Shown: piece after piece, positions 1-64,000 of the stretch | How the letters are laid out: every line of letters begins with the position of its first letter | Position numbering within the stretch: the first letter of the stretch is position 1 | Assembly: GCA_011390345.1 (NCBI GenBank) | Contig: JAABSP010000012.1 | Coordinates: 7,846 to 71,845 of the forward strand | Length of the DNA stretch: 64,000 nt | Source: Desulfobacteraceae bacterium | GTDB taxonomy: Bacteria; Desulfobacterota; Desulfobacteria; Desulfobacterales; JAABSP01 | Reading direction: 5' to 3' | The notes under the pieces: generated by a model | Database searches by the model: none | Told to the model about the DNA's origin: nothing | Seen by the model: only the letters and a program-made list of their open reading frames with translations | Program-made: the position numbers and the translations under genes

Positions 1-571
1 GGGGAATAATGAGTCCGGCCTGTTCGGCCAAATCCGCGGTGATCCTGCGATTTTGGAATTCGGTGATCAGATTCTCCCATCCCGGCGGGGCGAATCCGAT
101 CTTGAACAATTCCAGAACAGAAGGATCGATCCCGCGCCCTTTCAGGTATTCCCTTGCGGCCCTGCCCCGAGGGCCTTCCAGGGACTGCCGGAAGAAATCC
201 AATGCCGCACCATTGACGGAAAACAGCGCCTCCCGAAGGCGGAGCTTCTGCTTTTCTTCGTCGGACATCTCCTTTTTCGGCAGCTCAATGCCATACCGGT
301 CCGCGAGAATCTTCACGGATTCCGGAAAGGAGAGCCCTTCCTTTTTCATCAGAAAGTTGAAGACATCACCGCCGATTCCGCAGCCGAAACAGTAGTACAT
401 CTGCTTGAGCGGGATGACCGTAAAGGAGGGCGTTTTCTCGGAGTGGAAGGGGCAGAGGCCGACATAATCCTTTCCCGTCTTCTTCAGCACGACGGATTCC
501 GAGACGATCTCCACAATATCGGCAGCGCTTCTGATCTCTGAAATCTTCTCTTCGGGAATGAAACCAGACAC
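1..571 (-). CDS. dnaG: DNA primase DnaG, N-terminal part (gene runs off the window start)
   Basis: Manual minus-strand translation from GTG at 571 gives VSGFIPEEKISEIRSAADIVEIVSESVVLKKTGKDYVGLCPFHSEKTPSFTVIPLKQMYYCFGCGIGGDVFNFLMKKEGLSF... This contains the CHC2 primase zinc finger (CPFHxEKTPSF...CFGCG). A GGAGGG Shine-Dalgarno lies 7 nt upstream of the GTG. The gene is absent from the ORF track because it has a GTG start and no stop inside the window. Confidence 0.85.
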   Translation of the reverse strand, partial: MSGFIPEEKISEIRSAADIVEIVSESVVLKKTGKDYVGLCPFHSEKTPSFTVIPLKQMYYCFGCGIGGDVFNFLMKKEGLSFPESVKILADRYGIELPKKEMSDEEKQKLRLREALFSVNGAALDFFRQSLEGPRGRAAREYLKGRGIDPSVLELFKIGFAPPGWENLITEFQNRRITADLAEQAGLIIP

Positions 572-696
572 TGTCAGACCCTCCACCTGCCGACGCAGCA
601 ACGGAAAAGAGAATGCAATGGCAGAATCGAAAAAAAAGGAGCCGGTTCAAGAGACAAATCGGTTCACCCTATACCGCCAAATTTTCATAAACCTTC

Positions 697-725
697 AGTA
701 TAAGATCCACATACCGAAATGTCAA
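697..725 (-). promoter_or_regulatory. sigma70-like promoter upstream of dnaG (TTGACA-17 nt-TATACT on the minus strand)
   Basis: The minus strand reads TTGACAtttcggtatgtggatctTATACT. The -35 is at 725..720 and the -10 at 702..697. It sits just downstream of the hisA stop and about 120 nt upstream of the dnaG GTG. Confidence 0.45.
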
Positions 726-733
726 GAATATTT

Positions 734-1477
734 TTATGCTCTGTTGCTTCGAGTCTCCCGGCAGAGGCGGATCGCATCACCGAGATCAAGGGTTCCGCTG
801 TAGAGCGCGCGGCCTGTGATAATACCCACCACCCCGGAACTTTCCAGGGGCAGAAGATTTTCAATGTCCTGGAGGGTGGAAACCCCGCCCGAGGCCACCA
901 CCGGAATCGAGATCGCCTCGGCAAGCTTTCTGGTGGCTTCGATATTGGGGCCTGTCTCCATTCCGTCCCGATGGATATCGGTGAAGTTGATCGCTGTAAC
1001 CCCGGCATCTTCCAGTTCCCGTGCCAGGTCCGCGGCATCGGTGTCGGTGGTCTCGGTCCATCCCTCGATGGCAACTCTGCCGTCTCTGGCGTCGATGCCC
1101 ACAACGATCCGTCCCGGATAGGACTTGCAGACCCTGCGGACCATCTCCGGATTCCGGATGGCCTCGGTTCCGATCACGACCCGGGCCACACCGAGATCGA
1201 GATACATCCCCACGGTCTCCTCGTTCCGGATGCCGCCGCCCACCTGGATGTCGGCCTCGACCGTATCCAGGATCTTTTGGATCGCATCGAGGTTTTCGGG
1301 CCGCTTTCCGACCGCGCCGTTCAGATCGACCACATGGATCAGCTCGGCCCCGGCCTTCTCCCACCGAGCGGCCATTGCCGCAGGATCATCGGAGAAGACG
1401 GTCTCCGCATCCATGCGGCCCTGGAGCAGCCGCACACATCTGCCATCCTTGATATCAACTGCCGGAATTATAATCAT
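734..1477 (-). CDS. hisA: ProFAR isomerase HisA (1-(5-phosphoribosyl)-5-[(5-phosphoribosylamino)methylideneamino]imidazole-4-carboxamide isomerase)
   Basis: MIIIPAVDIKDGRCVRLLQGRMD...VGGGIRN...ASGGVS are classic HisA motifs. I chose the start at 1477, where its ATG overlaps the upstream stop as ATGA. The track ORF start at 1540 adds 21 unlikely residues. Confidence 0.93.
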   Translation of the reverse strand: MIIIPAVDIKDGRCVRLLQGRMDAETVFSDDPAAMAARWEKAGAELIHVVDLNGAVGKRPENLDAIQKILDTVEADIQVGGGIRNEETVGMYLDLGVARVVIGTEAIRNPEMVRRVCKSYPGRIVVGIDARDGRVAIEGWTETTDTDAADLARELEDAGVTAINFTDIHRDGMETGPNIEATRKLAEAISIPVVASGGVSTLQDIENLLPLESSGVVGIITGRALYSGTLDLGDAIRLCRETRSNRA

Positions 1478-2178
1478 CGCAAAAAAGGCTTGAGTACATG
1501 TTTCATTGCGCCGATGGCCATCTGCTCCGCAGTGACCCACTGCCCCTCCCGTTCCAGAAAGCTCTCGATCTGGAAGAGGTCTTCGCTCAGCGCATGCTGG
1601 GTCTCGTCGAAATAGCCGGTCCAGATCAGCCGGCCGCTGTCGGCCATGATAAAGTGGACATCAAATGCTACCGATGCCGGAACGGTCGCGGCAAAGGTCT
1701 TTCCCACCCGCTGGCGAAACCGGTAGAGGTGGCCCGCCACCACGATGTCTGCGTCCGCGCTTCTTCCCATTTCAGAGAGGCGGCGCAGGGCATCTGCCCC
1801 GATTTTTCCCTCGTCAAGGGCATCGGCCTTTGCTCCCCGGGCGCTGTCCTGGGGAATGACATCAAAGCGGGTCTCATTTTGAAGCAGGGTGTAGAGGTTC
1901 TGGGTCATCAGCCCCAAGGCTCCTTCGGGAACAGGGCCGGTCATGAAGATATTGCCGGAGAGGGGACAGCGGATATTCCGATGGCTCCCGTCCGGTTCCG
2001 CAAGGCTCTGGAAATCGACCACCAGAAGCTTCTCTTTGCCGGAAAGATCGGGTGTGGGATCGACAACAGCCCTGCTGGGCTGGCACGCCGAAATCGCAAA
2101 AATGAGCAGAACAGTCAAAAACAACAGGAATTTCCCGCGAAGCAACACATGGCCCGGCAAACAGGTCCGATGGATCAT
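1474..2178 (-). CDS. putative lipoprotein of unknown function embedded between hisB and hisA
   Basis: Signal peptide plus lipobox (LLIFAISAC). The RBS GAAGGGGGG lies 6 nt upstream of the ATG. The stop overlaps the hisA start. I recognise no family with confidence. Confidence 0.75.
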   Translation of the reverse strand: MIHRTCLPGHVLLRGKFLLFLTVLLIFAISACQPSRAVVDPTPDLSGKEKLLVVDFQSLAEPDGSHRNIRCPLSGNIFMTGPVPEGALGLMTQNLYTLLQNETRFDVIPQDSARGAKADALDEGKIGADALRRLSEMGRSADADIVVAGHLYRFRQRVGKTFAATVPASVAFDVHFIMADSGRLIWTGYFDETQHALSEDLFQIESFLEREGQWVTAEQMAIGAMKHVLKPFLR

Positions 2179-2200
2179 CGACTACCCCCCTTCAGTGGTT

Positions 2201-2800
2201 TTACAATACCCCCTTGGAAGAGCGGACCCCGCTGATCCGCCGATCAAAGGAGACGGCCTCATCCAGAGCCCGTCCCGTGGCCTTGAAGATGGCCTCTATC
2301 ATATGGTGCTGGTTCTCACCGTACAGGAGCCGGATATGAAGATTCATCCCTCCCCGTACCGAAAATGCCCGAAAGAACTCCTTGGCCAGATGGATATCAA
2401 AGGGCCCCCCGGGATCTTTCGGCTCGGGAACCCCATATACCAGATAGGGGCGGCGGGAGAGATCCAGGGCCACATCCGCGAGGGACTCATCCATGGGAAC
2501 GATGGAATGGCCGTATCGGCGGATCGATTTCCGATCCCCCAGAGCCGCGTCGAATGCATCGCCCAGGGCAAGTCCTACATCCTCTACCGTATGGTGTCCG
2601 TCCACATGCAGATCCCCATCGGCCCGGACAGCGAGATCGAAGAGGCCGTGAACCGCAAAGAGTGTGAGCATATGGTCGAAAAACCCGATGCCGGTCCGGA
2701 TCTCATGGGTTCCGGAACCGTCGAGGTTCAGGCGGATGGAGATGTCGGTCTCGGCGGTTTTACTATGAATGGACGCGGTTCGATCCGCAGATGATCCCAT
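2201..2800 (-). CDS. hisB: imidazoleglycerol-phosphate dehydratase HisB
   Basis: ETDISIRLNLDGSG...GIGFFDHML...DLHVDGHHTVEDVGLALG...MNLHI...GENQHHMIEAIFKA are canonical IGPD motifs. Confidence 0.93.
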   Translation of the reverse strand: MGSSADRTASIHSKTAETDISIRLNLDGSGTHEIRTGIGFFDHMLTLFAVHGLFDLAVRADGDLHVDGHHTVEDVGLALGDAFDAALGDRKSIRRYGHSIVPMDESLADVALDLSRRPYLVYGVPEPKDPGGPFDIHLAKEFFRAFSVRGGMNLHIRLLYGENQHHMIEAIFKATGRALDEAVSFDRRISGVRSSKGVL

Positions 2801-2925
2801 AGAGATTCAGGTCCGCAGTGATAGAGGATGGGTTGAAGGTTGGTTCAAGGCGCTGTATGAAGGACACCGGAAATCGATGCTGGATGGTGGCATCAAATCT
2901 ATTTCGGTCTTGTTTCAAAATAAAA

Positions 2926-3001
2926 TGGTGGAGATGAGGGGATTCGAACCCCTGGCCTCAGCATTGCGAACGCTGCGCTCTCCCAACTGAGCTACATCCC
3001 C
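2926..3001 (-). tRNA. tRNA-Ala (anticodon CGC), CCA encoded
   Basis: The minus strand reads GGGGATGTAGCTCAGTTGGGAGAGCGCAGCGTTCGCAATGCTGAGGCCAGGGGTTCGAATCCCCTCATCTCCACCA. It folds as a cloverleaf with the G3:U70 alanine identity pair. The anticodon loop is TTCGCAA, giving anticodon CGC. The T-loop is GGTTCGAATCC. Confidence 0.9.
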
Positions 3002-3067
3002 ACAGTCAATTCAACTTTTATACAGATGAATTTTCCATCCGTCAATAAAAAACTTGTCTTATGCGCT

Positions 3068-3125
3068 AAAAAATGTTCAACTCTATCTTTTTTCTCTACA
3101 GCCCGGGTCCGGTTGAACATTTTTT
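3068..3125. promoter_or_regulatory. 14-bp perfect inverted repeat (AAAAAATGTTCAAC ... GTTGAACATTTTTT) with a 30-nt spacer, between tRNA-Ala and the YcaO-TPR gene
   Basis: The arms at 3068..3081 and 3112..3125 are exact reverse complements. The element lies in the divergent promoter region. Confidence 0.3.
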
Positions 3126-3151
3126 CGGGACACGGGTTTTCGGGACACGGG
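3122..3151 (+). promoter_or_regulatory. tandem 15-bp direct repeat (TTTTCGGGACACGGG x2) abutting a TATAAAAT -10-like box
   Basis: Two perfect copies lie at 3122..3136 and 3137..3151. They are followed by ccTATAAAAT (3154..3161), then GGAG and the ATG at 3180. There is no -35 match, so this looks like an activator-dependent promoter. Confidence 0.35.
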
Positions 3152-3179
3152 CCTATAAAATAGCGAGACGGAGATTTCC

Positions 3180-4925
3180 ATGAAGATACCCGAAAGATGC
3201 ATCCTCAAACCCAGAGATGTCCGCAAGACCTATTCCCATGACCAGGACAAGATCATCCCGCCCCATGAGACCCTGACCCGGTTCCGGGAGCGTCTGGCAG
3301 GTCTCGAACTCGACATCCTGCAGGAGACAGAGCGGATCGACAACGGACGGCTGGACATCCCGGTCTATTTCAGCACATGCGGAAAAGACGCGGCAGCCGC
3401 CACCGGAACCCGGAAGCAGATGGGGAAAGGGGCCGCGCCCGGGCAGGCCGAGGCGAGCGCGGTCATGGAGCTGGCAGAGCGCTTCAGCTTCTTCACTTTT
3501 TTGGGGAATCCTGAGAACTTCATCACGGAGAAGCTGGTCAATATCAAAGAAGATGCACTCCCTTTTTCCGAGATCGCACAGTCGGTACATGACACCTCTC
3601 GGGATCTGGAGAAGGCGCAGCAGGTCTTTGAAAACCTCTCCCTCCGGTGGACCTGGGGGTATGATCTTGGGGCGGAAAAGCCGGTACTCATCCCATTTGA
3701 CTGGTTCTACGCCATCAATGAATTCAACGGCCCCTCTGCCGGAAACTGCATGGAGGAGGCGATGGTGCAGGGGATCTGCGAGGTGGTGGAGCGCCATGTC
3801 TGCGCGATCGCCAGCCGAAACCGGCTGACCCTGCCGGCCATCCGCCCCGAATCGGCCACTGACCCTGCGGTGATGGAGATGCTGGAGAAGTATAAAAGAG
3901 CGGGGATCGAGGTCTTTCTCTCCGATTTCACGATGGATATGGGCATCCCCACCGTCGGGGTGCTCGCGTATGATCCGGAGACCTTTCCGGAGAAGAGCGA
4001 GATGGTCTGGACCGCGGGAACCGCACCCGATCCCCAGAAGGCATTGAGCCGGGCCCTCACCGAGACCGCACAGCTCGCGGGGGACTTCAACTCCGGAACC
4101 AGCTATGTGGCCAGCGGCCTTCCCAAGCTGACCAGCCTCTCCGAGGCGCACTTTCTCACCCACCCTGAAACTCATGTGGCGATCACGGATCTGCCGGATA
4201 TTTCAGATCAGAATCTGAAGACGGAGATCGAACGGGCTGTCTCCTGCATCTGCCAAAGGGGAATGCGGGTCTACTGCGTCAATACGACCCATCCGGAGCT
4301 TCAGATCCCCGCGCTCTACACCATCATTCCGGGGGCACGATTCCGGGAGCGGACCCAGGGGACGGGCGTCGGCATGTTTATGGCAAAGCTGATCGCGGAA
4401 AACCATCCGCCCCAAGAGGCTCTGGAGAAGATCAAAGAGATGGAGGGGGTGATGGGGAGGAAATACTACACTCGATTTCAGGCCGGCCTATCGACTCTCA
4501 ACATGGGAAAGCCGAGAGAGGCGCTCTTCATCTTCGAGGAGGCCATCGCGCTCGATCCGACCCTCCAGGATCTGGTGAGCATCTACTCATATATGGGCGT
4601 CGGATTGAAAGAGATGGAAGCCTATAAAAAGGCTCTGATCGTTCTGAAGAAGGGGGCTGCCATCGACAGCGGCCGCACCGACATCCACAACCTCATAGGC
4701 TTCTGCAACTTCAAGCTGAAGAACCACAAGGCCGCGATCCAAGCCTTCGAGAAGGTGCTGGCCATCGATCCGGGATCGGCCATCGACTATGCCAACATCG
4801 CAACCAACTATCGGGAGCTGGGGGACAGAGACAGCGCCATCGAATACTACCTCAAAGCCTTGACAATCGACCCTTCCATCGAATTTGCAAGGGAAAATCT
4901 GGACAAACTCCGGACGGGGAAGTAG
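3180..4925 (+). CDS. YcaO-domain protein fused to C-terminal TPR repeats
   Basis: The YcaO core signature is present: GTRKQMGKGAAPGQAEASAVMELAERFSFF, then ...SAGNCMEEAMVQGICEVVERH...GIPTVGV. The C-terminal ~170 aa are TPR-like (ALFIFEEAIALDP..., AIQAFEKVLAIDP..., AIEYYLKALTIDP...). Confidence 0.9.
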   Translation: MKIPERCILKPRDVRKTYSHDQDKIIPPHETLTRFRERLAGLELDILQETERIDNGRLDIPVYFSTCGKDAAAATGTRKQMGKGAAPGQAEASAVMELAERFSFFTFLGNPENFITEKLVNIKEDALPFSEIAQSVHDTSRDLEKAQQVFENLSLRWTWGYDLGAEKPVLIPFDWFYAINEFNGPSAGNCMEEAMVQGICEVVERHVCAIASRNRLTLPAIRPESATDPAVMEMLEKYKRAGIEVFLSDFTMDMGIPTVGVLAYDPETFPEKSEMVWTAGTAPDPQKALSRALTETAQLAGDFNSGTSYVASGLPKLTSLSEAHFLTHPETHVAITDLPDISDQNLKTEIERAVSCICQRGMRVYCVNTTHPELQIPALYTIIPGARFRERTQGTGVGMFMAKLIAENHPPQEALEKIKEMEGVMGRKYYTRFQAGLSTLNMGKPREALFIFEEAIALDPTLQDLVSIYSYMGVGLKEMEAYKKALIVLKKGAAIDSGRTDIHNLIGFCNFKLKNHKAAIQAFEKVLAIDPGSAIDYANIATNYRELGDRDSAIEYYLKALTIDPSIEFARENLDKLRTGK

Positions 4926-4966
4926 AATGAAGAGAGTAACCCCCTAACCAAAAGGAGGCAGGCAAG

Positions 4967-5170
4967 ATGGCACAAAAGACCTATACAGTTCCCAACATCA
5001 GTTGTGGCCACTGCGTCATGAGCATCAAAAACGAGCTGAGCGAGATGGAGGGCGTCAAGTCCGTGGAGGGTGATCCCGATGCCAAGAAGATCACGGTTGA
5101 CTTTGACGCACCGGCCAGCGAGGAGAAGATCGTCGGCAAAATGAAGGAGATCAACTACCCGCCGTCCTGA
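4967..5170 (+). CDS. copZ: heavy-metal-associated (HMA) domain protein, CopZ-like metallochaperone
   Basis: The 67-aa product has the motif SCGHCVMSIKNEL...GV..V and a ferredoxin-like HMA pattern. A strong RBS, AAAGGAGG, lies upstream. The gene starts 41 nt after the YcaO-TPR stop. Confidence 0.8.
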   Translation: MAQKTYTVPNISCGHCVMSIKNELSEMEGVKSVEGDPDAKKITVDFDAPASEEKIVGKMKEINYPPS

Positions 5171-5194
5171 TGCCCCTTTTTCGCTGTAGACCTG

Positions 5195-7546
5195 TCATAC
5201 AGACGCCTCGGCCCGATTGCGGGCCGAGGCATCGCTCTTTTCGGCCTCTTCTGCCAGCGCCGCTTTCAGCTCTTCGATCTGCTTTTCAATGGCCGCGCCC
5301 CTCTCCCCGATCTCCTTCAACGCCTTCGGGTCAGCCCCTTTCTTTTTGGGCCCCTGGTTTCCCACCAGGTCGGCAATAGCGGCCAAATCGGCCTCATATC
5401 CGCCGAACCGTTCCACCAGCTCCCGGTTGAGGTGATCTGACGCGCCGTGGGCCAGCTTGAAGAGGTACTGATACTTGAGGTTCTCCCGGTAATCCTTGAA
5501 ATGAAACCTGATAGATCCCAGCGCCTCTGCCCGCAATCGGGTCACTCCGTCCTTCAATGCCCGGATCTGTGTTCCGCCGTCCCCTTCCCGCCCGAAGAGC
5601 TTTTTGATAAGCCTGCCCAGGGAATAGACCCCGAAACGGATCACGGCCTCGGTCTTGATCCGGGCGCTGTAGCGCATCGCGGCCCTTGCCGGGGGCAGCT
5701 TGATCTTTTTCGTCTGCCGGATCCTGTCCATGTCCGGATTTTCGATGCTTCTGCCGTTGCGGCCGATTCCGGAGATCCCGAAGCCTTCCAAAGAGCGGTT
5801 GTATTCGTCCAGCGCATCGGCCAGCATCACATCATAGGGGCCCGTCACCGATTCGAAAAAGGAGAGGATCTTCTGCTCTTCGGCCTTGATGAACCGGATG
5901 ATCTCCGGGTTGACGGTCTCGGCCATGTAGCCGTCCACCGATCGCTTGAACTCCTGAAAGATCCGGTACATCTCCCTGGAGATCCGTTTTTTCCTTCCGG
6001 CCTCATCCTTCTTCTCGCCCTTGGGAGCCGGTGCAGAAGCGGGATAGGTGACGGGGCAGTTTTCCACGAACCGAAACAGATCCGGGAGAATGCTTTTGCG
6101 TCCGACCGGGTCGAAAAACCGATCCGCATCGGTCTTCAACTCTCCCTTGAGGCGCTGGGCCGCGCCGTCCAGGGTAGAGCGGATCATGGAACGGATTCCG
6201 GCCATCTTCTCCTGGTGGAACCGGATTTTTTGGACGATCTTCTCCCCCCCCTCGGGCCGCTGCTCGGACAGCTCCCGGGCCACCCGGACCTGGTGACCCG
6301 CGGCCGCGGCAATTGCCGACAGCTTTTCGAGCCCGTTTTTGAAGATCAGATGGTTCCGCTTCTCCGTCAGATGGTACCGGAAATCGGCAAGGAAGTTGTT
6401 TCTCCCCGCTCTGGAATAATCGGTAAGATCCGGCTCCTTCTCCCAGGCTTCGACGCGGCCCTGCTCCTTTTCGGAAAGAGAGGAACCCTCAGCCATAAAG
6501 AGATGGTGGAGCGCGGAAAAGGCATGGAGGGCCGGATCGGGAATGATCCTTCCGATCTCCGATTCGATCCTTTCGATCAAAGGGGTCAGCTCCGAAAGTC
6601 CGGGATGCTCATCCAGGTCGATATTGACAACAAAGAGGATCTGCTCCCCCATCCCCATCCGGCGCAGCATGTTCAGAAACCGGATGTCGGCCTGGCGCAG
6701 TCCTGTGCGGCTGCTGACCACATAGACGATCAGATGAGCCCCGGCAAGATAGTCCTGGATCATGGCCATGTGCCACGGGTTGGGAGAGTCGCTCCCCTGG
6801 CAGTCCGCGACCTCGGTGTTTTCATCCAGCAGATCCGCGTCGATGGTCAGTGAGAGATCGGAAAGATAGACCGCCAGCCGGTCATCGCCGGAAAACCGCT
6901 GGTGCTGGGGAAAGTCCCCGGCCTTATAGGTCTTGACCAGACTCTCCTTTTCCGCCAGAATCCCCGAGACTTCCGGATATCCCAGCAGAAAGGTCTCCAG
7001 CAGAACCGTGTCCGGGTTCCGTGTATCCTCTTCGATCCACTGTTCCGGCTTCAATGAGTGCAGCGCCGATGCAACGGCCTCCCGGTGATCCTCCTTCCGG
7101 ATATCGAATTCCGTCTCCTCCCACTGCCGGTCCGGAAAGAGGGTGAGTGCCCGCTGCATCTCCCCATTGACCTCCTCCCAGGATTTGAAGGTGAGCTGCG
7201 CGGTGAGCTTTTCCCCCTTTCGGATCCGGGTGACTATGGAGGTGACCACCCCGGCCCCCCGCTTGAGATAGTCCCTGCCCATGAGAGCATTGACAAAGGT
7301 ACTCTTTCCCGATTTGATGGGACCCACCACAGCGGTATGAACCGTGGAGAATTCATCGGGCTTCCGAACCTGTCGGCAGATCCCCTTCCATCGCTCTATA
7401 GGTTCGCCGTCGATCTTCAGCGCACTCTCCATCCGATCCAGCAGGGAGAGAAGCTCCCCCCCCACATCAAAAAGATCCTCCCGTTCAAAGCGGTCTTTTT
7501 CCACTTTCCTTCCTTGTTCCCCGTCCGATTCTATGCTATAGTTCAT
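5195..7546 (-). CDS. bacterial dynamin-like GTPase (BDLP/DynA family)
   Basis: G1 P-loop VVGPIKSGKSTFVNALMG. The dynamin-type G domain continues with DCQG...D and ...VVNIDLD (the NKxD-equivalent region). A long helical stalk makes up the rest of the 783 aa. Confidence 0.85.
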   Translation of the reverse strand: MNYSIESDGEQGRKVEKDRFEREDLFDVGGELLSLLDRMESALKIDGEPIERWKGICRQVRKPDEFSTVHTAVVGPIKSGKSTFVNALMGRDYLKRGAGVVTSIVTRIRKGEKLTAQLTFKSWEEVNGEMQRALTLFPDRQWEETEFDIRKEDHREAVASALHSLKPEQWIEEDTRNPDTVLLETFLLGYPEVSGILAEKESLVKTYKAGDFPQHQRFSGDDRLAVYLSDLSLTIDADLLDENTEVADCQGSDSPNPWHMAMIQDYLAGAHLIVYVVSSRTGLRQADIRFLNMLRRMGMGEQILFVVNIDLDEHPGLSELTPLIERIESEIGRIIPDPALHAFSALHHLFMAEGSSLSEKEQGRVEAWEKEPDLTDYSRAGRNNFLADFRYHLTEKRNHLIFKNGLEKLSAIAAAAGHQVRVARELSEQRPEGGEKIVQKIRFHQEKMAGIRSMIRSTLDGAAQRLKGELKTDADRFFDPVGRKSILPDLFRFVENCPVTYPASAPAPKGEKKDEAGRKKRISREMYRIFQEFKRSVDGYMAETVNPEIIRFIKAEEQKILSFFESVTGPYDVMLADALDEYNRSLEGFGISGIGRNGRSIENPDMDRIRQTKKIKLPPARAAMRYSARIKTEAVIRFGVYSLGRLIKKLFGREGDGGTQIRALKDGVTRLRAEALGSIRFHFKDYRENLKYQYLFKLAHGASDHLNRELVERFGGYEADLAAIADLVGNQGPKKKGADPKALKEIGERGAAIEKQIEELKAALAEEAEKSDASARNRAEASV
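5205..5230. terminator. GC-rich hairpin between convergent copZ-like and dynamin-like genes (possible bidirectional terminator)
   Basis: GCCTCGGCCC-gattgc-GGGCCGAGGC forms a 10-bp perfect stem. On the plus strand it is followed by atcgctctttt. It overlaps the last codons of the dynamin-like ORF. Confidence 0.4.
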
Positions 7547-7607
7547 CTTGTATTCAAAATCACCTTTTTAACGAGGCGAGTAAAAAAACCCTTTCAACCA
7601 TCGATCC

Positions 7608-7754
7608 ATGTCGAAAAAAAAACCCGAGTGTCCGCTGTACAATCCGTTGAACTGCAAAGAATACAACAACCCTAAGCTTTGCGCGTTCTCGAGGAAAGAC
7701 AAGATCTGCCTCAAAAAGCAGAAGCCGCAGACCAAAAAAAGGGCTTATCGGTAG
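7608..7754 (+). CDS. possible small basic Cys-containing protein (48 aa), not in the ORF track
   Basis: Manual translation gives MSKKKPECPLYNPLNCKEYNNPKLCAFSRKDKICLKKQKPQTKKRAYR. It fills most of the 220-nt gap between algH and the dynamin-like gene but lies on the opposite strand. No clear Shine-Dalgarno is present. Confidence 0.3.
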   Translation: MSKKKPECPLYNPLNCKEYNNPKLCAFSRKDKICLKKQKPQTKKRAYR

Positions 7755-7766
7755 CGTGAAAGGGGA

Positions 7767-8339
7767 TCAGGCGTGACCCGCGGTATCGGAGAGCAGGGCC
7801 GGATCGATGCCGATGCCCCGCATGGCCGCCTCCCAGCGGGCGTCGATATCGGTTTCGAAGATGATCTCTTCGAGCAATGGCCCCGTGAGCCAGGCATTCT
7901 CCCGGATCTCAGCCTCCAGTTGAGACGGCCCCCAACCCGCGCACCCCAGCGCGATGACCGCCGCAACCGGCCCCTCATCCCGGGCCACGGCCCGCAGAAG
8001 ATCCATGGTATTGCTCATGGCCAGCGCCGGAGTGATGGGGAGGCATCCCTCCCAGTGAAAGGGAGGCCCATGCAGGATAAAGATCTCGTTCATATGCACG
8101 GGCCCGCCGATATGGATCGGCAGTTGAGCGGATCTTTTCGTATATTCCAGTTTCAATTCCTCAAAGATGTTCTTGGCCGTCAGAGTCTCATGCTGTCGGT
8201 TGATCACGATGCCCACAGCCCCCTCTGCAGTGTGTTCGCACATGCAGGTGACGGTCTGGGAGAAATTGGGATCGGCCAGTCCCGGCATGGACATGAGGAA
8301 CTGCCCCTTGAGGGACTCAGGATTCGTCGGGTTTTCCAT
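7767..8339 (-). CDS. YqgE/AlgH family protein (UPF0301)
   Basis: LKGQFLMSMPGLADPNFSQTVTCMCEHTAEGAVGIVINR is the family-defining N-terminal block. Confidence 0.9.
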   Translation of the reverse strand: MENPTNPESLKGQFLMSMPGLADPNFSQTVTCMCEHTAEGAVGIVINRQHETLTAKNIFEELKLEYTKRSAQLPIHIGGPVHMNEIFILHGPPFHWEGCLPITPALAMSNTMDLLRAVARDEGPVAAVIALGCAGWGPSQLEAEIRENAWLTGPLLEEIIFETDIDARWEAAMRGIGIDPALLSDTAGHA

Positions 8340-8434
8340 ATCACCTCCCGTAAGCTCGATGGTCTCCTATCTGGAATATCAACCTACGTATATCTTTTAT
8401 TTTTGTCAAGAAAACAAAGACCCGAGGGATTGAA

Positions 8435-9787
8435 ATGAAGCCCCTTCTTCAGATGCATGAGGATGCAGAGGAAATCTTTGCCGCTGCACTGGCTGGGATA
8501 AATCCCGAACATGCGGTGAGGCGCCGTTGCCAGCGGGAAAAGGATCAACTGATCCTCGGGGAGAGGACCTATGATCTCGCCCAATATGAGAACATCTATC
8601 TGCTGGCCGCGGGCAAGGCCGCGGTTCCAATGGCCGGGGCCGGAGCTTCGCTTCTGGATGACCGGTTGACAAAAGGAGTTGTTGTCACCAAATACGGCCA
8701 TACCGAAAAGAGCGATCTCCTCCCCGATTCCCTTGAACTGATCGAGGCCGGACACCCGGTTCCCGATGAAAAGAGCCGCGAAGGAGCGGAAACCCTGCTG
8801 AAACTCGCCTGTGAGGCAAAGGAGAAGGATCTGATTCTCTGCTTGATATCCGGGGGCGGATCTGCGCTCCTTTCCGCGCCCGCGCAGGGGCTGACGGTTC
8901 AAGAAAAGGGAAAGGCCGCAGATGCCCTTCTCTCCTCCGGGGCTTCCATCCATGAGATGAATGCGGTCAGGAAACATCTCTCCGCCATCAAAGGGGGGAG
9001 GCTGGCAAAGGCCGCACATCCCGCGACCCTGATCTGTCTGATCCTGTCGGATGTGGTAGGTGATGACCTCGATGTAATCGCATCGGGCCCCACGGTTCCG
9101 GATGGAAGCTGTTTTTCCGACGCGTTGGAGATCATCGAGCGGTACAATATTGAAGATCGGCTTCCGGCATCGGTGATGGATCATCTGAGATCCGGAGAGA
9201 AGGGAGATCCGGAGGAGACACCCAAAGCGGGAGATGGGCTCTTTTCCAAAACCCAGAACCAAATCATTGCAAATAATCTTTCTGCGGTAAAAGCCGCGCA
9301 GGAAAAGGCCCAAGCCTTGGGATATCGAACCCTTATCCTCACCTCCATGCTACAGGGGGAGACCCGGCAGGTGGCCCGGGTCCATGCCGCGATCGCCAAA
9401 GAGATATTGAAAACCGGCCATCCCATCGAGCCTCCGGCCTGCATCCTCTCCGGCGGCGAGACTACCGTAACCCTGACCGGAGAGGGCAAGGGGGGAAGAA
9501 ATCAGGAGTTTGCCCTTGCCGGGGCCATCGATCTCGCTGGACTGGATCATGTGGTATTATTGAGCGCAGGAACCGACGGAACCGACGGCCCTACCGATGC
9601 GGCCGGAGCCCGCGCGGACGGCCATACGATGGACCGAGCCCGAAAATTGAACCTCGATCCCAGAAGGGCATTGAAAAATAACGACGCGTATCCTTTTTTT
9701 AAAACACTCGATGATCTGCTGATCACCGGCCCCACGCATACCAATGTCATGGATCTGCAAATCCTACTCGTTCGAAAAGCGGATTAA
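8435..9787 (+). CDS. glycerate 2-kinase / hydroxypyruvate reductase family protein (DUF4147 + MOFRL domains)
   Basis: The pattern AAGKAA...SGGGSALL...LSDVVGDDLDVIASGPT...LSGGETTV...GGRNQE...GTDGTDGPTDAAGA matches the TtuD/GckA type. Confidence 0.85.
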   Translation: MKPLLQMHEDAEEIFAAALAGINPEHAVRRRCQREKDQLILGERTYDLAQYENIYLLAAGKAAVPMAGAGASLLDDRLTKGVVVTKYGHTEKSDLLPDSLELIEAGHPVPDEKSREGAETLLKLACEAKEKDLILCLISGGGSALLSAPAQGLTVQEKGKAADALLSSGASIHEMNAVRKHLSAIKGGRLAKAAHPATLICLILSDVVGDDLDVIASGPTVPDGSCFSDALEIIERYNIEDRLPASVMDHLRSGEKGDPEETPKAGDGLFSKTQNQIIANNLSAVKAAQEKAQALGYRTLILTSMLQGETRQVARVHAAIAKEILKTGHPIEPPACILSGGETTVTLTGEGKGGRNQEFALAGAIDLAGLDHVVLLSAGTDGTDGPTDAAGARADGHTMDRARKLNLDPRRALKNNDAYPFFKTLDDLLITGPTHTNVMDLQILLVRKAD

Positions 9788-9817
9788 AACGAAGAATTGG
9801 AAGGAAAGAACTGACAG

Positions 9818-10705
9818 ATGAATTTTTCACCAATAAAACTGGATCAGGAGGCTGAATACCGGAAGTTTCTCGACCGGTGTCCGGAGATCACCTCCGACTA
9901 CAGCTTTGTCAATCTCTGGGGATGGGCAAAGGAGTACGGCCTGGGTTGGGCATGGACCGACAACCTCATTTGGATAAGGCAGGAGGAGCCGGAGCCGCTT
10001 TTATGGGCGCCCGTCGGCTCATGGAACGAAGTGGAGTGGCCCCGGGAACTTGAAGATCTGGAAGTATCTCTCTCCTTCACCCGCATCCCGGAAACCCTTC
10101 TGGCGGTCTGGGAGAAGAATTTCCCGGGAAAACTTCGGGTCTCGGATGCCCGGGATCAGTGGGATTATCTCTATGAGACCAAGGACTTGATCAATCTCAG
10201 CGGCAACCGGTTTCACAAGAAGAAGAACCTGTTGAACCAGTTTCTGAAAAAGTACGAGTTCGAGTATATCCCCCTGAGCGGGGAGGCGGTCTATCAGGCC
10301 CTGAACCTGCAGCAGGAGTGGTGCGAATGGCGGGACTGTGAGGAAACCGACACGCTGGCTGCGGAGAACCGCGTCATCGAGCGCATTCTCACCTCATGGA
10401 AAGATTTTTCCGGACTCAACGGCGGCGCGATCCTGGCCGACGGCCGGATGGTGGCCTACACAGTGGGGGAGATGGTCACGCCGGAGATGCTGCTGATCCA
10501 CTTCGAGAAAGGCTGTCCCGGCTACAAGGGAATCTATCAGGCCGTCAACCAGATGTATGTGGAGAGGACTTTGCAGGAGAATCCGCACCCCTTCTCCCAG
10601 GTCAACCGGGAGCCTGACTTAGGGGACGAGGGGCTGAGAAAGGCGAAGCTCTCCTACAATCCGGTTGAATTTATGAAGAAATACCGGGTACGGATCGAGC
10701 GGTAA
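9818..10705 (+). CDS. DUF2156 domain protein (lysyl-phosphatidylglycerol synthase C-terminal-like acyltransferase fold)
   Basis: SDYSFVNLWGWAKEY...FHKKKNLLNQFLKKY...REPDLGDEGLRKAKLSYNP is a pattern I recognise from DUF2156 proteins. This is family-level only. Confidence 0.7.
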   Translation: MNFSPIKLDQEAEYRKFLDRCPEITSDYSFVNLWGWAKEYGLGWAWTDNLIWIRQEEPEPLLWAPVGSWNEVEWPRELEDLEVSLSFTRIPETLLAVWEKNFPGKLRVSDARDQWDYLYETKDLINLSGNRFHKKKNLLNQFLKKYEFEYIPLSGEAVYQALNLQQEWCEWRDCEETDTLAAENRVIERILTSWKDFSGLNGGAILADGRMVAYTVGEMVTPEMLLIHFEKGCPGYKGIYQAVNQMYVERTLQENPHPFSQVNREPDLGDEGLRKAKLSYNPVEFMKKYRVRIER

Positions 10706-10726
10706 GAATCATTGCTCCGAATCCCC

Positions 10727-11110
10727 TCAAACCAGATGAACGTCATACTGCCTGATCAATTCATCATTCGTGATGATGATCATATTTTCAGCAACTGCCT
10801 GGGCGATCAGTATCCGATCAAAGGGGTCTTTATGATGCATGGGTAGTTTGAACACCGTCAGCGCATGTTCGGTTGTAATATCCAGAGACTGGATATCGTT
10901 CAAGACAAGTTGTTTCCGAACGAAGTCAACAACCGACTCCGGAAGGATCAATTTTCCGATCTGAGCTTTTATGGCCATTTCCCATGCGCTGGCGGCGCTC
11001 AAAAACAGGTTTTCGTCTGTTTCGCCCAGCAGCAGCCGGGTTTCTTTATCCAATTTCGGATTGTCCAGAACCCACCACAGGAAGATATGAGTATCCAAGA
11101 GATAGCTCAT
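10727..11110 (-). CDS. vapC: type II toxin VapC (PIN domain ribonuclease)
   Basis: YLLDTHIFLWW...SAASAWEMAIK...DPFDRILIAQA...IITND contains the PIN acidic residues. It overlaps the upstream antitoxin gene by 4 nt. Confidence 0.9.
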   Translation of the reverse strand: MSYLLDTHIFLWWVLDNPKLDKETRLLLGETDENLFLSAASAWEMAIKAQIGKLILPESVVDFVRKQLVLNDIQSLDITTEHALTVFKLPMHHKDPFDRILIAQAVAENMIIITNDELIRQYDVHLV

Positions 11111-11355
11111 TTATAGAATTCCGCCAGCATCTCATCATCCAGGGGCTCTTCAAAATCATCCGCCATCCAGATCATTCCCTTTGCTGAACCGGGCTTCCGC
11201 TTTTTCTTAACGCTTTTTTTCCTGTCTTCATCCGATTCGACCAAAACAATGATTTCAACGTCTTTTCCGATCATCGTTTTCGGTATCGGCAAATTCAGGA
11301 CTTCCGAATCAATATGTGCTTTGATTTTTAGCGCTTCCATATTAAAATTCTCCAA
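11107..11355 (-). CDS. type II antitoxin (DUF2281-like) paired with VapC
   Basis: 82 aa with the C-terminal motif WMADDFEEPLDDEMLAEFY typical of DUF2281 antitoxins. It is translationally coupled to vapC. GC content is locally lower. Confidence 0.7.
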   Translation of the reverse strand: MENFNMEALKIKAHIDSEVLNLPIPKTMIGKDVEIIVLVESDEDRKKSVKKKRKPGSAKGMIWMADDFEEPLDDEMLAEFYK

Positions 11356-11415
11356 TCGACATCGAAGTTTATCTCTGAAAGCGGCTCACGCTGACCCCGC
11401 CATATCCGATGACAA

Positions 11416-12939
11416 TCAGAGGCCGATAAAAGAGCGCACCGTGATGATCGGCTTCCGCAGGATCTGCATTCCCAGGATGGTGGAATCGCCGTAGATCTTG
11501 GCAGATCCCTTCTGCCCCGGCTGCACTTCGGGCGGATCTCCCACCCAGACTGCCTCGGCCATCACCGACGGGATCTGATCTTCGGAAACCATAACATCGA
11601 AACCGAGACGGGTGATCACCGCGGGAATGGTCCGGAGCGGATCGCTGTCGAGCCGTACCCCCACCCGGGCCCCCTCCTTTAAAAAGCCGACATCACTGGC
11701 CGGGACCATGATCCGTACCTTGGTCTTATCCGGTTCCGCAACGCTCATAACAGCCTGTCCGGTCTGCAGGGCCGCGCCGATGATGGCATCGGGATCATCC
11801 AGTACGATGACCCCGGGATTTACGGTCTTTACCTCGGCCCGGGCCCGCTGACGGGCAAAAAACTCCACATCGGCCTCGGCCCGTTCCACTTCGAGCCGCT
11901 GGACCGGCAACTCTGCCCGGGCCTCCCGATCCCGATGCGCCGCACCCTCCAGTTTGGCCAGCTTTGCACGGGCAACCGCCACATTTCGATACGCCTCGTC
12001 CAGGCGCTTGTCCAACACCCGGGCATCATACCGGAAGAGCACGGTATCCTTTGCCACCCGCTGCCCCGGCTGCACCAGAAGCTCCTTCAGGATGCCGTCC
12101 ATGGGCGCGAAGATGTAATGGGGCCGATCCGGAACCGCGCGCAGAGGCGCGGTGACGCTGGAGGTGACCGGAAGCGCCAGCACCAGCAGCAGAACAAGGC
12201 CGGCCACAGATCGAATGATCCGCTTCCGGGAGCGGAGAGCCGCGCTTCTGGGCCGTGCCAATCCATGCCCCATGAAGAGCGCGGCATGGCGCAGCAGCTC
12301 CACATCGAGGCTGTCATCCCAGCGAAGCCCTCGCCATCGCTCCAGCCAGAGCGCATAAGCGGGCGGAATCTTTCCGTCCCTGTCGAGCCAGAGGGGAAGC
12401 CAGAGGATACCGGTCCCGCCCATGGCCGACTGAACTTTCTGGATCGGACCCTCCTGAGCCGGAGGGAGAATCATCGGCTCCTGCCGGTCTCCGTAGGCAT
12501 CCCGGGCCGCATCGATGGCATCGGCAAAACCACTGTCCTGAGCGGCCTGTCCCCCGCCTGTGACGGCCGCGATGGGCGACTTTCCGGAAAGGCGGACCAG
12601 CACGGCTCGATCGACCCGGGTGATCTCGGCCACCCGGTTGACCACAAGGGCCGCAGCCTCCTGAGGCATCGGCGCGGAGAGGATCGAGGTGCAGACCCTG
12701 AGAAAGCGCGCCAGCACCATATCACTGCCGGCGGGCCGGGCCCTGGGCGGCTGTTGCTGTTCCCCGCTGTTTCCGGCCCCGGGCGGCAGCGGCTGTTCTC
12801 CTCTGTTCCAGGCTCCCGTCGGCTGGGGCTTCGAAATCCCCTTTCCCGGGTCCTGCGGCTGTTCCGCGCCGTTCAGAGATCCATTCAGGTTCCGTGCCGC
12901 GCTCGAATCGAATCCGATTTTAGCCCCGGGTTTAGCCAT
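11416..12939 (-). CDS. HlyD-family membrane-fusion protein with ~230-aa cytoplasmic GAF-like N-terminal domain
   Basis: A Pro/Gln-rich disordered start is followed by a GAF-like block (LARFLRVCTSILSAPMPQEAAALVVNRVAEITRVDRAVLVRL...). A single TM follows (IIRSVAGLVLLLVLALPV). Next come lipoyl, coiled-coil and beta-barrel HlyD features (PMDGILKELLVQPGQRVAKDTVLFRYD...). The ATG overlaps the stop of the upstream HlyD gene. Confidence 0.8.
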   Translation of the reverse strand: MAKPGAKIGFDSSAARNLNGSLNGAEQPQDPGKGISKPQPTGAWNRGEQPLPPGAGNSGEQQQPPRARPAGSDMVLARFLRVCTSILSAPMPQEAAALVVNRVAEITRVDRAVLVRLSGKSPIAAVTGGGQAAQDSGFADAIDAARDAYGDRQEPMILPPAQEGPIQKVQSAMGGTGILWLPLWLDRDGKIPPAYALWLERWRGLRWDDSLDVELLRHAALFMGHGLARPRSAALRSRKRIIRSVAGLVLLLVLALPVTSSVTAPLRAVPDRPHYIFAPMDGILKELLVQPGQRVAKDTVLFRYDARVLDKRLDEAYRNVAVARAKLAKLEGAAHRDREARAELPVQRLEVERAEADVEFFARQRARAEVKTVNPGVIVLDDPDAIIGAALQTGQAVMSVAEPDKTKVRIMVPASDVGFLKEGARVGVRLDSDPLRTIPAVITRLGFDVMVSEDQIPSVMAEAVWVGDPPEVQPGQKGSAKIYGDSTILGMQILRKPIITVRSFIGL

Positions 12940-13726
12940 TGATCCGCACCTCCCCCTTCATCCCCGGCAGGAGTTCATTCCCCGGAGATTCCAGGGTCCA
13001 GATCACCTGAGCCGTATTGCTCAATTCATCCACTTCAGGGACCACCGCATCCACAATTCCGGCGATCGTCGCATCCAGATCATTGACATAGAAGCTGTGG
13101 CGATCCCCCTTTTTCAACTGCACCGCCAGCCAGGAGGGGATATTGCCCACTGCCCGAATCCGGGTCGGCGAGATGAGATCGACCACGGGCTGGCCAATGG
13201 TCACCCACTCATGGGGTTGAACATGACGCCGGACCACAACCCCGTCAAAGGGGGCATAGATCAACGAGTTCCCGATCTGGCGCTTTAAAATCTCGATATC
13301 GGTCCGCACCACATCCCGCTGCATCCGAACCTCAGCCAGATCCTCGTTGGTGGCAAGCCCCTTCTGATTTAGCCGCTCCAGATTGCTCACCTTCACATTG
13401 AGATGCCGCAGGGAGAGTTCGCTCCGCTTCTTCTGCAGCGCCAGCTCCCCGGTATCCACCTGCGCGATGAGGTTTCCCTTTTTAATCGGGCTTCCGGCCT
13501 CGTATTTCAGGCTGGTCAGCACCCCGGCCCGCTCCGCGGAGAGAACGGCCCGATCCAAGGCCTCGAAGATGACCGGAAAGGCATCCCCGCCAGAGGATGC
13601 CGAATAGCCCTCCTGAAAGACCCCTTCCGGAATATTCCCGGACTGTGCCAAGACCCTTTCCGGCATCATGCCGGCGCAAAGAGAAGCCGCCAGTCCCACC
13701 GCAACAACCGCGAGACAGAAGCGCAT
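12932..13726 (-). CDS. HlyD / RND-adaptor-type periplasmic membrane-fusion protein
   Basis: MRFCLAVVAVGLAASLCAGMM is a signal or anchor. Further features are ...GSPIKKGNLIAQVD..coiled coil..IYAPFDGVVVRRHVQPHEWVTIGQPVVDLI. I chose the start at 13726. The track start at 13867 overlaps the upstream gene by 115 nt. Confidence 0.8.
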   Translation of the reverse strand: MRFCLAVVAVGLAASLCAGMMPERVLAQSGNIPEGVFQEGYSASSGGDAFPVIFEALDRAVLSAERAGVLTSLKYEAGSPIKKGNLIAQVDTGELALQKKRSELSLRHLNVKVSNLERLNQKGLATNEDLAEVRMQRDVVRTDIEILKRQIGNSLIYAPFDGVVVRRHVQPHEWVTIGQPVVDLISPTRIRAVGNIPSWLAVQLKKGDRHSFYVNDLDATIAGIVDAVVPEVDELSNTAQVIWTLESPGNELLPGMKGEVRING

Positions 13727-13752
13727 CCATCCATATCCAACAATCCTGTCGA

Positions 13753-15960
13753 TCAAAACAGTCCTCTTTCCGTCAGATGTTTCCAAATAGTTTCGATGGC
13801 CCCTGTCAGAATGGGGCGGCTCTCCCGGGGGAGCCAGATCCAGCCGGGCATGCCGTGGGGCAGCCATTTGGGGCTCCGGTCCACCTCGAAAAGAAATGTG
13901 AAGTAGGCATCCTTGGGCCGAAGGCCCCGGGTGTCTGAAACGGAGATCATAGACCCGCCGGCCGCGTCGAGGAGGCTCTCATTGGGCAGATAATAGACCG
14001 GAAAGAGGCTTTTCTCCCGGAGCCGGCCGGTGATGGCCGGCGCCTTGGACGCGCCAAAGCGGATCTTTGCCGACTCCCCCACTGCCGCAGATACGCCCTG
14101 AACCAGCCGCTCGTGCACATAGGCCCGCACCTCCCGAACCTCCGGATCGGCAACGGTGAAAAGATAGGTTTCCCTGTTGACATAGGCGTTCTTGTAGAGA
14201 TCCGGGTTGACATCGGTGATGCGGCCATCTGCAGGCGAACGGATCTCCAGAAGGCTCTGGGCCTGGGTCAGCTTCTCCAGCACGGCCATCAGACGATTCT
14301 CCTCCTCCAGCAGCCAGTTCCGGTAGGCTCCCTGCTCTCCCCCGCCGCCAAGACTCTGGAGTGTGGCCCGCACCGAAGCCAGATCGAATCTCGCCCCCTC
14401 CACCTCATGGCGCAGGGTTCCGCTCTGAATCCGGATGATGAGGTCGCCTTTTCGCACCGACTTTCCCGGTTCCGGCAGCGACATAACGATCCTTCCGGCC
14501 GAGGGCGCATCGAGTCGGTTGGCGCCCTCGTAGAGGAGCAGGCTTGGCAGGTGAGTGTATCGGGGCAGCGGAATCAGAAGCAACAGGATCAGGGTCAGCA
14601 GAACTCCGCCTGTGATTGCTGCTCTTTTCCGGGAACCGATCTTTTTCCGCTCCCGCACCACCGATTTGATCTCGAAATAGAGTGGCCGGATAAAAAAGAT
14701 CCAGATCTCCACCCCCAGGATGAGAAGCCCCAGCGCGGGAAAGAAGAGATAATAGACCGCAATGGCGATGGCAAGGCCGATGAAGAGCCGATAGAGCAGC
14801 GCCAAAAACCCATAGAAGATCATCCAGTTCCGATTCGGATGGATCTCCGGGGCAGGTTCTTTCCATCCCAGCAGGCGCTGCCGGGTCCAGTGGCGCAGCA
14901 TGGCAAATGCCCGGGGTCTGAGATTGTCGATCCCCCATGCGTCCATGAGCAGATAATAGCCGTCGTAGCGCATGAACGGGTTGAGATTGATGAATACCGA
15001 TGAGACCAGGGAAGTGCCGGAGAGAAAGAACATGAGGCTTTTCAGGATGCCGTCCGGCAGCAGTGCCCAGTAGAGAAGCGCGAGCCCCGCGACCACCAGT
15101 TCGAAGAGTACCCCGGCAGCGCTGATCCACATCCGGCGTCTCCGGTCCGGGATCTTCCACGCATCGGTGGTGTCGGTGTAGAGCAGGGGCCAGAGTACGA
15201 TAAAGAAGATCCCCATGCTCGGCACATGGAGGCCCATTGCTTTTGCCGTATAGGCGTGCGCGAACTCGTGTCCGATCTTCAGGGTCACAAGGCAGAGAAT
15301 AAAGGCAAATGCGCCCTGTGGAGTGAAGAGGTAGTTGATGGTCCCCAGATAGAGTTCGATCTCCGGCAGGGTCAGGGCAAGGCCCAGTATTCCGCAGATC
15401 AGGTAGAACCATCGGGCCGCGGGGGACCAAAGGGGCTTCACCCAGGGAAGGGTCTTTGCGAGAAAGCGGTCTGGCCGGATAAGCGGAACCTGAAAGAAGA
15501 TGGTCCCCTGGAGGATCTTCCGCAGAAAAGGGGGCGCTGTCCCCTCCCCTGCCGACTCCCGCCTGACCGCCTCGTCCGGCGGTATCCGGGCAAGAGACTC
15601 CCGCTGCAGCATCCCGATGAAGGAGAGGATCTCCTGTGGAGTGGGCCGAAGACCCGTGGTGGTGTAGAGGTTGGCCGCGGCCTTGTCCAGATCCGGCTCC
15701 ACCGAGAGGCGGTAGATCAGCTCCCCCTCCACGAATCCCAGCCGGAAATTGTTCCCTCTCACCGGGTCTTCCAGCACCCAGGAGCGCTGGCCGTCATGTT
15801 CGATTGGGCCCGGGTGGAGGATCAGATCGGGCCGAAGCCCATACCACGGGGTTTTTAAAAAATCCTTTAAGCTGTTGCCGCCATTCTGATCCGGTTTCAG
15901 GTTCTGCTGCGAATCCGGGGCTGTATTGGCCGCATTCGGCTGTCGGTTCTGCTCTTCCAT
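13753..15960 (-). CDS. peptidase M50 (site-2-protease-like) membrane domain fused to a C-terminal HlyD-type membrane-fusion domain
   Basis: The HExxH motif sits in a TM helix (LKIGHEFAHAYTAKAMG) and multiple TM helices follow. The motif NLNPFMRYDGYYLLMD is also present. The C-terminal ~270 aa are HlyD-like (GDLIIRIQS..., coiled coil, ...IRSPADGRITDVN...). The N-terminal ~190 aa are soluble. Confidence 0.85.
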   Translation of the reverse strand: MEEQNRQPNAANTAPDSQQNLKPDQNGGNSLKDFLKTPWYGLRPDLILHPGPIEHDGQRSWVLEDPVRGNNFRLGFVEGELIYRLSVEPDLDKAAANLYTTTGLRPTPQEILSFIGMLQRESLARIPPDEAVRRESAGEGTAPPFLRKILQGTIFFQVPLIRPDRFLAKTLPWVKPLWSPAARWFYLICGILGLALTLPEIELYLGTINYLFTPQGAFAFILCLVTLKIGHEFAHAYTAKAMGLHVPSMGIFFIVLWPLLYTDTTDAWKIPDRRRRMWISAAGVLFELVVAGLALLYWALLPDGILKSLMFFLSGTSLVSSVFINLNPFMRYDGYYLLMDAWGIDNLRPRAFAMLRHWTRQRLLGWKEPAPEIHPNRNWMIFYGFLALLYRLFIGLAIAIAVYYLFFPALGLLILGVEIWIFFIRPLYFEIKSVVRERKKIGSRKRAAITGGVLLTLILLLLIPLPRYTHLPSLLLYEGANRLDAPSAGRIVMSLPEPGKSVRKGDLIIRIQSGTLRHEVEGARFDLASVRATLQSLGGGGEQGAYRNWLLEEENRLMAVLEKLTQAQSLLEIRSPADGRITDVNPDLYKNAYVNRETYLFTVADPEVREVRAYVHERLVQGVSAAVGESAKIRFGASKAPAITGRLREKSLFPVYYLPNESLLDAAGGSMISVSDTRGLRPKDAYFTFLFEVDRSPKWLPHGMPGWIWLPRESRPILTGAIETIWKHLTERGLF

Positions 15961-15964
15961 ATCT

Positions 15965-16000
15965 TTAAAAAAGGCTGAACCGCTGAGTTCAGCGGTTCAG
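15965..16000 (-). terminator. intrinsic-terminator-like hairpin between giant cargo gene and M50-HlyD gene
   Basis: Perfect 12-bp inverted repeat CTGAACCGCTGA/TCAGCGGTTCAG (15975..16000) with 2 central nt. On the minus strand it is followed by CCTTTTTTAAAGAT and then the ATG at 15960. Confidence 0.55.
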
Positions 16001-16077
16001 TCATATCATCATTTTTCAGGGTAAAGGGTACTGGGAGATCAGGAGTCGATTCCAACTGCCCGTTCGATCATTGGGCA

Positions 16078-19000
16078 TCAGCAATCAGAGGGATCTCCGC
16101 CGTCCGGTCTCCAGCGGCCCGGGCGCTTATCGGCCTGGTCCGGGCTCAGAAAGACCTCCGCAAAACCGCCGGGGCCCACATCATTGAAGCCCTGGGCTCC
16201 CTGCATGGAGAGCTGGGAATAGACATCATGCTCCTCATCCCGGTTATGCTTGGCAAACGCCTCTTCCTCGGCAGCGCCGAAGGCTTCGGCAAATTCACCG
16301 GGCCGGTGACAGAAGCCCGGGTCTCCCTCCTCCCGCATAAAGAGCTGGTGGAAGAGATCGAACTCAGTGAAGCAGAAGGGCTCGATTTTGGAGACAAAAG
16401 GATCATCCCATCCAAGAGTTCCCTCGAGGTAATCCCAGGTGATGTTGCAGAGCCTTGCCTCGGGATCATAGGCCGGAGCAAGGCGGCATCCGATCTTCAG
16501 GGCCTCTTCCAGGGTGCAGCACTCGTAGAGCTGCTCGTTGCCGCAGGGACCTGCCATCAGAGCGCGGAAGACCTCCATCGGGCCGCCGGTATCGAGTACA
16601 TCGCCGGGGAAGGGGATTGCGCCGAGTTCCAGCCCCTGGAGGCCGCTGTAGCCGGGGCGGGCGATGGGCTCCAGCATCAGTTCCTGAGCCGGAGGTCCTT
16701 CATAGGGAGGTCTTGCCGGAGGACGATTGCCCACAAACAACGTAATAGTATCGGTGTCGGTCATGGGGCCGCCCTCGCCGGTATGGCCCAAATCATTGGT
16801 CGTCATCGTCAAATGGGCTTCTCCGCGGAAGGCCTCACCAGGATTGTACCGCACCTGGGCAAGGGCTTCGTTGATCTCCGGAACCGTTCCCTCGATCACT
16901 ACCTGTGCGGTCCCGTTCCCGGTCACCGTGACCGCCTCTGTATCATTCACCGTGACGCTGCTGTTATCTGCGGTCAGCGTAACCCGAATGTCATCATAGA
17001 CCACATTTCCGGCATCATTATAATGGTAGGCGTCCACATCCTTAACAGATATCCGGTTCCCATTGGCATCGCTAAAGACGACTGTCGCATCCTGCGGGGT
17101 GATGAGGGTATCCGGAAAATCAGCGGTACCGGAATAGAGGTTGATGGGCGCGTCATTGACCGGCGTCACCCGGATGATCCCGTCGCCGGTTTCGCTTGTG
17201 GAGCCGCGGTCATCGGTAATCTGTATCGTGTAGTTCCGATTTGCGGGATTGGGGTTCTCAGACGGATTGAAGAAGCGGACGCTTTCCACTGCAGATTCGT
17301 AATTGGCCACCGAATCCACCCCTGTAAAGTTGAGGATTCCGGCGCTCTCATCATAGGATACGGTGATCCCCGTACCGGCAATGGTCATTCCGTCCGTTAT
17401 GGGGCTGTCTCCGATCCGCAAATCGTCGTTCGGCTTGAGGTCCGTGAAATGGATGGAGAGAGAGGAAAGATTCTCGCTGTCCGGATCATTGATGGAAAAG
17501 TCGTCCTCCACAATGGAAATCGGTGCATCGCCCTCCCGGAATTCCACTTCGGCCGGGCCCGGCCGTTCCGGAGGCTGGTTGCGGTCAATATCAATGGTCA
17601 TCTGATAGTCCGACTCGCTCAGCTTCGGCTCAACGGCCTGCGGCGCATGGGCGGCGTCGTCCTGAACCTTGAATCGGAAGGTATCATAGTTATCCGCAAA
17701 GAAGATATCCTCACTCATGGTATAGACCAACTGGCCGTTCCGGATGGCATCGGTGGAAATCAGGGTATCTGCCGTCACCGTTTCACCGTTGAGGGTAAGC
17801 GTACCCTGATCCGGAAGATCGGTGATCTGAACAGCCTTGAAGTTGTCCCCTTCCATGTCATCGAATTCGAAATCGCCCATATTGAAGGTATAGGTCATAT
17901 CCTCAGTCACGCTCACCTCTCCGTCCGCACTGGTGGGAGGGTCGTTGACCGGCGTTACGATGATCGGCATCAGATAGGCGTCTGCGCTGTATTTGACTCC
18001 GTTATTGACCCGGAACTGAAAATCGGCATATTCGAACTCGTTTATAGGATGGTTTCCATCGCCGTAAGCATCCGCATTCGGTTTAAACTTCAGTTGACCA
18101 TTTTCAATCTGCTCCCGGGAGATTTTGTCAAAGAGATTGACATCCTCGCCGTTGAGCAGCAGGGTTCCGGCCGAAGCGGTCTTAGTGATCCAGAGTTCCT
18201 GGAGATCATTGCCATCGAAATCCTTATATTTGAAATCATCCAGCTTGAAGGTGTATTCGGTATCCTCCTCGATTGAGACCGGGTCCGCAGGCCCCTGAGG
18301 CCGCTGGTTCACCGGGGCCACATCGATGGTCATGGTGTAGTCCGAATGGCTGTATTCAGTGCCGTCATGGACTTCAAACCGAAAGCTCGAATAATCATCT
18401 CCATGCTCATATTCAACCGGAATAAAGACCAGATCACCGTCCATGATATCCTCTGCCGAGATCTCGGTTCCTTCGGTGACCGCGACGCCGTTCAGCAGCA
18501 GAGAAGCACCATCTTTAATGGACAGATCGGTGATCTGCACCTTGGCCATGCTGTCTGTGAGATCCACATCGTTGAAGATGAAATCCTGCAGTTGGAAACG
18601 ATATCCAGGATCGAAGGTCTCCGGATCGACCTCCAGTGCGGTGACGGTGTTGTCGATGGAGGTCGGGGCATCCTGCACCGGAGTCACATCCATGGTCATG
18701 GTGTTGCCGTTGAGGCTGTATGCGGTCCCGTCATGGACTTTAAAGCGGAAGGTCGCGTAATCATCGCCGTAGGCATCCTTGTTCGGAACAAAAACCAGAT
18801 CCCCCTCGTCGATGGCCGCGATGTCAATCTCCTGATTGAGGGCCACCTCCTGGCCATCGAGCAGCAGCTCCCCTGCGGTCTCGAGCTGTGTGATCCTGAT
18901 CTGGGTGAAGGTTCCACCGTCCGGATCACTGAAGCCGAAATCCTCCCGGGTAAAGATATGCTGTGTATCCTCAGCAATGACCACGGTCTCGTTAGTTCCC

Positions 19001-20673
19001 GAAGGGGGGATGTTGCCCACGGTCACATTGATATTCATATTGTATGCGGACTGGCTGTAGGCCGTGCCGTCGGAAACCTGGAATCCAAAATTGGCATATC
19101 CATTGCCGCTGGCATCGGAGGCCGGGGCAAAGAGCAGATTTCCGGCTTCGATCTGATCGACATCGATCTCCTGGTTGAGGGAAACGGCCTGGCCGTTGAG
19201 CAACAGATCTCCCGCTGCCTCCAGCCGGGTGATCTTCACGGTCTGAAAGGAATCCCCCTCATCCACATCGTTGAAGGAGAAGTCGGAGATCTTGAAAGTA
19301 TAATCGGTGTTCTGGCCTGTGGTTACGGTGTTGTCCGCAGAGGTGGGCGGATCATTGACCGGTGTGACATTCATCACCAGGGTATAAGCCGACTGGCTGA
19401 AGGACGTTCCGTCGCTGACCTTGAACCGGAAATTGGAATATGCCGCGCCGTTGGCGTCCGCATCCGGAACAAAGATGAATTCTCCGGCCTCGATCTGAGC
19501 CCGGGTGATCTGCTCGTTGACATTCACCTCACGGCCATTGAGCATCAGGGTACCGGCCGTCTCCAACTGGTTGATCTGAACAGACTGCAGGCTGTCTCCG
19601 GTATCCGGGTCGGTGAACCCGAAGTCGTCCACCTTGAAGGTGTAGGGGGTATCCTCCTGCAGGGTGACGGCCTGATCCGATGCCTTGGGCAGATCGTTGA
19701 CCGGATTGACATCCACCGTCATACGATAGGCATCGGCACTGAATTCCTTACCATCGGAAACCTTGAAGCCGAAGCCGGAATACCCCGCGCCGTTTGCATC
19801 CGTTGCCGGAACAAAGATCAGCCGCCGGGCCACGATATCCTCCACCGCAATCACATCGCCGGCCCCGACGGCCTCTCCGTTGAACTGCAGCGTACCCGCA
19901 GGATCGATATCGGTAATTTGGACCGCCTGCAGCGTATCGCCGCTGTTTACATCCACATCATTGAAGAGAAAATCGTTCCGCTCAAAGACGTAGCTGGTAT
20001 CCTCGTCAGTCACTACGGTATTGTCCAGCGCTGTGGGGGCATCCTGGACCGGCGTCACATCGATGACCATGTTTGCAGCCGTAACGCTGTATGCCGTGCC
20101 ATCATGCACCTTGAACCGAAAGTCGGAATAAGGGCTTCCATTTGCATTTTGATTGGGCACGAAGGTGAGATTCCCGGCCTGGATATCCGTGGCCGAAATC
20201 TCATCATAGAGCCCTACCTCCTGCCCGTTGAGCAGAAGGGAACCGGCCGACTCCAGCTTGGTGATCTGGATCTTGAGGAGAGGGTCGCCTTCCGGATCGG
20301 TGTAGGCACTCTCGAAATCGGCAAGGCTGAATGTATGAGTCCCATCCTCGCTCATTGTAACCGTTCCATCCCCAGTACTCGGAGCCGCTCTCATCACCGG
20401 GCCGTCCGCAGCCTCGGGCCCATCCGCAGGGAGGTCGCCATCTGCCGAAACCCCGTCAGAGATCTGGGTGTCCGGATCGCTCAGCAGTGCGGCCGCACCG
20501 GCCGCGGCATCTGCGGAAAATGAAATGTGCTCCGCGCCTGCCATGTTATCCGGGACCGCAGACCCGTCCGGAACCTGTGCGTCATCATGATCATCGACCG
20601 CATGATCGATCACATGTGCCACAGCAGCTCCGTCGAGGACGATCCTGCGTTCCAGTTTCATCAGGTTCAACAT
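16078..20673 (-). CDS. 1531-aa acidic secreted repeat protein (cadherin-like/Ig-like tandem repeats; N-terminal LEPR-XLL-like motif; Cys-rich C-terminal domain)
   Basis: A strong RBS, AAGGGAGGTGA, precedes the ATG. The N-terminus is MLNLMKLERRIVLDGAAV. Eight repeats of about 113-122 aa are each closed by a V(T/N)PV(N/Q)DxP junction. Each carries the pattern xEDTxYTFxxxDFxFxDxDxGDxLxxVQITxLxxxGxLxLNG...F.P..N..G...F.FKV.DG. Two divergent modules and a 155-aa tail with 8 Cys follow. Confidence 0.9.
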   Translation of the reverse strand: MLNLMKLERRIVLDGAAVAHVIDHAVDDHDDAQVPDGSAVPDNMAGAEHISFSADAAAGAAALLSDPDTQISDGVSADGDLPADGPEAADGPVMRAAPSTGDGTVTMSEDGTHTFSLADFESAYTDPEGDPLLKIQITKLESAGSLLLNGQEVGLYDEISATDIQAGNLTFVPNQNANGSPYSDFRFKVHDGTAYSVTAANMVIDVTPVQDAPTALDNTVVTDEDTSYVFERNDFLFNDVDVNSGDTLQAVQITDIDPAGTLQFNGEAVGAGDVIAVEDIVARRLIFVPATDANGAGYSGFGFKVSDGKEFSADAYRMTVDVNPVNDLPKASDQAVTLQEDTPYTFKVDDFGFTDPDTGDSLQSVQINQLETAGTLMLNGREVNVNEQITRAQIEAGEFIFVPDADANGAAYSNFRFKVSDGTSFSQSAYTLVMNVTPVNDPPTSADNTVTTGQNTDYTFKISDFSFNDVDEGDSFQTVKITRLEAAGDLLLNGQAVSLNQEIDVDQIEAGNLLFAPASDASGNGYANFGFQVSDGTAYSQSAYNMNINVTVGNIPPSGTNETVVIAEDTQHIFTREDFGFSDPDGGTFTQIRITQLETAGELLLDGQEVALNQEIDIAAIDEGDLVFVPNKDAYGDDYATFRFKVHDGTAYSLNGNTMTMDVTPVQDAPTSIDNTVTALEVDPETFDPGYRFQLQDFIFNDVDLTDSMAKVQITDLSIKDGASLLLNGVAVTEGTEISAEDIMDGDLVFIPVEYEHGDDYSSFRFEVHDGTEYSHSDYTMTIDVAPVNQRPQGPADPVSIEEDTEYTFKLDDFKYKDFDGNDLQELWITKTASAGTLLLNGEDVNLFDKISREQIENGQLKFKPNADAYGDGNHPINEFEYADFQFRVNNGVKYSADAYLMPIIVTPVNDPPTSADGEVSVTEDMTYTFNMGDFEFDDMEGDNFKAVQITDLPDQGTLTLNGETVTADTLISTDAIRNGQLVYTMSEDIFFADNYDTFRFKVQDDAAHAPQAVEPKLSESDYQMTIDIDRNQPPERPGPAEVEFREGDAPISIVEDDFSINDPDSENLSSLSIHFTDLKPNDDLRIGDSPITDGMTIAGTGITVSYDESAGILNFTGVDSVANYESAVESVRFFNPSENPNPANRNYTIQITDDRGSTSETGDGIIRVTPVNDAPINLYSGTADFPDTLITPQDATVVFSDANGNRISVKDVDAYHYNDAGNVVYDDIRVTLTADNSSVTVNDTEAVTVTGNGTAQVVIEGTVPEINEALAQVRYNPGEAFRGEAHLTMTTNDLGHTGEGGPMTDTDTITLFVGNRPPARPPYEGPPAQELMLEPIARPGYSGLQGLELGAIPFPGDVLDTGGPMEVFRALMAGPCGNEQLYECCTLEEALKIGCRLAPAYDPEARLCNITWDYLEGTLGWDDPFVSKIEPFCFTEFDLFHQLFMREEGDPGFCHRPGEFAEAFGAAEEEAFAKHNRDEEHDVYSQLSMQGAQGFNDVGPGGFAEVFLSPDQADKRPGRWRPDGGDPSDC
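17575..20373 (-). repeat. eight in-frame tandem coding repeats (~340-366 nt each) inside the giant gene
   Basis: The protein junction motifs fall at about aa 211, 327, 441, 556, 669, 791, 911 and 1033, counted by hand from the track translation. Confidence 0.8.
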
Positions 20674-20755
20674 ATGTCACCTCCCTTTATCGGTGTTTCG
20701 ATAATATGGATGTTCTTTGTTTCGTTCAAACAGATACTGTTTTTTTGTGCAACGA

Positions 20756-22831
20756 TTACCAGTGATTACTCGTCGGCGGGATCACCCAGTACTCCATCCC
20801 GTTTTGTTTCAGATTCTGGGCAAGCTGCTTGGCTTCGGGCTCAGTCAATCCCATCAACCGCACCCGGTTGTAGAGCTTTCCGTTGAGGTTTTTGGTGCTG
20901 ACCCGGGCATCCCGGTTATCTGCCAGCCGCAGTTCCAGATCCTTGATCTGGTCGATCCGCTTGGCCGGCCCTCCGGCCTTGGTGAAAGAGCCCATCTGCA
21001 CCTTCCAGAGAAAACGGTCAGATGCTGCGTTGGACCAACCCCTGGAGGCCGAATAGTCATCTTCGTAGGTTGAAGTATCTGACCAGGGATCGACCGCTCC
21101 GCCGGTTCCGCCCGCTACTCCCCCTGTTCCACCCACCCCTCCGCCGGCAGGGGGTACTGTCCCGGCTCCGGCATCGGTGAAGCCCGCATCTTCGGCCGGA
21201 TATCCGCTTCCGCTGCCATAGGGAGAAGCGCCGCCCAGATCCATGGTGTCGATCTCCGAACCCGAACCGGCTGCGTAATTATCCGCGGCCATATTTGCCA
21301 GCTCTCCGGAGGCGAGGTCATACCCGACGCCTGAAACATCGCCGCTGCCCAGCAGAATGCTCGTGTCGCAGTCCTGGGGAAACATGCCGATGCTGACACA
21401 GAGACGTTTGTGCGCCACCATCATATCGACAACAGCCTCGTCCCTTCTCAGCTTTGCCGCCATCTCCTCCAGATAGCGCTGGGTGACGGCCAGCTCCGGC
21501 AGGCGGCCGGCACTGTTTTTGGCCTTGGCCATATCCAGAAGATTCTCGGCAAGCTGAAAGGTCTCTTCCAGCAGCCGGAACCGGTCCACCTTGATGGCAT
21601 AATCGAGAAGCGAGATATGCACCTGGGTGATGACGCCGACGGTCATCATCAGCCGCTCCACCTCTGCCATATTGACAGTCTTTTTCGTTCCCTGCAGCCT
21701 GGCAATGTTCGAGGGAAGGTCGAGAAGATTCCAGCTCACCCCCGCACCGACGCTGTTCCAGGTGTTGGCATAGAGGAGCCGGTTGTCATCATAATGGGAG
21801 GCCGCAAAGAAGTTGAGTCCCGGAAAGAGGTTCAAAATGGCCGCCTTGGTCTCCTCTTTCTGGATCAGGACCTGGATGTCACGCTGATAGAGTTCGGGGC
21901 GATGCACCAGGGCATACTCCTCCAGAGAGTCGATATCCAGTTCCTTGGTATGGGGAAGCGCCGCGACAATGGGCTTGATGGGCGGTCTGGCCAGGGTGTA
22001 CTGGACGTTCTGATTGAAGCCCATGAGCTGGGAGAGTTCCAGACGGGCCGAGGAGAGATTGGCCTGGAGTTGCCGGACCGTCAGTTCCAGCTCCTTGAGC
22101 CGGAGTTCGGCCTCGGCCGCATCCATCCGGTCCAGATCTCCAGAGGCCACCGCGCTGTCGATCCGACCTTTGACGATCTTCAGCCGTTTCTCCACCGAAT
22201 GGACATAGTCGAGGGCATCTTCCAGAGCTGCGGCCTGCCAGTAGGCCCCCACGATATCCAGAGCCAACTGCTGGGCCTGCCGGACCCGCTTCTGCTCCAG
22301 AAACTGCTCCCGCATCTCCGAGGCGCCGGAGCGGACATACGCGAGCGCTGTGTCCAGCACGTTCCAAGTGAGGGTCAGGTTGGCCCGGAAGGAATCCTTC
22401 AGCTCCGAAACCGTATAATCCTTCTGATCCTGGTCCAGCCGCCAGTTGTAGACATCGCTCTTCCGGAGCTTGTCCCGATACTCGAACCTGGCATCCGCGA
22501 CCAGACCGGGCAGCATCTGAAGCCGTTTGGCCAGGGTCTCCTTGTCCGCGATCTCCTCATCGAGCTTGGCAATGCGGACTTCCAGGTTATTGCGCAGTCC
22601 GATGCTGATGACATCCTCCAAGGTCAGGGGCTGCTCGAAATTGATATCCATCGGGGGCTTGAGCAGCTCCAGATCGGTCTTAGCCTGCTGCTCCCGTTGA
22701 TCCGCCATTTCGGCATCATTGAGAATCTTGGTGCATCCACCGATAAAAAGGAATATGAATGCGACCCAGAAAAACTTCGTCAATGCTGACCATGACGTGC
22801 TCCTGCCGGAACCCTTTCTCATCTCTAACAT
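20756..22831 (-). CDS. TolC/NodT-type outer-membrane factor lipoprotein fused to a C-terminal SPOR domain
   Basis: The lipobox is FLFIGGC. A two-repeat OEP/TolC-like coiled-coil body occupies about aa 60-500. A Gly-rich linker follows (GGGVGGTGGVAGGTGG). The SPOR-like end is FLWKVQMGSFTKAGGPAKRIDQIKDL...YNRVRLMGLTEPEAKQLAQNLKQNGMEYWV. Confidence 0.85.
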   Translation of the reverse strand: MLEMRKGSGRSTSWSALTKFFWVAFIFLFIGGCTKILNDAEMADQREQQAKTDLELLKPPMDINFEQPLTLEDVISIGLRNNLEVRIAKLDEEIADKETLAKRLQMLPGLVADARFEYRDKLRKSDVYNWRLDQDQKDYTVSELKDSFRANLTLTWNVLDTALAYVRSGASEMREQFLEQKRVRQAQQLALDIVGAYWQAAALEDALDYVHSVEKRLKIVKGRIDSAVASGDLDRMDAAEAELRLKELELTVRQLQANLSSARLELSQLMGFNQNVQYTLARPPIKPIVAALPHTKELDIDSLEEYALVHRPELYQRDIQVLIQKEETKAAILNLFPGLNFFAASHYDDNRLLYANTWNSVGAGVSWNLLDLPSNIARLQGTKKTVNMAEVERLMMTVGVITQVHISLLDYAIKVDRFRLLEETFQLAENLLDMAKAKNSAGRLPELAVTQRYLEEMAAKLRRDEAVVDMMVAHKRLCVSIGMFPQDCDTSILLGSGDVSGVGYDLASGELANMAADNYAAGSGSEIDTMDLGGASPYGSGSGYPAEDAGFTDAGAGTVPPAGGGVGGTGGVAGGTGGAVDPWSDTSTYEDDYSASRGWSNAASDRFLWKVQMGSFTKAGGPAKRIDQIKDLELRLADNRDARVSTKNLNGKLYNRVRLMGLTEPEAKQLAQNLKQNGMEYWVIPPTSNHW

Positions 22832-22953
22832 AAGTTCACTCCGTTTTTTACTGGCTTGCTGCCACTAAGGTTTGGGAACCGAAGACCGACGACACTTGAC
22901 CTTATATTATTTTCTTAATTCAAAAGTCTTTGGCTTGTCAAGATATTTCAGCA

Positions 22954-24534
22954 CTAATAAATTCCCCAAGAACCCTTCAAATAGTATCTGTACAACACCG
23001 GACGGCTTCTGGAATTGGTCTCAATCCCTGCCATCCTCTCCTCTTCGAGTACGCCCCTTCCAAAATGGAGCATGGAGACAACCGCATCGGTGTTGAGAAA
23101 ACGAGTATCAATGCCATCAAAATCGATGGCCAGCATCAATGATTTCAATCGAGCTTCATCCATTTCCGTCTCAGGAACCCCCAATGCCCACCCCCATTCT
23201 CCAAGGGTGGGAATGGAATTGTGATAGGGGAGGACAGAAAAACCAGCGGCCCGCACCGTTTTGACGATGCACTGAAAGGCCATCCGGGCAAAATAGGGGC
23301 TTGCGGCCTGGGTGACGAAGACCCCGCCGCGGATAAGACGGCTCTTTGCATTGCCGTAGAAATCAACCGAATAGACATGCATCAGATCCACACTGTCCGG
23401 GTCCGGCAGATCCGCAATGATGACGCCGTAGTGGGAATCATCCTTCTGCAAAAATCCGGCCGCATCCATATTGATTATGGTTACCCGGTCGTCGAGCATG
23501 GAATATCGGTTGACCGAAAGCAGCATGGGATGGGTCTGCCCCAACTGGGTCATCTCCGGGTCGAGATCCACCAGCGTCACGGATTGCACATCCTTATACT
23601 TGAGGACCTCCCGAAGCGCGAGACCGTCTCCGCCGCCCAGGATCAGCACCCGGCTCCGGTCTGGCGTGAGCATCATGGCCGGATGAACCAGGGGCTCGTG
23701 ATACCGCTCCTCGTCAACGGTGGAGAACTGCTCCTGACCGTTGAGATAGAGCCAGTAGTCGTTCTTCCAACGGGTCATGACAATCTTCTGGTAGGGCGTC
23801 TGCGCGGAGAAGATCACTTTGTCCGCATACCGGCGCTGCTCCGCGTAGGTGATCACCGGATTGGCAAAGAAACCGAGCATCAGCAGAAGACAGAAGACCC
23901 CGGCAAATGCGCTCACCAGAAGCCGTTTCCGCTCTAAAAGATCATAGAATCGCCAGAGGATCAGCCCGGCCACCAGAAAGTTGATGCTCCCCAGAACGAT
24001 AGGCGTATAGGTCAGGCCGAGATAGGGCAGCGCAAAAAAGGCGAAGATAATCCCGCCAAAGAGCGCGCCGTAATAATCCTTCTCCATCACCCCCGAGATG
24101 TTGATCCGAAGCTCCTCATATGCGTCGTTCATCCGGGTGACCAGAGGGATCTCCAGGCCGATGAGGCTTCCGATGACCATTGCCTGCACATAGATGATCC
24201 ACTGGAAGCATTCGAAAAATCCAGCCAGGCTGTAGGCGAGGATTGCACTGAGCGCACAGAGCACCGACAGGGTGAACTCGGTCATCACGAATGCATCCAG
24301 CAGGTTTTTGCGGAAAAAGCGGCTCAACCGGCTGCCGACGCCCATTGCAAACAGCATCAGCGACATCATCACGGTCCACTGAAAGATGGCGTTCCCCAAC
24401 AGATATGTGGCCAGGGTAGAGAGAACGAACTCGGCCACGATTCCGGCACAGCCGGTGGCAAAGAGCGCGGCCTTTAAAATCAGGCCGAAAGAGCGGTCTT
24501 CAGACACACCAGTAGACGACAAATCCGGCCGCAA
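22954..24534 (-). CDS. speE: polyamine aminopropyltransferase (spermidine synthase-like) with N-terminal multi-TM domain
   Basis: About 200 aa of TM helices are followed by the PABS/SAM fold (RVLILGGGDGLALREVLKY...VTLVDLDPEM...DLPDP). The start may instead be the GTG at 24507. Confidence 0.85.
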   Translation of the reverse strand: MRPDLSSTGVSEDRSFGLILKAALFATGCAGIVAEFVLSTLATYLLGNAIFQWTVMMSLMLFAMGVGSRLSRFFRKNLLDAFVMTEFTLSVLCALSAILAYSLAGFFECFQWIIYVQAMVIGSLIGLEIPLVTRMNDAYEELRINISGVMEKDYYGALFGGIIFAFFALPYLGLTYTPIVLGSINFLVAGLILWRFYDLLERKRLLVSAFAGVFCLLLMLGFFANPVITYAEQRRYADKVIFSAQTPYQKIVMTRWKNDYWLYLNGQEQFSTVDEERYHEPLVHPAMMLTPDRSRVLILGGGDGLALREVLKYKDVQSVTLVDLDPEMTQLGQTHPMLLSVNRYSMLDDRVTIINMDAAGFLQKDDSHYGVIIADLPDPDSVDLMHVYSVDFYGNAKSRLIRGGVFVTQAASPYFARMAFQCIVKTVRAAGFSVLPYHNSIPTLGEWGWALGVPETEMDEARLKSLMLAIDFDGIDTRFLNTDAVVSMLHFGRGVLEEERMAGIETNSRSRPVLYRYYLKGSWGIY

Positions 24535-25354
24535 TGTAGGAAAAGGCTTCGATAAAGGCCGCGCCGATGTTGGGCTTCTCCTGGCCGTGTGCGATGATCT
24601 CGTGGGTCAGCTTCACCGAGGGCAGAAGGATCTTGTCGGTGAGAAACCGGATGGCCGGCAGCAGCAGGATGCCCAGCACCGCCACAAAGGCATAATTGGG
24701 CAGATCCGTATCCCAGGCATGAAAGTCCCGCTCGGCCGCAAGCCCCACCACGATACCGATGCCGATGAGCGCGCCGCCGAAGCTCACCCCGGCCGCGACA
24801 TTGTCCTTTTCGATCTCGTCATGGACATCAAAGGGGAGCACTTTGGCATAGACCGCACCGGCGATCATCAGGATCAACTGGCCCAGCCCCCAGAAGGCGA
24901 TCGCGGTCCAGATGCTCCCCCCCTCGCCCGATACCGAGCCGAAGATGATCAGCCCTGTGGCCACGCTCATTCCCAACGAAACCGCGCCGGTACCGCAGTT
25001 CTGATCCCGGATCAGTTCATCGCTGATCTTGAATCGGGGCAGCATCACCTTGTCGCAGAGGATCCAGGAGACATTGAGAAGAAGGATGCCCAGTAGACCG
25101 TAGATTCCGATATCGATGAGATCGATGATGATCCCGTGGCTCGGCCCTACGATCGCGCCGCCGATAGAGAATACCAAGCCGAAATAGTAGCCCATCAGCG
25201 CCACCGCGACGGCCGGGTTGTCCTTCTCTACCAGTTCATGGGTCAGGTTGTAATCCCGATGGATCAGGCCGTAGATCAGCTTCCCCAGAAAGAAGAGAAC
25301 ATAAAAAATGACGATATAGATGAGCGCAGTGACGAGTCTGTCGAGAATCTCCAT
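24500..25354 (-). CDS. DUF350 repeat integral membrane protein (YjfL-like)
   Basis: Several repeats of the DUF350 pattern are present (N.A.A....G...G....I). The protein is all-helical and membrane-embedded. The gene abuts its neighbours on both sides. Confidence 0.7.
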   Translation of the reverse strand: MEILDRLVTALIYIVIFYVLFFLGKLIYGLIHRDYNLTHELVEKDNPAVAVALMGYYFGLVFSIGGAIVGPSHGIIIDLIDIGIYGLLGILLLNVSWILCDKVMLPRFKISDELIRDQNCGTGAVSLGMSVATGLIIFGSVSGEGGSIWTAIAFWGLGQLILMIAGAVYAKVLPFDVHDEIEKDNVAAGVSFGGALIGIGIVVGLAAERDFHAWDTDLPNYAFVAVLGILLLPAIRFLTDKILLPSVKLTHEIIAHGQEKPNIGAAFIEAFSYIAAGFVVYWCV

Positions 25355-25355
25355 T

Positions 25356-26099
25356 TTATTTCCCCCTGCCCCCGGCCCGGCTTCTAAAGTTCGACCGGGT
25401 CCGTCCGATGGTTGCCTGCTTCACCTTATCCCCAAACGATGCTTTGCTGACCTTTTGCCTGGCCATGCGCCGCTCGTAGAAATCGGGCTTTCTCTTCTTC
25501 GTGTAAGTCCCCTGTGTGCCGAACTGGTTCTTGCTGCCGAAATAGGGGATGCCTTTGGAATGAGTTTTCCGATAGCTCCGGTAGTCATGCCGGTAGATGT
25601 GAGGGAGGTCGATGTCGATCTCCAGTTCGTCGAACAGAGGCCCGTCTCCCTCGAACTCCCAGTACTCCCCTCCCCGGCCGGAACGCCATCGGCCATACCG
25701 CGGGTCCCCGACAAACTGGTATCCGGGGGGCGCGGCCGCCATGAGCGGTTCTCCGCCCTTCATCCCGGCAAGGGCCATGCCCAACAGCATCTCCGTGGAG
25801 TTGTAGAAATTTTTGGGAACCTTCACCCAGTTCGTTACATCCTGCTTCTTCGGCGTCAGTATCCGATACCGGTGATAATAATCCTTGAAAAAGTTCCCAT
25901 CCTCCTTCATGTTCTCGAGGATGACGGAATAGGTATCGGTCGACTGCCGGAGAGGTTGGGTTATCCGCTGCAGGGGCGGCTCCCCGTCTCCGCCGCACCC
26001 GGCAAGAAAAAGAATGCCCGCAAGCAGGGCTGCCGGGAAAATATGACAGATGCGGCGGGGAATCGACTCGAATTCTTTGGTGCGGCCAAGTGTCGTCAT
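25356..26099 (-). CDS. lipoprotein of unknown function (basic C-terminus)
   Basis: The lipobox is ILFLAGC and the RBS is GAGGAAGGA. It is the first gene of the lipoprotein/DUF350/speE-like run. Confidence 0.65.
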   Translation of the reverse strand: MTTLGRTKEFESIPRRICHIFPAALLAGILFLAGCGGDGEPPLQRITQPLRQSTDTYSVILENMKEDGNFFKDYYHRYRILTPKKQDVTNWVKVPKNFYNSTEMLLGMALAGMKGGEPLMAAAPPGYQFVGDPRYGRWRSGRGGEYWEFEGDGPLFDELEIDIDLPHIYRHDYRSYRKTHSKGIPYFGSKNQFGTQGTYTKKRKPDFYERRMARQKVSKASFGDKVKQATIGRTRSNFRSRAGGRGK

Positions 26100-26218
26100 G
26101 ATCCTTCCTCATTCGCTGAACCCAATTTCAAAATCCATTTAAAGAGATATCAGACCTGCTGGTACAGGTCAAGGAAGAATGCGAACAAATCCTCTCTAAT
26201 TTTGATCCCTGAACCGAT

Positions 26219-27358
26219 TTATCTGATCGCCGCACCGAGCACTTCGAAGAGCCGGTCGATATCCGCATCGACCGTATACAGATGGGGCGATATCCGGATA
26301 GCGGTTCCCCGGACGCTGACATAGACCTTCTTTTCGGCAAGCTGTCGGGGAAGATCTTTTCCGAAGCCGCCCGGAACCGAAATTCCGATCATGTGCGGGG
26401 ATCTTGCATCCTCGGGGGCACAAAGAAGCCGCAGCTCCCGGGCTCTTGCCGCGATAGCCGATGTCTTTGCCTTCAGGGTTCGGGCAATATTCTCGACTCC
26501 CCATTCATGGATCTGCTGCAGGGTTCGGGCCGCGACCGGAGAGAGGAAAAAATTGCTCACCTCCCCGACATCGAACCGGCGGGCTCCGGGCTGATAATCG
26601 TCCTTGTAATCGACCAGCCCGGCAAAATTTTCCGAGTCGGCCCGGTTGAGCCAGTTCTCCTCCAGCGCGGTGCCGTTCTGCCACTTGGGCGCGACATAGC
26701 AGTATCCGAAGCTGTAGGGGCCCAGCATCCATTTGTGCGCGGTGGTCACGAGAAAATCGGGCTGGACCTCCGGAACCGAAAAGGGCATGGCCCCCAGAGA
26801 TTGCGTGCCGTCCACCACCAGCGCCGCGCCGACCTGGCGGCATCTTTTCCCGATCTCGACGAGATCGATGAATGTGCCGTCGGTCCAATGGCAGTTGCCC
26901 AGAGCGACCACTGCTGTATCCTCGCCGATGGCATCGAGCACGGCCGGTGTCCATCGGCTCTCCTCGGGTCGGGGCACGGTGCGGATCACAGCCCCCCTCT
27001 CCTCAGCCACCCGCCGCCAGACATAGACATTGGAAGGGAACTGATCCTGGAGCAGGACGATGGCCTGGTTGGCCTTTACCGGAATATTTCTGGCCGCAAC
27101 GGCAATGCCGTAGGAGACCGCGGGGATGATGGCCACATCATTTGGATTGCAGCTTACCAGACGGGCAAATCCCTCCCGCACCGTCTCGGCCAGCGAGAAG
27201 AAATGGGGCGGCGTGAGAGTCCAGGGATTGGATTTCATCTTTACGGCTCCGGCTGCGGCCTCTGCTGCCGATTTGAGCAGCGGCGCTGTAAAGGCACAGT
27301 TCAGGTAGGCGACATCCTCCGGGATATCGAAGAGGTGGCGCTGTGATGGAATCAACAT
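26219..27358 (-). CDS. aminotransferase class V-fold PLP-dependent enzyme
   Basis: The pattern YLNCAF...LVVDGTQSLGAMP...TAHKWMLGPYSFGYCYV contains the PLP-lysine motif HKW of the class V fold. Confidence 0.85.
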   Translation of the reverse strand: MLIPSQRHLFDIPEDVAYLNCAFTAPLLKSAAEAAAGAVKMKSNPWTLTPPHFFSLAETVREGFARLVSCNPNDVAIIPAVSYGIAVAARNIPVKANQAIVLLQDQFPSNVYVWRRVAEERGAVIRTVPRPEESRWTPAVLDAIGEDTAVVALGNCHWTDGTFIDLVEIGKRCRQVGAALVVDGTQSLGAMPFSVPEVQPDFLVTTAHKWMLGPYSFGYCYVAPKWQNGTALEENWLNRADSENFAGLVDYKDDYQPGARRFDVGEVSNFFLSPVAARTLQQIHEWGVENIARTLKAKTSAIAARARELRLLCAPEDARSPHMIGISVPGGFGKDLPRQLAEKKVYVSVRGTAIRISPHLYTVDADIDRLFEVLGAAIR

Positions 27359-27543
27359 GAAAAAGTCTCCTTATTCATTGGCGTGAGCATATTTGTCATG
27401 GAGTTTTACTTTTAACACTCCTTTCGAGCATGTTTAATAATAGGTGAATCGAAAGAAATATTCAACATGAGAGATGAAGCTGCTCCAATCTCTTGTGGAA
27501 AATTTTTTGGGCTTTCCCCGCAGATGATGTTATACTGCTTTTT

Positions 27544-28584
27544 ATGGAACGAATGGACTACTTCATCAGGCGCATCCTGCTTATCCTCCCCACCTTCATC
27601 GGGATTACCCTGGTCTGTTTCGCGCTGATCCAGTTCGTGCCCGGAGGCCCTGTGGAGCAGGCGATCATGCAGATGCGGGGCATCGGCGAGGGCGAGGCCA
27701 GGCCCGGGGCCGAGGCGGCCTCCATCTCCGAATCCCAGCGCAAGGCTCTGGAGGCTCACTTCGGCTTTGACAAGCCCTTCCACGTCCGGTACTGGAACTG
27801 GCTGGTGGAGGAGCGGCTGGGAACGCAGATGCACTCCTACAAATATCCTGACAAGACCGCTTGGCAGATCATCGGGGGGCGGTTCGAGGTCTCTCTCATC
27901 TTCGGCCTCACCGGGTTTTTCCTCTCCTATCTCGTCTGCATTCCATTGGGGATCGCAAAGGCCCTGCGCCATGACTCCACCTTCGATTTCCTCTCGAGCG
28001 TCATCGTCTTTGTGGGGTATGCCATCCCGCCCTTTGCCTTTGGCATGGTTTTGAAGATGCTCCTCTCCGGAACCGTGGAGGGCCTGTGGGACATCTTTCC
28101 GGTGGCCGGATTCCAATCGGAGAACTACGCGCAGCTAAGCTTCTACGGCAAGGTGCAGGATATCTTCATGCACATGTTTCTGCCGGTGCTCTGCTATGTG
28201 ATCGGAAACTTTGCCATTTTAACCCTTCTGATGAAAAACTCCCTTCTGGAGCAGATCAGCCGGGATTACGTCCGCACGGTACTGGCCAAGGGGGGAACCT
28301 TCCGCAGGGCAGTCTGGGGCCACGCGTTCCGGAATGCACTGATCCCGATCGCCACCGGATTCGGCGCGATCCTTACCGTGATGTTTGCCGGCTCCGTGGT
28401 CATCGAGCAGGTCTTCGAGATCCCGGGCATGGGCAGGCTGAGTCTGGAGGCGATCGTGGGCCGGGACTATCCGATCTTCATGGGGATTCTGGCCATCACC
28501 TCGGTGCTGGGGCTGATCGGAAACGTGCTTTCGGATTTCGCGTATGTGGTGATCGATCCGAGAATCAACTTCCAGGGGAATTGA
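27544..28584 (+). CDS. yejB: ABC transporter permease, YejB/microcin C-type (peptide/opine family)
   Basis: The N-terminus MDYFIRRILLILPTFIGITLVCFALIQFVPGGPVEQ is characteristic of the family. The start is taken at ATG 27544 rather than the track start at 27493. Confidence 0.85.
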   Translation: MERMDYFIRRILLILPTFIGITLVCFALIQFVPGGPVEQAIMQMRGIGEGEARPGAEAASISESQRKALEAHFGFDKPFHVRYWNWLVEERLGTQMHSYKYPDKTAWQIIGGRFEVSLIFGLTGFFLSYLVCIPLGIAKALRHDSTFDFLSSVIVFVGYAIPPFAFGMVLKMLLSGTVEGLWDIFPVAGFQSENYAQLSFYGKVQDIFMHMFLPVLCYVIGNFAILTLLMKNSLLEQISRDYVRTVLAKGGTFRRAVWGHAFRNALIPIATGFGAILTVMFAGSVVIEQVFEIPGMGRLSLEAIVGRDYPIFMGILAITSVLGLIGNVLSDFAYVVIDPRINFQGN

Positions 28585-28593
28585 TCCGCACCC

Positions 28594-30188
28594 ATGCCGC
28601 TCCTCTCCCGATTCATCCGAAACCCCATGACATTAAAGCGCATCCGGCGCTTCAAGGAGGTGAAGCGGGCATACTTCTCCCTCTGGCTGCTTTCCGGGCT
28701 TTTCCTCATCAGCCTCTTTTCCGAGCTGATCTGCAACAACGTCCCCTTATATGTCCGGTTCAACGACAGCTCCTATTTTCCGATCTTCAGCTTCTATACC
28801 GAAGACGAGTTCACCGGCACCGGACTGCTCACCCGGCCCGACTATAAAAAAATCGCAGATATCCCGGCTTTTGCCGAAAATCCGGACAATTACATGATCT
28901 TTCCGCCGGTTCCCTTTGGGCCGTATGAATCGATAGAGCCGGCCTCCATCGAGGTATCCAAAAAGATTACCGCATCCTTTACACCGGTTCCCATAATCGG
29001 CAGGGTCGATATCCTGCCAAATGGTGAGATCGAGCGATCCCTTGCCTTTGCGCCGTTTGTGGAGAAGACCGAAGAGGAGGTTCAGGGAACCGAGCTTTCC
29101 GGATACATCGAGCTTCCCGAAGAAGTTAAGGCAGCGGTTCAGCGCCGATTTGCCAATCAACCGGCCTCCCGCTTCACCCATGCCACCGACGCATTCGGCG
29201 AGGATCGGGTACAGATATCCCTCTCCACCTTCACCCCCAGAGATGCGCCGCCCGATACGGTACGCCTCACCTTTCGGGAGACCGGGGAACGGGCTGAACC
29301 GGTGAAGATGCGCTTCGACAAAGAGGGGGCGCTCTACAGTGATCCGTCAAACCTCTGGCCCCATATCCCCAAGGCCGACAAGGCCGTTGTGCGGGAGTTT
29401 GCCGTCCGCCGGACCCAAGCACCTGTTGACCCGATCCGGCTGCAGATCAAGGGCCGGAACTACATCGTCCACTTCATCGGCATGGAAGTGCGGTTTCCGT
29501 ATCAGCCGGCAGAAGGCCACATCATGGGGATCGACGGCGCGGGGAGGGATGTCCTTGCCCGGATTCTCTACGGCCTGCGCACCTCGCTCACCTTCGGATT
29601 TCTGCTGGTGGCCGGCTCCATGCTGATCGGGATCATCGCGGGCGCGCTCCAGGGCTATTACGGGGGGCTGATCGACATCACGGCTCAGAGACTCACCGAG
29701 ATCTGGAGCGCTCTGCCCTTTTTATATGTGATGATCCTGATGGGCTCGGTCTACGGCAGAAGCTTCATGCTGCTGCTCTTCTGCTACGGCCTCTTCAACT
29801 GGATCGGGATCTCCTATTATATCCGCGCGGAATTCCTGCGGCTCCGGCGGCTCCCATTTGTGGAGGCGGCCAAGTGCATGGGGATTCCGACCTGGAAGGT
29901 CATCTTCAAACACATTCTCCCCAACGGGATGATCCCGGTGATCACCTTTTTTCCCTTCTCGCTGGTGGGGGCCATCGGCGCGCTGGCCGCGCTCGACTAC
30001 CTCGGCTTCGGCCTGCCGCCCCCCACTCCGAGCTGGGGAGAGCTGCTCTTTCAGGCCCAGCAGTACCGGTGGGCCTGGTGGCTGATCCTCTACCCTTCCC
30101 TTGCCCTCTTTACGGTGATGCTGCTGGGGGTCTTCGTGGGGGAAGGGGTCCGAAACGCTTATGATCCGAAACGGTACATCCGGCTGGA

Positions 30189-30192
<4 letters not shown>
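28594..30192 (+). CDS. yejE: ABC transporter permease, YejE-type with large periplasmic insertion
   Basis: The C-terminal BPD permease core is present (HIMGIDGAGRDVLARILYGLRTSL...EAAKCMGIPTWKVIFKHILPN). Confidence 0.85.
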
Positions 30193-31205
<1,013 letters not shown>

Positions 31206-31208
31206 GAA

Positions 31209-32213
31209 ATGGCGCAAATCATTCAGGCAGATTCCATCTCAGCTCCGCCCTCCCCGCTTCTCGATGTAAAGGATCTGAAGACCTGGTTTCCGATCCAGCG
31301 GGGGATCTTCTCAAAGATCGTGGGGCATGTCCGCGCGGTGGACCGCGTCACCTTTTCGATACAGAAGGGGGAAACCCTGGGCCTTGTCGGGGAATCGGGC
31401 TGCGGCAAGACCACATTGGGCCGCACCCTCATCGGGCTGGAGACCGCAATGGAGGGGCAGGCGCTCTTCAACGGCAGGGATCTCGTGACCCTCTCCTCCC
31501 GGGAGCGGCGGCACTTGAGAAGACAGATGCAGATCATCTTTCAGGACCCGCTCTCCTCCCTCAACCCGAGGATGAACATTTTAGACATCGTCACCGAGGG
31601 GATCGCGCAGTTCAAGATGGTGGAGGGAGGCCGGGAGGATCACGCAAAGCGGCTCATGGCCGAGGTAGGGCTGGACAAAGAGGCCATCTACCGGTATCCC
31701 CACGAGTTCTCCGGGGGGCAGCGGCAGCGGATCAACATTGCCAGGGCCATCTCCCTGCGGCCCGACTTCATTGTCTGTGACGAGCCGGTGAGCGCACTTG
31801 ATGTATCGGTGCAGGCCCAGGTGATCAACCTGCTCATGGATCTGCGGAAGAGCCACGGTCTCTCCTACCTCTTCATCTCCCATGATCTGAGCGTGGTGAG
31901 CAACATCGCGGGCCGGACCGCGGTGATGTATCTCGGAACCATCGTGGAGCAGGGGCCGACATCAGACATCATCGAAGATCCGCTTCATCCCTATACAAAG
32001 GCGCTGATTGCCGCGGTTCCCGATCCGGGAAAGGCCAAAATCGGCGAGCGGGAGGAGAGGCTGGTAAAGGGAGAGACCCCCTCCCCTGCCGCGCCGCCCT
32101 CCGGCTGCCGGTTTCATACCCGGTGTCCCGATATCATGGATATCTGCCCCAGGGTCGATCCACCGGACTTCTCCCATGAGACCCGGCTGGTGCGGTGTCA
32201 TCTGTACAAATAG
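31209..32213 (+). CDS. ABC transporter ATP-binding protein (DppF/OppF-like; second half of YejF equivalent)
   Basis: Walker A GESGCGKT, signature FSGGQRQR, Walker B FIVCDEPVSALD, and GCRFHTRCP. Confidence 0.9.
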   Translation: MAQIIQADSISAPPSPLLDVKDLKTWFPIQRGIFSKIVGHVRAVDRVTFSIQKGETLGLVGESGCGKTTLGRTLIGLETAMEGQALFNGRDLVTLSSRERRHLRRQMQIIFQDPLSSLNPRMNILDIVTEGIAQFKMVEGGREDHAKRLMAEVGLDKEAIYRYPHEFSGGQRQRINIARAISLRPDFIVCDEPVSALDVSVQAQVINLLMDLRKSHGLSYLFISHDLSVVSNIAGRTAVMYLGTIVEQGPTSDIIEDPLHPYTKALIAAVPDPGKAKIGEREERLVKGETPSPAAPPSGCRFHTRCPDIMDICPRVDPPDFSHETRLVRCHLYK

Positions 32214-32357
32214 GCATCCGACTTTCACCGCATATCTTTTCCACCATACTTGACAGACAAACAAAAAGCGCTCCCGACATTCGAAAGCGCTCCTTGAAAT
32301 ATATTCCGTTTCAGGGGGGCAATGGCCACCCCTTCAGCTCATTTTGCCAGCCAGCAG

Positions 32358-33374
32358 CTACAAAAACCGCTCGATCTTTGCATCCTTCTTGATCTCTTCA
32401 ATCTGCCCGGCCAGCTTCTCCTGCACCTTCTGCTGCTTCAGAAGATCCTGGAGCCGATCTTTGACCTTCTCATACTCCAGTGTCGAGGCCGGCTTTCCCT
32501 CTTCTTTTTTGATCAGATGATAGCCGAACTGGGTCTCGACCACATCGCTCACCTCACCGGCCTCGAGTGCGAAGGCCGCATCCTCAAAGGCTTTGACCAT
32601 CTGGCCCCGGCCGAAAAATCCGAGATCGCCGCCCCGGTCGCTGCTGGGGCCTTCGGAGTGCTCCTTGGCCAGCTCTGCAAAGTCGCCGCCCTTTTCCACC
32701 TTCTCCTGGACGTCCCCGATCTTCTTCCTGGCCTCGGCCTTATCAGCCTCGGTCGCGTCCGGCTCGGACTTGATCAGGATATGGCGGGCATGGATCTGCT
32801 CAGGCTGCTGGAACATCTCCTGATTGGACCCGTAGAATTCCTTCACTTCCTTGTCGGTGATCTCGATATCCTTTGAGATCCGCTCCTCGATGAATTTTTG
32901 GACCACCAGCCGCTGCCGGATCTGACCTTTAAGCTGCTCCTCGGTGGTCTTCATCCGCTCGATCACCTGCTTGAACTGCTCCTCATCCGGAAACTGACCC
33001 TTCAGCTCCGCGAACTGGGCCTCGATCTCTTCGGGATCGGCCTTGAAGCCCTCCTTCAGGGCATACTGATAGAGCAGCTCCCGGTTGATCATGTTCTCCA
33101 GGATGTCCTTCCGGATCTCCATCAGCTTCTGGGGGTCGGGCTGCTGCCCTTGCATGGCCATCCGCTGGATGGCTGCCTCGGTCTCCTGCTGAAACACTTT
33201 CTGAGTGATAACGGTTCCGTTGACCACGGCAACTTTTTCTGTGGACTGCGCCTGCACGGCCTCTTTTGTCTCCTGTTCTTTCTCCTGCGCATCCTGTGCA
33301 ACGGCTGCAGATGTAATAAAGATCATTGCAGTTCCCAAGAGCAGAACAAGCCCTTTTTTGGATCGCTGAAACAT
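32358..33374 (-). CDS. periplasmic peptidyl-prolyl cis-trans isomerase, SurA-N + parvulin (PpiC) type
   Basis: Signal peptide, then the parvulin block ARHILIK...GGDLGFFGRGQMVKAFEDAAF...VVETQFGYHLIK. Confidence 0.85.
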   Translation of the reverse strand: MFQRSKKGLVLLLGTAMIFITSAAVAQDAQEKEQETKEAVQAQSTEKVAVVNGTVITQKVFQQETEAAIQRMAMQGQQPDPQKLMEIRKDILENMINRELLYQYALKEGFKADPEEIEAQFAELKGQFPDEEQFKQVIERMKTTEEQLKGQIRQRLVVQKFIEERISKDIEITDKEVKEFYGSNQEMFQQPEQIHARHILIKSEPDATEADKAEARKKIGDVQEKVEKGGDFAELAKEHSEGPSSDRGGDLGFFGRGQMVKAFEDAAFALEAGEVSDVVETQFGYHLIKKEEGKPASTLEYEKVKDRLQDLLKQQKVQEKLAGQIEEIKKDAKIERFL

Positions 33375-33508
33375 AGAATAACTCTCCTCCGTCTGGAAAT
33401 AATAGATGCCCTTATCGGCATGTTCTTCTTACAATAACATCCTTGTGTTTAAAATCAAACGATTTTGTCCTTCTTGGTTTGTCCTCCTTGGAGCATCGGA
33501 CATAAATC

Positions 33509-34162
33509 TCAATACCCCAAGGCTTTGTTGATCAGGATCACCGAGACCTTTTCAGCTTTCATGGGCTTTCGGTGAAGTATGGTGGTGACGCGGCAGATCC
33601 GCTGGGGAGAATTGCAGTCCGCACAGAGGCCGGTCTCCGCACAGGGAGTCTTCATCCCCAGGCTTTTTGCTCTCATGGGGCCCGCTACGGTTCGAATGCG
33701 CTCCAGGGCATCTTGAAGAGTATCCGTGATTTTATTTACACCGGCGACGATCATCACCGCCTTGGGGCCAAAACTCATGGCCGCGGTCCGGTTGCCGATG
33801 CCGTCCACATTGACGATCTCTCCGGTTGCGGAGATGGCGTTTGCACTCGTGAAGAAACAGTCGCACCGGCCCTGGTTCAAGCGCAATTCCATATCCTGCT
33901 CCGGAGTATCGGTCTCCCAATGGTCATACAGGGTCTTGCCGGCCGATTTCAATTCTTCGAGAATGCCGATCTTCCGCACCGTGTCGGAGCCGCCGACGCC
34001 GAAGGTCTCATACCCCTCGATACGCTCCCGAAGAGCCGTACATGCGCTCACCCCATCCGGAACGAGAACGGCATCGAAGCCGTGTGTTTTCAGGTTTTCC
34101 GCACACCGCTCTCCCCGCATCCTCCCGAGCCATTTTCCGTAATCCTGATCCGCTGGATTCAC
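33509..34162 (-). CDS. LUD-domain (DUF162, lactate-utilisation LutC/YkgG-like) protein
   Basis: The pattern ...GVGGSDT...FFTSANAISATGEIVNVDGIGNRTAAMSFGPKAVMIVAGVNK matches LUD-domain proteins. Confidence 0.7.
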   Translation of the reverse strand: MNPADQDYGKWLGRMRGERCAENLKTHGFDAVLVPDGVSACTALRERIEGYETFGVGGSDTVRKIGILEELKSAGKTLYDHWETDTPEQDMELRLNQGRCDCFFTSANAISATGEIVNVDGIGNRTAAMSFGPKAVMIVAGVNKITDTLQDALERIRTVAGPMRAKSLGMKTPCAETGLCADCNSPQRICRVTTILHRKPMKAEKVSVILINKALGY

Positions 34163-34201
34163 TTTTTTGATCTCTCCTTTCGATTCCGGTGCGCCTCCGA
34201 T

Positions 34202-35998
34202 CTATTCGGAACTGCTCTTGATCTCGTTGATTTTCTGGTTGTAAAAGGAGATCACCTCTCTCCGGTTGAGCATTCCGATGAGGATGCAGTGATCCTCGTC
34301 CCTGACTACCGGCAGGCTGTCGATGTTCTTCTGGGTGAACTTCTGCAGCACTGTGTTGAGGTCATCAGAGGGAAAGGTGACGATGATGTCTGAGGTGCAG
34401 ATGTCCTTCATCCGCACCAGGTGCTCGATGCCGTCGGCAAAGAGGACACCGCGGATATCGGTGCTGGAGAAGATCCCGTTGAGCCGATAGTGCTCGTCCA
34501 TCACCGGGAAGTAGTGCTGCTTGGTCTCCGCGAAGAACTCCTTGAACTCCTTGAAGCTCATCTCCTGGGGGATCAGCTCCACCTTTCGCACCACAGGCAT
34601 GAGATCCTGCACCCGGAACTTCTGGAGCACATCCACGAAAAACTCACCCGCGTGGGCCGCAGAGGCCAGCTTGTTCTTCACCTGCTTTTCATAGATGGTC
34701 CACCGCTGGGATATGAGATAGGCCACGGAGCAGACCAGCAGCGACGGAAGTAGCAGATGGTAGGAGTTGGTCATCTCCGAGACAAAGATGATGGTTGAGA
34801 TAGGGGTGTTGGAGACCGCGGTGAAAAATCCGGCCATTCCGACGATGACGAAGGTTCCCGGCTCAGTCACCACCCCGGGCATCATCTCGTTGAAGAAGCG
34901 GCCCACCACGCCGCCCATCGCGCCGCCGATCACCACCGAAGGGCCGAAGACGCCGCCCGAGCCGCCCGAGCCGATGGAAAAGGAGGTGGTCAATATCTTT
35001 CCGATGGCCAGGGTCAGCAGAAAGGGAATGGTCAACTGGTTGAGAATGGCCAACTGCGCGAAGCCGTAGCCAAAGGCCAGGGTATGGGGAAGATAGAAGC
35101 CGATGATGCCGGTGCAGAGGCCCCCGAGCGCGGGCTTGATGTGGTTGGGGATCTTCATCCGCCGGAAGATTACGGTGATGCCGTAGAATGCCTTGATATA
35201 GAAGATGCCGGCCCCGACCAGCACAAAGGCCAGCACCAGATAGGGGCCCAGCTCCAAAGGATTTCGGAACCGGAAAGGCGGGGCTTCGAAGAGGGACCCC
35301 CAGCCGAATACGAGGCAGAATACGCAGTAGGCCACCACCGAGGAGATTCCGGCCGGGATGATCACCTCGGATTCGAACTCCGGGTCCCGGTAGAGGACCT
35401 CGGCCGCGAAGAGCGCGCCGGCCAGCGGGGCCCGGAAGATACTGCCGACGCCGGCGCCGATCCCGGCCGCCATCATGATCCGCCGTTCACGGTCCGACAG
35501 CTTCAGCCGTGTGGCCAGAAAAGAGCCGAAGCCCGCGCCTATCTGCGCGATGGGCCCCTCCCGGCCCCCGGAGCCGCCCGTGGTAAGGGTGATGGCCGAA
35601 GCAATGGTCTTGATTACCGGAACCTGGGGCCGGATAAAGCCGCCCTTGTTATGGTAGGCATCGATGGCCGCGTCCGTGCCGTGCCCCTCGGCCTCGGGCG
35701 CGAAGGTGTAGACGAGCCAGCCGCTCAGTATGCCGCCGAAGGCCGGCAGAAAAAGGAGGAGCCATCGGTTGAAGGGTCTCTCCGTGGGCGGCAGGAGATG
35801 GTGCTCCCCGGCCGGGGCCGGGGGGCGGTATCCCGCGATCATGTCCATGAAATAGTGGACCCCGAGCCCGCAGAGATAGTGAAAGATGATGGAGCCGGCG
35901 CCGGCAATGAGGCCGATGAGGATGAAGAGGATGAACCACTTGCCGGCCCGGGTATAGGATTGAAGCTTCTTTGCCTGTTTCTGGAGAAGAATTCCCAT
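34202..35998 (-). CDS. ClC-family voltage-gated chloride channel / H+-Cl- antiporter with C-terminal CBS pair
   Basis: The selectivity motifs are present: GSGGREGP, GIGAGVGSIFRAPL and GGVFGPS. Two CBS domains follow. The start is taken at ATG 35998 (MGILLQK), 4 nt after the upstream stop. The track start at 36079 would overlap the upstream gene. Confidence 0.88.
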   Translation of the reverse strand: MGILLQKQAKKLQSYTRAGKWFILFILIGLIAGAGSIIFHYLCGLGVHYFMDMIAGYRPPAPAGEHHLLPPTERPFNRWLLLFLPAFGGILSGWLVYTFAPEAEGHGTDAAIDAYHNKGGFIRPQVPVIKTIASAITLTTGGSGGREGPIAQIGAGFGSFLATRLKLSDRERRIMMAAGIGAGVGSIFRAPLAGALFAAEVLYRDPEFESEVIIPAGISSVVAYCVFCLVFGWGSLFEAPPFRFRNPLELGPYLVLAFVLVGAGIFYIKAFYGITVIFRRMKIPNHIKPALGGLCTGIIGFYLPHTLAFGYGFAQLAILNQLTIPFLLTLAIGKILTTSFSIGSGGSGGVFGPSVVIGGAMGGVVGRFFNEMMPGVVTEPGTFVIVGMAGFFTAVSNTPISTIIFVSEMTNSYHLLLPSLLVCSVAYLISQRWTIYEKQVKNKLASAAHAGEFFVDVLQKFRVQDLMPVVRKVELIPQEMSFKEFKEFFAETKQHYFPVMDEHYRLNGIFSSTDIRGVLFADGIEHLVRMKDICTSDIIVTFPSDDLNTVLQKFTQKNIDSLPVVRDEDHCILIGMLNRREVISFYNQKINEIKSSSE

Positions 35999-36002
35999 CG
36001 GC

Positions 36003-37340
36003 TCAGGCGCCGGCCCCGCCTTCGAGATCTTTGATCCCCTTGTAGATGAACTCGAAGAAGTCGTCCAGGTTCTTTTCATCCACTGAGGAGAAGGCGATCC
36101 GAATATCGGCCTGGCCCGTGGCGATCAACCCCACCTTGTACTTCTCCAGCAGATGGACCCTAAGCTTCTCCGCATCCACGGTCAGAAGCTTCAGGCACAT
36201 GAAATAGCCGGAGTTGAAGGGATACATATTCCAGGCATCTGCATATTTCGGATCGGCCAGAATCTCCTTGATCCGGTTGGCCCGGCGCTTTAAAATCGCC
36301 ACCTTCTCCTCCCGCTCCTTTGCATAATCCGGGGAGAGCAGGGTCTTCAAAACAATGGACTGGCTCAGGTGGCTCGCATTGGAGACGGTTCCCCGGATAT
36401 TGCCGGCGGTCTTCCGTTCCAGAGCCTCGTAGAAGGCCGGCACATTTCCATTCACAACGGTTCCAAAGGTGATGAAACCGACCCGAAGGCCCCAGACGAA
36501 CATCTCCTTGGTGGCTCCGTCCAGCTTGACCGCCAAAAGCCTCGGCTCCCGGCCGCAGAGGCGGGCGAAGATCGACTCCTTGATAGGCCCTTCCTCATAG
36601 TTCAGACCGAAATAGGCATCATCTGTCACCGCGATGACGTTGGTCCCCTCGGCCGCGACTTTGACCAGAATCTCGGTGATCCGGTCCGCCTCGGCCTCGT
36701 TGATGGTGTATCCGGTGGGGTTGTTGGGGAAGTTTAAGAAGACCACTACCTTATAGTTGTTGTCCGCCTGTTCCCGAACCGTACTTTCAAAGGCATCGGT
36801 GTTGAAGCCCCCGGATTGGGTGAACATGGGATAGTTGATGATCTGCGCATCCCCCCGCACCGACATGACCAGGTTGTTGTTGCCCCACATCTTGTCGGGG
36901 AAGATGACCACGTCATCCGGGTCCAGAAACATATCGGCAAATACGCTGATGCCGTGGGTGATGCCGTTGGTCACCACCGGCAGGCTGAGTACATTGTCCT
37001 TCAAAGATCGGTTCTTCTCGTATAACGTCTCCCGCCAGTGACTCCTCAGCCCCGGAACCCCGAAGGAGGAGGCATAGGTGAGGGCATCGCTGGGCCTGAG
37101 CTTCTCCTCGTTCATAAAGGACATCACCGTGGGCAGGCACATGGTGCTCAGGTTTTCGGTGGCGATGCCGATGGTCCCGTTGAACTTGTCATAGGCCATC
37201 TGCCGGGCCTCCGCGCTCTGGCTCAGAATACCCTTGGGGAAAAAGAGCCTGCGGCCGATCTTGGAAAACATCTCCATCAGATAGGGGTTGCCCCGTTTGA
37301 TGATGGCATTCAGCTCCTGTGCGATTGGGGAAATCTTCAT
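36003..37340 (-). CDS. aminotransferase class I/II-fold PLP-dependent enzyme
   Basis: The pattern ...NFPNNPTGYT...DDAYFGL...KLDGATKEMFVWGLRVGF carries the fold-type I PLP-Lys region. Substrate is not assignable by eye. Confidence 0.8.
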   Translation of the reverse strand: MKISPIAQELNAIIKRGNPYLMEMFSKIGRRLFFPKGILSQSAEARQMAYDKFNGTIGIATENLSTMCLPTVMSFMNEEKLRPSDALTYASSFGVPGLRSHWRETLYEKNRSLKDNVLSLPVVTNGITHGISVFADMFLDPDDVVIFPDKMWGNNNLVMSVRGDAQIINYPMFTQSGGFNTDAFESTVREQADNNYKVVVFLNFPNNPTGYTINEAEADRITEILVKVAAEGTNVIAVTDDAYFGLNYEEGPIKESIFARLCGREPRLLAVKLDGATKEMFVWGLRVGFITFGTVVNGNVPAFYEALERKTAGNIRGTVSNASHLSQSIVLKTLLSPDYAKEREEKVAILKRRANRIKEILADPKYADAWNMYPFNSGYFMCLKLLTVDAEKLRVHLLEKYKVGLIATGQADIRIAFSSVDEKNLDDFFEFIYKGIKDLEGGAGA

Positions 37341-37405
37341 CGACTCTGCTTCCTCGTCCTCGAATATAGGGGTTTACGATATCTTCGCTATTCAACCTCT
37401 TGGGA

Positions 37406-38623
37406 TCATTCCCGATCCAGCCCGAATGCGGTATGGAGAACCCGGACCGCGAGTTCGGCTTGGCGCTGCTCCACCACGCAGGAGATCCGGATCTCGGAGG
37501 TGCTGATCATGATGATGTTGATGTTCTCCTTGGCCAGTGCCGAGAACATCCGGGCCGCGACGCCGGAATGGCTCTTCATGCCCACGCCGATCACCGAGAC
37601 CTTGGCGATGTTGTCGTCGCCGAAGACATCCTCCGCGCCAATCTGCTGCGCCACTTCCCGCTCCAGATCCAGGGCCTTCTGGTATTCGTTCTTGGGCACG
37701 GTGAAGGTGAGATCTGTCTGGCCCCCGGCGCGGGTGTTCTGGATGATCATATCGACATTGATATTGGCATCCGAGATGGGGCCGAAGATCTTTGCCGCGA
37801 TTCCGGGCTGATCCGGGACCTTCTTCAGGGTGATCCGGGCCTCGTTCTTGCTGTAGGTGATCCCGGAAACCACCGGTCTTTCCATATCCTGCTCGCCGTT
37901 GATGAGCATGGTTCCTTCCTCCTCGTTGAATGATGATCGGACGTAAACGGGGACATGGTGCTTGAGTGCGAACTCCACGGACCGCAGGTGAAGCACCTTG
38001 GCCCCGAGACTGGCCATCTCCAGCATCTCTTCGCAGGAGATCTTCGAAAGCTTTTTCGCCTTGTTGCAGACATTGGGATCGGCCGTGTAGATCCCGTCCA
38101 CATCGGTAAAGATCTCGCACTTGTCAGCCTTCAGGGCCGCGGCGATGGCCACGGCAGAGGTGTCGGAGCCGCCCCGGCCCAGGGTGGTGATGTTCCCCTC
38201 CGTGTCGCACCCCTGGAACCCGGCCACCACAACGATGTTGTGGTCCGTCAGAAGATTTTTGATCTGGCCGGCTCCCACCTCCACGATCCGGGCGTTGCCG
38301 AACGCGCAGTCGGTTTTCACCTCGGCCTGAAATCCCAAAAGGGAGCGGGCCGGGTAGTTCATGGACTTCAATGTCATGGAGAGCAGCGCAGCCGTGGTCT
38401 GCTCCCCGGTGGCCAGCAGCACGTCCAGCTCCCGCCGGTCCGGGGTCTCGGTCATCTTGTTGGCCAGATGGATGAGTCCATCGGTCACGCCGGCCATGGC
38501 CGAAAGAATCACCACCACATCGTTTCCGGCATCATAGGTCCTGGCCACACGCTTTGCCACATTGCGAATCCGATCCGGATTTGCAACCGATGTGCCGCCA
38601 AATTTCTGTACGATCAGCCCCAT
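37406..38623 (-). CDS. lysC: aspartate kinase with two C-terminal ACT domains
   Basis: MGLIVQKFGGTSV...VVILSAMAGVTD...GRGGSDTSAVAIAA...DVDGIYTADP is the canonical AK signature. Confidence 0.93.
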   Translation of the reverse strand: MGLIVQKFGGTSVANPDRIRNVAKRVARTYDAGNDVVVILSAMAGVTDGLIHLANKMTETPDRRELDVLLATGEQTTAALLSMTLKSMNYPARSLLGFQAEVKTDCAFGNARIVEVGAGQIKNLLTDHNIVVVAGFQGCDTEGNITTLGRGGSDTSAVAIAAALKADKCEIFTDVDGIYTADPNVCNKAKKLSKISCEEMLEMASLGAKVLHLRSVEFALKHHVPVYVRSSFNEEEGTMLINGEQDMERPVVSGITYSKNEARITLKKVPDQPGIAAKIFGPISDANINVDMIIQNTRAGGQTDLTFTVPKNEYQKALDLEREVAQQIGAEDVFGDDNIAKVSVIGVGMKSHSGVAARMFSALAKENINIIMISTSEIRISCVVEQRQAELAVRVLHTAFGLDRE

Positions 38624-38860
38624 GCTCTCTCCTTCATCTGTATCTGCAAAAATCCAAATCCTTAATCATAACAAAAAAAGAATGAAAAATCACTTTTGTA
38701 ATCGCTCGTGAAAAAAAAAGCAAGGAAAAAAAGGGAGTAAAATTCGGACAGGCACTTCCATATGCCTTGACACTCCCGGTTGATAAAGCTACGCTTATCC
38801 ATGATGGATTCAGAGTTGAGATAACCGGACCCGCTACAATAGCAGAAAAGGGCCAAATCG

Positions 38861-41800
38861 ATGAAGTACCGTGATCTTATCCGTTTTCAACCCATCGAAA
38901 ACCTCCTTCGGATCGATGACACCGCAGATCCGCAGACCGCAGCAGCGCTTGCCGATACATTCGCCGTCTCTTTGGAGACCCGGGCCGCAATCGCAGAAAG
39001 AATCCTGCCGCAGCTTCACCTGGAACCGCCGGGCCGGGGAATCCTTTTGATGGGAAGCTACGGAACCGGCAAGACCCATCTGATGTCGCTGATCGCAGGC
39101 GTTGCAGAGGGAACCCTTCCCCCTGAGGCATTGAGGGATCAGCAGTGCGCAAGGGCAGCCGCTGCCATCGAGGGACGATACAAGGTGGTACGGGCCGCGG
39201 TGGAGCCATCGATCCAGCCGCTTCGAGAACTTCTGCTGGCAGAAATCCAGGGCTATCTGCTCCAGGAGGATGCCATCGATGATGAGCATCCCGAATTGCC
39301 CGTCTCCCCGGATTCCTTTGATCGGATCATGGAAAAATTCAACAGCCGGTTTCCGGATCATGCGCTTCTGCTGCTGGTGGACGGTCTGACCGATTATCTC
39401 AAGGCCCGAAGCGAATCGGCTCTGGCTTCAGACATTGAATTTCTGTCGGAACTGAGCCGGATGGGAGAGAAGAATGCTTTCCGGATCATGGCGGGATTGC
39501 GGGAGATCGGCCATGACAGGGGCGGCAGAGAAGGCCGGGGAGAAGATACGGTCTCTGCTGAATGGCCCCAGTTTCAGGAGCAGGTCTTCGGGCTCCAGGA
39601 TCATTTCGAAACTCTCCGCCTCACGGAGCGGGACCTCGATGGAATCGTGGCAAACCGGCTTCTGGGCATTACCGCGGAAAACCTCGAGCGCATCAGAGCG
39701 CACCTGGAACCCTTCATCCCCTGCTACAGCAACCTGGAAAATGATCCGGATACCTTTGCCCATCTTTTCCCGTTTCATCCGGAAACGGTTGAGATGCTGG
39801 CCCAGATCTCGATGCTGGGAAGAGAGCCGGTGCTCCGGATGCTGTCGGACATCCTCTCTCCCTATCTGGACCGGGATCTGCCAGAAGATGAGCCGGGAAT
39901 AATCACCTGCGATGCGTGCTGGCTCTTCATCAAGGCCAATCCCGCCTTCAGCGCAATTCCGGATGTGAAATCGGTGATCGACTGCAATCAGCTCATCGAG
40001 TCGCGCATCCAGCGCAGCTTCACGCCGGTCGAGCACCGGGAGCTGGCCGTCAGAATCATCCGGGCTCTGTCCATGCACCGGCTCACAACCGGCGGAATTC
40101 ATATCCGAAAGGGGATCTCTCCCAAAGCGCTTCGGGATCTCATCCTTCCATCGCCCGCTTTGATCAGGAACCGGCAGGGAGATCCCGCAGAACAACTGCT
40201 CCAGCGGGTCGATTCCGTGCTGGGAGAATTGATGAAGACCCTTGACGGGCAGTTTCTCTCCCGCCACTCTCTGAGCAATCAGTATTTCATCGATCTGAAA
40301 AAGACCGAGAACTTTGACGCCAACATCGAAAAGCGGACAAAGGATCTCACCCCTCCTCTGCTGGACCGGTACTACTACGAGGTGCTAAAGCGCACCATGG
40401 AATGCACCTATGACACCTATGTCTCGGGATACCGGATCTGGTATCACGATCTGCAATGGTATGAACGAAACGCCTCCAGAAAAGGATACCTCATCTTTGG
40501 CTCCCCTGACGAAGGAACCTCCCGGATTCCCCGGCTCGACTTCAAGATCTACTTTATCCAGCCCTTTGTCCCGCCCGAATTCGACGACAGTCCGGGGGCA
40601 GGGGAGGTCTTTCTCCGGATCTCCCGGGGCAGCGCCTATTTCTGGAATCTGCTCAAAAGTTATGCCGCGGCTATGGAGTTGGCGTCGGAAACAGGGGATC
40701 ATGCGGAGTTCATCTATGAGATCAAGGCATCGGGATTTTTGAAAAAGCTGCTCCGGTGGCTGGATGACAACCTGAGCCCGGCCTTTGAACTGATCTACCG
40801 GGGCCGCTCCGCCTCTCTGCTCCGGTGGGCCGAGGGGCACAACATCCGGGAACTCTCCCGGATATCTCCCAATGAGCGGATCAACTTCAAGAATTTCGTC
40901 AATACGGTCTGCGGCATTGTCCTCTCCCGCCATTTTTCGGACCAGGCCCCGGCCTACCCTTTCTTTCCGATTCCCATTCCGGCTGCGGACCGGGGTCGGG
41001 TGGCGCAGGAGGCGCTATGGGGAATTGCCGGCGGAAGGTTCTCCCCCGAGTCCCGAACGGTGATGGAGGGGCTGGAGCTGATGAACGACCGGGGGCAGGT
41101 GGAGCCCATGCGCTCACGGTATGGCCGCTTTATGCTCCGAACGGTGGATGAACAGGGAGATGAGGGGCGGCTCTATCGATCAAAGCTCATCATCGATATC
41201 GGCGGGGCCGTCTATATGGCCCCGGAGGATGTCCGTCTGGAAGCTGAATGGGCCATAGTCCTGCTGGCCGCCTTTATCTACTCCGGAGATCTCGTGCTGG
41301 TACTCTCCAGAGGCCGGTTCGACGCGGGCCGGCTCTCGGATCTTGCGGCCCGCCCCCTTCCGGAGCTGATGAATTTCGAATTCGTCGAACACTCCCGGGA
41401 ATGGAACCCCGCGCTGGTCCGGGATATCTTCGATCTTCTGAAACTGCCGGCCCATCTTTCCCAGTTGGTTTTTCAGGGAAAGAGGGAGCCGATTGAAAAG
41501 CTTCGGATCCGTCTGGAAAAGCTCTTTGAGGAGATCGAAGGGGCTCAGGAAATCCTCTCCTCGCAGATTTCCTTCTGGGGGGCTGTCCTCATCCATGAGA
41601 ATCAGATTGGGATATTCAGGGGCCAGCTTGATGATCTGACAGACTTTGCAAGGCGGCTGATGGGATATGTCCTGGCCGAAAACCTGAAGGACTTCTCCTG
41701 CAAGGCGTCGGAATTCGAAGAGTGCAAAAAGGGAATGGAGGTACTCATCGAGCTGCTCTCCCTTCAGGAATTCGTGCGGGACATGGGAGAGCTGACCAGC

Positions 41801-42616
41801 TTTCTCACCGCGGCAGGGGCCGCGTTTTTGGAAAAGGATGAGTGGGTTCGGCAGATGCGGGGAGTGAAAAGCGAACTTCTAACCCGAATCTCCCGGTTCG
41901 GTGAGCACCGGACCCCCCAGTTCCGAAACGGAACATTTCAGCGGCTCCGGCAGCTCAAGGGCTCTTATATCGATGCGTATCTCTATCTCCATGGTATGGC
42001 CCGACTCAGTGGCGACGAAGAGAAGCAGCGCCAGGAGTTGCTCCGATCCGATCCCCGGCTCCAAAAGCTGAGGCAACTGGCCAAGATACCGCTGATGCCG
42101 GCAAATGGGCTTTCCGAGCTGATCGCAAGGCTGGAGGAATTGATCACCTGCACCCAGTTGACCGAAGGGGATCTGCGCCACTATCCCCTTTGCCCCCACT
42201 GCTTTTTCAAACCAGCAGCAGAGCCGCTTTCGATCACTGCAGGCAAGAAGCTGGAGCGTCTGAATGCAGAAATCGACCGATTAACCCAGACCTGGACCAA
42301 GACCTTGCAAACCCATTTCTCTGCCTTTTCCGACGGAGAGGTCTCCCTGATGCTCCCCCGGTCCGTGACCCGGTTTGCCGAGGACATGCAGGAGAAGGGA
42401 GAGCTTCCGGATGATATCTCCGATGACTTCATCCGGGAGATGATAGATCTTTTCGCAGCCTATCCAAAACAGGAACTTCCCATGGAACGGATCAAAGCCG
42501 CGCTGGAGGCCGAGGGAAATCCGGCCTCTCCGGCCGACCTGAAGCGCCTCTTTTCCGCATTGCTGGATGAGATGAGCGGTGAGGACGGGGATCGGGTGCG
42601 GATCGAGATCGCCTGA
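38861..42616 (+). CDS. 1251-aa P-loop NTPase resembling the BrxC/PglY-DUF6079 class of large defence-associated ATPases
   Basis: The N-terminal block is YRDLIRFQPIENLLRIDD...ADTFAVS. Walker A is GSYGTGKTH (aa 65-72). The Walker B-like motif is ALLLLVDGLTDYL. A very long helical remainder ends with a CPHC motif near the C-terminus. The family call is from memory of this architecture, not from a search. Confidence 0.6.
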   Translation: MKYRDLIRFQPIENLLRIDDTADPQTAAALADTFAVSLETRAAIAERILPQLHLEPPGRGILLMGSYGTGKTHLMSLIAGVAEGTLPPEALRDQQCARAAAAIEGRYKVVRAAVEPSIQPLRELLLAEIQGYLLQEDAIDDEHPELPVSPDSFDRIMEKFNSRFPDHALLLLVDGLTDYLKARSESALASDIEFLSELSRMGEKNAFRIMAGLREIGHDRGGREGRGEDTVSAEWPQFQEQVFGLQDHFETLRLTERDLDGIVANRLLGITAENLERIRAHLEPFIPCYSNLENDPDTFAHLFPFHPETVEMLAQISMLGREPVLRMLSDILSPYLDRDLPEDEPGIITCDACWLFIKANPAFSAIPDVKSVIDCNQLIESRIQRSFTPVEHRELAVRIIRALSMHRLTTGGIHIRKGISPKALRDLILPSPALIRNRQGDPAEQLLQRVDSVLGELMKTLDGQFLSRHSLSNQYFIDLKKTENFDANIEKRTKDLTPPLLDRYYYEVLKRTMECTYDTYVSGYRIWYHDLQWYERNASRKGYLIFGSPDEGTSRIPRLDFKIYFIQPFVPPEFDDSPGAGEVFLRISRGSAYFWNLLKSYAAAMELASETGDHAEFIYEIKASGFLKKLLRWLDDNLSPAFELIYRGRSASLLRWAEGHNIRELSRISPNERINFKNFVNTVCGIVLSRHFSDQAPAYPFFPIPIPAADRGRVAQEALWGIAGGRFSPESRTVMEGLELMNDRGQVEPMRSRYGRFMLRTVDEQGDEGRLYRSKLIIDIGGAVYMAPEDVRLEAEWAIVLLAAFIYSGDLVLVLSRGRFDAGRLSDLAARPLPELMNFEFVEHSREWNPALVRDIFDLLKLPAHLSQLVFQGKREPIEKLRIRLEKLFEEIEGAQEILSSQISFWGAVLIHENQIGIFRGQLDDLTDFARRLMGYVLAENLKDFSCKASEFEECKKGMEVLIELLSLQEFVRDMGELTSFLTAAGAAFLEKDEWVRQMRGVKSELLTRISRFGEHRTPQFRNGTFQRLRQLKGSYIDAYLYLHGMARLSGDEEKQRQELLRSDPRLQKLRQLAKIPLMPANGLSELIARLEELITCTQLTEGDLRHYPLCPHCFFKPAAEPLSITAGKKLERLNAEIDRLTQTWTKTLQTHFSAFSDGEVSLMLPRSVTRFAEDMQEKGELPDDISDDFIREMIDLFAAYPKQELPMERIKAALEAEGNPASPADLKRLFSALLDEMSGEDGDRVRIEIA

Positions 42617-42721
42617 AGATGAAGTTCAAAAATCGATGAAGGATTATCACCCCCATTCTACCTGAAAAAAGAGCTGTTCACACGGAGATATCCACAGCCG
42701 GAAATACTCACAGGAGGAACC

Positions 42722-43264
42722 ATGTTCTACGAGATATTGAAGAGACGAAGAAGCATCCGCAAGTTTCAGGATAGGGAGATCGAGGATAATCAGATCGAGC
42801 TGCTGCTCAAGGCCGCGCTCCTCTCCCCCTCCTCCCGGGGGATCCGGCCCTGGGAATTCATCATGATCGAAGATGCAAAGACCCTGGAGACCCTTGCCGG
42901 GTCCAAGCCCCACGGCGCAGGGTTTTTGAAGGGCGCGGCCGTCGGCATCGCGATCATCGCAGAGACCTCCAAATCGGACGTCTGGGTGGAGGACACATCC
43001 ATTGCCGCTGCCATTCTGCTGCTCATGGCCGAAGAGCTGGGGATGGGCGCGTGCTGGTGTCAGATCCGGAACCGGAAGTACGACGAGAAGTCCTCGGCCT
43101 CGGATTTCGTCCGAAAGACCCTTCAGATCCCGGACAAGTACGAAGTGGAGGCGATCATCGGTATAGGATATCCGGACGAGCAGAAGCGGCCTTATGTGGA
43201 CCAGGATCTGCTCTATGACAAGGTGCATCAGGGGATCTTCGGCCGGAAGCGGTATGAGGCATGA
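42722..43264 (+). CDS. nitroreductase-family FMN oxidoreductase
   Basis: The pattern RRSIRKFQDREIEDNQIELLLKAALLSPSSRGIRPWEF...GMGACW...IGIGYP matches the family. The stop overlaps the next ATG as ATGA. Confidence 0.88.
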   Translation: MFYEILKRRRSIRKFQDREIEDNQIELLLKAALLSPSSRGIRPWEFIMIEDAKTLETLAGSKPHGAGFLKGAAVGIAIIAETSKSDVWVEDTSIAAAILLLMAEELGMGACWCQIRNRKYDEKSSASDFVRKTLQIPDKYEVEAIIGIGYPDEQKRPYVDQDLLYDKVHQGIFGRKRYEA

Positions 43265-46200
43265 CCGAACCGAAAAATTACCCCAGGCTGGACCCGAAAC
43301 TGGAGAAGCTGCTGGAAAAGGCCGATGTAAAGCCCCTGGACATCAGCGAGGCCATCTGGCAGCCACTTGCCCAGAACATCCCCGCACAGCAGAACCTGGT
43401 CGTCACGACGCCCGGAAGAGCTGAAAAGACGGTCATCGCAGTGACCATTGCCGCCATCCTGTCCAGGTATGTGGAACGGATCTGGTATGTGGAGCCCCGG
43501 AGGGAAACGGATGACTACCGAACCTTCCGGATCTCCGCGGCCCTCTCCCATATCGGAACATCGACCTTCACCCGAGGGGAAGGGGGTGATTTCAATGCCC
43601 CGGTGCTGATCTGGCCCCTCGACATGGTGCTGGATCATTTGGCCGATCTCGAGGACATCCCCTGGCCCGGGGCTTTGATCTTAAACGGGCTGGAGCGGAT
43701 GGATCACCCACAGGACGGGGCGTTGATGGAGGCCCTGCTCCTTGCCCTGCCGGCCGACATTCCCGTTGCTGGGGTCGGAAGCGGGATTGCAAACATCGAT
43801 GCCGTGGCCAGTTGGCTGGAGACCCTCAAGGGACGGCCCTGCCGCAGCTATCACGCAGATATCGAGCCGATGCCCCGGATTCCGGCCTTTCTGACCTCGG
43901 AATGGGAACTGCTGCCTCTGCTGGACAGAAAAAAGCTCTCGGGAAGGGTAAAGCGGAGCCTGAAAGAACTGTCGCCCTTTGATGCCGACTCCCCCAAGTT
44001 CATGCGCGAGCTGCTGGAATTTTTAGGGGCCGGCTTCGGCCCTGCCCTGGCGGTTGCGGCCGCGCCCGGTGAGTGTGACAGTGCGGTTTTCAGAGGCCCA
44101 AAGGCCGCGAAAAAGGCCGGGGACCCCCTGACCGAACCTCTGGTGAGCCGCATTCTGGACCAGAACCCGGACATCAAGGAGGCCCCCCTGCTCAAGGAGG
44201 TGCTGGCCCGGCGGATCGGTACGGTCCACGAGAACCACCATCCCCTCTGGAACCGGCTCATGGAGCACCTCATGGCTATGGATGGACTGGATCTGATCGT
44301 CGGAACCCCGGGAACCCTTTCGGAGATGGATGTCCGTACAAAGAGTGTACTCTTTCTTGCATCGGAAACTCCGGAGCCCCACAAGGAGGCAGAGGAGATA
44401 TCCCACTGGGACGGGAACCGGATCATTCGGCTTGCGGGGCGCCGCGGGGTCGATGATGCCGGGTGGGTCATCGCGGTCCACGAGTCAGACACGGACCCGG
44501 TTCGGATCAAGGATCTCTTTCTGGCCGACGAGCATTCCCTCTCGGGCGCGTTCCGGTGCGATTTCCGGACGGTGCTGGCGCTCTGCAGCCAGGCACGCTT
44601 CGGCGTTCCAAAAGATATGCTGGAGAGATCCTTCACCGGAGACGCGGAAGAGCCGTTTACCGGCTTCGACCTCTCTGAGTTCCGGCAGGGTCTTGCAGAA
44701 GAGATCCCCAATGCCCGGTGCAGCGGCCACATCCAGTCGGTATCCGCGCTGAAGGATCTGCGGATTCGGCTGACTTTGGAGATGACGCGGATCGAAGATA
44801 CCCATCCCCGGGAGGCAAAGGGGAAAGAGGCTGCGCTGAAGCGGCGCCTCCAAGAGCTGGAGACCTTTCTGCCGGAGCTTCCCTGCGAGGGCTGCGACCA
44901 TTTCTCCCTCTGCCACGGCCGGGGCACCAAGACCTTCCGGGCACTGATGGAACAGTACTATGAAAACCTGGAGCCGTTGAAGGAGAGCCGCGCCGGGCTG
45001 CTACTCGACCTGGACCACCGGATCGAGTCTCTGCGGGCCTTCGGTTTGATCGATGATGAGGACAGGCTCACGGAAATGGGAAAGAGTGCCCTCAGAACCG
45101 GCCTGGAGACGCCCCAGCCCCTGGTGGAATGCCTGCGGCAGGGGGTTTTCGAGGATCTGGAGCCGCAGATCGCGATCGCCCTGGCCGGCGGGTTCATCGA
45201 AATGGGGGAATGGCGGCCCAAACCCCATATGGAAGAGAATCTGAGAAGCTTTTTTTCCGATCTGGAACCGGTCTATGCGAAGATGGAACCGGCCATCGAC
45301 AGTGCCCGAAGGGAGATGCTCCGCTTCGGCTTTGCCGTCAAAGCGCCGTCGCCCCAGCAGTCGGCCATCATCCTGGCCTGGACCGGGGAAACCGATGAAC
45401 GGACTCTGAAGCAGTACACGGGGATTCCCATGGGGCCCCTCGCGGAACTGATCCGGAGGACCCGGTATCTCTGCCGGCAGTTGAACATCGGACCGCTCTC
45501 AGGGGTCTGCCATACGGATGATCGAATCGACGACCGCTCAACCGGGGAAGAGGATATCAAAGAGGGAGAAAACGCTCCGATCAGGGAAAAGGAAAGGGAT
45601 GAAAATATGATGCAGCCGCTCGTCTATCGGATTCATCTGGAGCCGGATCCGGACCGGTTCCGGTTCTCAGGAAATGTAAAGATCCGTTTTCAGGTCCGAA
45701 AGCCTTCGGATACCATTGTACTGAACATTCTGGATCTTGCGGTCTGGCGCTGCGAGATCCTCCGGGACGGGGAAAAGATCCCCTGCGCCTTCTCTGCGGA
45801 GCCCCGGAAGGAGGAACTGATCATTACCCTTCCGGAGCCGGCCGAGGGCGAGATCGAAATCTTCATCGAATATGAAGGGAACATCAACGACCAGATGGCC
45901 GGGTTCTATCGGAGCGGCTACAAGGTCGGGGAGGAGACCCGGTACATCGCAGTGACCCAGTTCCAGGAGAGCGATGCCCGAAGGGTCTTTCCCTGCATGG
46001 ACCACCCGCAGCAGAAGGCCGTCTTCGAGATCGAGATGGTCTGTGACCGGCGACTCACCCCGATCGCGAACACCCTGCCGGTCGAAGAGCGGAAGATCGA
46101 TGAGAACCGGCGGCTGACCCGTTTCGCGCCGACGCCCAAGATGTCAACCTATCTCCTCTTCATGGGGATCGGCGAGTTCGACATCGTCGGGGATTCGGAG

Positions 46201-48078
46201 GACCCGAGGATTCGGGTGATCACGACCCCGGGTCTCACCAGGTACGGAAAGCTTGGGCTCGATTTCGGGAAAAAGGCGCTGCAGTACTGCGAGGAATATT
46301 ACGACATCCCCTTCCCCCTGCCCAAGCTGGATCAGATCGCAGTCCCCGACTTCGCGTTCGGCGCGATGGAGAACTGGGGCGCGATCACCTACCGGGAGAA
46401 CCTGCTCCTCGATTTTCCCGAGATCACCTCCAAGGCGGGCCGTGAGCGGATCTGCGAGGTGATCGCGCACGAGACCGCGCACCAGTGGTTCGGCAACCTG
46501 GTCACGCCGTCGGACTGGAAATACCTCTGGCTCAACGAGAGCTTTGCCACCTATTTCGGCTTCGGGGTGGTGGATCACTACTATCCGGAATGGGAGATCT
46601 GGGATCAGTTCATCCATACCGAGACCCATGTGGCCCTGGTGCGGGATGCTCTGCATGAGACCTTTCCCATCGAGATTCCGGGCGGCGAGCATGTGGTCAT
46701 AAACGCGAGCACAGCGCCCATCATCTACAACAAAGGGGGCAGCATTCTCCGGCAGGTCGAGGGGTATATCGGAACCGAGAGCTTTCAGGGTGGGCTGAGA
46801 AGCTATCTGAAGAAGTTCGAATACGGATGCGCTTCCAGCCATGATCTCTGGGACGCGCTGGCCGCGGCATCGGATGCCCCCATCACCCGGATGATGAAGG
46901 GATGGGTGGAGCAGCCGGGATTTCCGGTCATCGAGGCCCGGCGGGACAGCGATGAGCTGACCCTGACCCAGCGCAGATTTACCTATCTGCCCAATGATTC
47001 GGAGCAGGTCTGGCCCGTGCCGGTGATCCTGCGCCTCTTCGATGAAAAAGGGGAATCGAGGGCCGAGACGATCCTTCTGGAAAAAGTTTCTGAGACGATA
47101 CCGATAGATCCGGGCACCACAGCCTTCAAGATCAACGACGGCCAGACCGGCTTCTATCGGGTCCGGTATGAGGAGAAGGATCTGGAAAACCTGGCCCCGC
47201 TGGTGAAGGAGAAAGTACTCTCTCCCCAGGACCGGTGGGGGCTGGAGAGCGATCTATACGAGCAGGTCAAGGCCGCAAACCTGACGCCGGATAAGTACCT
47301 CGATTTCCTGGATCACTACAGGGATGAGGATGCCTTCCTCCCCCTGGTGAGCATCGCGGGCAACCTCTTCGGCTCCTATCTGATCCTTTCGGAGAAGTGG
47401 AAAGAGCGGATTGCGTCAACCGCAAAGGGGATTTTCGAGCCGCTGCTCGCCAGGATCGGATATGAGCCCGCGGAAGATGAGCCCCACACCACTTCCCTGC
47501 TCCGGGACCGGATCATCTGGCCTCTGGCTCTTTACGGATCGGATGAGACGCGGGAATTCTGCCGGAAGAGGTTTTCGGTTCTACAGTCCGGCGGAAGAGT
47601 CCATCCGGATATTGCAAAGAGTGTGATGCAGGTGGCCGCGCTATCGGGCGGAGAGGAGGTCTGGGAATGGCTGATCAACCGGCTGAAGAGTACCGAGAGC
47701 GAGCATGAGCGGATGAACATCCTGATCGCGATGGGCTGTTTTTCTGATAAGTCGCTGATCGACCGGGCAAAGGAGTATATTCTGGAAAAAGTCCCCAGCC
47801 GCAACCGGTTCGTGCCCATCTCCGCGCTGACCATGAATCCCCATGCCATTCCCGATATGTGGAACTGGTATCAGGAGAACCTGCGCGCGCTGGAGGCATT
47901 TCACCCGATCCATTACGAGCGGGTGATCGAATCGATCATGCCGGTCTGCGGGCTGGTCAGTCCCGATGCGGTGAAGGCGTTCTTCAAGGAGTATGGGAGC
48001 AAGAAGCCGGCGTTCAAGGATATAATCAACCTCTCTCTGGAGAAGCTGGAGATCAACCTGCGGATGGCGGAGATGTAA
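43261..48078 (+). CDS. single 1605-aa ORF: degenerate Ski2/HelY-like helicase (aa 1-~770) fused in frame to an M1-family aminopeptidase (aa ~783-1605)
   Basis: The N-terminal half keeps Ski2-like landmarks (IGTVHENHHP...GLDLIVGTPGTLSEMDV; LAGRRGVDDAGWVIAV) and a DSHCT-like end. Its Walker A reads TTPGRAEKT and the DEVH position reads NGLE. The C-terminal half has intact M1 motifs GAMENWG, HETAHQWFGNLV and WLNESFA plus an ERAP1-like C-domain. No stop codon separates the halves. Confidence 0.85.
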   Translation: MTEPKNYPRLDPKLEKLLEKADVKPLDISEAIWQPLAQNIPAQQNLVVTTPGRAEKTVIAVTIAAILSRYVERIWYVEPRRETDDYRTFRISAALSHIGTSTFTRGEGGDFNAPVLIWPLDMVLDHLADLEDIPWPGALILNGLERMDHPQDGALMEALLLALPADIPVAGVGSGIANIDAVASWLETLKGRPCRSYHADIEPMPRIPAFLTSEWELLPLLDRKKLSGRVKRSLKELSPFDADSPKFMRELLEFLGAGFGPALAVAAAPGECDSAVFRGPKAAKKAGDPLTEPLVSRILDQNPDIKEAPLLKEVLARRIGTVHENHHPLWNRLMEHLMAMDGLDLIVGTPGTLSEMDVRTKSVLFLASETPEPHKEAEEISHWDGNRIIRLAGRRGVDDAGWVIAVHESDTDPVRIKDLFLADEHSLSGAFRCDFRTVLALCSQARFGVPKDMLERSFTGDAEEPFTGFDLSEFRQGLAEEIPNARCSGHIQSVSALKDLRIRLTLEMTRIEDTHPREAKGKEAALKRRLQELETFLPELPCEGCDHFSLCHGRGTKTFRALMEQYYENLEPLKESRAGLLLDLDHRIESLRAFGLIDDEDRLTEMGKSALRTGLETPQPLVECLRQGVFEDLEPQIAIALAGGFIEMGEWRPKPHMEENLRSFFSDLEPVYAKMEPAIDSARREMLRFGFAVKAPSPQQSAIILAWTGETDERTLKQYTGIPMGPLAELIRRTRYLCRQLNIGPLSGVCHTDDRIDDRSTGEEDIKEGENAPIREKERDENMMQPLVYRIHLEPDPDRFRFSGNVKIRFQVRKPSDTIVLNILDLAVWRCEILRDGEKIPCAFSAEPRKEELIITLPEPAEGEIEIFIEYEGNINDQMAGFYRSGYKVGEETRYIAVTQFQESDARRVFPCMDHPQQKAVFEIEMVCDRRLTPIANTLPVEERKIDENRRLTRFAPTPKMSTYLLFMGIGEFDIVGDSEDPRIRVITTPGLTRYGKLGLDFGKKALQYCEEYYDIPFPLPKLDQIAVPDFAFGAMENWGAITYRENLLLDFPEITSKAGRERICEVIAHETAHQWFGNLVTPSDWKYLWLNESFATYFGFGVVDHYYPEWEIWDQFIHTETHVALVRDALHETFPIEIPGGEHVVINASTAPIIYNKGGSILRQVEGYIGTESFQGGLRSYLKKFEYGCASSHDLWDALAAASDAPITRMMKGWVEQPGFPVIEARRDSDELTLTQRRFTYLPNDSEQVWPVPVILRLFDEKGESRAETILLEKVSETIPIDPGTTAFKINDGQTGFYRVRYEEKDLENLAPLVKEKVLSPQDRWGLESDLYEQVKAANLTPDKYLDFLDHYRDEDAFLPLVSIAGNLFGSYLILSEKWKERIASTAKGIFEPLLARIGYEPAEDEPHTTSLLRDRIIWPLALYGSDETREFCRKRFSVLQSGGRVHPDIAKSVMQVAALSGGEEVWEWLINRLKSTESEHERMNILIAMGCFSDKSLIDRAKEYILEKVPSRNRFVPISALTMNPHAIPDMWNWYQENLRALEAFHPIHYERVIESIMPVCGLVSPDAVKAFFKEYGSKKPAFKDIINLSLEKLEINLRMAEM

Positions 48079-48093
48079 GCACCCGAAACCATA

Positions 48094-48675
48094 TTATACG
48101 CCGAAGACCGCGTCCAGATCGATGACAAGCCCCTCGATGGATGCGGTCTTTTTGCTTCCGCCCTCCAGAATTTCCGTTGCGCCATATCGGCCGTCAGGCC
48201 CCAGGATACGAACGTAGAGAATATTATCCGCCGGATGAATGATCCAGTACTCTTTTACACCATGTTTTTCGTATAAGGAGAGCTTCCGGATCTGATCCTT
48301 GGCCGCAGTGGAAGGCGACAGGATTTCGATGATGAAATCCGGCGCGCCCCGACACCCCCGGTCATCGACCTTTGAAGAATCACAGACCACGGAAAAATCC
48401 GGCTGCACAACGGTGATGATCTCGTCATCCGCCTCATTCTTCTCCGGTAGCCGGACATCGAAGGGCGCAATATAGGGAATACACTCGCTGTCCTGTAAAT
48501 GATTGCTGATCTGACGGCCCAGTTCCAACAGGATTCGCTGATGACGTGGATGGGGTGCAGGACTCATATCATAAGGAACCCCTTGGATCAGCTCACATCG
48601 TTCCTCATCGGGCCAGTTTCGGTAATCTCTATAGGTTAGGATCTCTTTTTCGTTTTTCAAGCTCGGCATCGACAT
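48094..48675 (-). CDS. Uma2-family (DUF820) restriction-endonuclease-fold protein, copy 1
   Basis: ...WPDEERCELIQGVPYDMSPAPHPRHQ...VVQPDFSVVCD...GAPDFIIEILSPSTAAKDQIRKLSLYEKHGVKEYWII contains the PD-(D/E)xK core. Confidence 0.85.
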   Translation of the reverse strand: MSMPSLKNEKEILTYRDYRNWPDEERCELIQGVPYDMSPAPHPRHQRILLELGRQISNHLQDSECIPYIAPFDVRLPEKNEADDEIITVVQPDFSVVCDSSKVDDRGCRGAPDFIIEILSPSTAAKDQIRKLSLYEKHGVKEYWIIHPADNILYVRILGPDGRYGATEILEGGSKKTASIEGLVIDLDAVFGV

Positions 48676-48734
48676 GGCATTTGCTCACCCTTTGAAATTG
48701 TTGAATGGCCGGGATGTAAGCGCCCCAAACCGTT

Positions 48735-49316
48735 TCATACGCTGAAGACCGCGTCCAGATCGATGATAAGTTCCGGAACGGCTGCGATCTTTTTGCTTCC
48801 GCCCACCACGATTTCCGACACACCGTATCGACCGTCGGGGCCGAGGGTCCGGACATAGAGGATGTTGTCCGTGGGATGGATGATCCAATACTCTTTCACC
48901 CCATGCTTTTCGTAGAGCGAGAGCTTCCGGGTCTGATCCTTGGCTGCGGTCGACGGCGACAGGATTTCGATGATGAAATCCGGCGCGCCCCGACACCCCC
49001 GGTCATCGACCTTTGAAGAATCACAGACGACCGCAAGATCCGGCTGGACAACGGTGATGATCTCGTCATCGGCCTCATCCTTCTCAGGAAGCCGGAAATC
49101 GTAGGGCGCCACAAAGAGCCTGCAGTCTCTGTTCATTAAACATCGGAAAATCTGGTAGTTCAGCGCCACAAGGATCTCCTGATGGCGGGTATTGGGTGCA
49201 GGACTCATATCATAAGGAACCCCTTGGATCAGCTCCCATCGTTCCTCTCCGGGCCAGTTCCGGTAATCCCCATAGGTGAGGATCTCTTTTTCGTTTTTCA
49301 GATTCGGCATCGACAT
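48735..49316 (-). CDS. Uma2-family (DUF820) restriction-endonuclease-fold protein, copy 2
   Basis: This is a paralog of copy 1. The start is set at ATG 49316 (MSMPNLKNEK), preceded by AAAGGAGAG at 8 nt, matching the copy 1 start context. The track start at 49343 is an upstream extension. Confidence 0.85.
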   Translation of the reverse strand: MSMPNLKNEKEILTYGDYRNWPGEERWELIQGVPYDMSPAPNTRHQEILVALNYQIFRCLMNRDCRLFVAPYDFRLPEKDEADDEIITVVQPDLAVVCDSSKVDDRGCRGAPDFIIEILSPSTAAKDQTRKLSLYEKHGVKEYWIIHPTDNILYVRTLGPDGRYGVSEIVVGGSKKIAAVPELIIDLDAVFSV

Positions 49317-49346
49317 GGCATTTGCTCTCCTTTTCATGCTCATCTA

Positions 49347-49404
49347 TTTTTTAAGAACAGAATCTTTTCCAAGACTTTTTTAAGAATAGAATCTTTTCCA
49401 AGAC
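49347..49404. repeat. tandem 29-bp direct repeat (TTTTTTAAGAAYAGAATCTTTTCCAAGAC x2)
   Basis: Copies at 49347..49375 and 49376..49404 differ at one position (C/T). The repeat lies in the divergent Uma2/moaC intergenic region. Confidence 0.75.
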
Positions 49405-49437
49405 TTTGCAACCCCGATCCTTCACCGGACATTTCCC

Positions 49438-49467
49438 TTGACAGAGAGGGTCAAGGTAAACCATACT
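49438..49467 (+). promoter_or_regulatory. possible sigma70-like promoter for moaC (TTGACA-18 nt-CATACT) with overlapping 7-bp inverted repeat CCTTGAC/GTCAAGG
   Basis: The sequence is ccTTGACAgagagggtcaaggtaaacCATACT, about 35 nt upstream of the moaC ATG. Confidence 0.3.
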
Positions 49468-49500
49468 CTTCCTTTGATATTGCAGAAGGGAGGGCTGCAG

Positions 49501-50010
49501 ATGACCGACTTCACCCACATCGACGAAAAAGGGCAGGTTCGGATGGTGGATGTCTCGGAAAAGGCCGAAACCGTTCGAACCGCGACCGCAGAAGCCCGCA
49601 TCGAGATGAAACCGGAGACCTTTCGCCGGATCTATGACAAGGAGATCAAAAAGGGGAATGTGCTGGAGACGGCCCGGATCGCGGGCGTCATGGCCGCAAA
49701 AAGAACCGGGGAGCTGATCCCCATGTGCCATCCCATCCCCATCACCCACGCGCAGGTCGATTTTCTGCCGGAGCCGGATACCCATACCATCCGGATCAGC
49801 GCAACGGCCCGCACAGTGGGCCAGACCGGGGTGGAGATGGAGGCGCTGACCGCGGCCTCTGTGGCGGCCCTGACCATCTATGACATGTGCAAGGCCATCG
49901 ACCGGGAGATGACCGTGAAAGAGATCCGGCTGATGGAAAAATCAGGGGGAAAGAGCGGAGATTTTCTTAGGACCCAAGCGGATGCATCTAAAGGAGAGGC
50001 GGGGCCATGA
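49501..50010 (+). CDS. moaC: cyclic pyranopterin monophosphate synthase MoaC
   Basis: [21 protein letters not shown]...[21 protein letters not shown]...[23 protein letters not shown]. The start at 49501 is preceded by GAAGGGAGGG. Confidence 0.92.
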
Positions 50011-51296
50011 GAAAAAAAACATATGCAGCATTTGGCGTTCTGATCAGTCTTCTGTTTGCACTCTGGGGATGCCCTCAAAAACCGCTGCCGCCGCCGGAAC
50101 CGGAAAAGCCCGACCTGGTCCGGCTGGCACTGGAAGATTATCCCCGGTTTGCCGATGATATGAACTACGACGGGCTGGACCAAGCCATCCAGAAGAGCCT
50201 GCTCTACCTGAACCGGATTCCGCCGAACCGCACCTTTTCCCTCGGTGAGGAGACTGTATCCGCAGCCCATGTAAAGCGTTCCCTGGAGCGGTTTCAGGAT
50301 ATCCTCTTCCTGAAACCGACGCCCGATGATCTGAACCGGTTCATCCGGGAGAACTTCCGGGTTTACGGATCTTTGGCGCCGGCACCAGAACCCCCGACAG
50401 CAGAGGAATCAGAGGAGGAATCAGAGCCCGAATTAGAACCGGATGCCCCCCCTTTAAAAACCGCAGAGAATGCGGTTCTCTTCACCGGATATTTCGAGCC
50501 CCTGCTGCAGGGAAGCCTCTCCCGGGGCGGCCCCTATCAGTATCCGGTCTACGGGATGCCCCAAAATATTGCGGTGGTGGATCTCTCCCTCTTTTCAGAT
50601 AAATATGCCGGAGAGAAGATCATCGGCCGGGTCTCGGGAAAGAGCTTTGTTCCCTATTATGAGCGCAAGGAGATCGAAGAGAAGGGGGTATTGCGGAATA
50701 ATGCCCCGGTGCGGGCCTGGGTCGATGACCCGATCGATCTCTTCTTTCTGCAGATCCAGGGGTCCGGAAAGATCGAACTGACGGATAAAGAGATCATCGA
50801 TGTCCATTACAGCGGAAAGAATGGCCGCCCCTATCGGGCCATCGGCCGGCTGCTCATCGACGAGGGAAAGGTCTCCAAAGAAGAGATGTCGATGCAGCGG
50901 ATCCGCCAATATCTGGAGGAGAACCCTGATGACGCGGATCGGGTGATGAACTACAACCCGAGCTATGTCTTTTTCAGTATCGAAGATGACGGGCCCAAAG
51001 GCGCATTGAACGTGGTGCTGACCCCGGGCCGCTCTCTTGCGGTGGACCGGGGGATCTTCCCCATGGCCGCGCTCGCGTTTGTCCGAACAGAAAAGCCGCT
51101 GCTGGACCATGAGGGCCGGATTCGAGAATGGACCCATTTTTCCCGATTCATGCTCCATCAGGATACCGGAGGCGCGATCAAAGGCGCGGACAGGGCAGAC
51201 ATCTTCTGGGGAAGCGGCCATTATGCCGAGATCGCGGCGGGACATCTGCGCCACCGGGGAGAGCATTATCTACTGCTGCTGAACCCGGATAAATAG
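50007..51296 (+). CDS. mltA: murein transglycosylase A (MltA) lipoprotein
   Basis: The lipobox is LFALWGC. The MltA and 3D domain blocks are present (TGYFEPLLQGS..., FLQIQGSGKI, GRPYRAIGRLL, LHQDTGGAIKGADRADIFWG). Confidence 0.88.
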   Translation: MRKKTYAAFGVLISLLFALWGCPQKPLPPPEPEKPDLVRLALEDYPRFADDMNYDGLDQAIQKSLLYLNRIPPNRTFSLGEETVSAAHVKRSLERFQDILFLKPTPDDLNRFIRENFRVYGSLAPAPEPPTAEESEEESEPELEPDAPPLKTAENAVLFTGYFEPLLQGSLSRGGPYQYPVYGMPQNIAVVDLSLFSDKYAGEKIIGRVSGKSFVPYYERKEIEEKGVLRNNAPVRAWVDDPIDLFFLQIQGSGKIELTDKEIIDVHYSGKNGRPYRAIGRLLIDEGKVSKEEMSMQRIRQYLEENPDDADRVMNYNPSYVFFSIEDDGPKGALNVVLTPGRSLAVDRGIFPMAALAFVRTEKPLLDHEGRIREWTHFSRFMLHQDTGGAIKGADRADIFWGSGHYAEIAAGHLRHRGEHYLLLLNPDK

Positions 51297-51343
51297 AACA
51301 ACTTCATGGATCAACTCATTTGAAATAGGACAGGAGATATATC

Positions 51344-51805
51344 ATGTTCGGCATGGGAATGCCTGAAATCATTCTTATACTGGCCATCGCACTGATTGTG
51401 ATCGGCCCAAAAAAGCTTCCGGAAATGGCCAAATCCCTGGGCCGGGCCATGGGGGAGTTCAAAAGAGCCACCAGCGATTTCCGGGAGACCCTGGAGATCG
51501 ACAATGAACTCTCCCAGGTGAAGAAAGCCTTTGACGACATGAACGTCGAAGATCAGGAGGAGAAAAGACCGCCGGCCCCCCTGAAGGAGAAAAAGGCATC
51601 GCCGCCCAAGGAGAGCATCGAGGTTTCCGATGATCCGGCTGCGGCCCCGGATATAGTGGCCATGACCGAGGGAGAGGCGACAAAAGCAGAGAAGCCCCTG
51701 GCGGAAAAGGAAGCTGGAGAGAGAGCCCCGGAATCGGAAAAGCCCTTGTCTCAAAAGGGTTCAGAACCGGAAACCGCTTCGGAAAAAGGAACCGCCAATG
51801 CTTAG
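51344..51805 (+). CDS. tatB: twin-arginine translocase TatA/TatB-family protein with long acidic tail
   Basis: MFGMGMPEIILILAIALIVIGPKKLPEMAKSLGRAMGEFKRA is the TatA/E/B N-terminal signature. The 153-aa length suggests a TatB-like role. Confidence 0.85.
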   Translation: MFGMGMPEIILILAIALIVIGPKKLPEMAKSLGRAMGEFKRATSDFRETLEIDNELSQVKKAFDDMNVEDQEEKRPPAPLKEKKASPPKESIEVSDDPAAAPDIVAMTEGEATKAEKPLAEKEAGERAPESEKPLSQKGSEPETASEKGTANA

Positions 51806-52583
51806 GGAAGAGGACAAGATTCCCTTTACCGAGCATCTGGAGGAGCTTAGAACCCGGCTGATCAACTCCTTTATCGCTGTCTTCATCGGCTTTTTCATCT
51901 GCTACTTCTTCAAGGAAACTCTTTTCCAGATTCTCACCGCGCCGCTGATTGCGGTCATGGGCGAGGGGGACAAGCTGATCTTCACCAATCTGCCCGAGGC
52001 CTTCTTCACCTACCTGAAGGTGGCCTTGCTGGCCGGGATCATGCTGGCCGCGCCCTTCCTTTTCTACCAGTTCTGGATGTTCGTCGCGCCGGGCCTCTAT
52101 CAGAAGGAGCGCCGGATTCTGATCCCCATCGTTCTTCTCTCTTCGATCTTCTTTGTGGGGGGCGCGCTCTTCGGCTATTTCATCGTCTTCCCCTGGGGTT
52201 TCAAATTCTTTTTAGGGTTTGCAAGCGAGACTATCCGGCCCCTTCCCTCCATGAAGGAGTATCTGAGTTTTTCCAGCAAGCTGCTGATCGCGTTCGGCGT
52301 AGTCTTCGAGCTTCCCCTGGTGCTCACCTTCATGGCCCGGCTGGGGATGGTTTCGGTCGATTTTCTGAAGAAGAACCGAAAATATGCGCTGCTGCTCTTT
52401 TTTATCGGTTCGGCCATTCTCACCCCGCCCGATGTGGTGACGCAGGTGATGATGGCGCTTCCCCTGATGCTGCTCTACGAGGTCAGCATCATCGGCGCGC
52501 GGATCTTTGGCCGGAAGCCTTTGGATGCGGATTTGCCGGACATGGATGAGGATGAATTGAAACAGAAGAAAGATAAAGCATGA
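51798..52583 (+). CDS. tatC: twin-arginine translocase subunit TatC
   Basis: FTEHLEELRTRLI..., six TM helices, ...LTPPDVVTQ... It overlaps tatA/B by 8 nt. Confidence 0.93.
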   Translation: MLREEDKIPFTEHLEELRTRLINSFIAVFIGFFICYFFKETLFQILTAPLIAVMGEGDKLIFTNLPEAFFTYLKVALLAGIMLAAPFLFYQFWMFVAPGLYQKERRILIPIVLLSSIFFVGGALFGYFIVFPWGFKFFLGFASETIRPLPSMKEYLSFSSKLLIAFGVVFELPLVLTFMARLGMVSVDFLKKNRKYALLLFFIGSAILTPPDVVTQVMMALPLMLLYEVSIIGARIFGRKPLDADLPDMDEDELKQKKDKA

Positions 52584-54337
52584 CAGACAACGATAAACCG
52601 ATCCAGCGGGAAACCTTCGACGATTTCAACTACCCTCTTCCCATGGAATATCTTCTGGAGCTGGAGGATACTTCGGCAAGCTCCGGATATTTCGGCTGCG
52701 TCCCAAAGGAAGAGCGGGTTTTCAGCGCGGGGCTGGCCTATTTAAGAGAACGGCCCTATGATGAGTTTCTCCATAAAAGGCTCCTCAATGCAATGCAGGT
52801 GCTGCCCCAGAGCCGGATCGTGGAGTGGATCAAGGAGACCGGGCCGGGCGCGGAAAAGGAGGCGGACAAGGTCTTCCGGGCCATGCTCTATGAAGCCTGT
52901 ATCCTCTACGAGCGATTCAATCCCCTGCTGTGGCGCTTCAAGGCCGAAGAGATCGAAGAACTTGCGGCCCATACGCCGCTGGTCTATATCAAATCGGTCA
53001 ATATGCCGGATCATGAGCTGCACCTGCAGTGGATGGGGGCGTTTGCAGGAAACATCGGAAAGCACCAGCTCCTGCCGAAATCTGCCGATGCCGGGGTCTC
53101 CTTTCCGGTATCGGATGAGGCCATCAAAGCCGCAGAGGGTATCGTTCCGGTGCAAAAGATCCGGCTTCAATTCAAAAGCGATGAGAAGATCATGGCCTGT
53201 GCGCCCCAGCCCCCGGAAACCGTGGCGCAGGAGGCGATCACCCGGCTGGAGCGGATGGGTGTTCTGGAAGGACCCGAGATGCGCCACATGACCTCCCTTT
53301 CTCCGATGGGGCTTCTCCGGAAATGGCATATGGGGCTTCGGGTGGTCAACGGCCGCCTCGACTATCTTCTCTCGGGAATCCAGACCTCCTATGGCCGGGG
53401 GATCGACGAGAATTCGGCCCGGGCCTCCTGCGCGATGGAGGTGGCCGAGCGGGTCTCCTCTTTTGCCGGCATCGGGGATCAGGGGGTGCTGGATCGGACC
53501 TATACCTATCCCCTCACCCATGCCCGGTACAGCAGACTGAAAAATGACGGGATCGAGGCCCTGGACCCGAACCGGCTCCATCTGGAGGCCCCATACCATG
53601 ACGAGCCCCTCTACTGGATCTCCGGAGAGCGGGCACACGGGACCGCGGTTCTGGTGCCGGCCCAGTGCGTCTTTCTCTTTGCCAACCTGGATGAAATCTC
53701 CCTCTTCTCCGGGCTCGGCTCAACAGGGCTGGCCTCGGGAACCACGTTGACAGGGGCCAAGGTGAGCGCGCTGCTGGAGTGCATCGAGCGGGATGCCGAG
53801 GGAACCACGCCCTTTCATCTGGAGGGTTGCTTTATCCTGGAAACCGATGATCCCGAGATCTCAAAACTTCTTGGGGAATACCGGGAAAAGGGGGTGCAGG
53901 TCTGGTTTCAGGAAATCACCTCGGCCTTTGGGGTTCCCTGCTTTAAATCCTTTGTGATCGGCCCAGACGGCGAGATTGCAAAGGGTGTGGGCGCGCATCT
54001 CAACGGCCGGCGGGCGCTTCTCTCCGCGATGACCGAAACGCCCTACCCTTTTCCGTCGGGGCCCCCCTCACTGCCGGGGCCGCCCGATCTTCCGGCTCGA
54101 AAACTGGAGGATCTGCCGGACTTCTCCACGGGCCGTGCCGAGACCGATCTTCAGCTTCTGGAGGCGCTGCTGACGGAAAACCGCGCCGCGCCCATATATG
54201 TGGAGATCACCCGGACAGACCTCTCCATTCCCGTTGTCCGAGCCATTGTTCCGGGGCTTGCCCTGTCTGCCGATTTTGACCGCTTCTCCAGGGTTCACCC
54301 CCGGCTCTTTGCCAACTATCTCAGGATGTACGGGTAA
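52580..54337 (+). CDS. YcaO-domain protein with ~210-aa unassigned N-terminal domain
   Basis: The YcaO core is SYGRGIDENSARASCAMEVAERVSSFAG...GLASGTTLTGAKVSALLECIERDA...FGVPCF... The ATG overlaps the tatC stop (ATGA at 52580..52583). Confidence 0.88.
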   Translation: MTDNDKPIQRETFDDFNYPLPMEYLLELEDTSASSGYFGCVPKEERVFSAGLAYLRERPYDEFLHKRLLNAMQVLPQSRIVEWIKETGPGAEKEADKVFRAMLYEACILYERFNPLLWRFKAEEIEELAAHTPLVYIKSVNMPDHELHLQWMGAFAGNIGKHQLLPKSADAGVSFPVSDEAIKAAEGIVPVQKIRLQFKSDEKIMACAPQPPETVAQEAITRLERMGVLEGPEMRHMTSLSPMGLLRKWHMGLRVVNGRLDYLLSGIQTSYGRGIDENSARASCAMEVAERVSSFAGIGDQGVLDRTYTYPLTHARYSRLKNDGIEALDPNRLHLEAPYHDEPLYWISGERAHGTAVLVPAQCVFLFANLDEISLFSGLGSTGLASGTTLTGAKVSALLECIERDAEGTTPFHLEGCFILETDDPEISKLLGEYREKGVQVWFQEITSAFGVPCFKSFVIGPDGEIAKGVGAHLNGRRALLSAMTETPYPFPSGPPSLPGPPDLPARKLEDLPDFSTGRAETDLQLLEALLTENRAAPIYVEITRTDLSIPVVRAIVPGLALSADFDRFSRVHPRLFANYLRMYG

Positions 54338-54352
54338 AAACAGGTTCTGAAG

Positions 54353-54907
54353 ATGGACCTGCCTCTCCCCCCTCCCCTGCGGACCCGCTGGTGCGTGATC
54401 ACGGGCGCGCCCTGTTCCGGAAAGACCACGGTGATCGACATCCTCGCTCGCCAGGGTTTTCACACGGCTCTGGAGGAGGCCCGGGCATATATCGACGAGG
54501 AGTTGGACAAGGGCAGAACCATCGAGGAGATCCGATCGGACCTGCTCTCCTTCGAGCGAAACATTCTCCACCGGAAGATCCGATCCGAAGAGGGGCTTCC
54601 CCGGGAGGAGCGGGTCTTTCTGGACCGGGCCCTGCCGGACAGCGTCGCCTATTATCGAATGGACGGCCTGAACCCGGAAGAGCCGTTGGCTTTTGCCCGG
54701 AAATACCGGTATGAAAGGGTATTCTTCTTCGAACCGCTCAAATTCCAAAAGGATCGGGTCCGGGCAGAGGACGAGGAGCGGGCGCAAAAGCTGGACTGGC
54801 TCCTCAGTTCAGCCTATCACAGCCTCGGATACGATCTCATCCGGGTTCCGGTTGTGTCGATCCCGGACCGGGTGCGGCTCGTTCTGACGGCTCTAAACGA
54901 CGGATGA
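54353..54907 (+). CDS. AAA_28 / NadR-type small P-loop ATPase
   Basis: Walker A is ITGAPCSGKTT. The pattern ...FLDRALPDSVAYY..., ...RVFFFEPL... is typical of the AAA_28 family. Confidence 0.7.
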   Translation: MDLPLPPPLRTRWCVITGAPCSGKTTVIDILARQGFHTALEEARAYIDEELDKGRTIEEIRSDLLSFERNILHRKIRSEEGLPREERVFLDRALPDSVAYYRMDGLNPEEPLAFARKYRYERVFFFEPLKFQKDRVRAEDEERAQKLDWLLSSAYHSLGYDLIRVPVVSIPDRVRLVLTALNDG

Positions 54908-55067
54908 TGAAAAATAGACCCATTTTTAGAGATGGTGACAAATCTCGCTGCCAACAAGAGGAGTGGCAATCTGCGGAAAAGGGGGCCACGGAGGATTATC
55001 TGGCCGGAAAAACCGAATCTTCACCAAGTATCGAGGAGATGTTTCGGCGAATTGAGAGGTGTACCGA

Positions 55068-55096
55068 TTGACAAAACTCTCCCTGTTCATTAGGAT
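55068..55096 (+). promoter_or_regulatory. sigma70-like promoter for ilvA (TTGACA-17 nt-TAGGAT)
   Basis: The sequence is gaTTGACAaaactctccctgttcatTAGGATc, 46 nt upstream of the ilvA ATG. The RBS AAAGGAGG lies at 55127. Confidence 0.4.
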
Positions 55097-55141
55097 CATT
55101 AAGATTATGAGAGATTTGCGAAAAAAGGAGGTTTTCTGCGG

Positions 55142-56347
55142 ATGGTAAATCTTGAAGCCATCCAAGAGGCTGCATCGCTTCTAAAGGGCCGGATCTTTCG
55201 GACCCCCGTGGTCCACTCCCCCACTCTGAGCCGAACCTTTGGCGGCAGCATCTTTCTAAAGCTCGAAAATCTCCAGCGAACCGGCTCTTTCAAGATTCGC
55301 GGCGCAACCTGCAAGATGGCAATGGCCGCGGAAAAAATCGGCTCTGCAGGCGTGGTCGCGGCCTCTGCGGGCAATCATGCCCAGGGGGTGGCTCTGGCAG
55401 CAAAGGAGGCAGGATTTCCTGCAACCATCGTCATGCCTGAATGGGCCTCCATCTCCAAGCAGGAGGCCACCCGGGGCTATGGGGGCGAGGTGATCCTTTA
55501 CGGCCAGAGCATCGAAGAGAGCCTTGAAAAGGCGCACTCTCTTTCCCAAGAGGGCGGGGTATTTATCCATCCCTTTGATGATCCGGAGATCGTCGCCGGC
55601 CAGGGGACCATCGGGCTGGAGATTTTAGAGGAGGTGAAGGATGCGGATCTGCTGATCGTTCCGATCGGCGGGGGCGGCCTCATCTCCGGCATCGCGGCTG
55701 CTGCAAAGGCCATCCGACCCAAGATCCGCGTGATCGGCGTACAGACCGGCATCTGCCCCTCGGCCTATGAATCCCGGCGTCTGGGGCGGCGGATCGAGGT
55801 GTCGTCAGGGGCTTCCATTGCAGACGGCATCTCTGTCAAGCAGATCGGCGAGTGCAACTATTCCCTCATTGAAAAGCATGTGGACGAGATCGTCCTTGTC
55901 GGTGAGGAAGGGATCGCAGCGGCCCTGCTGATGCTGCTGGAGCGGAAAAAAGTCCTCTCAGAAGGGGCCGGCGCGGTCCCCCTGGCCGCGCTCATCGAGG
56001 GAAAAATCTCCATCTCTGCGGCGGAGAAGGCGGTTCTGGTCATCAGCGGCGGCAATGTTGACAGCCCCCTGCTGGGAAGGATCATCAACCGGGGGCTGCT
56101 TCGAAACGGCCGGATCATGCGGGTCTGCGTGACCCTGAGCGACACCCCCGGCTCTCTGGCAAAGCTGCTGGGACGGGTGGCGCAGCTTAAGGCCAATGTT
56201 CTCCACATCTATCACGACCGGAACCGGGAGAACCTGCCCATCAACAGCACCTGCGTGGAGCTGGAACTGGAGACCCGGAGCAGCAATCATATCGACGCGC
56301 TTCGGCGGGAACTGCAGCTCTCGGGCTATGCCATTCAAACCCTGTAA
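55142..56347 (+). CDS. ilvA: threonine ammonia-lyase (short form with single C-terminal ACT-like domain)
   Basis: LENLQRTGSFKIRGA contains the PLP-Lys. Also present are SAGNHAQGVA and GGGGLISG, plus a C-terminal regulatory domain. Confidence 0.92.
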   Translation: MVNLEAIQEAASLLKGRIFRTPVVHSPTLSRTFGGSIFLKLENLQRTGSFKIRGATCKMAMAAEKIGSAGVVAASAGNHAQGVALAAKEAGFPATIVMPEWASISKQEATRGYGGEVILYGQSIEESLEKAHSLSQEGGVFIHPFDDPEIVAGQGTIGLEILEEVKDADLLIVPIGGGGLISGIAAAAKAIRPKIRVIGVQTGICPSAYESRRLGRRIEVSSGASIADGISVKQIGECNYSLIEKHVDEIVLVGEEGIAAALLMLLERKKVLSEGAGAVPLAALIEGKISISAAEKAVLVISGGNVDSPLLGRIINRGLLRNGRIMRVCVTLSDTPGSLAKLLGRVAQLKANVLHIYHDRNRENLPINSTCVELELETRSSNHIDALRRELQLSGYAIQTL

Positions 56348-56352
56348 AACTT

Positions 56353-57030
56353 ATGGAACAAATGGAGGATGTTTTGAAATCCATCGCCAAACCCATCATT
56401 TCCCTTCTCACCCTGCTCGTCCTTCTGCTGCTCTTTACGGGATGCCAGAAGACCTATTACGCGTTCTGGGAGAAGCTCGGCAAGGAGAAGCGCCACCTGC
56501 TAAAAGACAATGTGGAGGATGCCAAGGACGCGCAGGAGGAGGCATCCGAGGAGTTCAAGGAGGTGCTGACCCGGATCAAGGAGATCTACGGATTCGAAGG
56601 CGGAGAGCTGGAGGAATTCTACGTTCAGTTGAAGAGCGATTACGAGGGCGCCCAGAATCGGGCACAGGCCGTCAGAGCCCGGATCAAGGAGGCTGAGGCG
56701 ATCGCGGGAGACCTCTTTGCGGAGTGGGAGGCCGAGATCGAGCGGATGGACAACGCCAAATTCCGGGCCAACAGCCGGGAATCCCTGCGCGAGACCCGCA
56801 GACGCTTTCAAAACCTCCACAAGACCATGACCAAAGCCCAGGCCAAAATGACTCCGGTGCTGGACGAGCTGGAGGATTATGTACTCTATCTGAAGCACAA
56901 CCTGAACGCCAGGGCCATCGGAGTACTTCGGCAGGAGGCCGCTGGCATCGAGATCGAAGTCCAGTCCCTGATCGACGATATCCGCAGCTCGGTTCAGGAG
57001 GCCGATGAATTCCTGAAGTCGATGGAATAG
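56353..57030 (+). CDS. DUF2959-family lipoprotein
   Basis: The lipobox is LLFTGC. It is followed by YYAFWEKLGKEKRHLL.DNVEDA and a helical body typical of DUF2959. Confidence 0.7.
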   Translation: MEQMEDVLKSIAKPIISLLTLLVLLLLFTGCQKTYYAFWEKLGKEKRHLLKDNVEDAKDAQEEASEEFKEVLTRIKEIYGFEGGELEEFYVQLKSDYEGAQNRAQAVRARIKEAEAIAGDLFAEWEAEIERMDNAKFRANSRESLRETRRRFQNLHKTMTKAQAKMTPVLDELEDYVLYLKHNLNARAIGVLRQEAAGIEIEVQSLIDDIRSSVQEADEFLKSME

Positions 57031-57696
57031 ATGGCAATAGACGATCCCAAAGATCCGATCCTGATCCTGGCGTCCCAGTCCCCCCGGCGACGCTATCTGC
57101 TGGAACAGGCTGGGCTTTCCTTTTCGGTAATTCCCAGCCGTTTCGACGAGGAGGCCGTTCCCTTCAAACCCGGGGATGCGCCCGAAGACTATGTCCGGAA
57201 GCTGGCCCAGGGAAAGGCCCTCGAGGTATCTGCCCGATACCCCCGCAGTTGGATCATCGGCGCGGACACAACAGTCATGATCCAAGGCAAAAACCTGGGG
57301 AAGCCTTCTTCGAATGCAGAAGCCTTTGAAATGCTCAAACAGCTCAGCGGCGAGACCCATGAAGTTCATACCGGATTCTGCATCTGTTCGGAGAGCGCGG
57401 AAAAGCGGTTTTCCCAATCCGTTCGAACCGAAGTGCTTTTCAAAGAGCTGACCCATGCCGAGATCGACTGGTACATCAAGACCGGCGAGCCCTTTGACAA
57501 AGCCGGTGGATACGGCATACAGGGAGTCGGGATTATTCTGGTGAGAAGCATCAACGGCTCCTACACCAACGTGGTGGGGCTGCCGGTCTGCGAGGTGATC
57601 GAGACCCTGATCCGGGAGGGGATTGCGGGATTCTGCAGCGGGAACGGCTTTGATCTGAACCGGCCCGAAAATGTCTCTTCCGGAGCGTTCGGATAA
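57031..57696 (+). CDS. maf: Maf-family nucleoside triphosphate pyrophosphatase
   Basis: ILASQSPRRRYLLEQAG...IGADT...KAGGYGIQG. Confidence 0.92.
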   Translation: MAIDDPKDPILILASQSPRRRYLLEQAGLSFSVIPSRFDEEAVPFKPGDAPEDYVRKLAQGKALEVSARYPRSWIIGADTTVMIQGKNLGKPSSNAEAFEMLKQLSGETHEVHTGFCICSESAEKRFSQSVRTEVLFKELTHAEIDWYIKTGEPFDKAGGYGIQGVGIILVRSINGSYTNVVGLPVCEVIETLIREGIAGFCSGNGFDLNRPENVSSGAFG

Positions 57697-57905
57697 TCGT
57701 AAATTTAAGTAAAAATCGTAAATATCAAAAATTTAAAAATGTTACAAAACATGAAGTTTGGAAAGCTTGAAAAAGCATGGCGAACCTATACCTCCGTCAA
57801 TATACGAAAAAAATCGATTATCAAACGAAATCTTGCGTGGATGGTGATTTGTGGCTGGTGGTTAAGCGTTTTATTACAGGCAAAAAAACAGTTATAAAAA
57901 GTTAA

Positions 57906-58220
57906 ATGTTTAAAACAATTAAGTATATAAGGAATGAAGTAAAAAACGAAACATATGAGATATCAATTCACGCAGATGATGAAAGGCTGAATGATGAACT
58001 TACAATCGAAGATATTGAGTATGTTTTGAATAATTGTGAAATTATCGAAAAATATCCGTCTGATAAAAGAGGAGAAAGCTGTCTGATTTACGGTGATACC
58101 CCGGGAAGTTTGCCAGTTCATATTGTATGTGGCAAAAACTCGCTGAATCATCTGTTTATTATTACAGTTTATATTCCTAAGATGCCAAAATGGAAGAATC
58201 CTCGTGTCAGAAACCGATAG
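57906..58220 (+). CDS. DUF4258-domain toxin-like protein
   Basis: 104 aa. The pattern ISIHADDERL...ITIEDIEYVLNNCEIIEKYP.D.RGESCLIYG...LHIVC......IITVY.P matches DUF4258. The gene lies in an AT-rich islet. Confidence 0.75.
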   Translation: MFKTIKYIRNEVKNETYEISIHADDERLNDELTIEDIEYVLNNCEIIEKYPSDKRGESCLIYGDTPGSLPVHIVCGKNSLNHLFIITVYIPKMPKWKNPRVRNR

Positions 58221-58229
58221 ATAAGAGAG

Positions 58230-58484
58230 GTGGCAATGAGTGAATACAGTGACTGCTATTATTGCAGAGGGGTGGTTAAAGAACAGAATATTTCTCGTGA
58301 GATCTGGTGGAAAGGTAATCTCTATATTTTTGAGAATGTCCCTGTCGGAGTATGTATTCAATGTGGTGAAAAAGTAATAAAACCTAAAACAGCAAAGCAG
58401 ATTGATAACATGCTTAAAATGGAAACGGAACCTCATAAAATGATAAAGGTTCCGGTATTTGAATATGGCTTAAAACCCGTATAA
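58230..58484 (+). CDS. YgiT-type (MqsA N-terminal-like) zinc-finger antitoxin-like protein
   Basis: CYYC...16 aa...ENVPVGVCIQCGEKV is a four-Cys zinc ribbon. The gene starts 9 nt after the DUF4258 gene. Confidence 0.75.
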   Translation: MAMSEYSDCYYCRGVVKEQNISREIWWKGNLYIFENVPVGVCIQCGEKVIKPKTAKQIDNMLKMETEPHKMIKVPVFEYGLKPV

Positions 58485-58525
58485 AGGGCATGTAGAGCTA
58501 CATCTCAAAATTGAACCATAGGAAA

Positions 58526-59212
58526 ATGATTGAACATAATCTCGCAGCCATTGAAGAACGCATCAGGGCCGCGGCCATCGAATCCGGAAGAGATCCGGAC
58601 GAGATCCGGCTGATCGCGGTTTCAAAGACCGTGCCTGCGGAAAGGGTGAGGGAGGCGGTCCAGGCCGGGGCGCATACACTGGGGGAAAACTACATCCAGG
58701 AGACCAGGGAAAAGGTCGAAGCGCTCAAAGAGACCCCGGCATCCTGGCACTTCATCGGCCATTTACAGACCAACAAGGCCAAGTATGTGGTGAGATTCGC
58801 GGATCTGATCCATTCCGTTGATCGGATCAAGCTGGCGGCCGAATTGGACAAACAGGCCAATAAGCTCGGAAAAATCCAGCCGATCCTGATCCAGGTAAAT
58901 GTGAGCGGCGAAGCCACCAAATCGGGAACTGCCCCCGAAGACCTGAGAGAACTGCTTCAGGAAGCCTCTCAGCTCCCCAATATTTCGATCCAGGGGTTTA
59001 TGACCCTGCCCCCTTTCTTCGACGACCCAAAACGGGCTCGCCCCTATTTCCGAAGACTTGCCGAATTGAGAGATGAGATGGCCGCATTGAATATTGAAAA
59101 CATATCCGTCAAAGAGCTTTCCATGGGCATGACCGGCGACTTCGAAGCAGCCATCGCAGAGGGTGCTACAATGGTGCGCATCGGCACCGCGATCTTCGGG
59201 GCCCGGGCATGA
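58526..59212 (+). CDS. yggS: YggS-family pyridoxal-phosphate homeostasis protein
   Basis: LIAVSKT contains the PLP-Lys. Also present are ...GENYIQE..., WHFIGHLQTNK and LSMGMTGDFEAAI..G.T.VRIGTAIFG. ATG 58526 is preferred over the TTG at 58511. Confidence 0.9.
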   Translation: MIEHNLAAIEERIRAAAIESGRDPDEIRLIAVSKTVPAERVREAVQAGAHTLGENYIQETREKVEALKETPASWHFIGHLQTNKAKYVVRFADLIHSVDRIKLAAELDKQANKLGKIQPILIQVNVSGEATKSGTAPEDLRELLQEASQLPNISIQGFMTLPPFFDDPKRARPYFRRLAELRDEMAALNIENISVKELSMGMTGDFEAAIAEGATMVRIGTAIFGARA

Positions 59213-59742
59213 AGCTCCTACTTCACACCTGTTGCGGCCCCTGCACCATCTACCCGCTCGATGTCCTGCGAAAGGAGGGGATGGAGGTGATGGGCTTCTT
59301 CTACCGCCACAATATCCACCCCTACACCGAATGCCAAAGGAGAGAGGAGACCCTCCTCGATTATGCCGCGTCCGTAGATTTCAAGGTGATCGTCCATAAG
59401 GGGTACGAGCTGGAGGAATTCCTCCGGCGGGTTGTCTTCCGGGAGTCCCACCGCTGCCGGATCTGCTACCACGAACGGCTGACGGCAACAGCGCTGACGG
59501 CCAAGCGGGGAAAGTTCGACGCCTTCTCCACTACGCTCCTCTACAGCAAATTCCAGCAGCACGACCTCATCCGGGAGATCGGCGAGGCGGCCGGAAAATC
59601 AGCCGGAGTTCCCTTTCACTATCAGGACTTCCGGGAGGGCTGGAAAACGGGAATCGAGGCATCCAAACGGCTGGGGCTCTACAGGCAACAGTACTGCGGC
59701 TGCATCTACAGCGAAAAAGAACGCTACTTCAACCGCGAATAG
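59209..59742 (+). CDS. queH: epoxyqueuosine reductase QueH (DUF208)
   Basis: LLLHTCCGPC...CRICYHERL...YCGCIYS are the conserved Cys clusters of QueH. The gene overlaps yggS by 4 nt. Confidence 0.9.
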   Translation: MKLLLHTCCGPCTIYPLDVLRKEGMEVMGFFYRHNIHPYTECQRREETLLDYAASVDFKVIVHKGYELEEFLRRVVFRESHRCRICYHERLTATALTAKRGKFDAFSTTLLYSKFQQHDLIREIGEAAGKSAGVPFHYQDFREGWKTGIEASKRLGLYRQQYCGCIYSEKERYFNRE

Positions 59743-59759
59743 ATCCTGCTTATATTTTT

Positions 59760-61652
59760 ATGTTCGGTAACTTCATATACTTCATCATCGTCCTGCTGAT
59801 CTACACCACCTATCAGCCGACCCAGAAGACCAACTTCTCCCTTCCGGAGACCCTTGCCCTCTTCATATCGCTGACCGGGATCTTTACCCTGATCACCTGG
59901 GCACAGTTCCGGAGGCTGGAGTCACGCCTCTTTGACGAGAGCTTCTTTCGAATGGATCACCGGCTGGACCAGCGCTTCAACGGGATCATCACCCGGCAGT
60001 CGATCATGGCCATCGTTCTCTTTGCCATCAATATCTATCTGCTGGATCTCTCCTCCTTTCTCACCGGATATGCACTTCTGGCGGCCTTCCCGACCCTCAA
60101 GGCCCTGATCTTTCTGGGGCTTTTCATCGGATATCTGGCCATCGTCTGGTATTTCGCGCACCGGGTCTATCAGAAGCTCTATTCATCGGAACTCTCGGCC
60201 CGGGCCTATGTGATCTCCAACATCTCCTTTTCCATCCCGATCCTGCTGCCCTGGCTGCTCCTTTCGGGAGTCTCCGACATCATCTACTTTCTTCCCTTTG
60301 ACCTCCCCAAGCAGTTTCTCTCCACCACCGAAGGGGAAGTGATCTACTTCTTCGTCTTTCTGATCCTGGTCGCGGTTGCAGGCCCCCTGCTGATCCAGAA
60401 GTTCTGGCGGTGCCGGCCCGTGGAGCCGGGGATTGTCCGCCGGCGGATCGAATTAATCTGCGAAAAGGCAGATCTCGAGTATAAGGATATCCTCTACTGG
60501 CCCATCTTCGAGGGCCGGATGATCACGGCAGGCGTCATGGGGCTGGTGAAGCGGTTCCGCTACATCCTCGTGACCGATGCCCTGATCAGCCTTTTAAGAC
60601 CCGAAGAGGTGGATACGGTGATCGCGCACGAGATCGGCCACATCAAACGGAAGCATCTCCTCTTCTACCTCTTCTTCTTTGTGGGCTACATGCTGCTCAC
60701 CTACGCGACCTTCGACCTGATCATCTACGCGATCCTCTATGCCGAGCCCTTCTACCGCTTTATCAACGTCACCGGCTTCAATCAGACGGCCGTCACCTCA
60801 GCCCTCTTCACCATCATCACCATCACCATCTTTCTCATCTACTTCCGCTACATCTTCGGCTTTTTCATGCGAAACTTCGAGCGCCAGGCCGACACCTACG
60901 TCTATACGCTCTTCAACAGCGCAGTCCCGCTGATCACCACCTTCGAGAAGATCGCCTTCTCCAGCGGCCAGTCCCCGGACAAGCCGAACTGGCACCACTT
61001 CAGCATCACCCAGCGGATCGCTTTTTTAAAGAAATGCGAGATGGACCGCTCCTGGATCGACCGGCACGAGCGGAAGGTGAAAAGGGGGATCGGCGTCTAT
61101 GTTGCGGCCATGCTGATACTGGCCGGGATCGGATACCACCTCAACTACGGGGAGACCGGAGAGCGGCTCAATGCCCGATTTCTCGAGACCATCCTTTTGA
61201 GGGAGATCGAAAGAACCGGGGGCAATGCCAATCTCTACAGCATGCTGGGGGATCACTATTACCGCGGAAATGAGTACGGTGAAACAATCCGGGCCTATGA
61301 ACAGGCCATCCAGAAGAACCCCAAAAGCGCCCATGCTCTGAACAACCTGGCATGGCTCTACGCGACCTGCGAAGAGGAATCCTACAGAGATCCCCAACGG
61401 TCTCTTACCCTGGCCCAGGCGGCACTGGAAGTCCTCCACGCACCGTATATCCTCGATACCCTCGCACAGAGCTACTATGTCAACGGCCGGTACGACGATG
61501 CCATTATTGCCGGAAAAGCGGCCCTGGATGCAGCCGAGTCCAGGAAAGCCTACGATGAATATAAAAAACATCTCGAAATATTCTTGGACGCGGCAAAAAA
61601 AAAGAGACCCTACAAGCGGGCCTCTGATATGGATAAATCCGGCATAGAATAA
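59760..61652 (+). CDS. M48-family (HtpX/Ste24-like) membrane metalloprotease with C-terminal TPR domain
   Basis: Multiple TM helices. The HExxH motif is VIAHEIGHIKRKH and the downstream Glu region is NFERQAD. The TPR region is (YGETIRAYEQAIQKNPKSAHALNNLAWLYA...). Confidence 0.85.
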   Translation: MFGNFIYFIIVLLIYTTYQPTQKTNFSLPETLALFISLTGIFTLITWAQFRRLESRLFDESFFRMDHRLDQRFNGIITRQSIMAIVLFAINIYLLDLSSFLTGYALLAAFPTLKALIFLGLFIGYLAIVWYFAHRVYQKLYSSELSARAYVISNISFSIPILLPWLLLSGVSDIIYFLPFDLPKQFLSTTEGEVIYFFVFLILVAVAGPLLIQKFWRCRPVEPGIVRRRIELICEKADLEYKDILYWPIFEGRMITAGVMGLVKRFRYILVTDALISLLRPEEVDTVIAHEIGHIKRKHLLFYLFFFVGYMLLTYATFDLIIYAILYAEPFYRFINVTGFNQTAVTSALFTIITITIFLIYFRYIFGFFMRNFERQADTYVYTLFNSAVPLITTFEKIAFSSGQSPDKPNWHHFSITQRIAFLKKCEMDRSWIDRHERKVKRGIGVYVAAMLILAGIGYHLNYGETGERLNARFLETILLREIERTGGNANLYSMLGDHYYRGNEYGETIRAYEQAIQKNPKSAHALNNLAWLYATCEEESYRDPQRSLTLAQAALEVLHAPYILDTLAQSYYVNGRYDDAIIAGKAALDAAESRKAYDEYKKHLEIFLDAAKKKRPYKRASDMDKSGIE

Positions 61653-61709
61653 TCTGATGGAATAATCCGGGGAAAACCGAAAGAGAAATCCTTTTCCCGG
61701 TCCCGCGCT

Positions 61710-63980
61710 TTAGCTGATGCAGACCTTCTTCACCTGCAACAGATCGGTTGCACCGCCGAAGATCTTTTCAACGCCGTCCTGCTTCAGTGTCCGCATCCCC
61801 TCCTCGATGGCCTGCGTCTGAATGTCCTTGACCCGGGCCTGGGTCTGGATCAGCTTCTTGATCTCGTCGGTGCCGACCAGCAGCTCATGGATGCCCATCC
61901 GGCCCCGGTATCCGGTGTTGTTGCACTTGTCGCACCCTTCAGGCTTGTACAGAGTGACATCGCTGAGCGGAATCTTCAGGTTCTTGTGGAAATCCTTCTC
62001 CCCATACTCCCGGATCAGGTTCTCATACTCCTGCTTATTGGGCGTGTACGGCTTCTTGCAGTCCTTGCAGAGGGTCCGGAGCAGCCGCTGGGCCATAATC
62101 CCGAGCATTGCGTCGGCAAAGTTGAAGGGGTCCATGCCCATGTCCAAAAGACGGGTGATACTCTCGGGCGCGGAGTTGGTATGGAGAGTCGAGAAGACAA
62201 GGTGGCCCGTGAGGGAGGCCTCGATGCCGATGGCAGTCGTCTCCTTGTCCCGCATTTCACCGACCATGATCACGTCCGGGTCAGCACGGAGAAAGGCGCG
62301 CATGGCAGACGCGAAGTTGAGGCCGATCTTGGGCTGCATCTGCACCTGGCGCAGACCCTTCTGGGTGATTTCAACCGGGTCCTCCGCGGTCCAGATCTTC
62401 CTGTCAACGGTGTTGATGACCTTCAAGGCCGAGTGAAGCGTGGTGGTCTTACCGGAACCGGTGGGGCCGCAGACGAAGATGATCCCGTAGGGCTGCTTGA
62501 TGATTTCCAGAAACCGGTTCCGGTTGATGTCGGCAAAGCCGAGCTTGTCAAATGGGATGGGCTCGCCGGCCGCGAGGATACGCATGACGATATCCTCCAG
62601 GCCCCCCTGGGTCGGGATGGTGGCAACACGAAGCTCGATATCGAGTCCGCCGTACTTCTTGAAGGGGATCTTACCGTCCTGGGGCTTGCGCCGTTCCGCG
62701 ATGTCGAGCCCCGACATGATCTTGATCCGGGAGGCGATGGCATTCCGATGGGTATACGGGATCTTCATGGGATACCACTGGCACGCGCCGTCGATCCGGG
62801 TCCGGATCCTGACATCCTCTTTTCCGGGCTGGGGCTCGATATGGATATCCGAGACATTGCTGTGGAAAGAGTCGATGATGATCTTGTTGACGAGCTTCAC
62901 CACCGCACTGCTCTCCTCGCTGACCAGCGAATCCTCCTCCGAGCTTTCATCATCCCCCTCAACCCCCTTCAACAGCTCATCTGAAAGCGCCTCGATATCG
63001 ATGTCGGCCGGCTCGGGCGCGGATTTCTTCTTCCCCTCGGTGAAGAGCCGGATATATTCGAGGATATCTTCTTTGGTAGCAACAATGAACTCGAGGGGAT
63101 TGTTGGGAAAGACCGATTTGATCGCACCAATCTTCTGGAAGTTCTGCGGATCATCGATGACGATGATGATCTTGTCCTTCTCGATGCGCAGGGGAACCCA
63201 TAGATTGTTGCGCATAAAGGGAACTTTGACCCCCCGGAGAAGATCCTTGGGAATCGGGGTCTCCTCATTGTATTCAATGGCCGGGGCTCCGTGATATTTG
63301 CCCAGGGATTCGACAATATCCTTCTTGGCAACGCTGTAGCGGTTCATCAGGACGTTTTCGATGTTGTCCCGGTTCCGGGCCGCATCATCCTGAGCCGCTT
63401 TCAGATCTTTGGGGGAGACGATATGGTTCTGGAGAAGGTGCGTGTATTTATGATTGGACTGGCGCTGGGTTCTCTTGAGATTGTGCAGACCGATGCCGAT
63501 GATCTTGGCCAGTTCCATCAGGGCCTTCTCATCCAGCTTCGTAAACGGGGTGCCGTCCTTGTGATTGATGAGCTGGATCGCCCCCATCAGATACCGCTGG
63601 AAAAAGATGGGCGCCGCCAGCACCTGTTTTGTGACAAAGCCGCTCTTTTCGTCCCAGTTCTTGTTGAACTTGAGTTCAGGATCGATGGAGGCCAGTTCCT
63701 TGTCGTCATATGCATTTTTGATATTGACGAGCTTCTGCCTGTGCGCGGCATAGCCGGAGATGCTCTCCGAGGAGACCTTGGTGCGGATCTCTTTGGTATC
63801 ATTTCCGGTCTTGTACTGGGAGACGAGTTCCCGCTTCTCACCGTCGAGCACATAGATGGTGATCCGCTCCGCCTTGAAAAGATCCGCGATCTCTCCGACA
63901 AGACTGACAAGGATTTCATGCAGGTTTTTGGCCCCATAGATCTTGCTCGCGATCTTCTGGAACTGGATTTTGAACTGCAT
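61710..63980 (-). CDS. GspE/PilB-family secretion ATPase with N-terminal GAF domain
   Basis: The GAF-like N-terminus is LHEILVSLVGEIADLFKAERITIYVLDGEKRELVS. Walker A is VCGPTGSGKTTTL. The Asp and His boxes are present (IMVGEMRD, GHLVFSTLHTN). The tetracysteine is CKDC...CDKC. Confidence 0.88.
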   Translation of the reverse strand: MQFKIQFQKIASKIYGAKNLHEILVSLVGEIADLFKAERITIYVLDGEKRELVSQYKTGNDTKEIRTKVSSESISGYAAHRQKLVNIKNAYDDKELASIDPELKFNKNWDEKSGFVTKQVLAAPIFFQRYLMGAIQLINHKDGTPFTKLDEKALMELAKIIGIGLHNLKRTQRQSNHKYTHLLQNHIVSPKDLKAAQDDAARNRDNIENVLMNRYSVAKKDIVESLGKYHGAPAIEYNEETPIPKDLLRGVKVPFMRNNLWVPLRIEKDKIIIVIDDPQNFQKIGAIKSVFPNNPLEFIVATKEDILEYIRLFTEGKKKSAPEPADIDIEALSDELLKGVEGDDESSEEDSLVSEESSAVVKLVNKIIIDSFHSNVSDIHIEPQPGKEDVRIRTRIDGACQWYPMKIPYTHRNAIASRIKIMSGLDIAERRKPQDGKIPFKKYGGLDIELRVATIPTQGGLEDIVMRILAAGEPIPFDKLGFADINRNRFLEIIKQPYGIIFVCGPTGSGKTTTLHSALKVINTVDRKIWTAEDPVEITQKGLRQVQMQPKIGLNFASAMRAFLRADPDVIMVGEMRDKETTAIGIEASLTGHLVFSTLHTNSAPESITRLLDMGMDPFNFADAMLGIMAQRLLRTLCKDCKKPYTPNKQEYENLIREYGEKDFHKNLKIPLSDVTLYKPEGCDKCNNTGYRGRMGIHELLVGTDEIKKLIQTQARVKDIQTQAIEEGMRTLKQDGVEKIFGGATDLLQVKKVCIS

Positions 63981-64000
63981 GTCGGTCCGGGGCGTCTGTG

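Follow-up and report, generated by a model that had tools for sequence, protein, structure and literature searches.

The stretch of DNA analyzed here (the window) covers 64 kb of a Desulfobacteraceae genome. Close to one end, it carries a gene that we call YcaO-TPR, whose product joins a YcaO domain to a C-terminal TPR domain. The gene lies between a divergent tRNA gene and a convergent gene for a dynamin-like GTPase, and a short gene for a CopZ-like HMA protein directly follows it on the same strand. A second YcaO gene is located 49 kb away. The coordinates of these features and of the elements within them are listed in Table 1.

Table 1. Genes, domains, motifs, and signals at the YcaO-TPR locus and the second YcaO gene of the window
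Feature	Position	Strand	Description and basis
tRNA-Ala(CGC)	2926..3001	-	ARAGORN; divergent upstream neighbor, upstream boundary of the YcaO-TPR unit
YcaO-TPR gene	3180..4925	+	581 aa; ORF and Pfam; DVU2210-type family of Thermodesulfobacteriota
YcaO domain	3420..4340	+	Residues 81-387; Pfam PF02624, E = 2.6e-76
ATP/Mg motif 1, S93-x3-E97-x2-E100 (SAVMELAE)	3456..3479	+	Alignment to MJ1094, LynD, and TruD
ATP-binding motif 2, S186-x6-E-x3-Q-x3-E-x2-ER (SAGNCMEEAMVQGICEVVER)	3735..3794	+	Residues 186-205; same alignment
Motif 3, R291-x3-E295 (RALTE)	4050..4064	+	Aligned to RALTE in MJ1094, TruD, and LynD
C-terminal TPR domain	4368..4916	+	About five predicted repeats and a capping helix, residues ~397-579
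Sigma70-like promoter match, TGGACA-17-TAGAAT	4900..4928	+	Consensus scan, 10/12 matches
Ribosome-binding site of HMA gene, AGGAGG	4953..4958	+	Direct sequence reading
CopZ-like HMA gene	4967..5170	+	67 aa; Pfam HMA, E = 7.6e-17; motif ISCGHC, residues 11-16
Dynamin-like GTPase gene	5195..7546	-	Pfam Dynamin_N; convergent downstream neighbor
GC-rich hairpin	5205..5230		11-bp perfect stem; folding; between convergent genes
Second YcaO gene	52580..54337	+	585 aa; YcaO domain at residues 272-487

The YcaO domain is complete. PF02624 matched the protein with 257.5 bits (cutoff, 25.7) across the full profile (positions 1-325 of 325), and the key residues of the ATP/Mg motifs, among them S93, E97, E100, R291, and E295, were invariant in a 45-sequence alignment. 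Of 19 deep-lineage representatives checked, 18 kept motifs 1 and 2, and most kept motif 3. The complete domain that an earlier note on this DNA had described is thus borne out, and its ATP/Mg motifs are intact. Several Pfam TPR families, TPR_1 among them (E = 1.7e-20), matched residues ~430-575. When modeled using AlphaFold2 (pLDDT, 90.9), residues 397-579 form 11 helices, which are predicted to make up about five TPR hairpins and the capping helix. Foldseek matched this part of the model to consensus TPR proteins and to MamA. The isoelectric point of the protein is 5.4, within a family range of 4.7-6.0.

The protein belongs, as an ordinary member, to a conserved and usually stand-alone family of sulfate- and sulfite-reducing Thermodesulfobacteriota. 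The fusion of YcaO to TPR is not unusual: a homolog search returned more than 5,000 sequences (roughly 5,800). The best 120 were all full length, 60-64% identical to the query, and mostly 570-597 amino acids long. Some 20-25 full-length representatives, at ~34-59% identity to the window protein, came from Desulfobacterales, Desulfobulbus, Desulfatiglandales, Desulfonatronovibrionaceae, Desulfovibrio-like, and Thermodesulfobacterium lineages.

The family has already been studied genetically in Desulfovibrio vulgaris Hildenborough, as DVU2210, a "YcaO-like, TPR domain protein" (PMC7774982). DVU2210 shares with the window protein its two-domain architecture, its phylum, the lifestyle of its host, and an ATP motif of the type Sx6Ex3Qx3ExxER. 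The window protein differs in belonging to the crown Desulfobacterales clade and in having a CopZ-like gene next downstream. Desulfovibrionales homologs aligned over their full length at ~39-46% identity; P0144/P0290 (Desulfonatronovibrionaceae) was 39% identical to the window protein, and P0174, from a Desulfovibrio-like group, was 46% identical over residues 12-234. The 20-mer motif printed for DVU2210 agrees with P0174 at 18 of its residues and with the window protein at 13. Together, the architecture, the Desulfovibrionales homologs, and the motif matches suggest that the window protein is an ortholog of DVU2210, which was compared by its printed 20-mer only. A homolog query made of the duplicated 20-mer returned no candidate, although the word index behind it is not exhaustive and missed a protein (P0142) that has six words in common with this query. 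A query with P0174 returned mostly partial proteins of the Desulfovibrio group, with DVU2210 itself not among them.

The definition of motif 2 and the S195R mutation of DVU2210 are from Zane, Wall & De Leon 2020 (PMC7774982), and the motif 2 region of the window protein corresponds to the stretch of DVU2210 that carries S195R. In D. vulgaris, loss of DVU2210 or the S195R substitution in its ATP motif, combined with Δsat, results in molybdate resistance, and apart from Sat, DVU2210 was the only genetic determinant of sensitivity to molybdate that the study identified (PMC7774982). The gene was also mutated during sulfate-free syntrophic evolution (PMC7774982, PMC8319347). Growth of the ΔDVU2210 strain by sulfate respiration is normal (PMC7774982), so any modification that depends on DVU2210 would not be essential.

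Zane et al. hypothesized that DVU2210 consumes ATP in a reaction on molybdate or on a sulfur oxyanion (PMC7774982). In this view, the substrate of YcaO-TPR would be a small oxyanion or metabolite, not a protein. The resistance genetics, including the point mutation in the ATP motif, fit this idea, as do genes for MoaE and for a PAPS-reductase-family protein near YcaO-TPR at two deep-lineage loci (L149 and L160). However, every characterized YcaO activates backbone amides of peptides or proteins (PMC13063428), and the TPR domain is a protein-binding module. In addition, DVU2210 did not sensitize E. coli to molybdate, and the authors themselves noted that its effect may be indirect (PMC7774982). 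We consider a small-molecule substrate very unlikely.

Most genomes carry YcaO-TPR as a unit of one gene, flanked by housekeeping genes in divergent and convergent orientation. The tRNA-Ala(CGC) gene lay upstream in all 19 of the backbone-type loci tested, and the convergent dynamin-like gene was found at 71 of ~126 loci; the latter marks the downstream boundary of the unit and is not part of the YcaO-TPR system. We rejected the dynamin-like gene, ParA, AlgH, and hisA/hisB/dnaG as functional partners and regard them as chromosomal backbone synteny within one order, because they are divergent or convergent to YcaO-TPR and absent from the deep lineages. A 15-nt tandem repeat at ~3120-3152 was likewise rejected as a regulatory site: it is strain specific, with one copy in the sister strain (L001) and none at other loci.

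The earlier note had found no TfuA, E1-like partner, dehydrogenase, or precursor peptide near the gene, and both the annotated neighborhood and a check for conserved small ORFs bear this out. None of the first three was present among the annotated genes from ~2.5 kb upstream to 5.5 kb downstream. Across 148 crown-clade and 12 deep-lineage contexts, no E1-like/Ocin-ThiF partner, dehydrogenase, or precursor peptide occurred as a conserved neighbor, and no TfuA occurred in any YcaO-TPR neighborhood examined. No small ORF is conserved upstream of YcaO-TPR. The only "ORF" that recurred there is an antisense translation of the tRNA-Ala gene, and we rejected it as a precursor.

These results bear directly on whether YcaO-TPR could be the core of a cryptic RiPP cluster with an overlooked precursor peptide. 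The YcaO domain does resemble LynD, TruD, and MusD. However, the model for azoline-forming TOMM/SagD enzymes of the LynD type (TIGR03604) scored 125.7 bits, below its cutoff of 219.25. A C-terminal PxPxP motif is a feature of azoline-forming cyclodehydratase YcaOs, and no PxPxP motif is present anywhere in the 581 residues of the window protein. Proteases and transporters, like E1-like proteins and dehydrogenases, were missing as partners in every context examined, and the single-copy gene holds a conserved chromosomal position between housekeeping genes. A RiPP cluster is therefore effectively refuted.

The HMA gene starts 41 nt after YcaO-TPR, with a strong ribosome-binding site and a GC-rich hairpin beyond its end, as had been described. 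The hairpin is stable (folding energy of an 86-nt segment, -34.3 kcal/mol; z = -3.9), but it falls within the final codons of the convergent gene for the dynamin-like GTPase and lacks a canonical T tract. In the sister strain, it stays with the dynamin-like gene, ~310 nt from the HMA gene. We thus count the hairpin as part of the dynamin-like gene, at its 3' end, and reject it as proof of a YcaO-HMA operon. A sigma70-like box sits 38 nt ahead of the HMA start codon; this is a consensus match only, and the HMA gene possibly has its own promoter there. We put co-transcription of the two genes no higher than plausible because of the position of the hairpin in both strains, its missing T tract, and the sigma70-like box. 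Of the earlier proposal that the genes form one transcript ending at the hairpin, the short gap and the shared strand stand, and the hairpin as proof does not.

The HMA protein matched PF00403 with 61.9 bits (cutoff, 24.8), and its CxxC loop is formed by C13-G-H-C16. It resembles CopZ/CopP-type copper chaperones in its fold, metal site, and length, and its orthologs directly precede a gene for a CopA-type P-type ATPase at 8 related loci. It differs from them in its ISCGHC motif, where CopZ usually has GMxCxxC, in scoring below the cutoffs of curated CopZ models (TIGR00003, 51.5 versus 62 bits; CopZ_Bs, 44.9 versus 91 bits), and in the absence of CopA from the 64-kb window. An HMA gene directly followed YcaO-TPR at 12 of ~126 related loci, and the 12 proteins form a single orthologous CopZ-like group; the 8 loci with CopA are among these. 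The gene was absent beside YcaO-TPR at the other ~90% of loci and in all 12 deep lineages sampled. Given this distribution, the HMA gene most likely encodes a CopZ-type copper chaperone left over from a copZ-copA pair, outside the YcaO chemistry.

The earlier note had instead put forward the HMA protein, as a speculation, as the folded substrate. In such a model, the TPR domain would recognize it and the YcaO domain would modify it near the Cys pair. The shared strand and the 41-nt gap with no terminator in it are compatible with this suggestion. So is the exact position that the orthologous gene holds at the 12 loci, including two where the gap is only 16 nt (L053 and L054) and those where no copA is adjacent (the window and sister strain, and L142). 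However, the synteny check was largely negative, the usual next gene encodes the classical partner of CopZ, and the HMA gene of the window has a promoter-like box ahead of it. The client of a conserved enzyme has to be conserved as well, which the HMA protein at this locus is not. We therefore consider it very unlikely to be the substrate.

Other neighbors recur in relatives of the window protein, and to call YcaO-TPR partner-less, as was done before, is an overstatement. A LarE gene (TIGR00268, 302-321 bits; cutoff, 150) lay directly upstream of YcaO-TPR on the same strand at 19 of ~113 loci, and the stop and start codons often overlap. Canonical dsrC was found immediately beside YcaO-TPR, again on the same strand, in 5 of the 12 deep lineages sampled (L149-151, L155, L156, L162/163, and L165). 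The adjacent DsrC proteins are 105-106 amino acids long and contain both conserved Cys residues. DsrC/TusE and LarE proteins belong to families of sulfur carriers or transferases. One further deep-lineage locus (L154) carries genes for MnmA and a NIL-ferredoxin, other sulfur-handling proteins, near YcaO-TPR.

The genes surrounding the YcaO-dsrC pair differ among the five lineages, both gene orders occur, and in a rough neighbor-joining tree without support values, the lineages occupy three separate deep branches. A rough binomial estimate puts the chance of such adjacency at 3e-5 when only 2 events are counted as independent and at 1e-13 when all 5 are. The spacers between YcaO-TPR and dsrC measure 89-202 nt and contain promoter-like boxes, and in L156 a terminator follows dsrC. 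The link is thus one of adjacency, and the two genes may or may not be transcribed together. No DsrC, LarE, or CopA was found in the 64-kb window, and neither DsrC nor LarE genes occurred near the 148 crown-clade loci, so the link comes from relatives at 37-47% identity. Adjacency of YcaO-TPR to LarE or DsrC genes was not found in the literature searched.

Among characterized enzymes, the YcaO domain is closest in sequence and fold to the McrA-thioamidating YcaOs of methanogens. Among solved structures, Methanocaldococcus jannaschii YcaO (6pe3/6peu; E = 1e-22), the top Foldseek hit, and Methanopyrus kandleri YcaO (6ci7) are its closest relatives, and the model for McrA-glycine thioamidation (TIGR03266) scored best among NCBIfam models, with 140.5 bits, far below its cutoff of 365. 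The substrate of the methanogen enzyme is large, folded, and part of an enzyme at the core of energy metabolism; MJ1094, the M. jannaschii YcaO, is not known to need TfuA and works in a sulfide-rich organism. In contrast to the window protein, the methanogen enzyme has no TPR domain, and the host of the window belongs to a different phylum and has no MCR.

Another enzyme with this architecture is E. coli YcaO, whose TPR domain spans 150 residues and which thioamidates uL16, a folded protein, without TfuA (Rice et al. 2026, PMC13063428). It provides a precedent for the earlier suggestion that the TPR domain points to a folded protein as the substrate. The two proteins share the order of their domains, YcaO and then C-terminal helical repeats, and both are encoded by stand-alone genes without TfuA. 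Both domains align structurally with E. coli YcaO (4q84-86) over ~570-600 columns at a TM score of 0.49. However, sequence identity is only 17-18%, the TPRs of the window protein are canonical, and the domains are oriented differently (rmsd, 10-13 Å).

This precedent raises the possibility that YcaO-TPR thioamidates another conserved housekeeping protein, such as uL16, with LarE and DsrC serving only as lineage-specific sulfur donors. The sulfur-handling roles of those two families and the frequent occurrence of YcaO-TPR as a single-gene unit agree with such an arrangement. Some neighbors are linked to translation, including lepA overlapping the start (L160), TsaE (L152), and PrmA-like methyltransferases (L149 and L161), but these neighbors carry little weight, since genes for translation are frequent in every genome. 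Against uL16 in particular, the model for E. coli-type YcaO (NF040716) reached 54.4 bits, with a cutoff of 700, and matched residues 167-298 only. The difference in domain orientation also counts against this client. The pI may point the same way: uL16-modifying YcaOs have a strongly acidic pI of ~4.4, complementary to uL16 (PMC13063428), and YcaO-TPR proteins are less acidic. We regard a housekeeping client other than DsrC as possible but doubtful.

On balance, we lean toward YcaO-TPR being a protein-directed activator of backbone amides, probably a thioamide synthase, that is tied to DsrC and sulfur trafficking, with the HMA gene as a CopZ-type remnant beside it. In the proposed mechanism, the TPR domain would hold a folded protein client while the YcaO domain O-phosphorylates one of its backbone amides, spending ATP. 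A sulfur nucleophile would then displace the phosphate to yield a thioamide; ambient sulfide, sulfur from a LarE-type transferase, or a DsrC persulfide could each serve. The client or partner would most likely be DsrC, acting either as the substrate, through its flexible C-terminal arm ...GKGACKMAGLPKPTGCV (also written ...PSGPGKGACKMAGLPKPTGCV), or as the sulfur donor. We infer both the thioamidation and the identity of the client from the comparisons and neighborhoods above. More specifically, we tentatively propose that the family modifies the backbone of the DsrC arm, most likely by installing a thioamide, with sulfur supplied by LarE-type proteins or ambient sulfide. The literature searched reports neither a thioamide nor any other backbone modification on DsrC. 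Such a modification would have gone unnoticed because the DsrC used in mechanistic work is produced in E. coli.

While the gene in the window is ordinary, its family gains a first concrete hypothesis of function that can be tested. Sulfate respiration, in which DsrC is the central sulfur carrier, matters worldwide in biogeochemistry and industry. If YcaO-TPR is indeed tied to DsrC and LarE, backbone thioamidation, so far associated with MCR and uL16, would extend to the machinery of sulfate reduction, and LarE-type proteins would become candidates for sulfur donors that serve YcaO enzymes without TfuA. A modified DsrC would represent a hidden posttranslational modification at the center of dissimilatory sulfate reduction, analogous to the thioglycine of MCR. 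The genetic behavior of DVU2210, like that of a sulfate-respiration gene and a second target of molybdate, would then be explained as well. A ΔDVU2210 deletion strain already exists (PMC7774982).

The second YcaO of the window is 21% identical to the first. The earlier note had counted two divergent YcaOs without partners; the second gene exists and is divergent, but it is not isolated, because its start ATG overlaps the stop codon of tatC. It is a separate system, translationally coupled to tatC.

Both genes were found where the earlier note had read them, YcaO-TPR as an ORF of 581 aa and the CopZ-like HMA gene 3' of it as one of 67 aa, and their YcaO, TPR, and HMA domains were verified with Pfam. 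A full-length YcaO domain spans residues 81-387 (E = 2.6e-76), and many TPR families match across residues ~430-575. In a confident AlphaFold2 model built from 45 homologs (pLDDT 90.9), residues 397-579 form 11 helices, corresponding to roughly five TPR hairpins and a capping helix. The protein carries each of the three ATP/Mg motifs (SAVMELAE; SAGNCMEEAMVQGICEVVER, which fits Sx6Ex3Qx3ExxER; and RALTE), and these align with those of MJ1094, LynD, and TruD. Their key residues show no variation across the 45 homologs. Among the deep lineages (more distant relatives) checked, motifs 1 and 2 are retained in all except one and motif 3 in most. Loss of the ATP-binding residues, named earlier as grounds for refutation, was not seen, the residues being intact in the alignment. 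In YcaO-TPR, a YcaO active site that is ATP-dependent and intact is joined to a TPR module, a protein-binding element.

Coordinates of features in the window
Feature	Position	Strand	Remarks
15-nt tandem duplication (TTTTCGGGACACGGG x2)	3120-3152		~30 nt 5' of YcaO-TPR start
YcaO-TPR ORF, 581 aa	3180..4925	+	ORF read
Sigma70-like box	4900-4928		Directly 5' of HMA; 10/12 consensus matches
AGGAGG	4953-4958		Ribosome-binding site of HMA
HMA ORF, 67 aa	4967..5170	+	Pfam HMA, E = 7.6e-17
Dynamin-like GTPase gene, 783 aa	5195..7546	-	Convergent
Hairpin	5205-5230		11 perfect pairs; fold z = -3.9; no T tract
AlgH-like DUF179 gene	7767-8339	-	Convergent
PIN/VapC-like ORF, 127 aa, and overlapping upstream 82-aa ORF	10727-11355	-
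Uma2-family genes, 193 and 202 aa	48094-49343	-	Tandem pair; putative restriction endonuclease-like
Second YcaO, 585 aa	52580..54337	+
Second YcaO with AAA_28 ATPase gene	52580-54907

The nearest solved structures, in both sequence and fold, are those of Methanocaldococcus jannaschii YcaO (6pe3/6peu). The M. kandleri structure 6ci7 also matches, and in the fold search LynD ranked level with the methanogen YcaOs and above 6ci7. We take the M. jannaschii and M. kandleri proteins to be McrA thioamidation enzymes, with MJ1094 presumably acting without TfuA. The McrA-glycine thioamidation model was the top NCBIfam match for YcaO-TPR, at a score far under its cut-off, and the azoline-type model TIGR03604 also scored under its cut-off. 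The other hallmarks of azoline-type YcaOs are lacking too: the protein contains no PxPxP, and the neighborhoods examined encode neither an E1-like partner nor a dehydrogenase nor a precursor peptide. Escherichia coli YcaO was newly shown to thioamidate a folded protein, uL16, without TfuA and via a 150-residue TPR domain (PMC13063428). Its structural alignment with YcaO-TPR spans both domains in the same order, although the domain orientation differs (TM 0.49, rmsd 10-13 Å).

The fusion is not rare: a search over 5.8 billion proteins returned >5,000 homologs. Every one of the best 120 is a full-length match (60-64% identity; most have 570-597 aa), and they are nearly all from Desulfobacterales or other Thermodesulfobacteriota, such as Desulfonema magnum. 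Clustering at 50% identity leaves ~20-25 full-length representatives in the library searched, the most distant at ~34% identity, and members with a named source belong to Desulfobulbus, Desulfatiglandales, Desulfonatronovibrionaceae, Desulfovibrio/Humidesulfovibrio, and Thermodesulfobacterium. YcaO-TPR is a stand-alone gene conserved in sulfate reducers. The sole studied member that we found is DVU2210 of Desulfovibrio vulgaris Hildenborough, a "YcaO-like, TPR domain protein" (PMC7774982). Compared by its printed 20-mer alone, DVU2210 matches P0174, a family member whose relatives are Desulfovibrio species, at 18/20 positions and the window protein at 13/20. The gene in the window is a typical representative of this DVU2210-type family.

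Deletion of DVU2210, or the substitution S195R in its ATP motif, yields molybdate resistance when combined with deletion of sat (PMC7774982), and the gene acquires mutations during sulfate-free syntrophic evolution (PMC7774982, PMC8319347). Because loss of DVU2210 is advantageous without sulfate, is epistatic with sat for molybdate, and leaves growth on sulfate normal (PMC7774982), these genetics fit a sulfate-respiration-associated, non-essential function. We also weighed a small-molecule or oxyanion ATPase beside the molybdate phenotype and the TPR module, and consider it very improbable.

The 41-nt gap to HMA, its ribosome-binding site, and its metal loop (ISCGHC) proved to be as described in the earlier note, which had also taken a hairpin beyond HMA as a sign of co-transcription with YcaO-TPR. 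The hairpin is real, but that inference is weakened because it lacks a T tract and sits within the final codons of the dynamin-like gene that converges on HMA, because a 310-nt insertion in the sister strain L001 parts it from HMA and leaves it with the dynamin-like gene, and because a sigma70-like box lies directly 5' of HMA. The window comes from a Desulfobacteraceae bacterium, to which L001 is 99% identical, and the extra ~310 nt (L001 5992-6327 versus window 5171-5195) make the junction of the convergent genes a strain-variable insertion site. L001 also carries one copy of TTTTCGGGACACGGG, a motif found in no other locus.

Synteny of HMA with YcaO-TPR, which the note had proposed checking in relatives and whose absence it had named as grounds for refutation, is mostly absent. 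We collected 68 genome and 80 metagenome loci from the crown Desulfobacterales clade. HMA lies directly 3' of YcaO-TPR in 12 of the ~126 loci with enough downstream sequence and in none of the 12 deep lineages. The 12 HMAs form a single tight orthologous group (IPNISCGHCVMxIKNEL...INYPA), and a CopA-type P-type ATPase follows directly in eight loci (assigned by Pfam for L053 and by a >200-bit match to the L053 protein for the others); a ninth, L013, has an HMA-rich protein nearby. No CopA is encoded anywhere in the 64-kb window. Most simply, one sub-lineage would have gained a copZ-copA pair 3' of YcaO-TPR, and the window strain would since have lost or relocated copA. A protein client for YcaO-TPR is plausible, but with this distribution HMA, the client first suggested, is very unlikely to be its substrate; a residual functional link may exist, such as co-expression of the two genes across the 16-nt gap of L053 and L054. 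A CopA-like P-type ATPase gene also lies ~1 kb 3' of YcaO-TPR in L069, L072, L077, L085, and L087, with no HMA ORF detected between, so the association with copper efflux may have additional variants.

In the commonest crown-clade context, dnaG, hisA, a lipoprotein gene, hisB, and tRNA-Ala(CGC) precede YcaO-TPR on the opposite strand, and ParA, dynamin-like, and AlgH-like genes converge on it downstream. Within this conserved backbone YcaO-TPR stands as a unit of one gene, which is typical of a housekeeping function and unlike a RiPP cluster; that it serves a cryptic RiPP pathway is extremely improbable. The dynamin-like and AlgH-like genes form a conserved convergent block in most Desulfobacterales loci, and the dynamin-like gene is often separated from YcaO-TPR by a ParA-like gene.

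A LarE-family ATP-dependent sulfur transferase is encoded directly 5' of YcaO-TPR on the same strand in 19 of ~113 loci (L007, L008, L031, L035, L039, L041, L043, L052, L065, and 10 metagenome loci, e.g., L113, L129, and L144), with frequent overlap of the larE stop and YcaO-TPR start codons. These LarEs score 302-321 bits on TIGR00268 (cut-off 150), and the cysteines of a CxxC motif and of ACLASR, three in total, are retained. No larE lies near YcaO-TPR in the window.

Context look-ups in the deep lineages revealed that canonical dsrC, encoding the sulfur carrier of sulfate respiration, directly adjoins YcaO-TPR on the same strand in 5 of the 12. It lies 3' in L149-151 (Desulfonatronovibrionaceae), L155 (Desulfovibrio-like), L162/163, and L165, and 5' in L156. 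All five adjacent DsrCs end in ...ELFPSGPGKGACKMAGL(P/A)KPTGCV, with both catalytic cysteines kept. The remaining neighbors of the pair differ in each of the five lineages, which occupy three separate deep branches of a rough NJ tree without support values. Given a background of ~2/3000 per genome, P is ~3e-5 for even two independent adjacencies among 12 lineages, a figure that is only rough because the lineages are not fully independent. Strong promoter-like boxes occur in the spacers (89-202 nt), and in L156 dsrC is followed by a terminator, so the two genes, while adjacent, are probably not one transcript. No dsrC was found near YcaO-TPR in the window or among the 148 crown-clade loci.

Other deep-lineage neighbors include a divergent MnmA gene and, 12 nt 3' of YcaO-TPR, a NIL-ferredoxin gene in L154; PrmA-like protein methyltransferase genes, which overlap the YcaO start in L149-151 (PrmA/MTS-like) and are divergent in L161; lepA, which overlaps the start in L160; and PAPS-reductase-family and MoaE genes. 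A MiaB/RimO-like radical-SAM gene is found two genes 3' of dsrC in L162.

We propose that the TPR domain would dock a folded client, that the YcaO domain would O-phosphorylate a backbone amide of this client, and that a thioamide would then form with sulfide, which is abundant in sulfate reducers, or with sulfur from LarE or a DsrC persulfide. The strongest candidate for a partner is DsrC, either as substrate or as sulfur donor. Were DsrC the substrate, its flexible Gly-rich C-terminal arm would offer the kind of extended segment accepted by YcaOs, and C-terminal tails are frequent ligands of TPR domains; a donor role would build on the DsrC/TusE family being sulfur carriers. No report of a YcaO linked to DsrC or LarE, or of a DsrC thioamide, was found in the literature searched. 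Current mechanistic work uses DsrC made in E. coli, so an SRB-specific modification could have been missed. It is conceivable, if somewhat doubtful, that the client is another housekeeping protein such as uL16, the substrate of E. coli YcaO, and that the DsrC and LarE found beside YcaO-TPR are merely sulfur donors. The family is a variation on the protein-modifying YcaO theme, distinguished by TPR repeats of canonical type, by LarE in place of TfuA, and by a DsrC link. The value of the locus lies mainly in the testable hypothesis it opens, with DsrC as partner, and less in the locus itself.

The second YcaO in the window, reported earlier as a divergent orphan, is present and divergent (21% identity to the first), but its ATG overlaps the tatC stop (ATGA) after tatA/B-tatC and it is therefore no isolated orphan. 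Pfam matches nothing in the first 270 aa of this protein, ATP motif 2 has degenerated (first Glu and Gln substituted), and an AAA_28 ATPase gene begins 16 nt 3' of it. This Tat-coupled YcaO arrangement is unusual. Judged by eye from the translation alone, the PIN/VapC-like ORF and its 82-aa neighbor look like a type II toxin-antitoxin pair.

Follow-up and report, generated by a model that had tools for sequence, protein, structure and literature searches.

The operon described here raises the question of how a giant repeat protein might leave the cell when its neighbors encode a TolC-like outer membrane factor (OMF) and three periplasmic adaptors and no ABC transporter. We consider it probable that, of the five genes, one encodes a giant surface protein and the others a dedicated envelope-spanning machine that serves it, a system that would resemble a T1SS while lacking the ABC transporter. 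Judged by sequence, and by an adjacency that extends across hundreds of bacterial species, the machine is very probably the export route, hitherto unassigned, of leader-tagged giant proteins.

The original prediction described five tightly packed genes on the minus strand of the window (the whole 64-kb stretch of DNA that was analyzed), and all five were recovered as open reading frames. These are the OMF gene at 20756-22831 (691 aa), the cargo gene at 16078-20673 (1531 aa), a gene for an M50 fusion protein at 13753-15960 (735 aa), a short adaptor gene at 12932-13726 and a gene for a GAF-like::TM::adaptor protein at 11416-12939 (507 aa). The OMF and cargo genes are separated by 82 nt, the cargo and M50 fusion genes by 117 nt, and the ATG of the GAF-like::adaptor gene overlaps the stop of the preceding short adaptor gene by 8 nt. 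The short adaptor gene was found with its HlyD domains as described, but its start is ambiguous: translation could begin at ATG 13726 (264 aa) or instead at TTG 13756 (274 aa), the latter being preferred by the gene caller of the source and overlapping the M50 stop.

The start of the cargo gene is fixed because an in-frame stop codon lies two codons upstream. A very strong ribosome binding site had been claimed for it, and a strong Shine-Dalgarno sequence, GGGAGGTGA, can indeed be read from the sequence at 20677..20685 on the minus strand, ending 3 nt from the cargo ATG. A consensus scan of the OMF-cargo spacer gave a promoter-like site, TTGAAC-17-TATTAT, at 20701..20729 (minus strand, 9/12 matches), which is weak evidence since promoter-like sites in the region are no more numerous than the shuffled expectation. 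The hairpin predicted between the cargo and M50 genes is also present, as a terminator- or attenuator-like stem of 11 bp (7 GC) with a T-run at 15965..16000 on the minus strand, after the stop of the cargo gene and ahead of the M50 start. This could uncouple expression of the two genes, which counts against reading the operon as an export machine.

The cargo is an acidic protein (pI 4.05) that matches the Pfam domains Cadherin_4 (seven times), Big_9 and Ig_SibA and the NCBIfam tandem-95 model (tand_rpt_95, 133 bits). Its eight cysteines all lie within the last 155 aa, giving a Cys-rich C-terminal region of ~155 aa. Related cargos range from 1,000 to 4,900+ aa in length. The claim that the cargo lacks both RTX repeats and a Sec or Tat signal stands: neither a GGxGxD motif nor a hydrophobic segment was found in it, no Sec or Tat signal was detected, and the twin arginine of the window leader is not kept across the family.

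The cargo begins with the leader MLNLMKLERRIVLDGAAVAHVIDHA (20599..20673, minus strand), of a divergent LEPR-XLL type. The proposed likeness to LEPR-XLL proteins holds in the form of a divergent variant: the window leader scores 12.0 bits on the NCBIfam LEPR-XLL model (NF012209), under the cut-off of 17, while leaders at the same operon position on Nitrospira, Pelagibacter and Thermohalobaculum cargos pass it with 17.4-21 bits. The motif consensus for leaders of this type is LLALEPRIMFDGAAVAT, and alignment of 107 N-termini gave LLALE[PQS]R[IL][MVL]FD[GA]A[AG][VA]AT, a stretch of ~20 residues without a hydrophobic core in which E, R and D are invariant. A search of 1.54 Mb of loci in six frames returned 46 matches to the leader motif, all 46 at the N-termini of neighboring giant ORFs and none elsewhere.

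The C-termini of the cargos are also conserved in part. The window cargo has its C-terminal domain in common with the cargos of four other loci (L001, L008, L009 and L010), which also carry DUF4347, absent from the window cargo; some C-terminal domains are specific to clades, and the motif [GP][FL]x[EDQ]QL occurs 25-36 aa from the end in 9/43 cargos, where 0.004 occurrences per 110 aa would be expected. These elements could be a true signal or an anchor. They lend support to an alternative in which the giant is an ordinary T1SS substrate that an ABC transporter from another locus would export with the C-terminus leading, while the M50, adaptor and GAF proteins form an accessory apparatus for its retention, release or regulation through the N-terminus, much as LapD/LapG act on LapA. 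The GAF domain, which suggests inside-out regulation, and the GGDEF/EAL regulators of Nitrospira-type loci fit this alternative, and C-first, T1SS-like export is preferred by the authors of a preprint on Chlorochromatium (bioRxiv 10.64898/2026.03.19.712371). The absence of RTX repeats from the cargo argues against it, and a release protease would have little need of three adaptors and an OMF.

Profile HMM searches of each protein confirmed every part of the putative machine, in which a TolC-like lipoprotein is predicted to act with three differing periplasmic adaptors with which it is co-conserved. The OMF matches Pfam OEP in two stretches (130 bits, E=1.1e-37) and has a lipobox-like sequence, FIGGC, with a Gly/Ser-rich linker leading to a weak SPOR-like C-terminal domain (17.2 bits, under the cut-off of 21); its score on TIGR01844 is far under the cut-off of that model. 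The short adaptor, membrane-anchored by one N-terminal TM segment, scores 127.5 bits on TIGR01730 (RND_mfp), above the cut-off of 94.9, and also matches HlyD_3 and HlyD_D23. Both of the latter models match the third adaptor as well, in which a TM segment at residues 241-259 follows a cytoplasmic GAF-like domain (residues ~73-228; 12256..12723, minus strand). The GAF-like label is upheld for the family, since Pfam GAF matched 7/16 members (best E=1.2e-4) and the top profile-versus-PDB matches are GAF proteins (4mcw, E=0.0027; 6bhn; 1ykd), but Pfam GAF gave no match on the window's own protein.

The M50 fusion protein combines three domains and was modeled by AF2 with a pLDDT of 87.8. The central domain (residues ~155-465; 14566..15498, minus strand) is a polytopic, site-2-protease-like domain with ~7 TM helices, and the protein scores 36 bits on Pfam Peptidase_M50 (cut-off 27.2). 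Residues H231, E232 and H235 (HExxH) and N325...P328...D333-G334 (NxxPxxxxDG) are invariant in 52 sequences. As originally claimed, HEFAH falls within a predicted TM helix, and the model contains the helix plus beta-hairpin pattern. The odd number of TM helices assigns the N-terminus to the cytoplasm and the adaptor to the periplasm. This adaptor (MFP) domain (13753..14565, minus strand) matches HlyD_3, has an alpha-hairpin at residues 514-569 and in Foldseek resembles TMexC, MacA, MexA, AcrA and ZneB (E=1e-13 to 1e-11 over ~280 columns).

The remaining domain, at residues 36-140 (15541..15855, minus strand), is RRE-like (PqqD-like), being modeled with beta3-alpha3 topology at a pLDDT of 91.9. 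In the model the first ~100 residues thus have the fold of RiPP leader-recognition elements, which is new here. The top Foldseek PDB matches are leader-bound TbiB1 and TfuB1 (probability 0.99-1.0, TM 0.63-0.73) at a marginal E-value of 0.046, and the top profile-versus-PDB match, 6jx3_B, is likewise marginal (E=0.51). Pfam PqqD matched only 1/28 members of the family. The suggestion that the M50 fusion recognizes the leader gains support from this modeled fold, which resembles that of lasso-peptide leader-recognition proteins. Since RiPP enzymes account for both the RRE fold and the curated M50 families nearest to this one, and one relative has a precomputed PqqD match, the module might be supposed to export a small leader-bearing peptide, a RiPP or bacteriocin, with the giant a mere neighbor or co-factor. 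However, the loci share neither a conserved small ORF nor a conserved RiPP tailoring enzyme, and across 1.5 Mb of them conservation of a leader-like sequence is confined to the giants, leaving this idea scarcely credible.

At least 595 species-level genomes contain a relative. At E<=1e-30 the M50 fusion family comprises 2916 clusters, whose members are all ~700 aa long and align starting with the RRE. Whether M50::HlyD genes keep company with LEPR-XLL giants and TolC-like genes in the absence of ABC or RND genes was a check set by the original prediction, and they proved to do so in both search directions. Among 79 related loci the usual gene order is OMF, short adaptor, GAF-adaptor and M50 fusion; the OMF gene is kept in 57, the short adaptor gene in 60, the GAF-like::adaptor gene in 67, and 48 loci retain the complete set of four machine genes. 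Beside the machine, 58/79 loci have a giant ORF that bears the leader or is truncated at its 5' end, the remainder being mostly short contigs. When the search was seeded with cargo N-termini, the leader was present in 62/80 loci and module genes in 45/80, or 27/40 when only loci of 10 kb or more are counted; the other 13 of these long loci had no module gene in view, which weighs against the favored reading. We regard the association of M50::HlyD genes with leader-bearing giants as overwhelming.

An adjacent ABC or RND pump is not the norm for these loci. Only 9/79 of them have an ABC/RND/MFS-like gene within 10 kb, and 6/80 of the cargo-seeded loci an ABC/RND-like gene, in neither case at a fixed position. 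As adaptors nearly always adjoin their inner membrane partner, this counts against the giant being an ordinary T1SS substrate, as does the finding that the ATPase of sister operons is SecA-like and not ABC; overall we hold that explanation to be unlikely. The same data bear on the idea that the module has no part in protein export and instead pumps out small molecules or signals by regulated intramembrane proteolysis, with the leader merely tethering the giant to the membrane. The adaptors do look like those found in pumps for drugs and metals, and signaling is the classical function of M50 proteases. Nonetheless, the transporter partner is absent, the genomic coupling to leader-bearing giants is strict in both directions and a leader-binding-like domain is fused to the protease, all of which make this very improbable.

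What would energize a dedicated machine is less obvious. No ABC/RND/MFS exporter and no SecA-like gene was found anywhere in the 64-kb window, in agreement with the claim that no such energizer lies in or beside the block; the sole ABC system in the window is an Opp-type importer at 27.5-32.2 kb, and none of the five proteins contains a Walker A motif. A SecA-like ATPase gene is absent near all 79 close loci as well. Sister variants do carry a truncated one between the OMF and adaptor genes, as seen beside DUF4347 giants at loci L121 and L172, and their M50 proteins share the RRE-like fold. These SecA-like proteins contain the preprotein-binding domain and align to E. coli SecA only to residue ~648, with no Pfam wing/scaffold domain, and so appear to lack the SecY-inserting two-helix finger, which we take to lie past this limit. 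It is plausible that the SecA-like ATPase is the energizer in the sister variants; the lack of such a gene in the window clade would imply a SecA-type motor acting in trans, or else translation, the proton-motive force or a folding ratchet.

The sister operons also allow for export in two steps, in which the leader is an odd signal for SecA/SecYEG, or for a SecA-like paralogue with SecYEG, leader cleavage is the sole task of the M50 fusion, and the adaptors and OMF carry the protein out of the periplasm through the outer membrane. SecA moves chains N-terminus first, which fits an N-terminal signal, the truncated SecA retains a preprotein-binding domain, and MacAB-TolC-type systems can accept periplasmic substrates. 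Set against this are a leader with invariant charged residues in place of a hydrophobic core, the apparent lack of the two-helix finger and the cytoplasmic orientation of both the RRE and the M50 active site, which would put cleavage before or during membrane entry. Two-step export is in our view quite unlikely.

For the favored reading, a dedicated machine, we propose that the RRE-like domain would capture the leader in the cytoplasm right after synthesis. The chain would enter at the M50 membrane domain with its N-terminus leading, cleavage of the leader may occur close to the small residues in its D-G/A-A-A stretch, and the unfolded acidic chain would pass into the adaptor/OMF duct and fold outside upon binding Ca2+, with the GAF domain presumably gating the process. 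This mechanism is at its weakest where the motor is concerned; no protein-conducting channel was recognized in the window clade either, and M50 proteases are not known to serve as conduits for long polypeptides. The M50 enzyme EpeP is thought both to cleave and to export its peptide (PMC10885120). LEPRxLL giants really are exported; those of Chlorochromatium are said to lack known transport signals, and their expression goes together with that of a horizontally acquired secA (bioRxiv 10.64898/2026.03.19.712371).

Among known systems, the T1SS of giant adhesins (HlyBD-TolC, and LapBCE with LapA, LapD and LapG) likewise cluster an OMF and adaptor with a huge, acidic, repetitive surface protein of Ca type that has no Sec signal. 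The present system differs in having no ABC transporter or RTX repeats, in its three adaptor paralogues, in an M50 protease that is the only polytopic inner membrane part, and in a proposed signal that is N-terminal where that of T1SS is C-terminal. Peptidase-containing ABC transporters such as CvaAB-TolC and PCAT1 combine a C39 cysteine protease with an ABC pump for leader-bearing peptides. They share with the present system an N-terminal leader ending in a pair of small residues, a protease domain fused to the exporter and, in Gram-negative bacteria, the use of an adaptor and TolC, while the present system has an RRE and M50 metalloprotease, no nucleotide-binding domain and a cargo of protein size rather than a peptide. 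The M50 protease SpoIVFB trims a short N-terminal pro-sequence from the non-membrane pro-sigma-K at the cytoplasmic face, although for signaling and not export, and without adaptor or OMF partners. The RiPP intramembrane M50 leader proteases (EpeP/YydH, daptide protease and TglG) include the best curated match of the M50 fusion, daptide_HExxH (157 bits, under its cut-off of 300), and the lasso-peptide RRE proteins TbiB1 and TfuB1 share the modeled fold of its N-terminal domain; all scores are under the family cut-offs, and the window protein is distinguished by its fused adaptor, its OMF operon and the giant proposed as its substrate.

The closest precedent is a conserved locus comprising a secondary SecA_DEAD with Peptidase_M50/HlyD, HlyD and GAF/HlyD genes, with or without OEP, which was reported by Kamneva, Poudel & Ward in 2015 as having no ABC transporter and a completely unknown biological role, and for which no cargo, leader or RRE was named (PMC4452313). 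The original label of an undescribed system thus holds in part. Both loci have the same trio of M50-bearing, plain and GAF-bearing adaptors and the OEP gene, and alignment of the M50 proteins of the earlier loci to the window family begins with the RRE-like domain; that locus is anchored on the truncated SecA-like ATPase missing from the window and its close relatives. The SecA-bearing variant was itself confirmed here next to a leader-tagged giant. The window machine is a SecA-less variant of this predicted T1SS-like system, for which a cargo and a signal are now proposed.

The five minus-strand open reading frames of the proposed export operon were all found where the original prediction had placed them, with an outer-membrane factor (20756-22831) followed by a giant repeat protein, here called the cargo (16078-20673), an M50::HlyD fusion (13753-15960), a short adaptor (12932-13726) and a GAF-type adaptor (11416-12939). 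The outer-membrane factor gives a two-part match to Pfam OEP (130 bits), while its C-terminal SPOR match falls below threshold (17.2 bits against a cut-off of 21). Profile searches identified both Peptidase_M50 and HlyD_3 in the fusion and recovered two further HlyD-type adaptors after it, giving three adaptor-bearing proteins in total. The ribosome-binding site of the cargo gene, described previously as very strong, is GGGAGGTGA and ends 3 nt upstream of the ATG, and the hairpin reported between the cargo stop codon and the ATG of the M50 gene comprises 11 bp, is GC-rich and is followed by a T-run.

The earlier claim that no inner-membrane energiser is encoded in or beside the block can be extended to the whole 64-kb window, from which ABC exporter, RND, MFS and SecA-like genes are all absent. 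The only ABC system in the window is an Opp-type importer at 27.5-32.2 kb. None of the five operon proteins contains a Walker A motif, phmmer searches with AcrB, EmrB and MacB gave no match in the block, and Escherichia coli SecA as a query matched nothing in the window or in 79 close loci that were found through the M50 fusion.

The source organism belongs to the Desulfobacterales, close to Desulfonema and the Desulfococcaceae. The remaining genes of the window are housekeeping or miscellaneous. Immediately upstream of the operon are genes for DUF350 and a membrane-fused polyamine aminopropyltransferase (22954-25354, minus strand), and the same order in Desulfonema ishimotonii (locus L001; L-numbers denote single loci) indicates that synteny around the operon is conserved. 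Directly downstream is a toxin-antitoxin-like PIN-domain/DUF2281 pair (10727-11355, minus strand). Two YcaO-domain proteins are encoded on the plus strand, at 3180-4925 (TPR-fused) and 52580-54337. The region 38861-48675 encodes a DUF6079/AAA_16 protein of 1251 aa, a Uma2-family nuclease and a 1605-aa protein in which a DSHCT helicase-type domain is fused to an M1 aminopeptidase, while a type II/IV secretion-family ATPase (T2SSE) with N-terminal GAF and MshEN domains is found at 61710-63980 on the minus strand.

The window cargo is a 1531-aa protein of cadherin-like/tandem-95 repeats that is strongly acidic (pI 4.05; D+E = 273 against K+R = 78), and its 8 cysteines all lie within the final 155 residues. 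An in-frame stop two codons 5′ of the ATG fixes its start. It had been described as lacking RTX repeats and any Sec or Tat signal, and this holds: the GGxGxD count is zero, which rules out an RTX substrate, and no segment is hydrophobic enough for a Sec signal or transmembrane helix. For the leader itself, a Sec signal is ruled out by the absence of a hydrophobic core, and a Tat signal is ruled out because the RR pair seen in the window is not a conserved feature, motif position 2 being P, Q or S elsewhere.

In the window leader, MLNLMKLERRIVLDGAAV, the motif begins at residue 7, right at the N-terminal end of a very large protein built of repeats. Its proposed likeness to LEPR-XLL therefore stands with respect to location, while its score against NF012209, the 24-position NCBIfam model of LEPR-XLL, is 12.0 bits and below the cut-off of 17. 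Leaders at the same position in Nitrospira (17.4 bits), Pelagibacter (21.0 bits) and Thermohalobaculum (19.2 bits) all exceed that cut-off, and from these scores we infer that the window leader is a clade-specific variant of the LEPR-XLL signal, shared with L001 and L008-L010. The consensus of 107 distinct N-termini is LLALE[PQS]R[IL][MVL]FD[GA]A[AG][VA]AT, in which conservation extends to positions left free by the search pattern, such as T at +13 (81%). The motif always lies shortly downstream of an in-frame stop (median 47 codons), with a possible start codon a median of 5 codons ahead of it; cargo start codons were placed by upstream in-frame stops and the nearest start codon rather than by cross-phylum Shine-Dalgarno matches.

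In most cargos the leader is followed by an acidic linker and then DUF4347. As DUF4347 is absent from the cargos of the window, L010, L011 and L026, it is the leader that is the universal cargo element. Where present (L001, L003, L014, L072 and others; alignment A4), DUF4347 has a near-invariant histidine in "SHG" and a cysteine in "YGC", a pair reminiscent of a caspase/CHAT-type catalytic dyad. A single DUF4347 structure has been solved (9qpe chain G), in work on how T6SS effectors are loaded into Hcp rings, and PA0256, a putative Pseudomonas aeruginosa T6SS effector, is a DUF4347 protein.

Relatives of the M50 fusion occur in at least 595 species-representative genomes and form 2916 clusters (50% identity, E ≤ 1e-30); the best 150 of these 2916 are all about 700 aa long and align from about residue 40 onwards. 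To describe the gene neighbourhood we used 80 genome loci and five contexts from exact protein look-up, and classified ORFs by phmmer with the window proteins and E. coli AcrB, MacB, EmrB, AcrA, MacA and EmrA as queries. Counts refer to the 79 loci in which the M50 fusion was called, and seven high-GC loci in which spurious antisense ORF calls prevailed were excluded. The GAF-type adaptor is present in 67/79 loci, the short adaptor in 60/79, the outer-membrane factor in 57/79 and all four module genes in 48/79, most commonly in the order outer-membrane factor, short adaptor, GAF-adaptor, M50 fusion. Among the hosts are Desulfobacterales, Nitrospira, Alpha-, Beta-, Gamma- and Zetaproteobacteria, Pelagibacteraceae, Magnetococcus and Planctomycetes. 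An ABC-, RND- or MFS-like gene lies within 10 kb in 9 of the 79 close loci and in 6 of 80 loci retrieved with the cargo as seed, never in a conserved position, and we judge the 9 of 79 to be no more than chance level for such common genes.

Genes for PAS sensor histidine kinases come after the cargo gene in Nitrospira-type loci (L034, L043, L089 and L110) and in L172, and further regulators include a response-regulator-GGDEF-EAL protein (L089), a hybrid kinase (L043) and a GerE-type regulator (L172), which suggests two-component control, with c-di-GMP control also possible. L007 carries an AT-rich insertion of small genes (positions 1-3100) that holds a duplicated piece of the M50 fusion's own N-terminus and looks like a rearrangement that parted the machine from its outer-membrane factor and cargo. 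Small ORFs ahead of the M50 gene in this locus belong to the insertion and were rejected as a precursor peptide.

A very large ORF of about 1,000 to more than 4,800 aa almost always adjoins the module, and wherever its 5′ end is visible it opens with the conserved leader. A loose regular expression for the leader gave 46 matches in six-frame translations of 1.54 Mb, and all 46 fall in the N-terminal region of the giant module neighbour. The co-occurrence of M50::HlyD fusions with LEPR-XLL giants, put forward as a check in the original prediction, was thus recovered, since a leader ORF or a 5′-truncated giant is present in 58/79 loci, as against 9/79 with an ABC-, RND- or MFS-like gene. Most of the remainder are either short contigs or cases that the pattern missed, such as HEKRIVLDGG in L003. 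In the reverse direction, a metagenome scan seeded solely with leader+DUF4347 N-termini returned 80 loci, of which 62 contain the leader, at least 45 contain one or more module genes and at least 28 contain the M50 fusion. These counts are lower bounds, as the loci are partial and the module may sit beyond a 10-kb gene; among loci of at least 10 kb, module genes are present in at least 27/40. The 13 long loci with no module gene in view indicate that adjacency is frequent rather than obligatory. Read from sequence, the module pairs with leader-bearing giants.

An AlphaFold2 model of the whole M50 fusion (pLDDT 87.8, pTM 0.72) contains a small N-terminal domain, about seven transmembrane helices with an S2P-type beta-hairpin, and an entire periplasmic adaptor that includes an alpha-hairpin. 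The odd number of transmembrane helices puts the N-terminal domain in the cytoplasm and the adaptor in the periplasm. Peptidase_M50 scores 36.0 bits against a Pfam cut-off of 27.2, the HEFAH motif lies inside helix 214-241 of the model, in agreement with its earlier placement in a transmembrane helix, and HExxH and NxxPxxxxDG are invariant across 52 sequences. The NCBIfam models for RiPP M50 proteases stay below their cut-offs, at 157 against 300 bits for NF041824 (daptide) and 22 against 225 for NF058609 (epipeptide). The adaptor part matches TMexC, MacA, MexA, AcrA and ZneB structures (E = 1e-13 to 1e-11), and because the top 50 hits of a fold search with the full-length fusion are adaptor structures only, the M50 assignment rests on profiles and motifs. 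Besides the catalytic residues, the predicted transmembrane helices contain charged residues that are invariant (K228, E287 and E430) or nearly so (R391), which could provide a proton path or have a structural role.

Modelled alone, the N-terminal domain (pLDDT 91.9) has a core of three strands and three helices, with a fourth helix after it. By Foldseek, credible PDB matches are limited to TbiB1 and TfuB1 (probability 0.99-1.0, target-normalised TM 0.63-0.73), lasso-peptide leader-recognition proteins whose structures were solved with leader peptides, and the next unrelated match has a probability of at most 0.18. A sequence profile of the domain ranked TfuB1 first among 177,635 PDB sequences, yet at E = 0.51. 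Pfam PqqD does not match the window domain and matches 1 of 28 family members (E = 0.022), while a precomputed PF05402 match is present on one relative. The domain is likely, but not proven, to be RRE-like, and is predicted to bind the leader. The short adaptor has an N-terminal anchor only, whereas the third, GAF-type adaptor places about 240 residues in the cytoplasm, ahead of a single transmembrane helix. The GAF-like call applies to the family rather than to the window protein, which has no Pfam GAF match; 7 of 16 family members match (best E = 1.2e-4) and GAF proteins top the list when the family profile is compared with the PDB.

The original prediction regarded the system as undescribed. 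In a full-text literature search on LEPR-XLL, DUF4347 and M50/HlyD fusions only one study, by Kamneva, Poudel and Ward (2015; PMC4452313), treats the system itself, so the machine genes have been in print since 2015, while the cargo, leader reader and SecA-less variant are new in the literature searched. These authors reported a secondary truncated SecA_DEAD protein with three HlyD-domain proteins, one weakly M50-like and one with GAF, and sometimes an OEP; in their proposal the SecA-like protein serves as ATPase and the pore is formed by the M50 domain, while they named no substrate and called the biological role completely unknown (PMC4452313). The window resembles this module in clustering M50-bearing, plain and GAF-bearing HlyD proteins, and differs in that the secondary truncated SecA_DEAD gene is missing from it and from the 79 close loci.

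The only match to the E. coli SecA query came from the cargo-seeded set, a 692-aa SecA_DEAD/PP_bind/P-loop protein in locus L121, where its gene adjoins a DUF4347 giant as well as two adaptor genes and two OEP genes. Relatives of this protein of about 630-680 aa were found in the look-ups L172, L173 and L174. L172 and L173 have operons of OEP, SecA-like gene, short adaptor, long adaptor and M50 fusion, with a 4911-aa DUF4347 protein upstream in L172, while in L174 the SecA-like gene is followed by a long adaptor and a split M50 gene with no OEP in view. In SecA-bearing loci the M50 proteins can be aligned with those of the window family from the RRE-like domain onwards, and the window-family HMMs give E-values of 1e-112 to 1e-114 for the M50 fusion of these loci and of 1e-37 to 1e-41 for their GAF adaptor. 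Conserved Nitrospira neighbours of 616-640 aa were ruled out as SecA, being radical-SAM/B12 proteins, PAS histidine kinases and a flavoprotein. As the SecA-like gene is present in sister operons and absent from the window, two variants exist, that of the window being without an operon-encoded ATPase, and the SecA-like ATPase is a candidate energiser in the sister variants. Circumstantial but independent backing comes from a 2026 preprint on the Chlorochromatium symbiosis, whose LEPRxLL giants, said to have no known transport signals, are reported to be exported to the partner cell and to share a co-expression cluster with a secA gained by horizontal transfer (bioRxiv 10.64898/2026.03.19.712371).

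From these elements a mechanism can be proposed in which the cytoplasmic RRE-like domain, as modelled, would catch the leader and the M50 site would, by analogy, cut it off, probably close to the small residues D-G/A-A-A. A preference for small residues is known for S2P enzymes, and SpoIVFB is a precedent for trimming an N-terminal pro-sequence. The unfolded chain would exit through the adaptor/outer-membrane factor duct; an N-terminal signal would suit giants because export can start before translation finishes. SecA-type motors translocate chains N-terminus first. For the window clade, candidate motors are a distal SecA paralogue, the housekeeping SecA, an external folding ratchet or, given the invariant K228, E287 and E430 and nearly invariant R391 in the membrane domain, the proton-motive force. 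Cleavage coupled to export has a putative precedent in EpeP (PMC10885120).

The cargos also have conserved C-termini, complete examples being L014, L034, L040, L072, L081, L135 and L168. In Nitrospira-type cargos two hydrophobic helices precede a terminal PAWRxFDPLPVL and basic cluster, [GP][FL]x[EDQ]QL is found 25-36 aa from the end in many others, and window-clade cargos (window 16078-16400) have a Cys-rich domain of about 200 aa with GFN[DE] about 35 aa from the end. These elements could be anchors or a second signal, and it is on them that the main rival explanation draws, namely ordinary C-first type I secretion by a distal ABC pump, with the module as a retention or release device. The most far-reaching reading is of a distinct, widespread ABC-free pathway for the largest bacterial proteins, with a LEPR-XLL leader, an RRE-like reader, removal by M50, N-first threading of the nascent chain, possibly co-translationally, through a ring of three adaptor types and a TolC-like duct, with a truncated SecA motor in some lineages and no dedicated ATPase in that of the window; we advance it tentatively, at somewhat less than even confidence.

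As far as computation goes, the exporter interpretation is supported with two corrections, the 2015 report and the SecA-like candidate energiser, and we classify the locus as a SecA-less variant of the predicted, uncharacterised T1SS-like kind reported in 2015. New, as far as the searched literature shows, are the assignment of LEPR-XLL/DUF4347 giants as putative cargo, the predicted RRE-like leader reader, and the recognition of an apparently common SecA-less variant. LEPR-XLL leaders are found on many of the largest bacterial proteins, of thousands to tens of thousands of residues, and no export route for them is assigned in the literature searched. If the link is true, the orphan LEPR-XLL signal would gain its machine, the orphan machine predicted in 2015 its cargo, and the envelope-spanning repertoire a system with a protease, not a pump, as its inner-membrane part; there would also be a rationale for an N-terminal signal on huge proteins, whose export would start ahead of the end of translation. 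The module is found in groups of central ecological importance (SAR11, Nitrospira, sulfate reducers and rhizobia) and also in cultured, genetically tractable hosts, among them Methylobacterium extorquens AM1 (META1p2399-2402), Azospirillum, Neorhizobium sp. JUb45, Phyllobacterium sp. YR531 and Massilia sp. W12, so direct testing is possible.

Compared with known systems, the window shares a TolC-family outer-membrane factor and HlyD-family adaptors with type I secretion, but has no cognate HlyB-type ABC transporter within its 64 kb, although such a gene may lie at a distance, and on the substrate side its cargo lacks GGxGxD while having a conserved C-terminal domain and motif. It differs from tripartite efflux pumps of the RND, MFS, ABC or PET type in that phmmer with AcrB, EmrB and MacB gave no inner-membrane transporter in the block. 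Among M50 proteases, the fusion lies below both equivalog cut-offs for the daptide and epipeptide RiPP enzymes, while it resembles site-2 proteases in exceeding the Pfam threshold and keeping both motifs. Its N-terminal domain, as modelled, resembles PqqD-like RREs in a winged-helix fold of a three-stranded sheet and three helices.

Follow-up and report, generated by a model that had tools for sequence, protein, structure and literature searches.

What might be the function of an operon in which an intramembrane protease is joined to a periplasmic adaptor in one polypeptide, and which also encodes a TolC-like protein and a giant cadherin-like protein, with no ATPase gene among them? This question is raised by a locus of a Desulfobacteraceae bacterium, lying within the 64,000-nucleotide stretch of DNA that was analysed (the window; features in Table 1). 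The peptides quoted in a first-pass annotation of the same DNA were all found in a single open reading frame of 735 aa, for which a full-length AlphaFold2 (AF2) model with a mean pLDDT of 91.4 and a pTM of 0.79 was obtained. That annotation had described three parts in one polypeptide, namely an N-terminal PqqD/RRE-type module, a multi-TM M50 core with its catalytic residues and a C-terminal HlyD-like periplasmic domain, and each of them was recovered here, as an N-terminal RRE-fold domain, an M50 core and an HlyD adaptor, respectively. At E <= 1e-30 the fusion family numbers 2,916 representatives, each from a cluster at 50% identity. Among the 150 best, almost every one has a length of about 700 aa and is matched over most of it, and the fusion is therefore regarded as a conserved architecture. 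An origin of the fusion by frameshift or assembly artefact was rejected on account of the thousands of full-length homologs. When the full-length model was compared with the PDB by Foldseek, no solved structure with the full RRE-M50-adaptor architecture was found, the top 50 matches being all adaptor proteins with TMq values of at most 0.25. As predicted from sequence and model, the fusion protein is an inner-membrane protein in which the three parts are joined.

Table 1. Features of the locus, with their positions in the window and the basis of each assignment (residue numbers refer to the respective protein).
Feature	Position	Strand	Basis or remark
RRE-M50-MFP fusion protein, 735 aa	13753..15960	(-)	ORF, ATG start, Pfam, AF2, homologs
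Cytoplasmic PqqD/RRE-fold domain, about residues 40-125	15586..15843	(-)	AF2 models, Foldseek, domain profile, homolog Pfam matches
M50/site-2-protease membrane core, about residues 183-468	14557..15414	(-)	Hydropathy, AF2, positive-inside counts, Pfam PF02163
HEFAH zinc-binding/catalytic motif, residues 231-235	15256..15270	(-)	H231, E232, H235 invariant
NLNPFMRYDG motif, residues 325-334	14959..14988	(-)	N325, P328, D333 invariant
Periplasmic HlyD/MacA/MexA-like adaptor domain, residues 469-735	13756..14556	(-)	HlyD_3, Foldseek, profile
Short adaptor (HlyDs), 264-274 aa	12932..13756	(-)	Start TTG 13756 or ATG 13726
Long adaptor (HlyDL), 507 aa	11416..12939	(-)	Cytoplasmic GAF-like domain, one TM helix, periplasmic HlyD domain
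Terminator-like hairpin, 11-bp stem then T-run	15975..16000	(-)	Pattern match only; such sites no commoner than in shuffled sequence
Putative cargo, 1531-aa cadherin-like/tandem-95-repeat protein	16078..20673	(-)	Pfam, NCBIfam
Leader motif LERRIVLDGAA, cargo residues 7-17	20623..20655	(-)	Variant of LEPR-XLL motif
TolC-like outer-membrane factor, 691 aa	20756..22831	(-)	Pfam OEP 1e-37; Gly-rich linker, SPOR-like C-terminus

The N-terminal domain was found in the AF2 model to consist of three strands (residues 47-50, 61-65 and 70-74) followed by three helices (76-87, 91-101 and 108-120), and modelled in isolation it reached a pLDDT of 93.2. The Foldseek comparison with PqqD/RRE structures that had been proposed as a check recovered the RRE fold: the 13 best PDB matches were all leader-binding, RRE-containing RiPP proteins, comprising TbiB1 (5v1u/5v1v; TM 0.63-0.74, probability 0.97-1.00), TfuB1 (6jx3), CteB (5why), SuiB (5v1t/5v1q/5v1s) and TglHI (8hci). 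Similarly, the best PDB matches of a profile of the N-domain family were TfuB1 and TbiB1, with E values of 0.005 and 0.19, respectively. Pfam PqqD was matched directly by 3 of 40 family members (best E = 1.3e-5), and two distant homologs are named 'PqqD family' in RefSeq. The window protein gave no match to Pfam PqqD (PF05402), even at E <= 10, and direct Pfam and NCBIfam scans of its N-domain were empty, so that the RRE assignment rests on the family profile and the fold. Conservation was scored on 101 aligned homologs (28-65% identity), in which D65 was invariant and R43, G57, P66, G75 and E78 were at least 90% conserved. The N-domain is probably an RRE-fold domain homologous to RREs, as judged from profile and model, and is not a member by the Pfam criterion. 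Its three-strand, three-helix winged-helix fold is common to PqqD, TbiB1, TfuB1 and the RREs of CteB, SuiB and TglI, and its sequence similarity to the RREs of RiPP pathways is weak but specific. It differs from the latter in being fused to a membrane protease and an adaptor, and in its presumed ligand, which would be the N-terminus of a giant secreted protein.

The central part of the protein matched Peptidase_M50 (PF02163) over residues 219-386, with 36.0 bits against a cutoff of 27.2, and was modelled as seven long membrane helices with a re-entrant S2P-type beta-hairpin at 249-262. Hydropathy, AF2 and loop charges placed the HEFAH and NLNPFMRYDG motifs in predicted helices on the cytoplasmic side; in S2P proteases, the latter motif contributes the third zinc ligand. 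HEFAH and NxxPxxxxDG were kept in 101/101 aligned homologs, in which Y335 and Y336 were invariant together with the six motif residues given in Table 1, and M330 and G334 were at least 90% conserved. At the HExxH helix, the family profile matched MjS2P (3b4r, E = 0.005) and RseP (7w6x, E = 0.012). Judged by these residues, the M50 intramembrane metalloprotease is catalytically intact, and a pseudo-protease was rejected given the invariance of the catalytic residues. The mean number of K+R residues over the family was 6.6, 7.2 and 5.0 for loops 2, 4 and 6, and 0.1, 0.0 and 0.1 for loops 1, 3 and 5, respectively, which puts the N-domain on the cytoplasmic and the HlyD domain on the periplasmic side of the membrane; hydropathy and AF2 gave the same orientation in this topology check. 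Fold, topology and catalytic residues, the three points on which the first-pass annotation could have been refuted, thus all agreed with it. The periplasmic domain follows the seventh TM helix and combined, in the AF2 model, a short coiled-coil alpha-hairpin (helices 514-536 and 542-570) with beta-barrel parts. HlyD_3 was matched at residues 573-647 (38.4 bits, cutoff 22.2), HlyD_D23 was under its cutoff, and the protein failed the RND_mfp subfamily model TIGR01730 (39 bits, cutoff 94.9). Foldseek matched this domain to MacA (3fpp, 9e-13) as well as to MexA, AcrA and ZneB, and the family profile matched a MacA/MexA chimera (4dk1) at 1e-15.

Regulated intramembrane proteolysis is the best-known role of M50 proteases, and the likeness to RseP and MjS2P seen with Pfam and profiles is confined to the core. 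Both points would fit a non-catalytic scaffold in which the M50 part only anchors the adaptor, or a regulatory site-2 protease that cuts an anti-sigma factor or another membrane-bound regulator, in either case with no processing of cargo. Such a role is considered highly improbable: the full set of invariant catalytic residues argues against a pseudo-enzyme, no PDZ or CBS domain and no conserved sigma/anti-sigma pair nearby were found, and the RRE-fold domain, predicted to bind peptides, is fused directly ahead of the protease.

Two further adaptors accompany the fusion protein. HlyDs matched Pfam HlyD_3 and HlyD_D23 and scored 127.5 bits against TIGR01730, above the cutoff of 94.9; its N-terminal hydrophobic stretches resemble, by eye, cleavable signal peptides, and no other TM segment was present. 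HlyDL matched Pfam HlyD_3 and has one TM helix at about residue 180-240 across the family. Its N-domain was matched by Pfam GAF in 10 of 24 members (best E = 1.7e-6), and GAF-domain sensor proteins made up most of the best PDB matches of the N-domain profile. The TolC-like protein scored 52.8 against TIGR01844, below the cutoff of 225, and 19.3 bits against SPOR, for which the cutoff is 21. HlyDs and HlyDL were present in 49 and 55 of 59 loci, respectively, and a TolC-like homolog in 40 of the 59 loci with enough upstream sequence. As a co-directional four-gene cassette (TolC-like, HlyDs, HlyDL and M50-HlyD), these genes were found in 85 loci from many phyla, with hosts in Desulfobacterales, Nitrospira, Pseudomonas, Komagataeibacter, SAR11, Planctomycetota, Rhizobiales, Halomonas and Scalindua. 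The same cassette was found among neighbours with Pfam annotation and on RefSeq plasmids of Azospirillum and E. coli (IncF-type), and the fusion family also in Rhizobium and on plasmids of Citrobacter and Hafnia.

The first-pass annotation had also remarked that there is no ATPase, and this held well beyond the window: no gene for an ABC or other ATPase was found in the window operon, nor inside the equivalent cassette in the 85 related loci; of all cassettes covered, the sole exception was one divergent variant with a helicase-annotated gene. Open reading frames with Walker-A plus LSGGQ near the 85 loci were sporadic and several kb off. A hidden small precursor ORF in the operon was rejected because the intergenic gaps measure only 83-123 nt. 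The terminator-like hairpin separates the cargo gene from the machinery genes and lies 14 nt upstream of the ATG; overall, the scan for promoters and terminators performed no better than on shuffled sequence, and Rfam gave no match in 10000-24000.

The putative cargo matched Pfam Cadherin_4, Big_9 and Cadherin_5 and NCBIfam tand_rpt_95. A giant orthologous gene was found beside the cassette in 34 of the 37 loci with at least 9 kb on both flanks, and this neighbour was conserved across phyla, whichever of the two gene orders occurs. A Sec or Tat signal on the cargo was rejected, as its N-terminus lacks a hydrophobic core. Its C-terminal 440 aa showed neither RTX nor any other Pfam domain, C-terminal signals being a class without a reliable profile. 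In the N-termini of the giant proteins, a basic stretch precedes L-E-x-R-[IM]-[MV]-[FL]-D-G-A-A, the motif that underlies NCBI's LEPR-XLL model, and the E. coli plasmid cargo starts with MTTIKNRRLRPRAHRFALESRQLFDGAAL. The N-terminus of the window cargo aligns to the 24-position model NF012209 ('LEPR-XLL domain-containing protein') at residues 7-18 with 12.3 bits, below the cutoff of 17; a SAR11 cargo adjoining the same cassette passes that cutoff with 23.8 bits. The E, R and D of the leader were invariant in 35 non-redundant leaders, and LERRIVLDGAA keeps all three and was the sole motif match in all six frames of the window. The strict motif was found in 32 ORFs in the 85 loci, compared with 0-2 after shuffling, a count that excludes 15 of the 37 full-flank loci, where the N-terminus of the giant ORF falls outside the DNA covered. 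All 32 ORFs were large or contig-truncated, with the motif near the N-terminus in every one. In divergent Rhodobacterales variants of the cassette, the neighbours are labelled 'LEPR-XLL domain-containing protein' in RefSeq. The window cargo lacks DUF4347, a domain present in most of the other cargos. NF012209 names the motif only, NCBIfam release 20 holds no dedicated machinery model for LEPR-XLL proteins, and no publication on the fusion architecture or on the function of the LEPR-XLL motif was found in open-access full text; the four-gene cassette is widespread and, as far as this search shows, undescribed.

The best-scoring curated models for the M50 core came from RiPP leader peptidases. 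The best NCBIfam match was the daptide intramembrane metalloprotease (MpaP) model NF041824, with 157.3 bits (below the cutoff of 300), and the YydH/LiaK model NF058609 gave 22 bits (below the cutoff of 225). These peptidases have the same HExxH and NxxPxxxxDG as the fusion protein and, according to their NCBIfam names, have leader peptides rather than TM anchors as substrates. The resemblance ends at the core: tblastn matches to mpaP genes were limited to query residues 126-399, no RRE or HlyD domain was matched in the mpaP proteins, and the fusion-protein cassette is devoid of RiPP modification enzymes. If the operon were an exporter of small peptides or small molecules, a RiPP-like peptide or another small substrate would be processed and pumped, and the giant gene, although often adjacent, would have no functional tie to the cassette. 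This function would fit the RiPP leader peptidases as nearest characterised relatives of the M50 core, the RRE domain, otherwise known from RiPP pathways, and the likeness of the adaptor domains to those of drug and metal efflux pumps; we nevertheless hold it to be very unlikely. The cassette has no conserved small ORF or modification enzyme, the sole conserved leader-like peptide nearby is the giant-protein N-terminus with its invariant E, R and D, and the giant neighbour is retained across phyla in both gene orders.

The function favoured here, and considered rather probable, is that the fusion protein would act as the inner-membrane hub of a dedicated TolC-channel export apparatus for the giant neighbour, in which the RRE captures the leader, the M50 part cuts it, and adaptors and channel export the product. 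The RRE would bind the giant-protein leader as RiPP recognition elements bind leader peptides, and this binding would bring the stretch of small residues that follows the motif to the M50 active site, where it would be cut. Beneath the TolC-like channel, the three paralogs would assemble through their adaptor domains, and the processed giant protein would leave via a continuous conduit, with an unlinked motor, the proton-motive force or folding of the repeats outside the cell as candidate energy sources. Export of this kind is favoured by the adjoining cargo with its conserved N-terminal peptide, an association kept across phyla, by a cassette with neither a small precursor-like ORF nor an ABC gene, and by the RiPP leader peptidases (daptide MpaP; YydH/LiaK) as relatives of the M50 core. 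Against it, the usual substrates of S2P-type proteases are membrane-embedded or unfolded segments, and the leader is no TM helix; the window cargo, moreover, lies under the NF012209 cutoff and is without DUF4347. Nor do we know of a precedent for a protein of 1,500-13,000 aa that crosses the inner membrane without any linked ATPase, and an essential component may therefore be encoded elsewhere.

The closest parallel to the proposed export function would be that of the PCATs (the C39-ABC exporters CvaB, LagD and PCAT1), in which a cytoplasmic module reads an N-terminal leader, which is cut off by a protease domain of the exporter in the inner membrane, and the path is completed by an adaptor and a TolC-like duct. 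PCAT substrate leaders end in GG, GA or GS, and the giant-protein leader likewise ends in small residues (G-A-A). In contrast to the PCATs, the fusion-protein cassette has no ABC domain or ATPase gene, carries an intramembrane zinc M50 protease in place of a soluble cysteine C39 domain, is predicted to recognise its substrate by an RRE, has its protease fused to an adaptor and not to a transporter, and would act on proteins of 1,000-13,000 aa instead of peptides. Of the components that define type 1 secretion, a TolC-family outer-membrane factor was found (OEP 1e-37) and a dedicated ABC transporter or other ATPase was not. The systems LapA/LapBCE with LapG/LapD, and SiiE/SiiCDF, share with the locus a giant cargo of cadherin-/Ig-like repeats, a dedicated TolC-like protein and one or more HlyD-type adaptors, and, by analogy, may share a functionally important cargo N-terminal region that is proteolytically processed. 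Export in those systems depends on an ABC transporter and a C-terminal signal, and processing on a periplasmic C93 cysteine protease, whereas the cassette has three different adaptors, an N-terminal leader with predicted cytoplasmic recognition, an M50 protease and no ABC gene. The window operon and the annotated cassettes contain neither a Lap-type C93 peptidase nor a LapD-like c-di-GMP receptor; a single locus has a Peptidase_C93 gene, at a distance of about 10 kb.

The logic of LapA, LapG and LapD could also have been moved to the inner membrane. The giant protein would then be transported by another route, for example an unlinked type 1 system, while the complex would keep the leader tethered at the foot of the TolC-like channel until an M50 cut releases or matures the protein, with the GAF domain of HlyDL as the cytoplasmic signal input. 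Such retention and release would agree with a cassette that encodes no energiser, with a GAF-like sensor domain fused to one adaptor, with a cargo of the adhesin type with cadherin-like repeats, and with the G-A-A-[VA] in the leader, which is presumably akin to the di-alanine sequences at which LapG-type proteases cut. Both the device and its signal input are judged unlikely. No type 1 ABC transporter, LapG (C93) or LapD gene was consistently linked, the C-terminal 440 aa of the cargo revealed neither an RTX nor a C-terminal signal domain, and three dedicated adaptors with a dedicated TolC-like protein exceed the needs of a tether. On one Phyllobacterium plasmid, a type 1 ABC/HlyD pair was observed about 3-7 kb downstream.

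Returning to export, a wider proposal is put forward tentatively, as possible and short of probable: the cassette may represent a previously unrecognised, ATPase-independent secretion pathway for giant LEPR-XLL proteins, in which the RRE would read the leader, the M50 protease would remove it and a hetero-oligomer of the three adaptors would form the conduit; it would occur in thousands of lineages that range from SAR11 and Nitrospira to the plasmids of E. coli. LEPR-XLL giant proteins are among the longest bacterial proteins, with RefSeq examples of 10,600 and 12,900 aa beside this machinery, and no publication on their export route was found in the open-access literature. If the proposal is correct, these giants would have a dedicated secretion and processing apparatus, and RiPP-type leader recognition would extend from small peptides to huge secreted proteins. 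A TolC-dependent system would, in addition, have a protease-adaptor fusion as its inner-membrane partner in place of an ABC, RND or MFS transporter, which raises the question of how transport is energised. The family reaches environmentally dominant (SAR11, Nitrospira) and plant-associated (Azospirillum, Rhizobium) bacteria, and its occurrence on plasmids of E. coli, Citrobacter and Hafnia makes the question directly testable in a standard host. All these genes currently carry only the generic annotation 'HlyD family efflux transporter periplasmic adaptor subunit'.

The 735-aa fusion protein, in whose ORF every peptide quoted by the first-pass annotation was found, matched two Pfam domains: Peptidase_M50 at residues 219–386 (36.0 bits, cutoff 27.2) and HlyD_3 at residues 573–647 (38.4 bits, cutoff 22.2). 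Its top NCBIfam model was that of the daptide intramembrane metalloprotease (NF041824), with a score of 157 bits, below the equivalog cutoff of 300, followed by generic adaptor models and a weak match to YydH/LiaK. In a sequence-only search of the PDB with the single protein, no match but the adaptor ZneB was credible. A search among 5.8 billion proteins found 320 relatives, the closest being 66% identical and belonging to Desulfobacterales MAGs and Desulfonema ishimotonii; their database names include "hemolysin D", "HlyD family efflux transporter periplasmic adaptor subunit", "site-2 protease family protein" and "putative peptide zinc metalloprotease". When 1.84 billion representatives were searched exhaustively with HMMER, 2,916 members were retrieved at E <= 1e-30; of the best 150, nearly all are about 700 aa long, with alignments that start near residue 40 and run past residue 600. 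When 101 of the 320 relatives (28–65% identity) were aligned, H231, E232, H235, N325, P328, D333, Y335 and Y336 were invariant, with M330 and G334 at least 90% conserved. The catalytic residues, HExxH and N325/P328/D333, are kept in 101 of 101 homologs, and a scaffold or regulatory role for the M50 part was rated less likely than cargo processing. With the whole-protein profile, the HExxH helix aligned to the PDB entries of MjS2P (E = 0.005) and RseP (E = 0.012), and the N-domain to that of TfuB1.

The AlphaFold2 model of the fusion protein, computed with the 101-homolog alignment as input, presented a mean pLDDT of 91.4 and a pTM of 0.79. The N-domain was modelled as three strands then three helices (residues 47–120), past which lie two more helices and one strand. 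Long membrane helices were also found, together with a beta-hairpin (249–262) where site-2 proteases have a membrane-re-entrant loop, and the C-terminal domain consists of a two-helix hairpin (514–536, 542–570) and beta-rich parts. The full-length model matched only adaptors in the PDB when searched with Foldseek, namely MacA (9e-13), MexA, AcrA and ZneB, with TMq values of at most 0.25. The hydrophobic segments given by hydropathy agree with the membrane segments of the model, and the family-mean K+R counts were 6.6, 7.2 and 5.0 for loops 2, 4 and 6, and 0.1, 0.0 and 0.1 for loops 1, 3 and 5. Because of these counts, the N-domain and both catalytic motifs are placed on the cytoplasmic side and the HlyD domain on the periplasmic side, which answers the question of whether the N-domain might be periplasmic.

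The proposal that the N-domain is PqqD/RRE-like was borne out by profile and fold comparisons. A profile built from 40 N-domains (alignment A3) gave as best PDB matches TfuB1 (E = 0.005) and TbiB1 (E = 0.19), both lasso-peptide leader-binding proteins. Pfam PqqD was matched by three of the 40 members (best E = 1.3e-5), with no match in the window fusion protein itself, and two distant full-length homologs bear the RefSeq names "PqqD family peptide modification chaperone" and "PqqD family protein". Modelled alone, the N-domain reached a pLDDT of 93.2, and its top 13 Foldseek matches in the PDB were exclusively RRE-containing RiPP proteins, among them TfuB1, CteB, SuiB, TglHI and TbiB1 with bound leader (TM 0.63–0.74, probability 0.97–1.00). 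The modelled N-domain thus has an RRE fold, for which leader binding is predicted. Since profile and fold matches were obtained for the N-domain, the M50 core and the adaptor (Pfam M50 and HlyD_3, the RRE fold, and MjS2P, RseP and MacA), the reading of three parts in one polypeptide is confirmed.

Five co-directional genes form the operon, with the fusion gene in third place, and the genes on either side are unrelated to it.

Genes of the operon in the window
Operon gene	Product	Position	Strand	Length or best match
1	TolC-like protein	20756-22831	(-)	OEP, 1e-37
2	Cadherin-like / tandem-95-repeat protein	16078-20673	(-)	1531 aa
3	Fusion protein	13753..15960	(-)	ORF, 735 aa
4	Short adaptor	12932-13756	(-)	TIGR01730, 127.5 bits
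5	Long adaptor	11416-12939	(-)	507 aa

At its C-terminus (20756-21400, -), the TolC-like protein carries an extended linker rich in Gly, Ser and Ala together with an end that resembles the peptidoglycan-binding SPOR domain (19.3 bits, cutoff 21), an unusual combination for the TolC family. Apart from a signal-peptide-like N-terminus, the short adaptor contains no TM segment. The long adaptor consists of about 180–225 cytoplasmic residues, one TM helix and an HlyD domain. Its N-domain appears GAF-like by sequence comparison: Pfam GAF was matched by 10 of 24 members (best E = 1.7e-6), and most top PDB matches of its profile were GAF-domain sensor proteins. Such a domain before the TM helix points to regulation of the apparatus by a ligand or partner in the cytoplasm. 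A terminator-like hairpin (15975-16000, -) lies past the cargo stop codon and 14 nt upstream of the ATG of the fusion gene; it has an 11-bp stem containing 7 G-C pairs, followed by CCTTTTTTAA, and might raise the cargo-to-machinery expression ratio. No obvious Shine-Dalgarno sequence precedes that ATG. Just upstream of the operon (22954-25354, -) are genes for a 526-aa spermine/spermidine-synthase-domain protein and a DUF350 membrane protein; Desulfonema ishimotonii (locus L001) shows the same gene order, so that synteny reaches past the cassette in this clade. Directly downstream (10727-11355, -), two small overlapping ORFs of 127 and 82 aa look, by eye, like a PIN-toxin/antitoxin pair. A 581-aa YcaO-domain protein with C-terminal TPR repeats (3180-4925, +; Pfam E = 2.6e-76) is unrelated to the operon.

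Scanning for a pattern across species, each represented by one genome, yielded at least 600 matching stretches, of which at least 437 were confirmed as fusion-protein relatives and 80 were retained; with five more from an exact-protein look-up, 85 loci were compared, every ORF in them being searched by phmmer with the five proteins of the window operon. The hosts were Desulfobacterales, Nitrospira, Beta-, Gamma- and Alphaproteobacteria, Planctomycetota, Scalindua and others, the proteobacteria including Pseudomonas, Komagataeibacter, Halomonas, Rhizobium, Azospirillum and Pelagibacteraceae. One co-directional cassette recurs: a TolC-like protein, a short adaptor of about 250–310 aa, a long adaptor of about 450–550 aa and the M50-HlyD fusion. 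Of the 59 loci with at least 4.5 kb upstream, 55 encode the long adaptor, 49 the short one and 40 the TolC-like protein. Four Pfam-annotated contexts show the same cassette, each with a giant DUF4347 or cadherin-like protein, and the RefSeq order in Azospirillum brasilense Sp7 p2 is a DUF4347 protein, a TolC family protein and three "adaptor subunits". The absence of an ATPase, already noted in the first-pass annotation, was borne out: the window operon and its neighbouring genes include no ABC, RND, MFS or ATPase gene, and ORFs with Walker-A and LSGGQ motifs were never inside the cassette in the 85 loci.

A giant ORF stands beside the cassette in 34 of the 37 loci with at least 9 kb on each side, and the export of a small peptide by the cassette is the less likely reading. 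The N-terminus of the putative cargo reads MLNLMKLERRIVLDGAAVA in the window, MLNLIKLEDRIVLDGAAVG in the Desulfonema ortholog and MTTIKNRRLRPRAHRFALESRQLFDGAAL in the E. coli plasmid cargo, and a Massilia neighbour protein contains ...MLALESRVVFDGAAAS. The strict leader pattern LE.R..[LFMIV][DSN][GAS][AST], scanned in 5,953 ORFs of at least 60 aa from the 85 loci, was found in 32 (0–2 after residue shuffles), always near the N-terminus of large or contig-truncated ORFs of cassette loci. It was seen in 18 of the 37 full-flank loci; 15 of the 37 have a giant ORF whose 5' end lies beyond the locus boundary and its N-terminus outside the comparison; near variants cover three further loci (HEKRIVLDGG in L085 and L006, MEERIVLDGS in L042). 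E(0), R(+2) and D(+6) do not vary among 35 non-redundant leaders and L(-1), G/A(+7) and A(+8) hardly do, positions -4, -3, +3, +4 and +5 are hydrophobic, and the motif is preceded by a variable R/K/S/P-rich stretch and followed by an A/V/T-rich one. In a six-frame scan of the window it occurs once only, at the cargo N-terminus. The matching NCBIfam model is NF012209 ("LEPR-XLL domain-containing protein"; cutoff 17), against which a SAR11 cargo scores 23.8 bits and the window cargo 12.3 bits, and this RefSeq name is borne by proteins of 10,600 and 12,900 aa on Rhodobacterales plasmids, adjoining 24%-identical fusion homologs. In most cargos DUF4347 directly follows the leader (for example L001:5066-5665, L002:4797-5396 (-) and L090:5284-5883); it is absent from the window cargo. 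Within DUF4347, the conserved segments ...SHG... and ...Y(G/S)C... resemble the His/Cys dyad of a caspase/CHAT-like protease.

The cassette was rated as a probable tripartite exporter of type-1-like design that also processes the leader of its cargo. In the proposed mechanism, the cargo leader would be captured in the cytoplasm by the RRE and cut by the M50 site, which lies at that face of the membrane, and the three adaptors would bridge to the TolC-like channel for export. The alternating hydrophobic and invariant charged residues of the leader would suit binding as an added beta-strand and, more speculatively, the conserved RRE residues R43, D65 and E78 could pair with its invariant E, R and D. 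The logic is that of C39-peptidase ABC exporters, but with different parts and no linked ATPase. The main rival is tether-and-release, as in Lap-type adhesin control, in which the cargo would be transported by an unlinked system. None of the four machinery proteins has a model of its own in NCBIfam release 20, their RefSeq names are generic, and full-text searches of open-access literature found no paper that describes the fusion, the cassette or what the LEPR-XLL motif does. There is a substantial chance that the leader-processing export system is a distinct secretion pathway.

In RefSeq, the cassette is carried by the plasmid of E. coli CX15, by 17 other E. coli plasmids and by plasmids of Citrobacter, Hafnia and Kosakonia, in the order 4,459-aa "Ig-like domain-containing protein", TolC family protein and three adaptors. 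The CX15 plasmid locus L088 (NZ_CP081743.1, record 69283-89034; genes J6O52_RS24640-24660) holds a complete cassette with the 4,459-aa leader-bearing cargo, and such an E. coli plasmid makes the system experimentally tractable. The E. coli cassette lies on IncF/IncN-type plasmids between ISKpn26 and IS1 transposase genes, and the Citrobacter and Hafnia homologs of the fusion gene are full-length; the plasmid location, the transposase genes and these copies therefore suggest that the system may be mobile. A divergent variant occurs on the Rhodobacterales plasmids L089 (NZ_CP049813.1), L092 (NZ_CP085155.1) and L093 (NZ_CP049043.1), with genes for a 10,600–12,900-aa LEPR-XLL protein, a 620-aa adaptor and an RRE-M50-HlyD homolog, besides a ~670-aa protein and DUF3467 or SapC; its surroundings carry no annotated TolC gene. 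The ~670-aa protein is variously labelled DEAD/DEAH helicase, prepilin peptidase or hypothetical, and might serve as a motor or as another protease. On the Phyllobacterium plasmid L087 (NZ_CP050303.1), a 1,412-aa "type III effector HrpK domain-containing protein" is followed by the fusion gene and the long adaptor, with a classical type 1 ABC/HlyD pair about 3–7 kb downstream; given this HrpK-annotated neighbour, the cargo type may vary between lineages.
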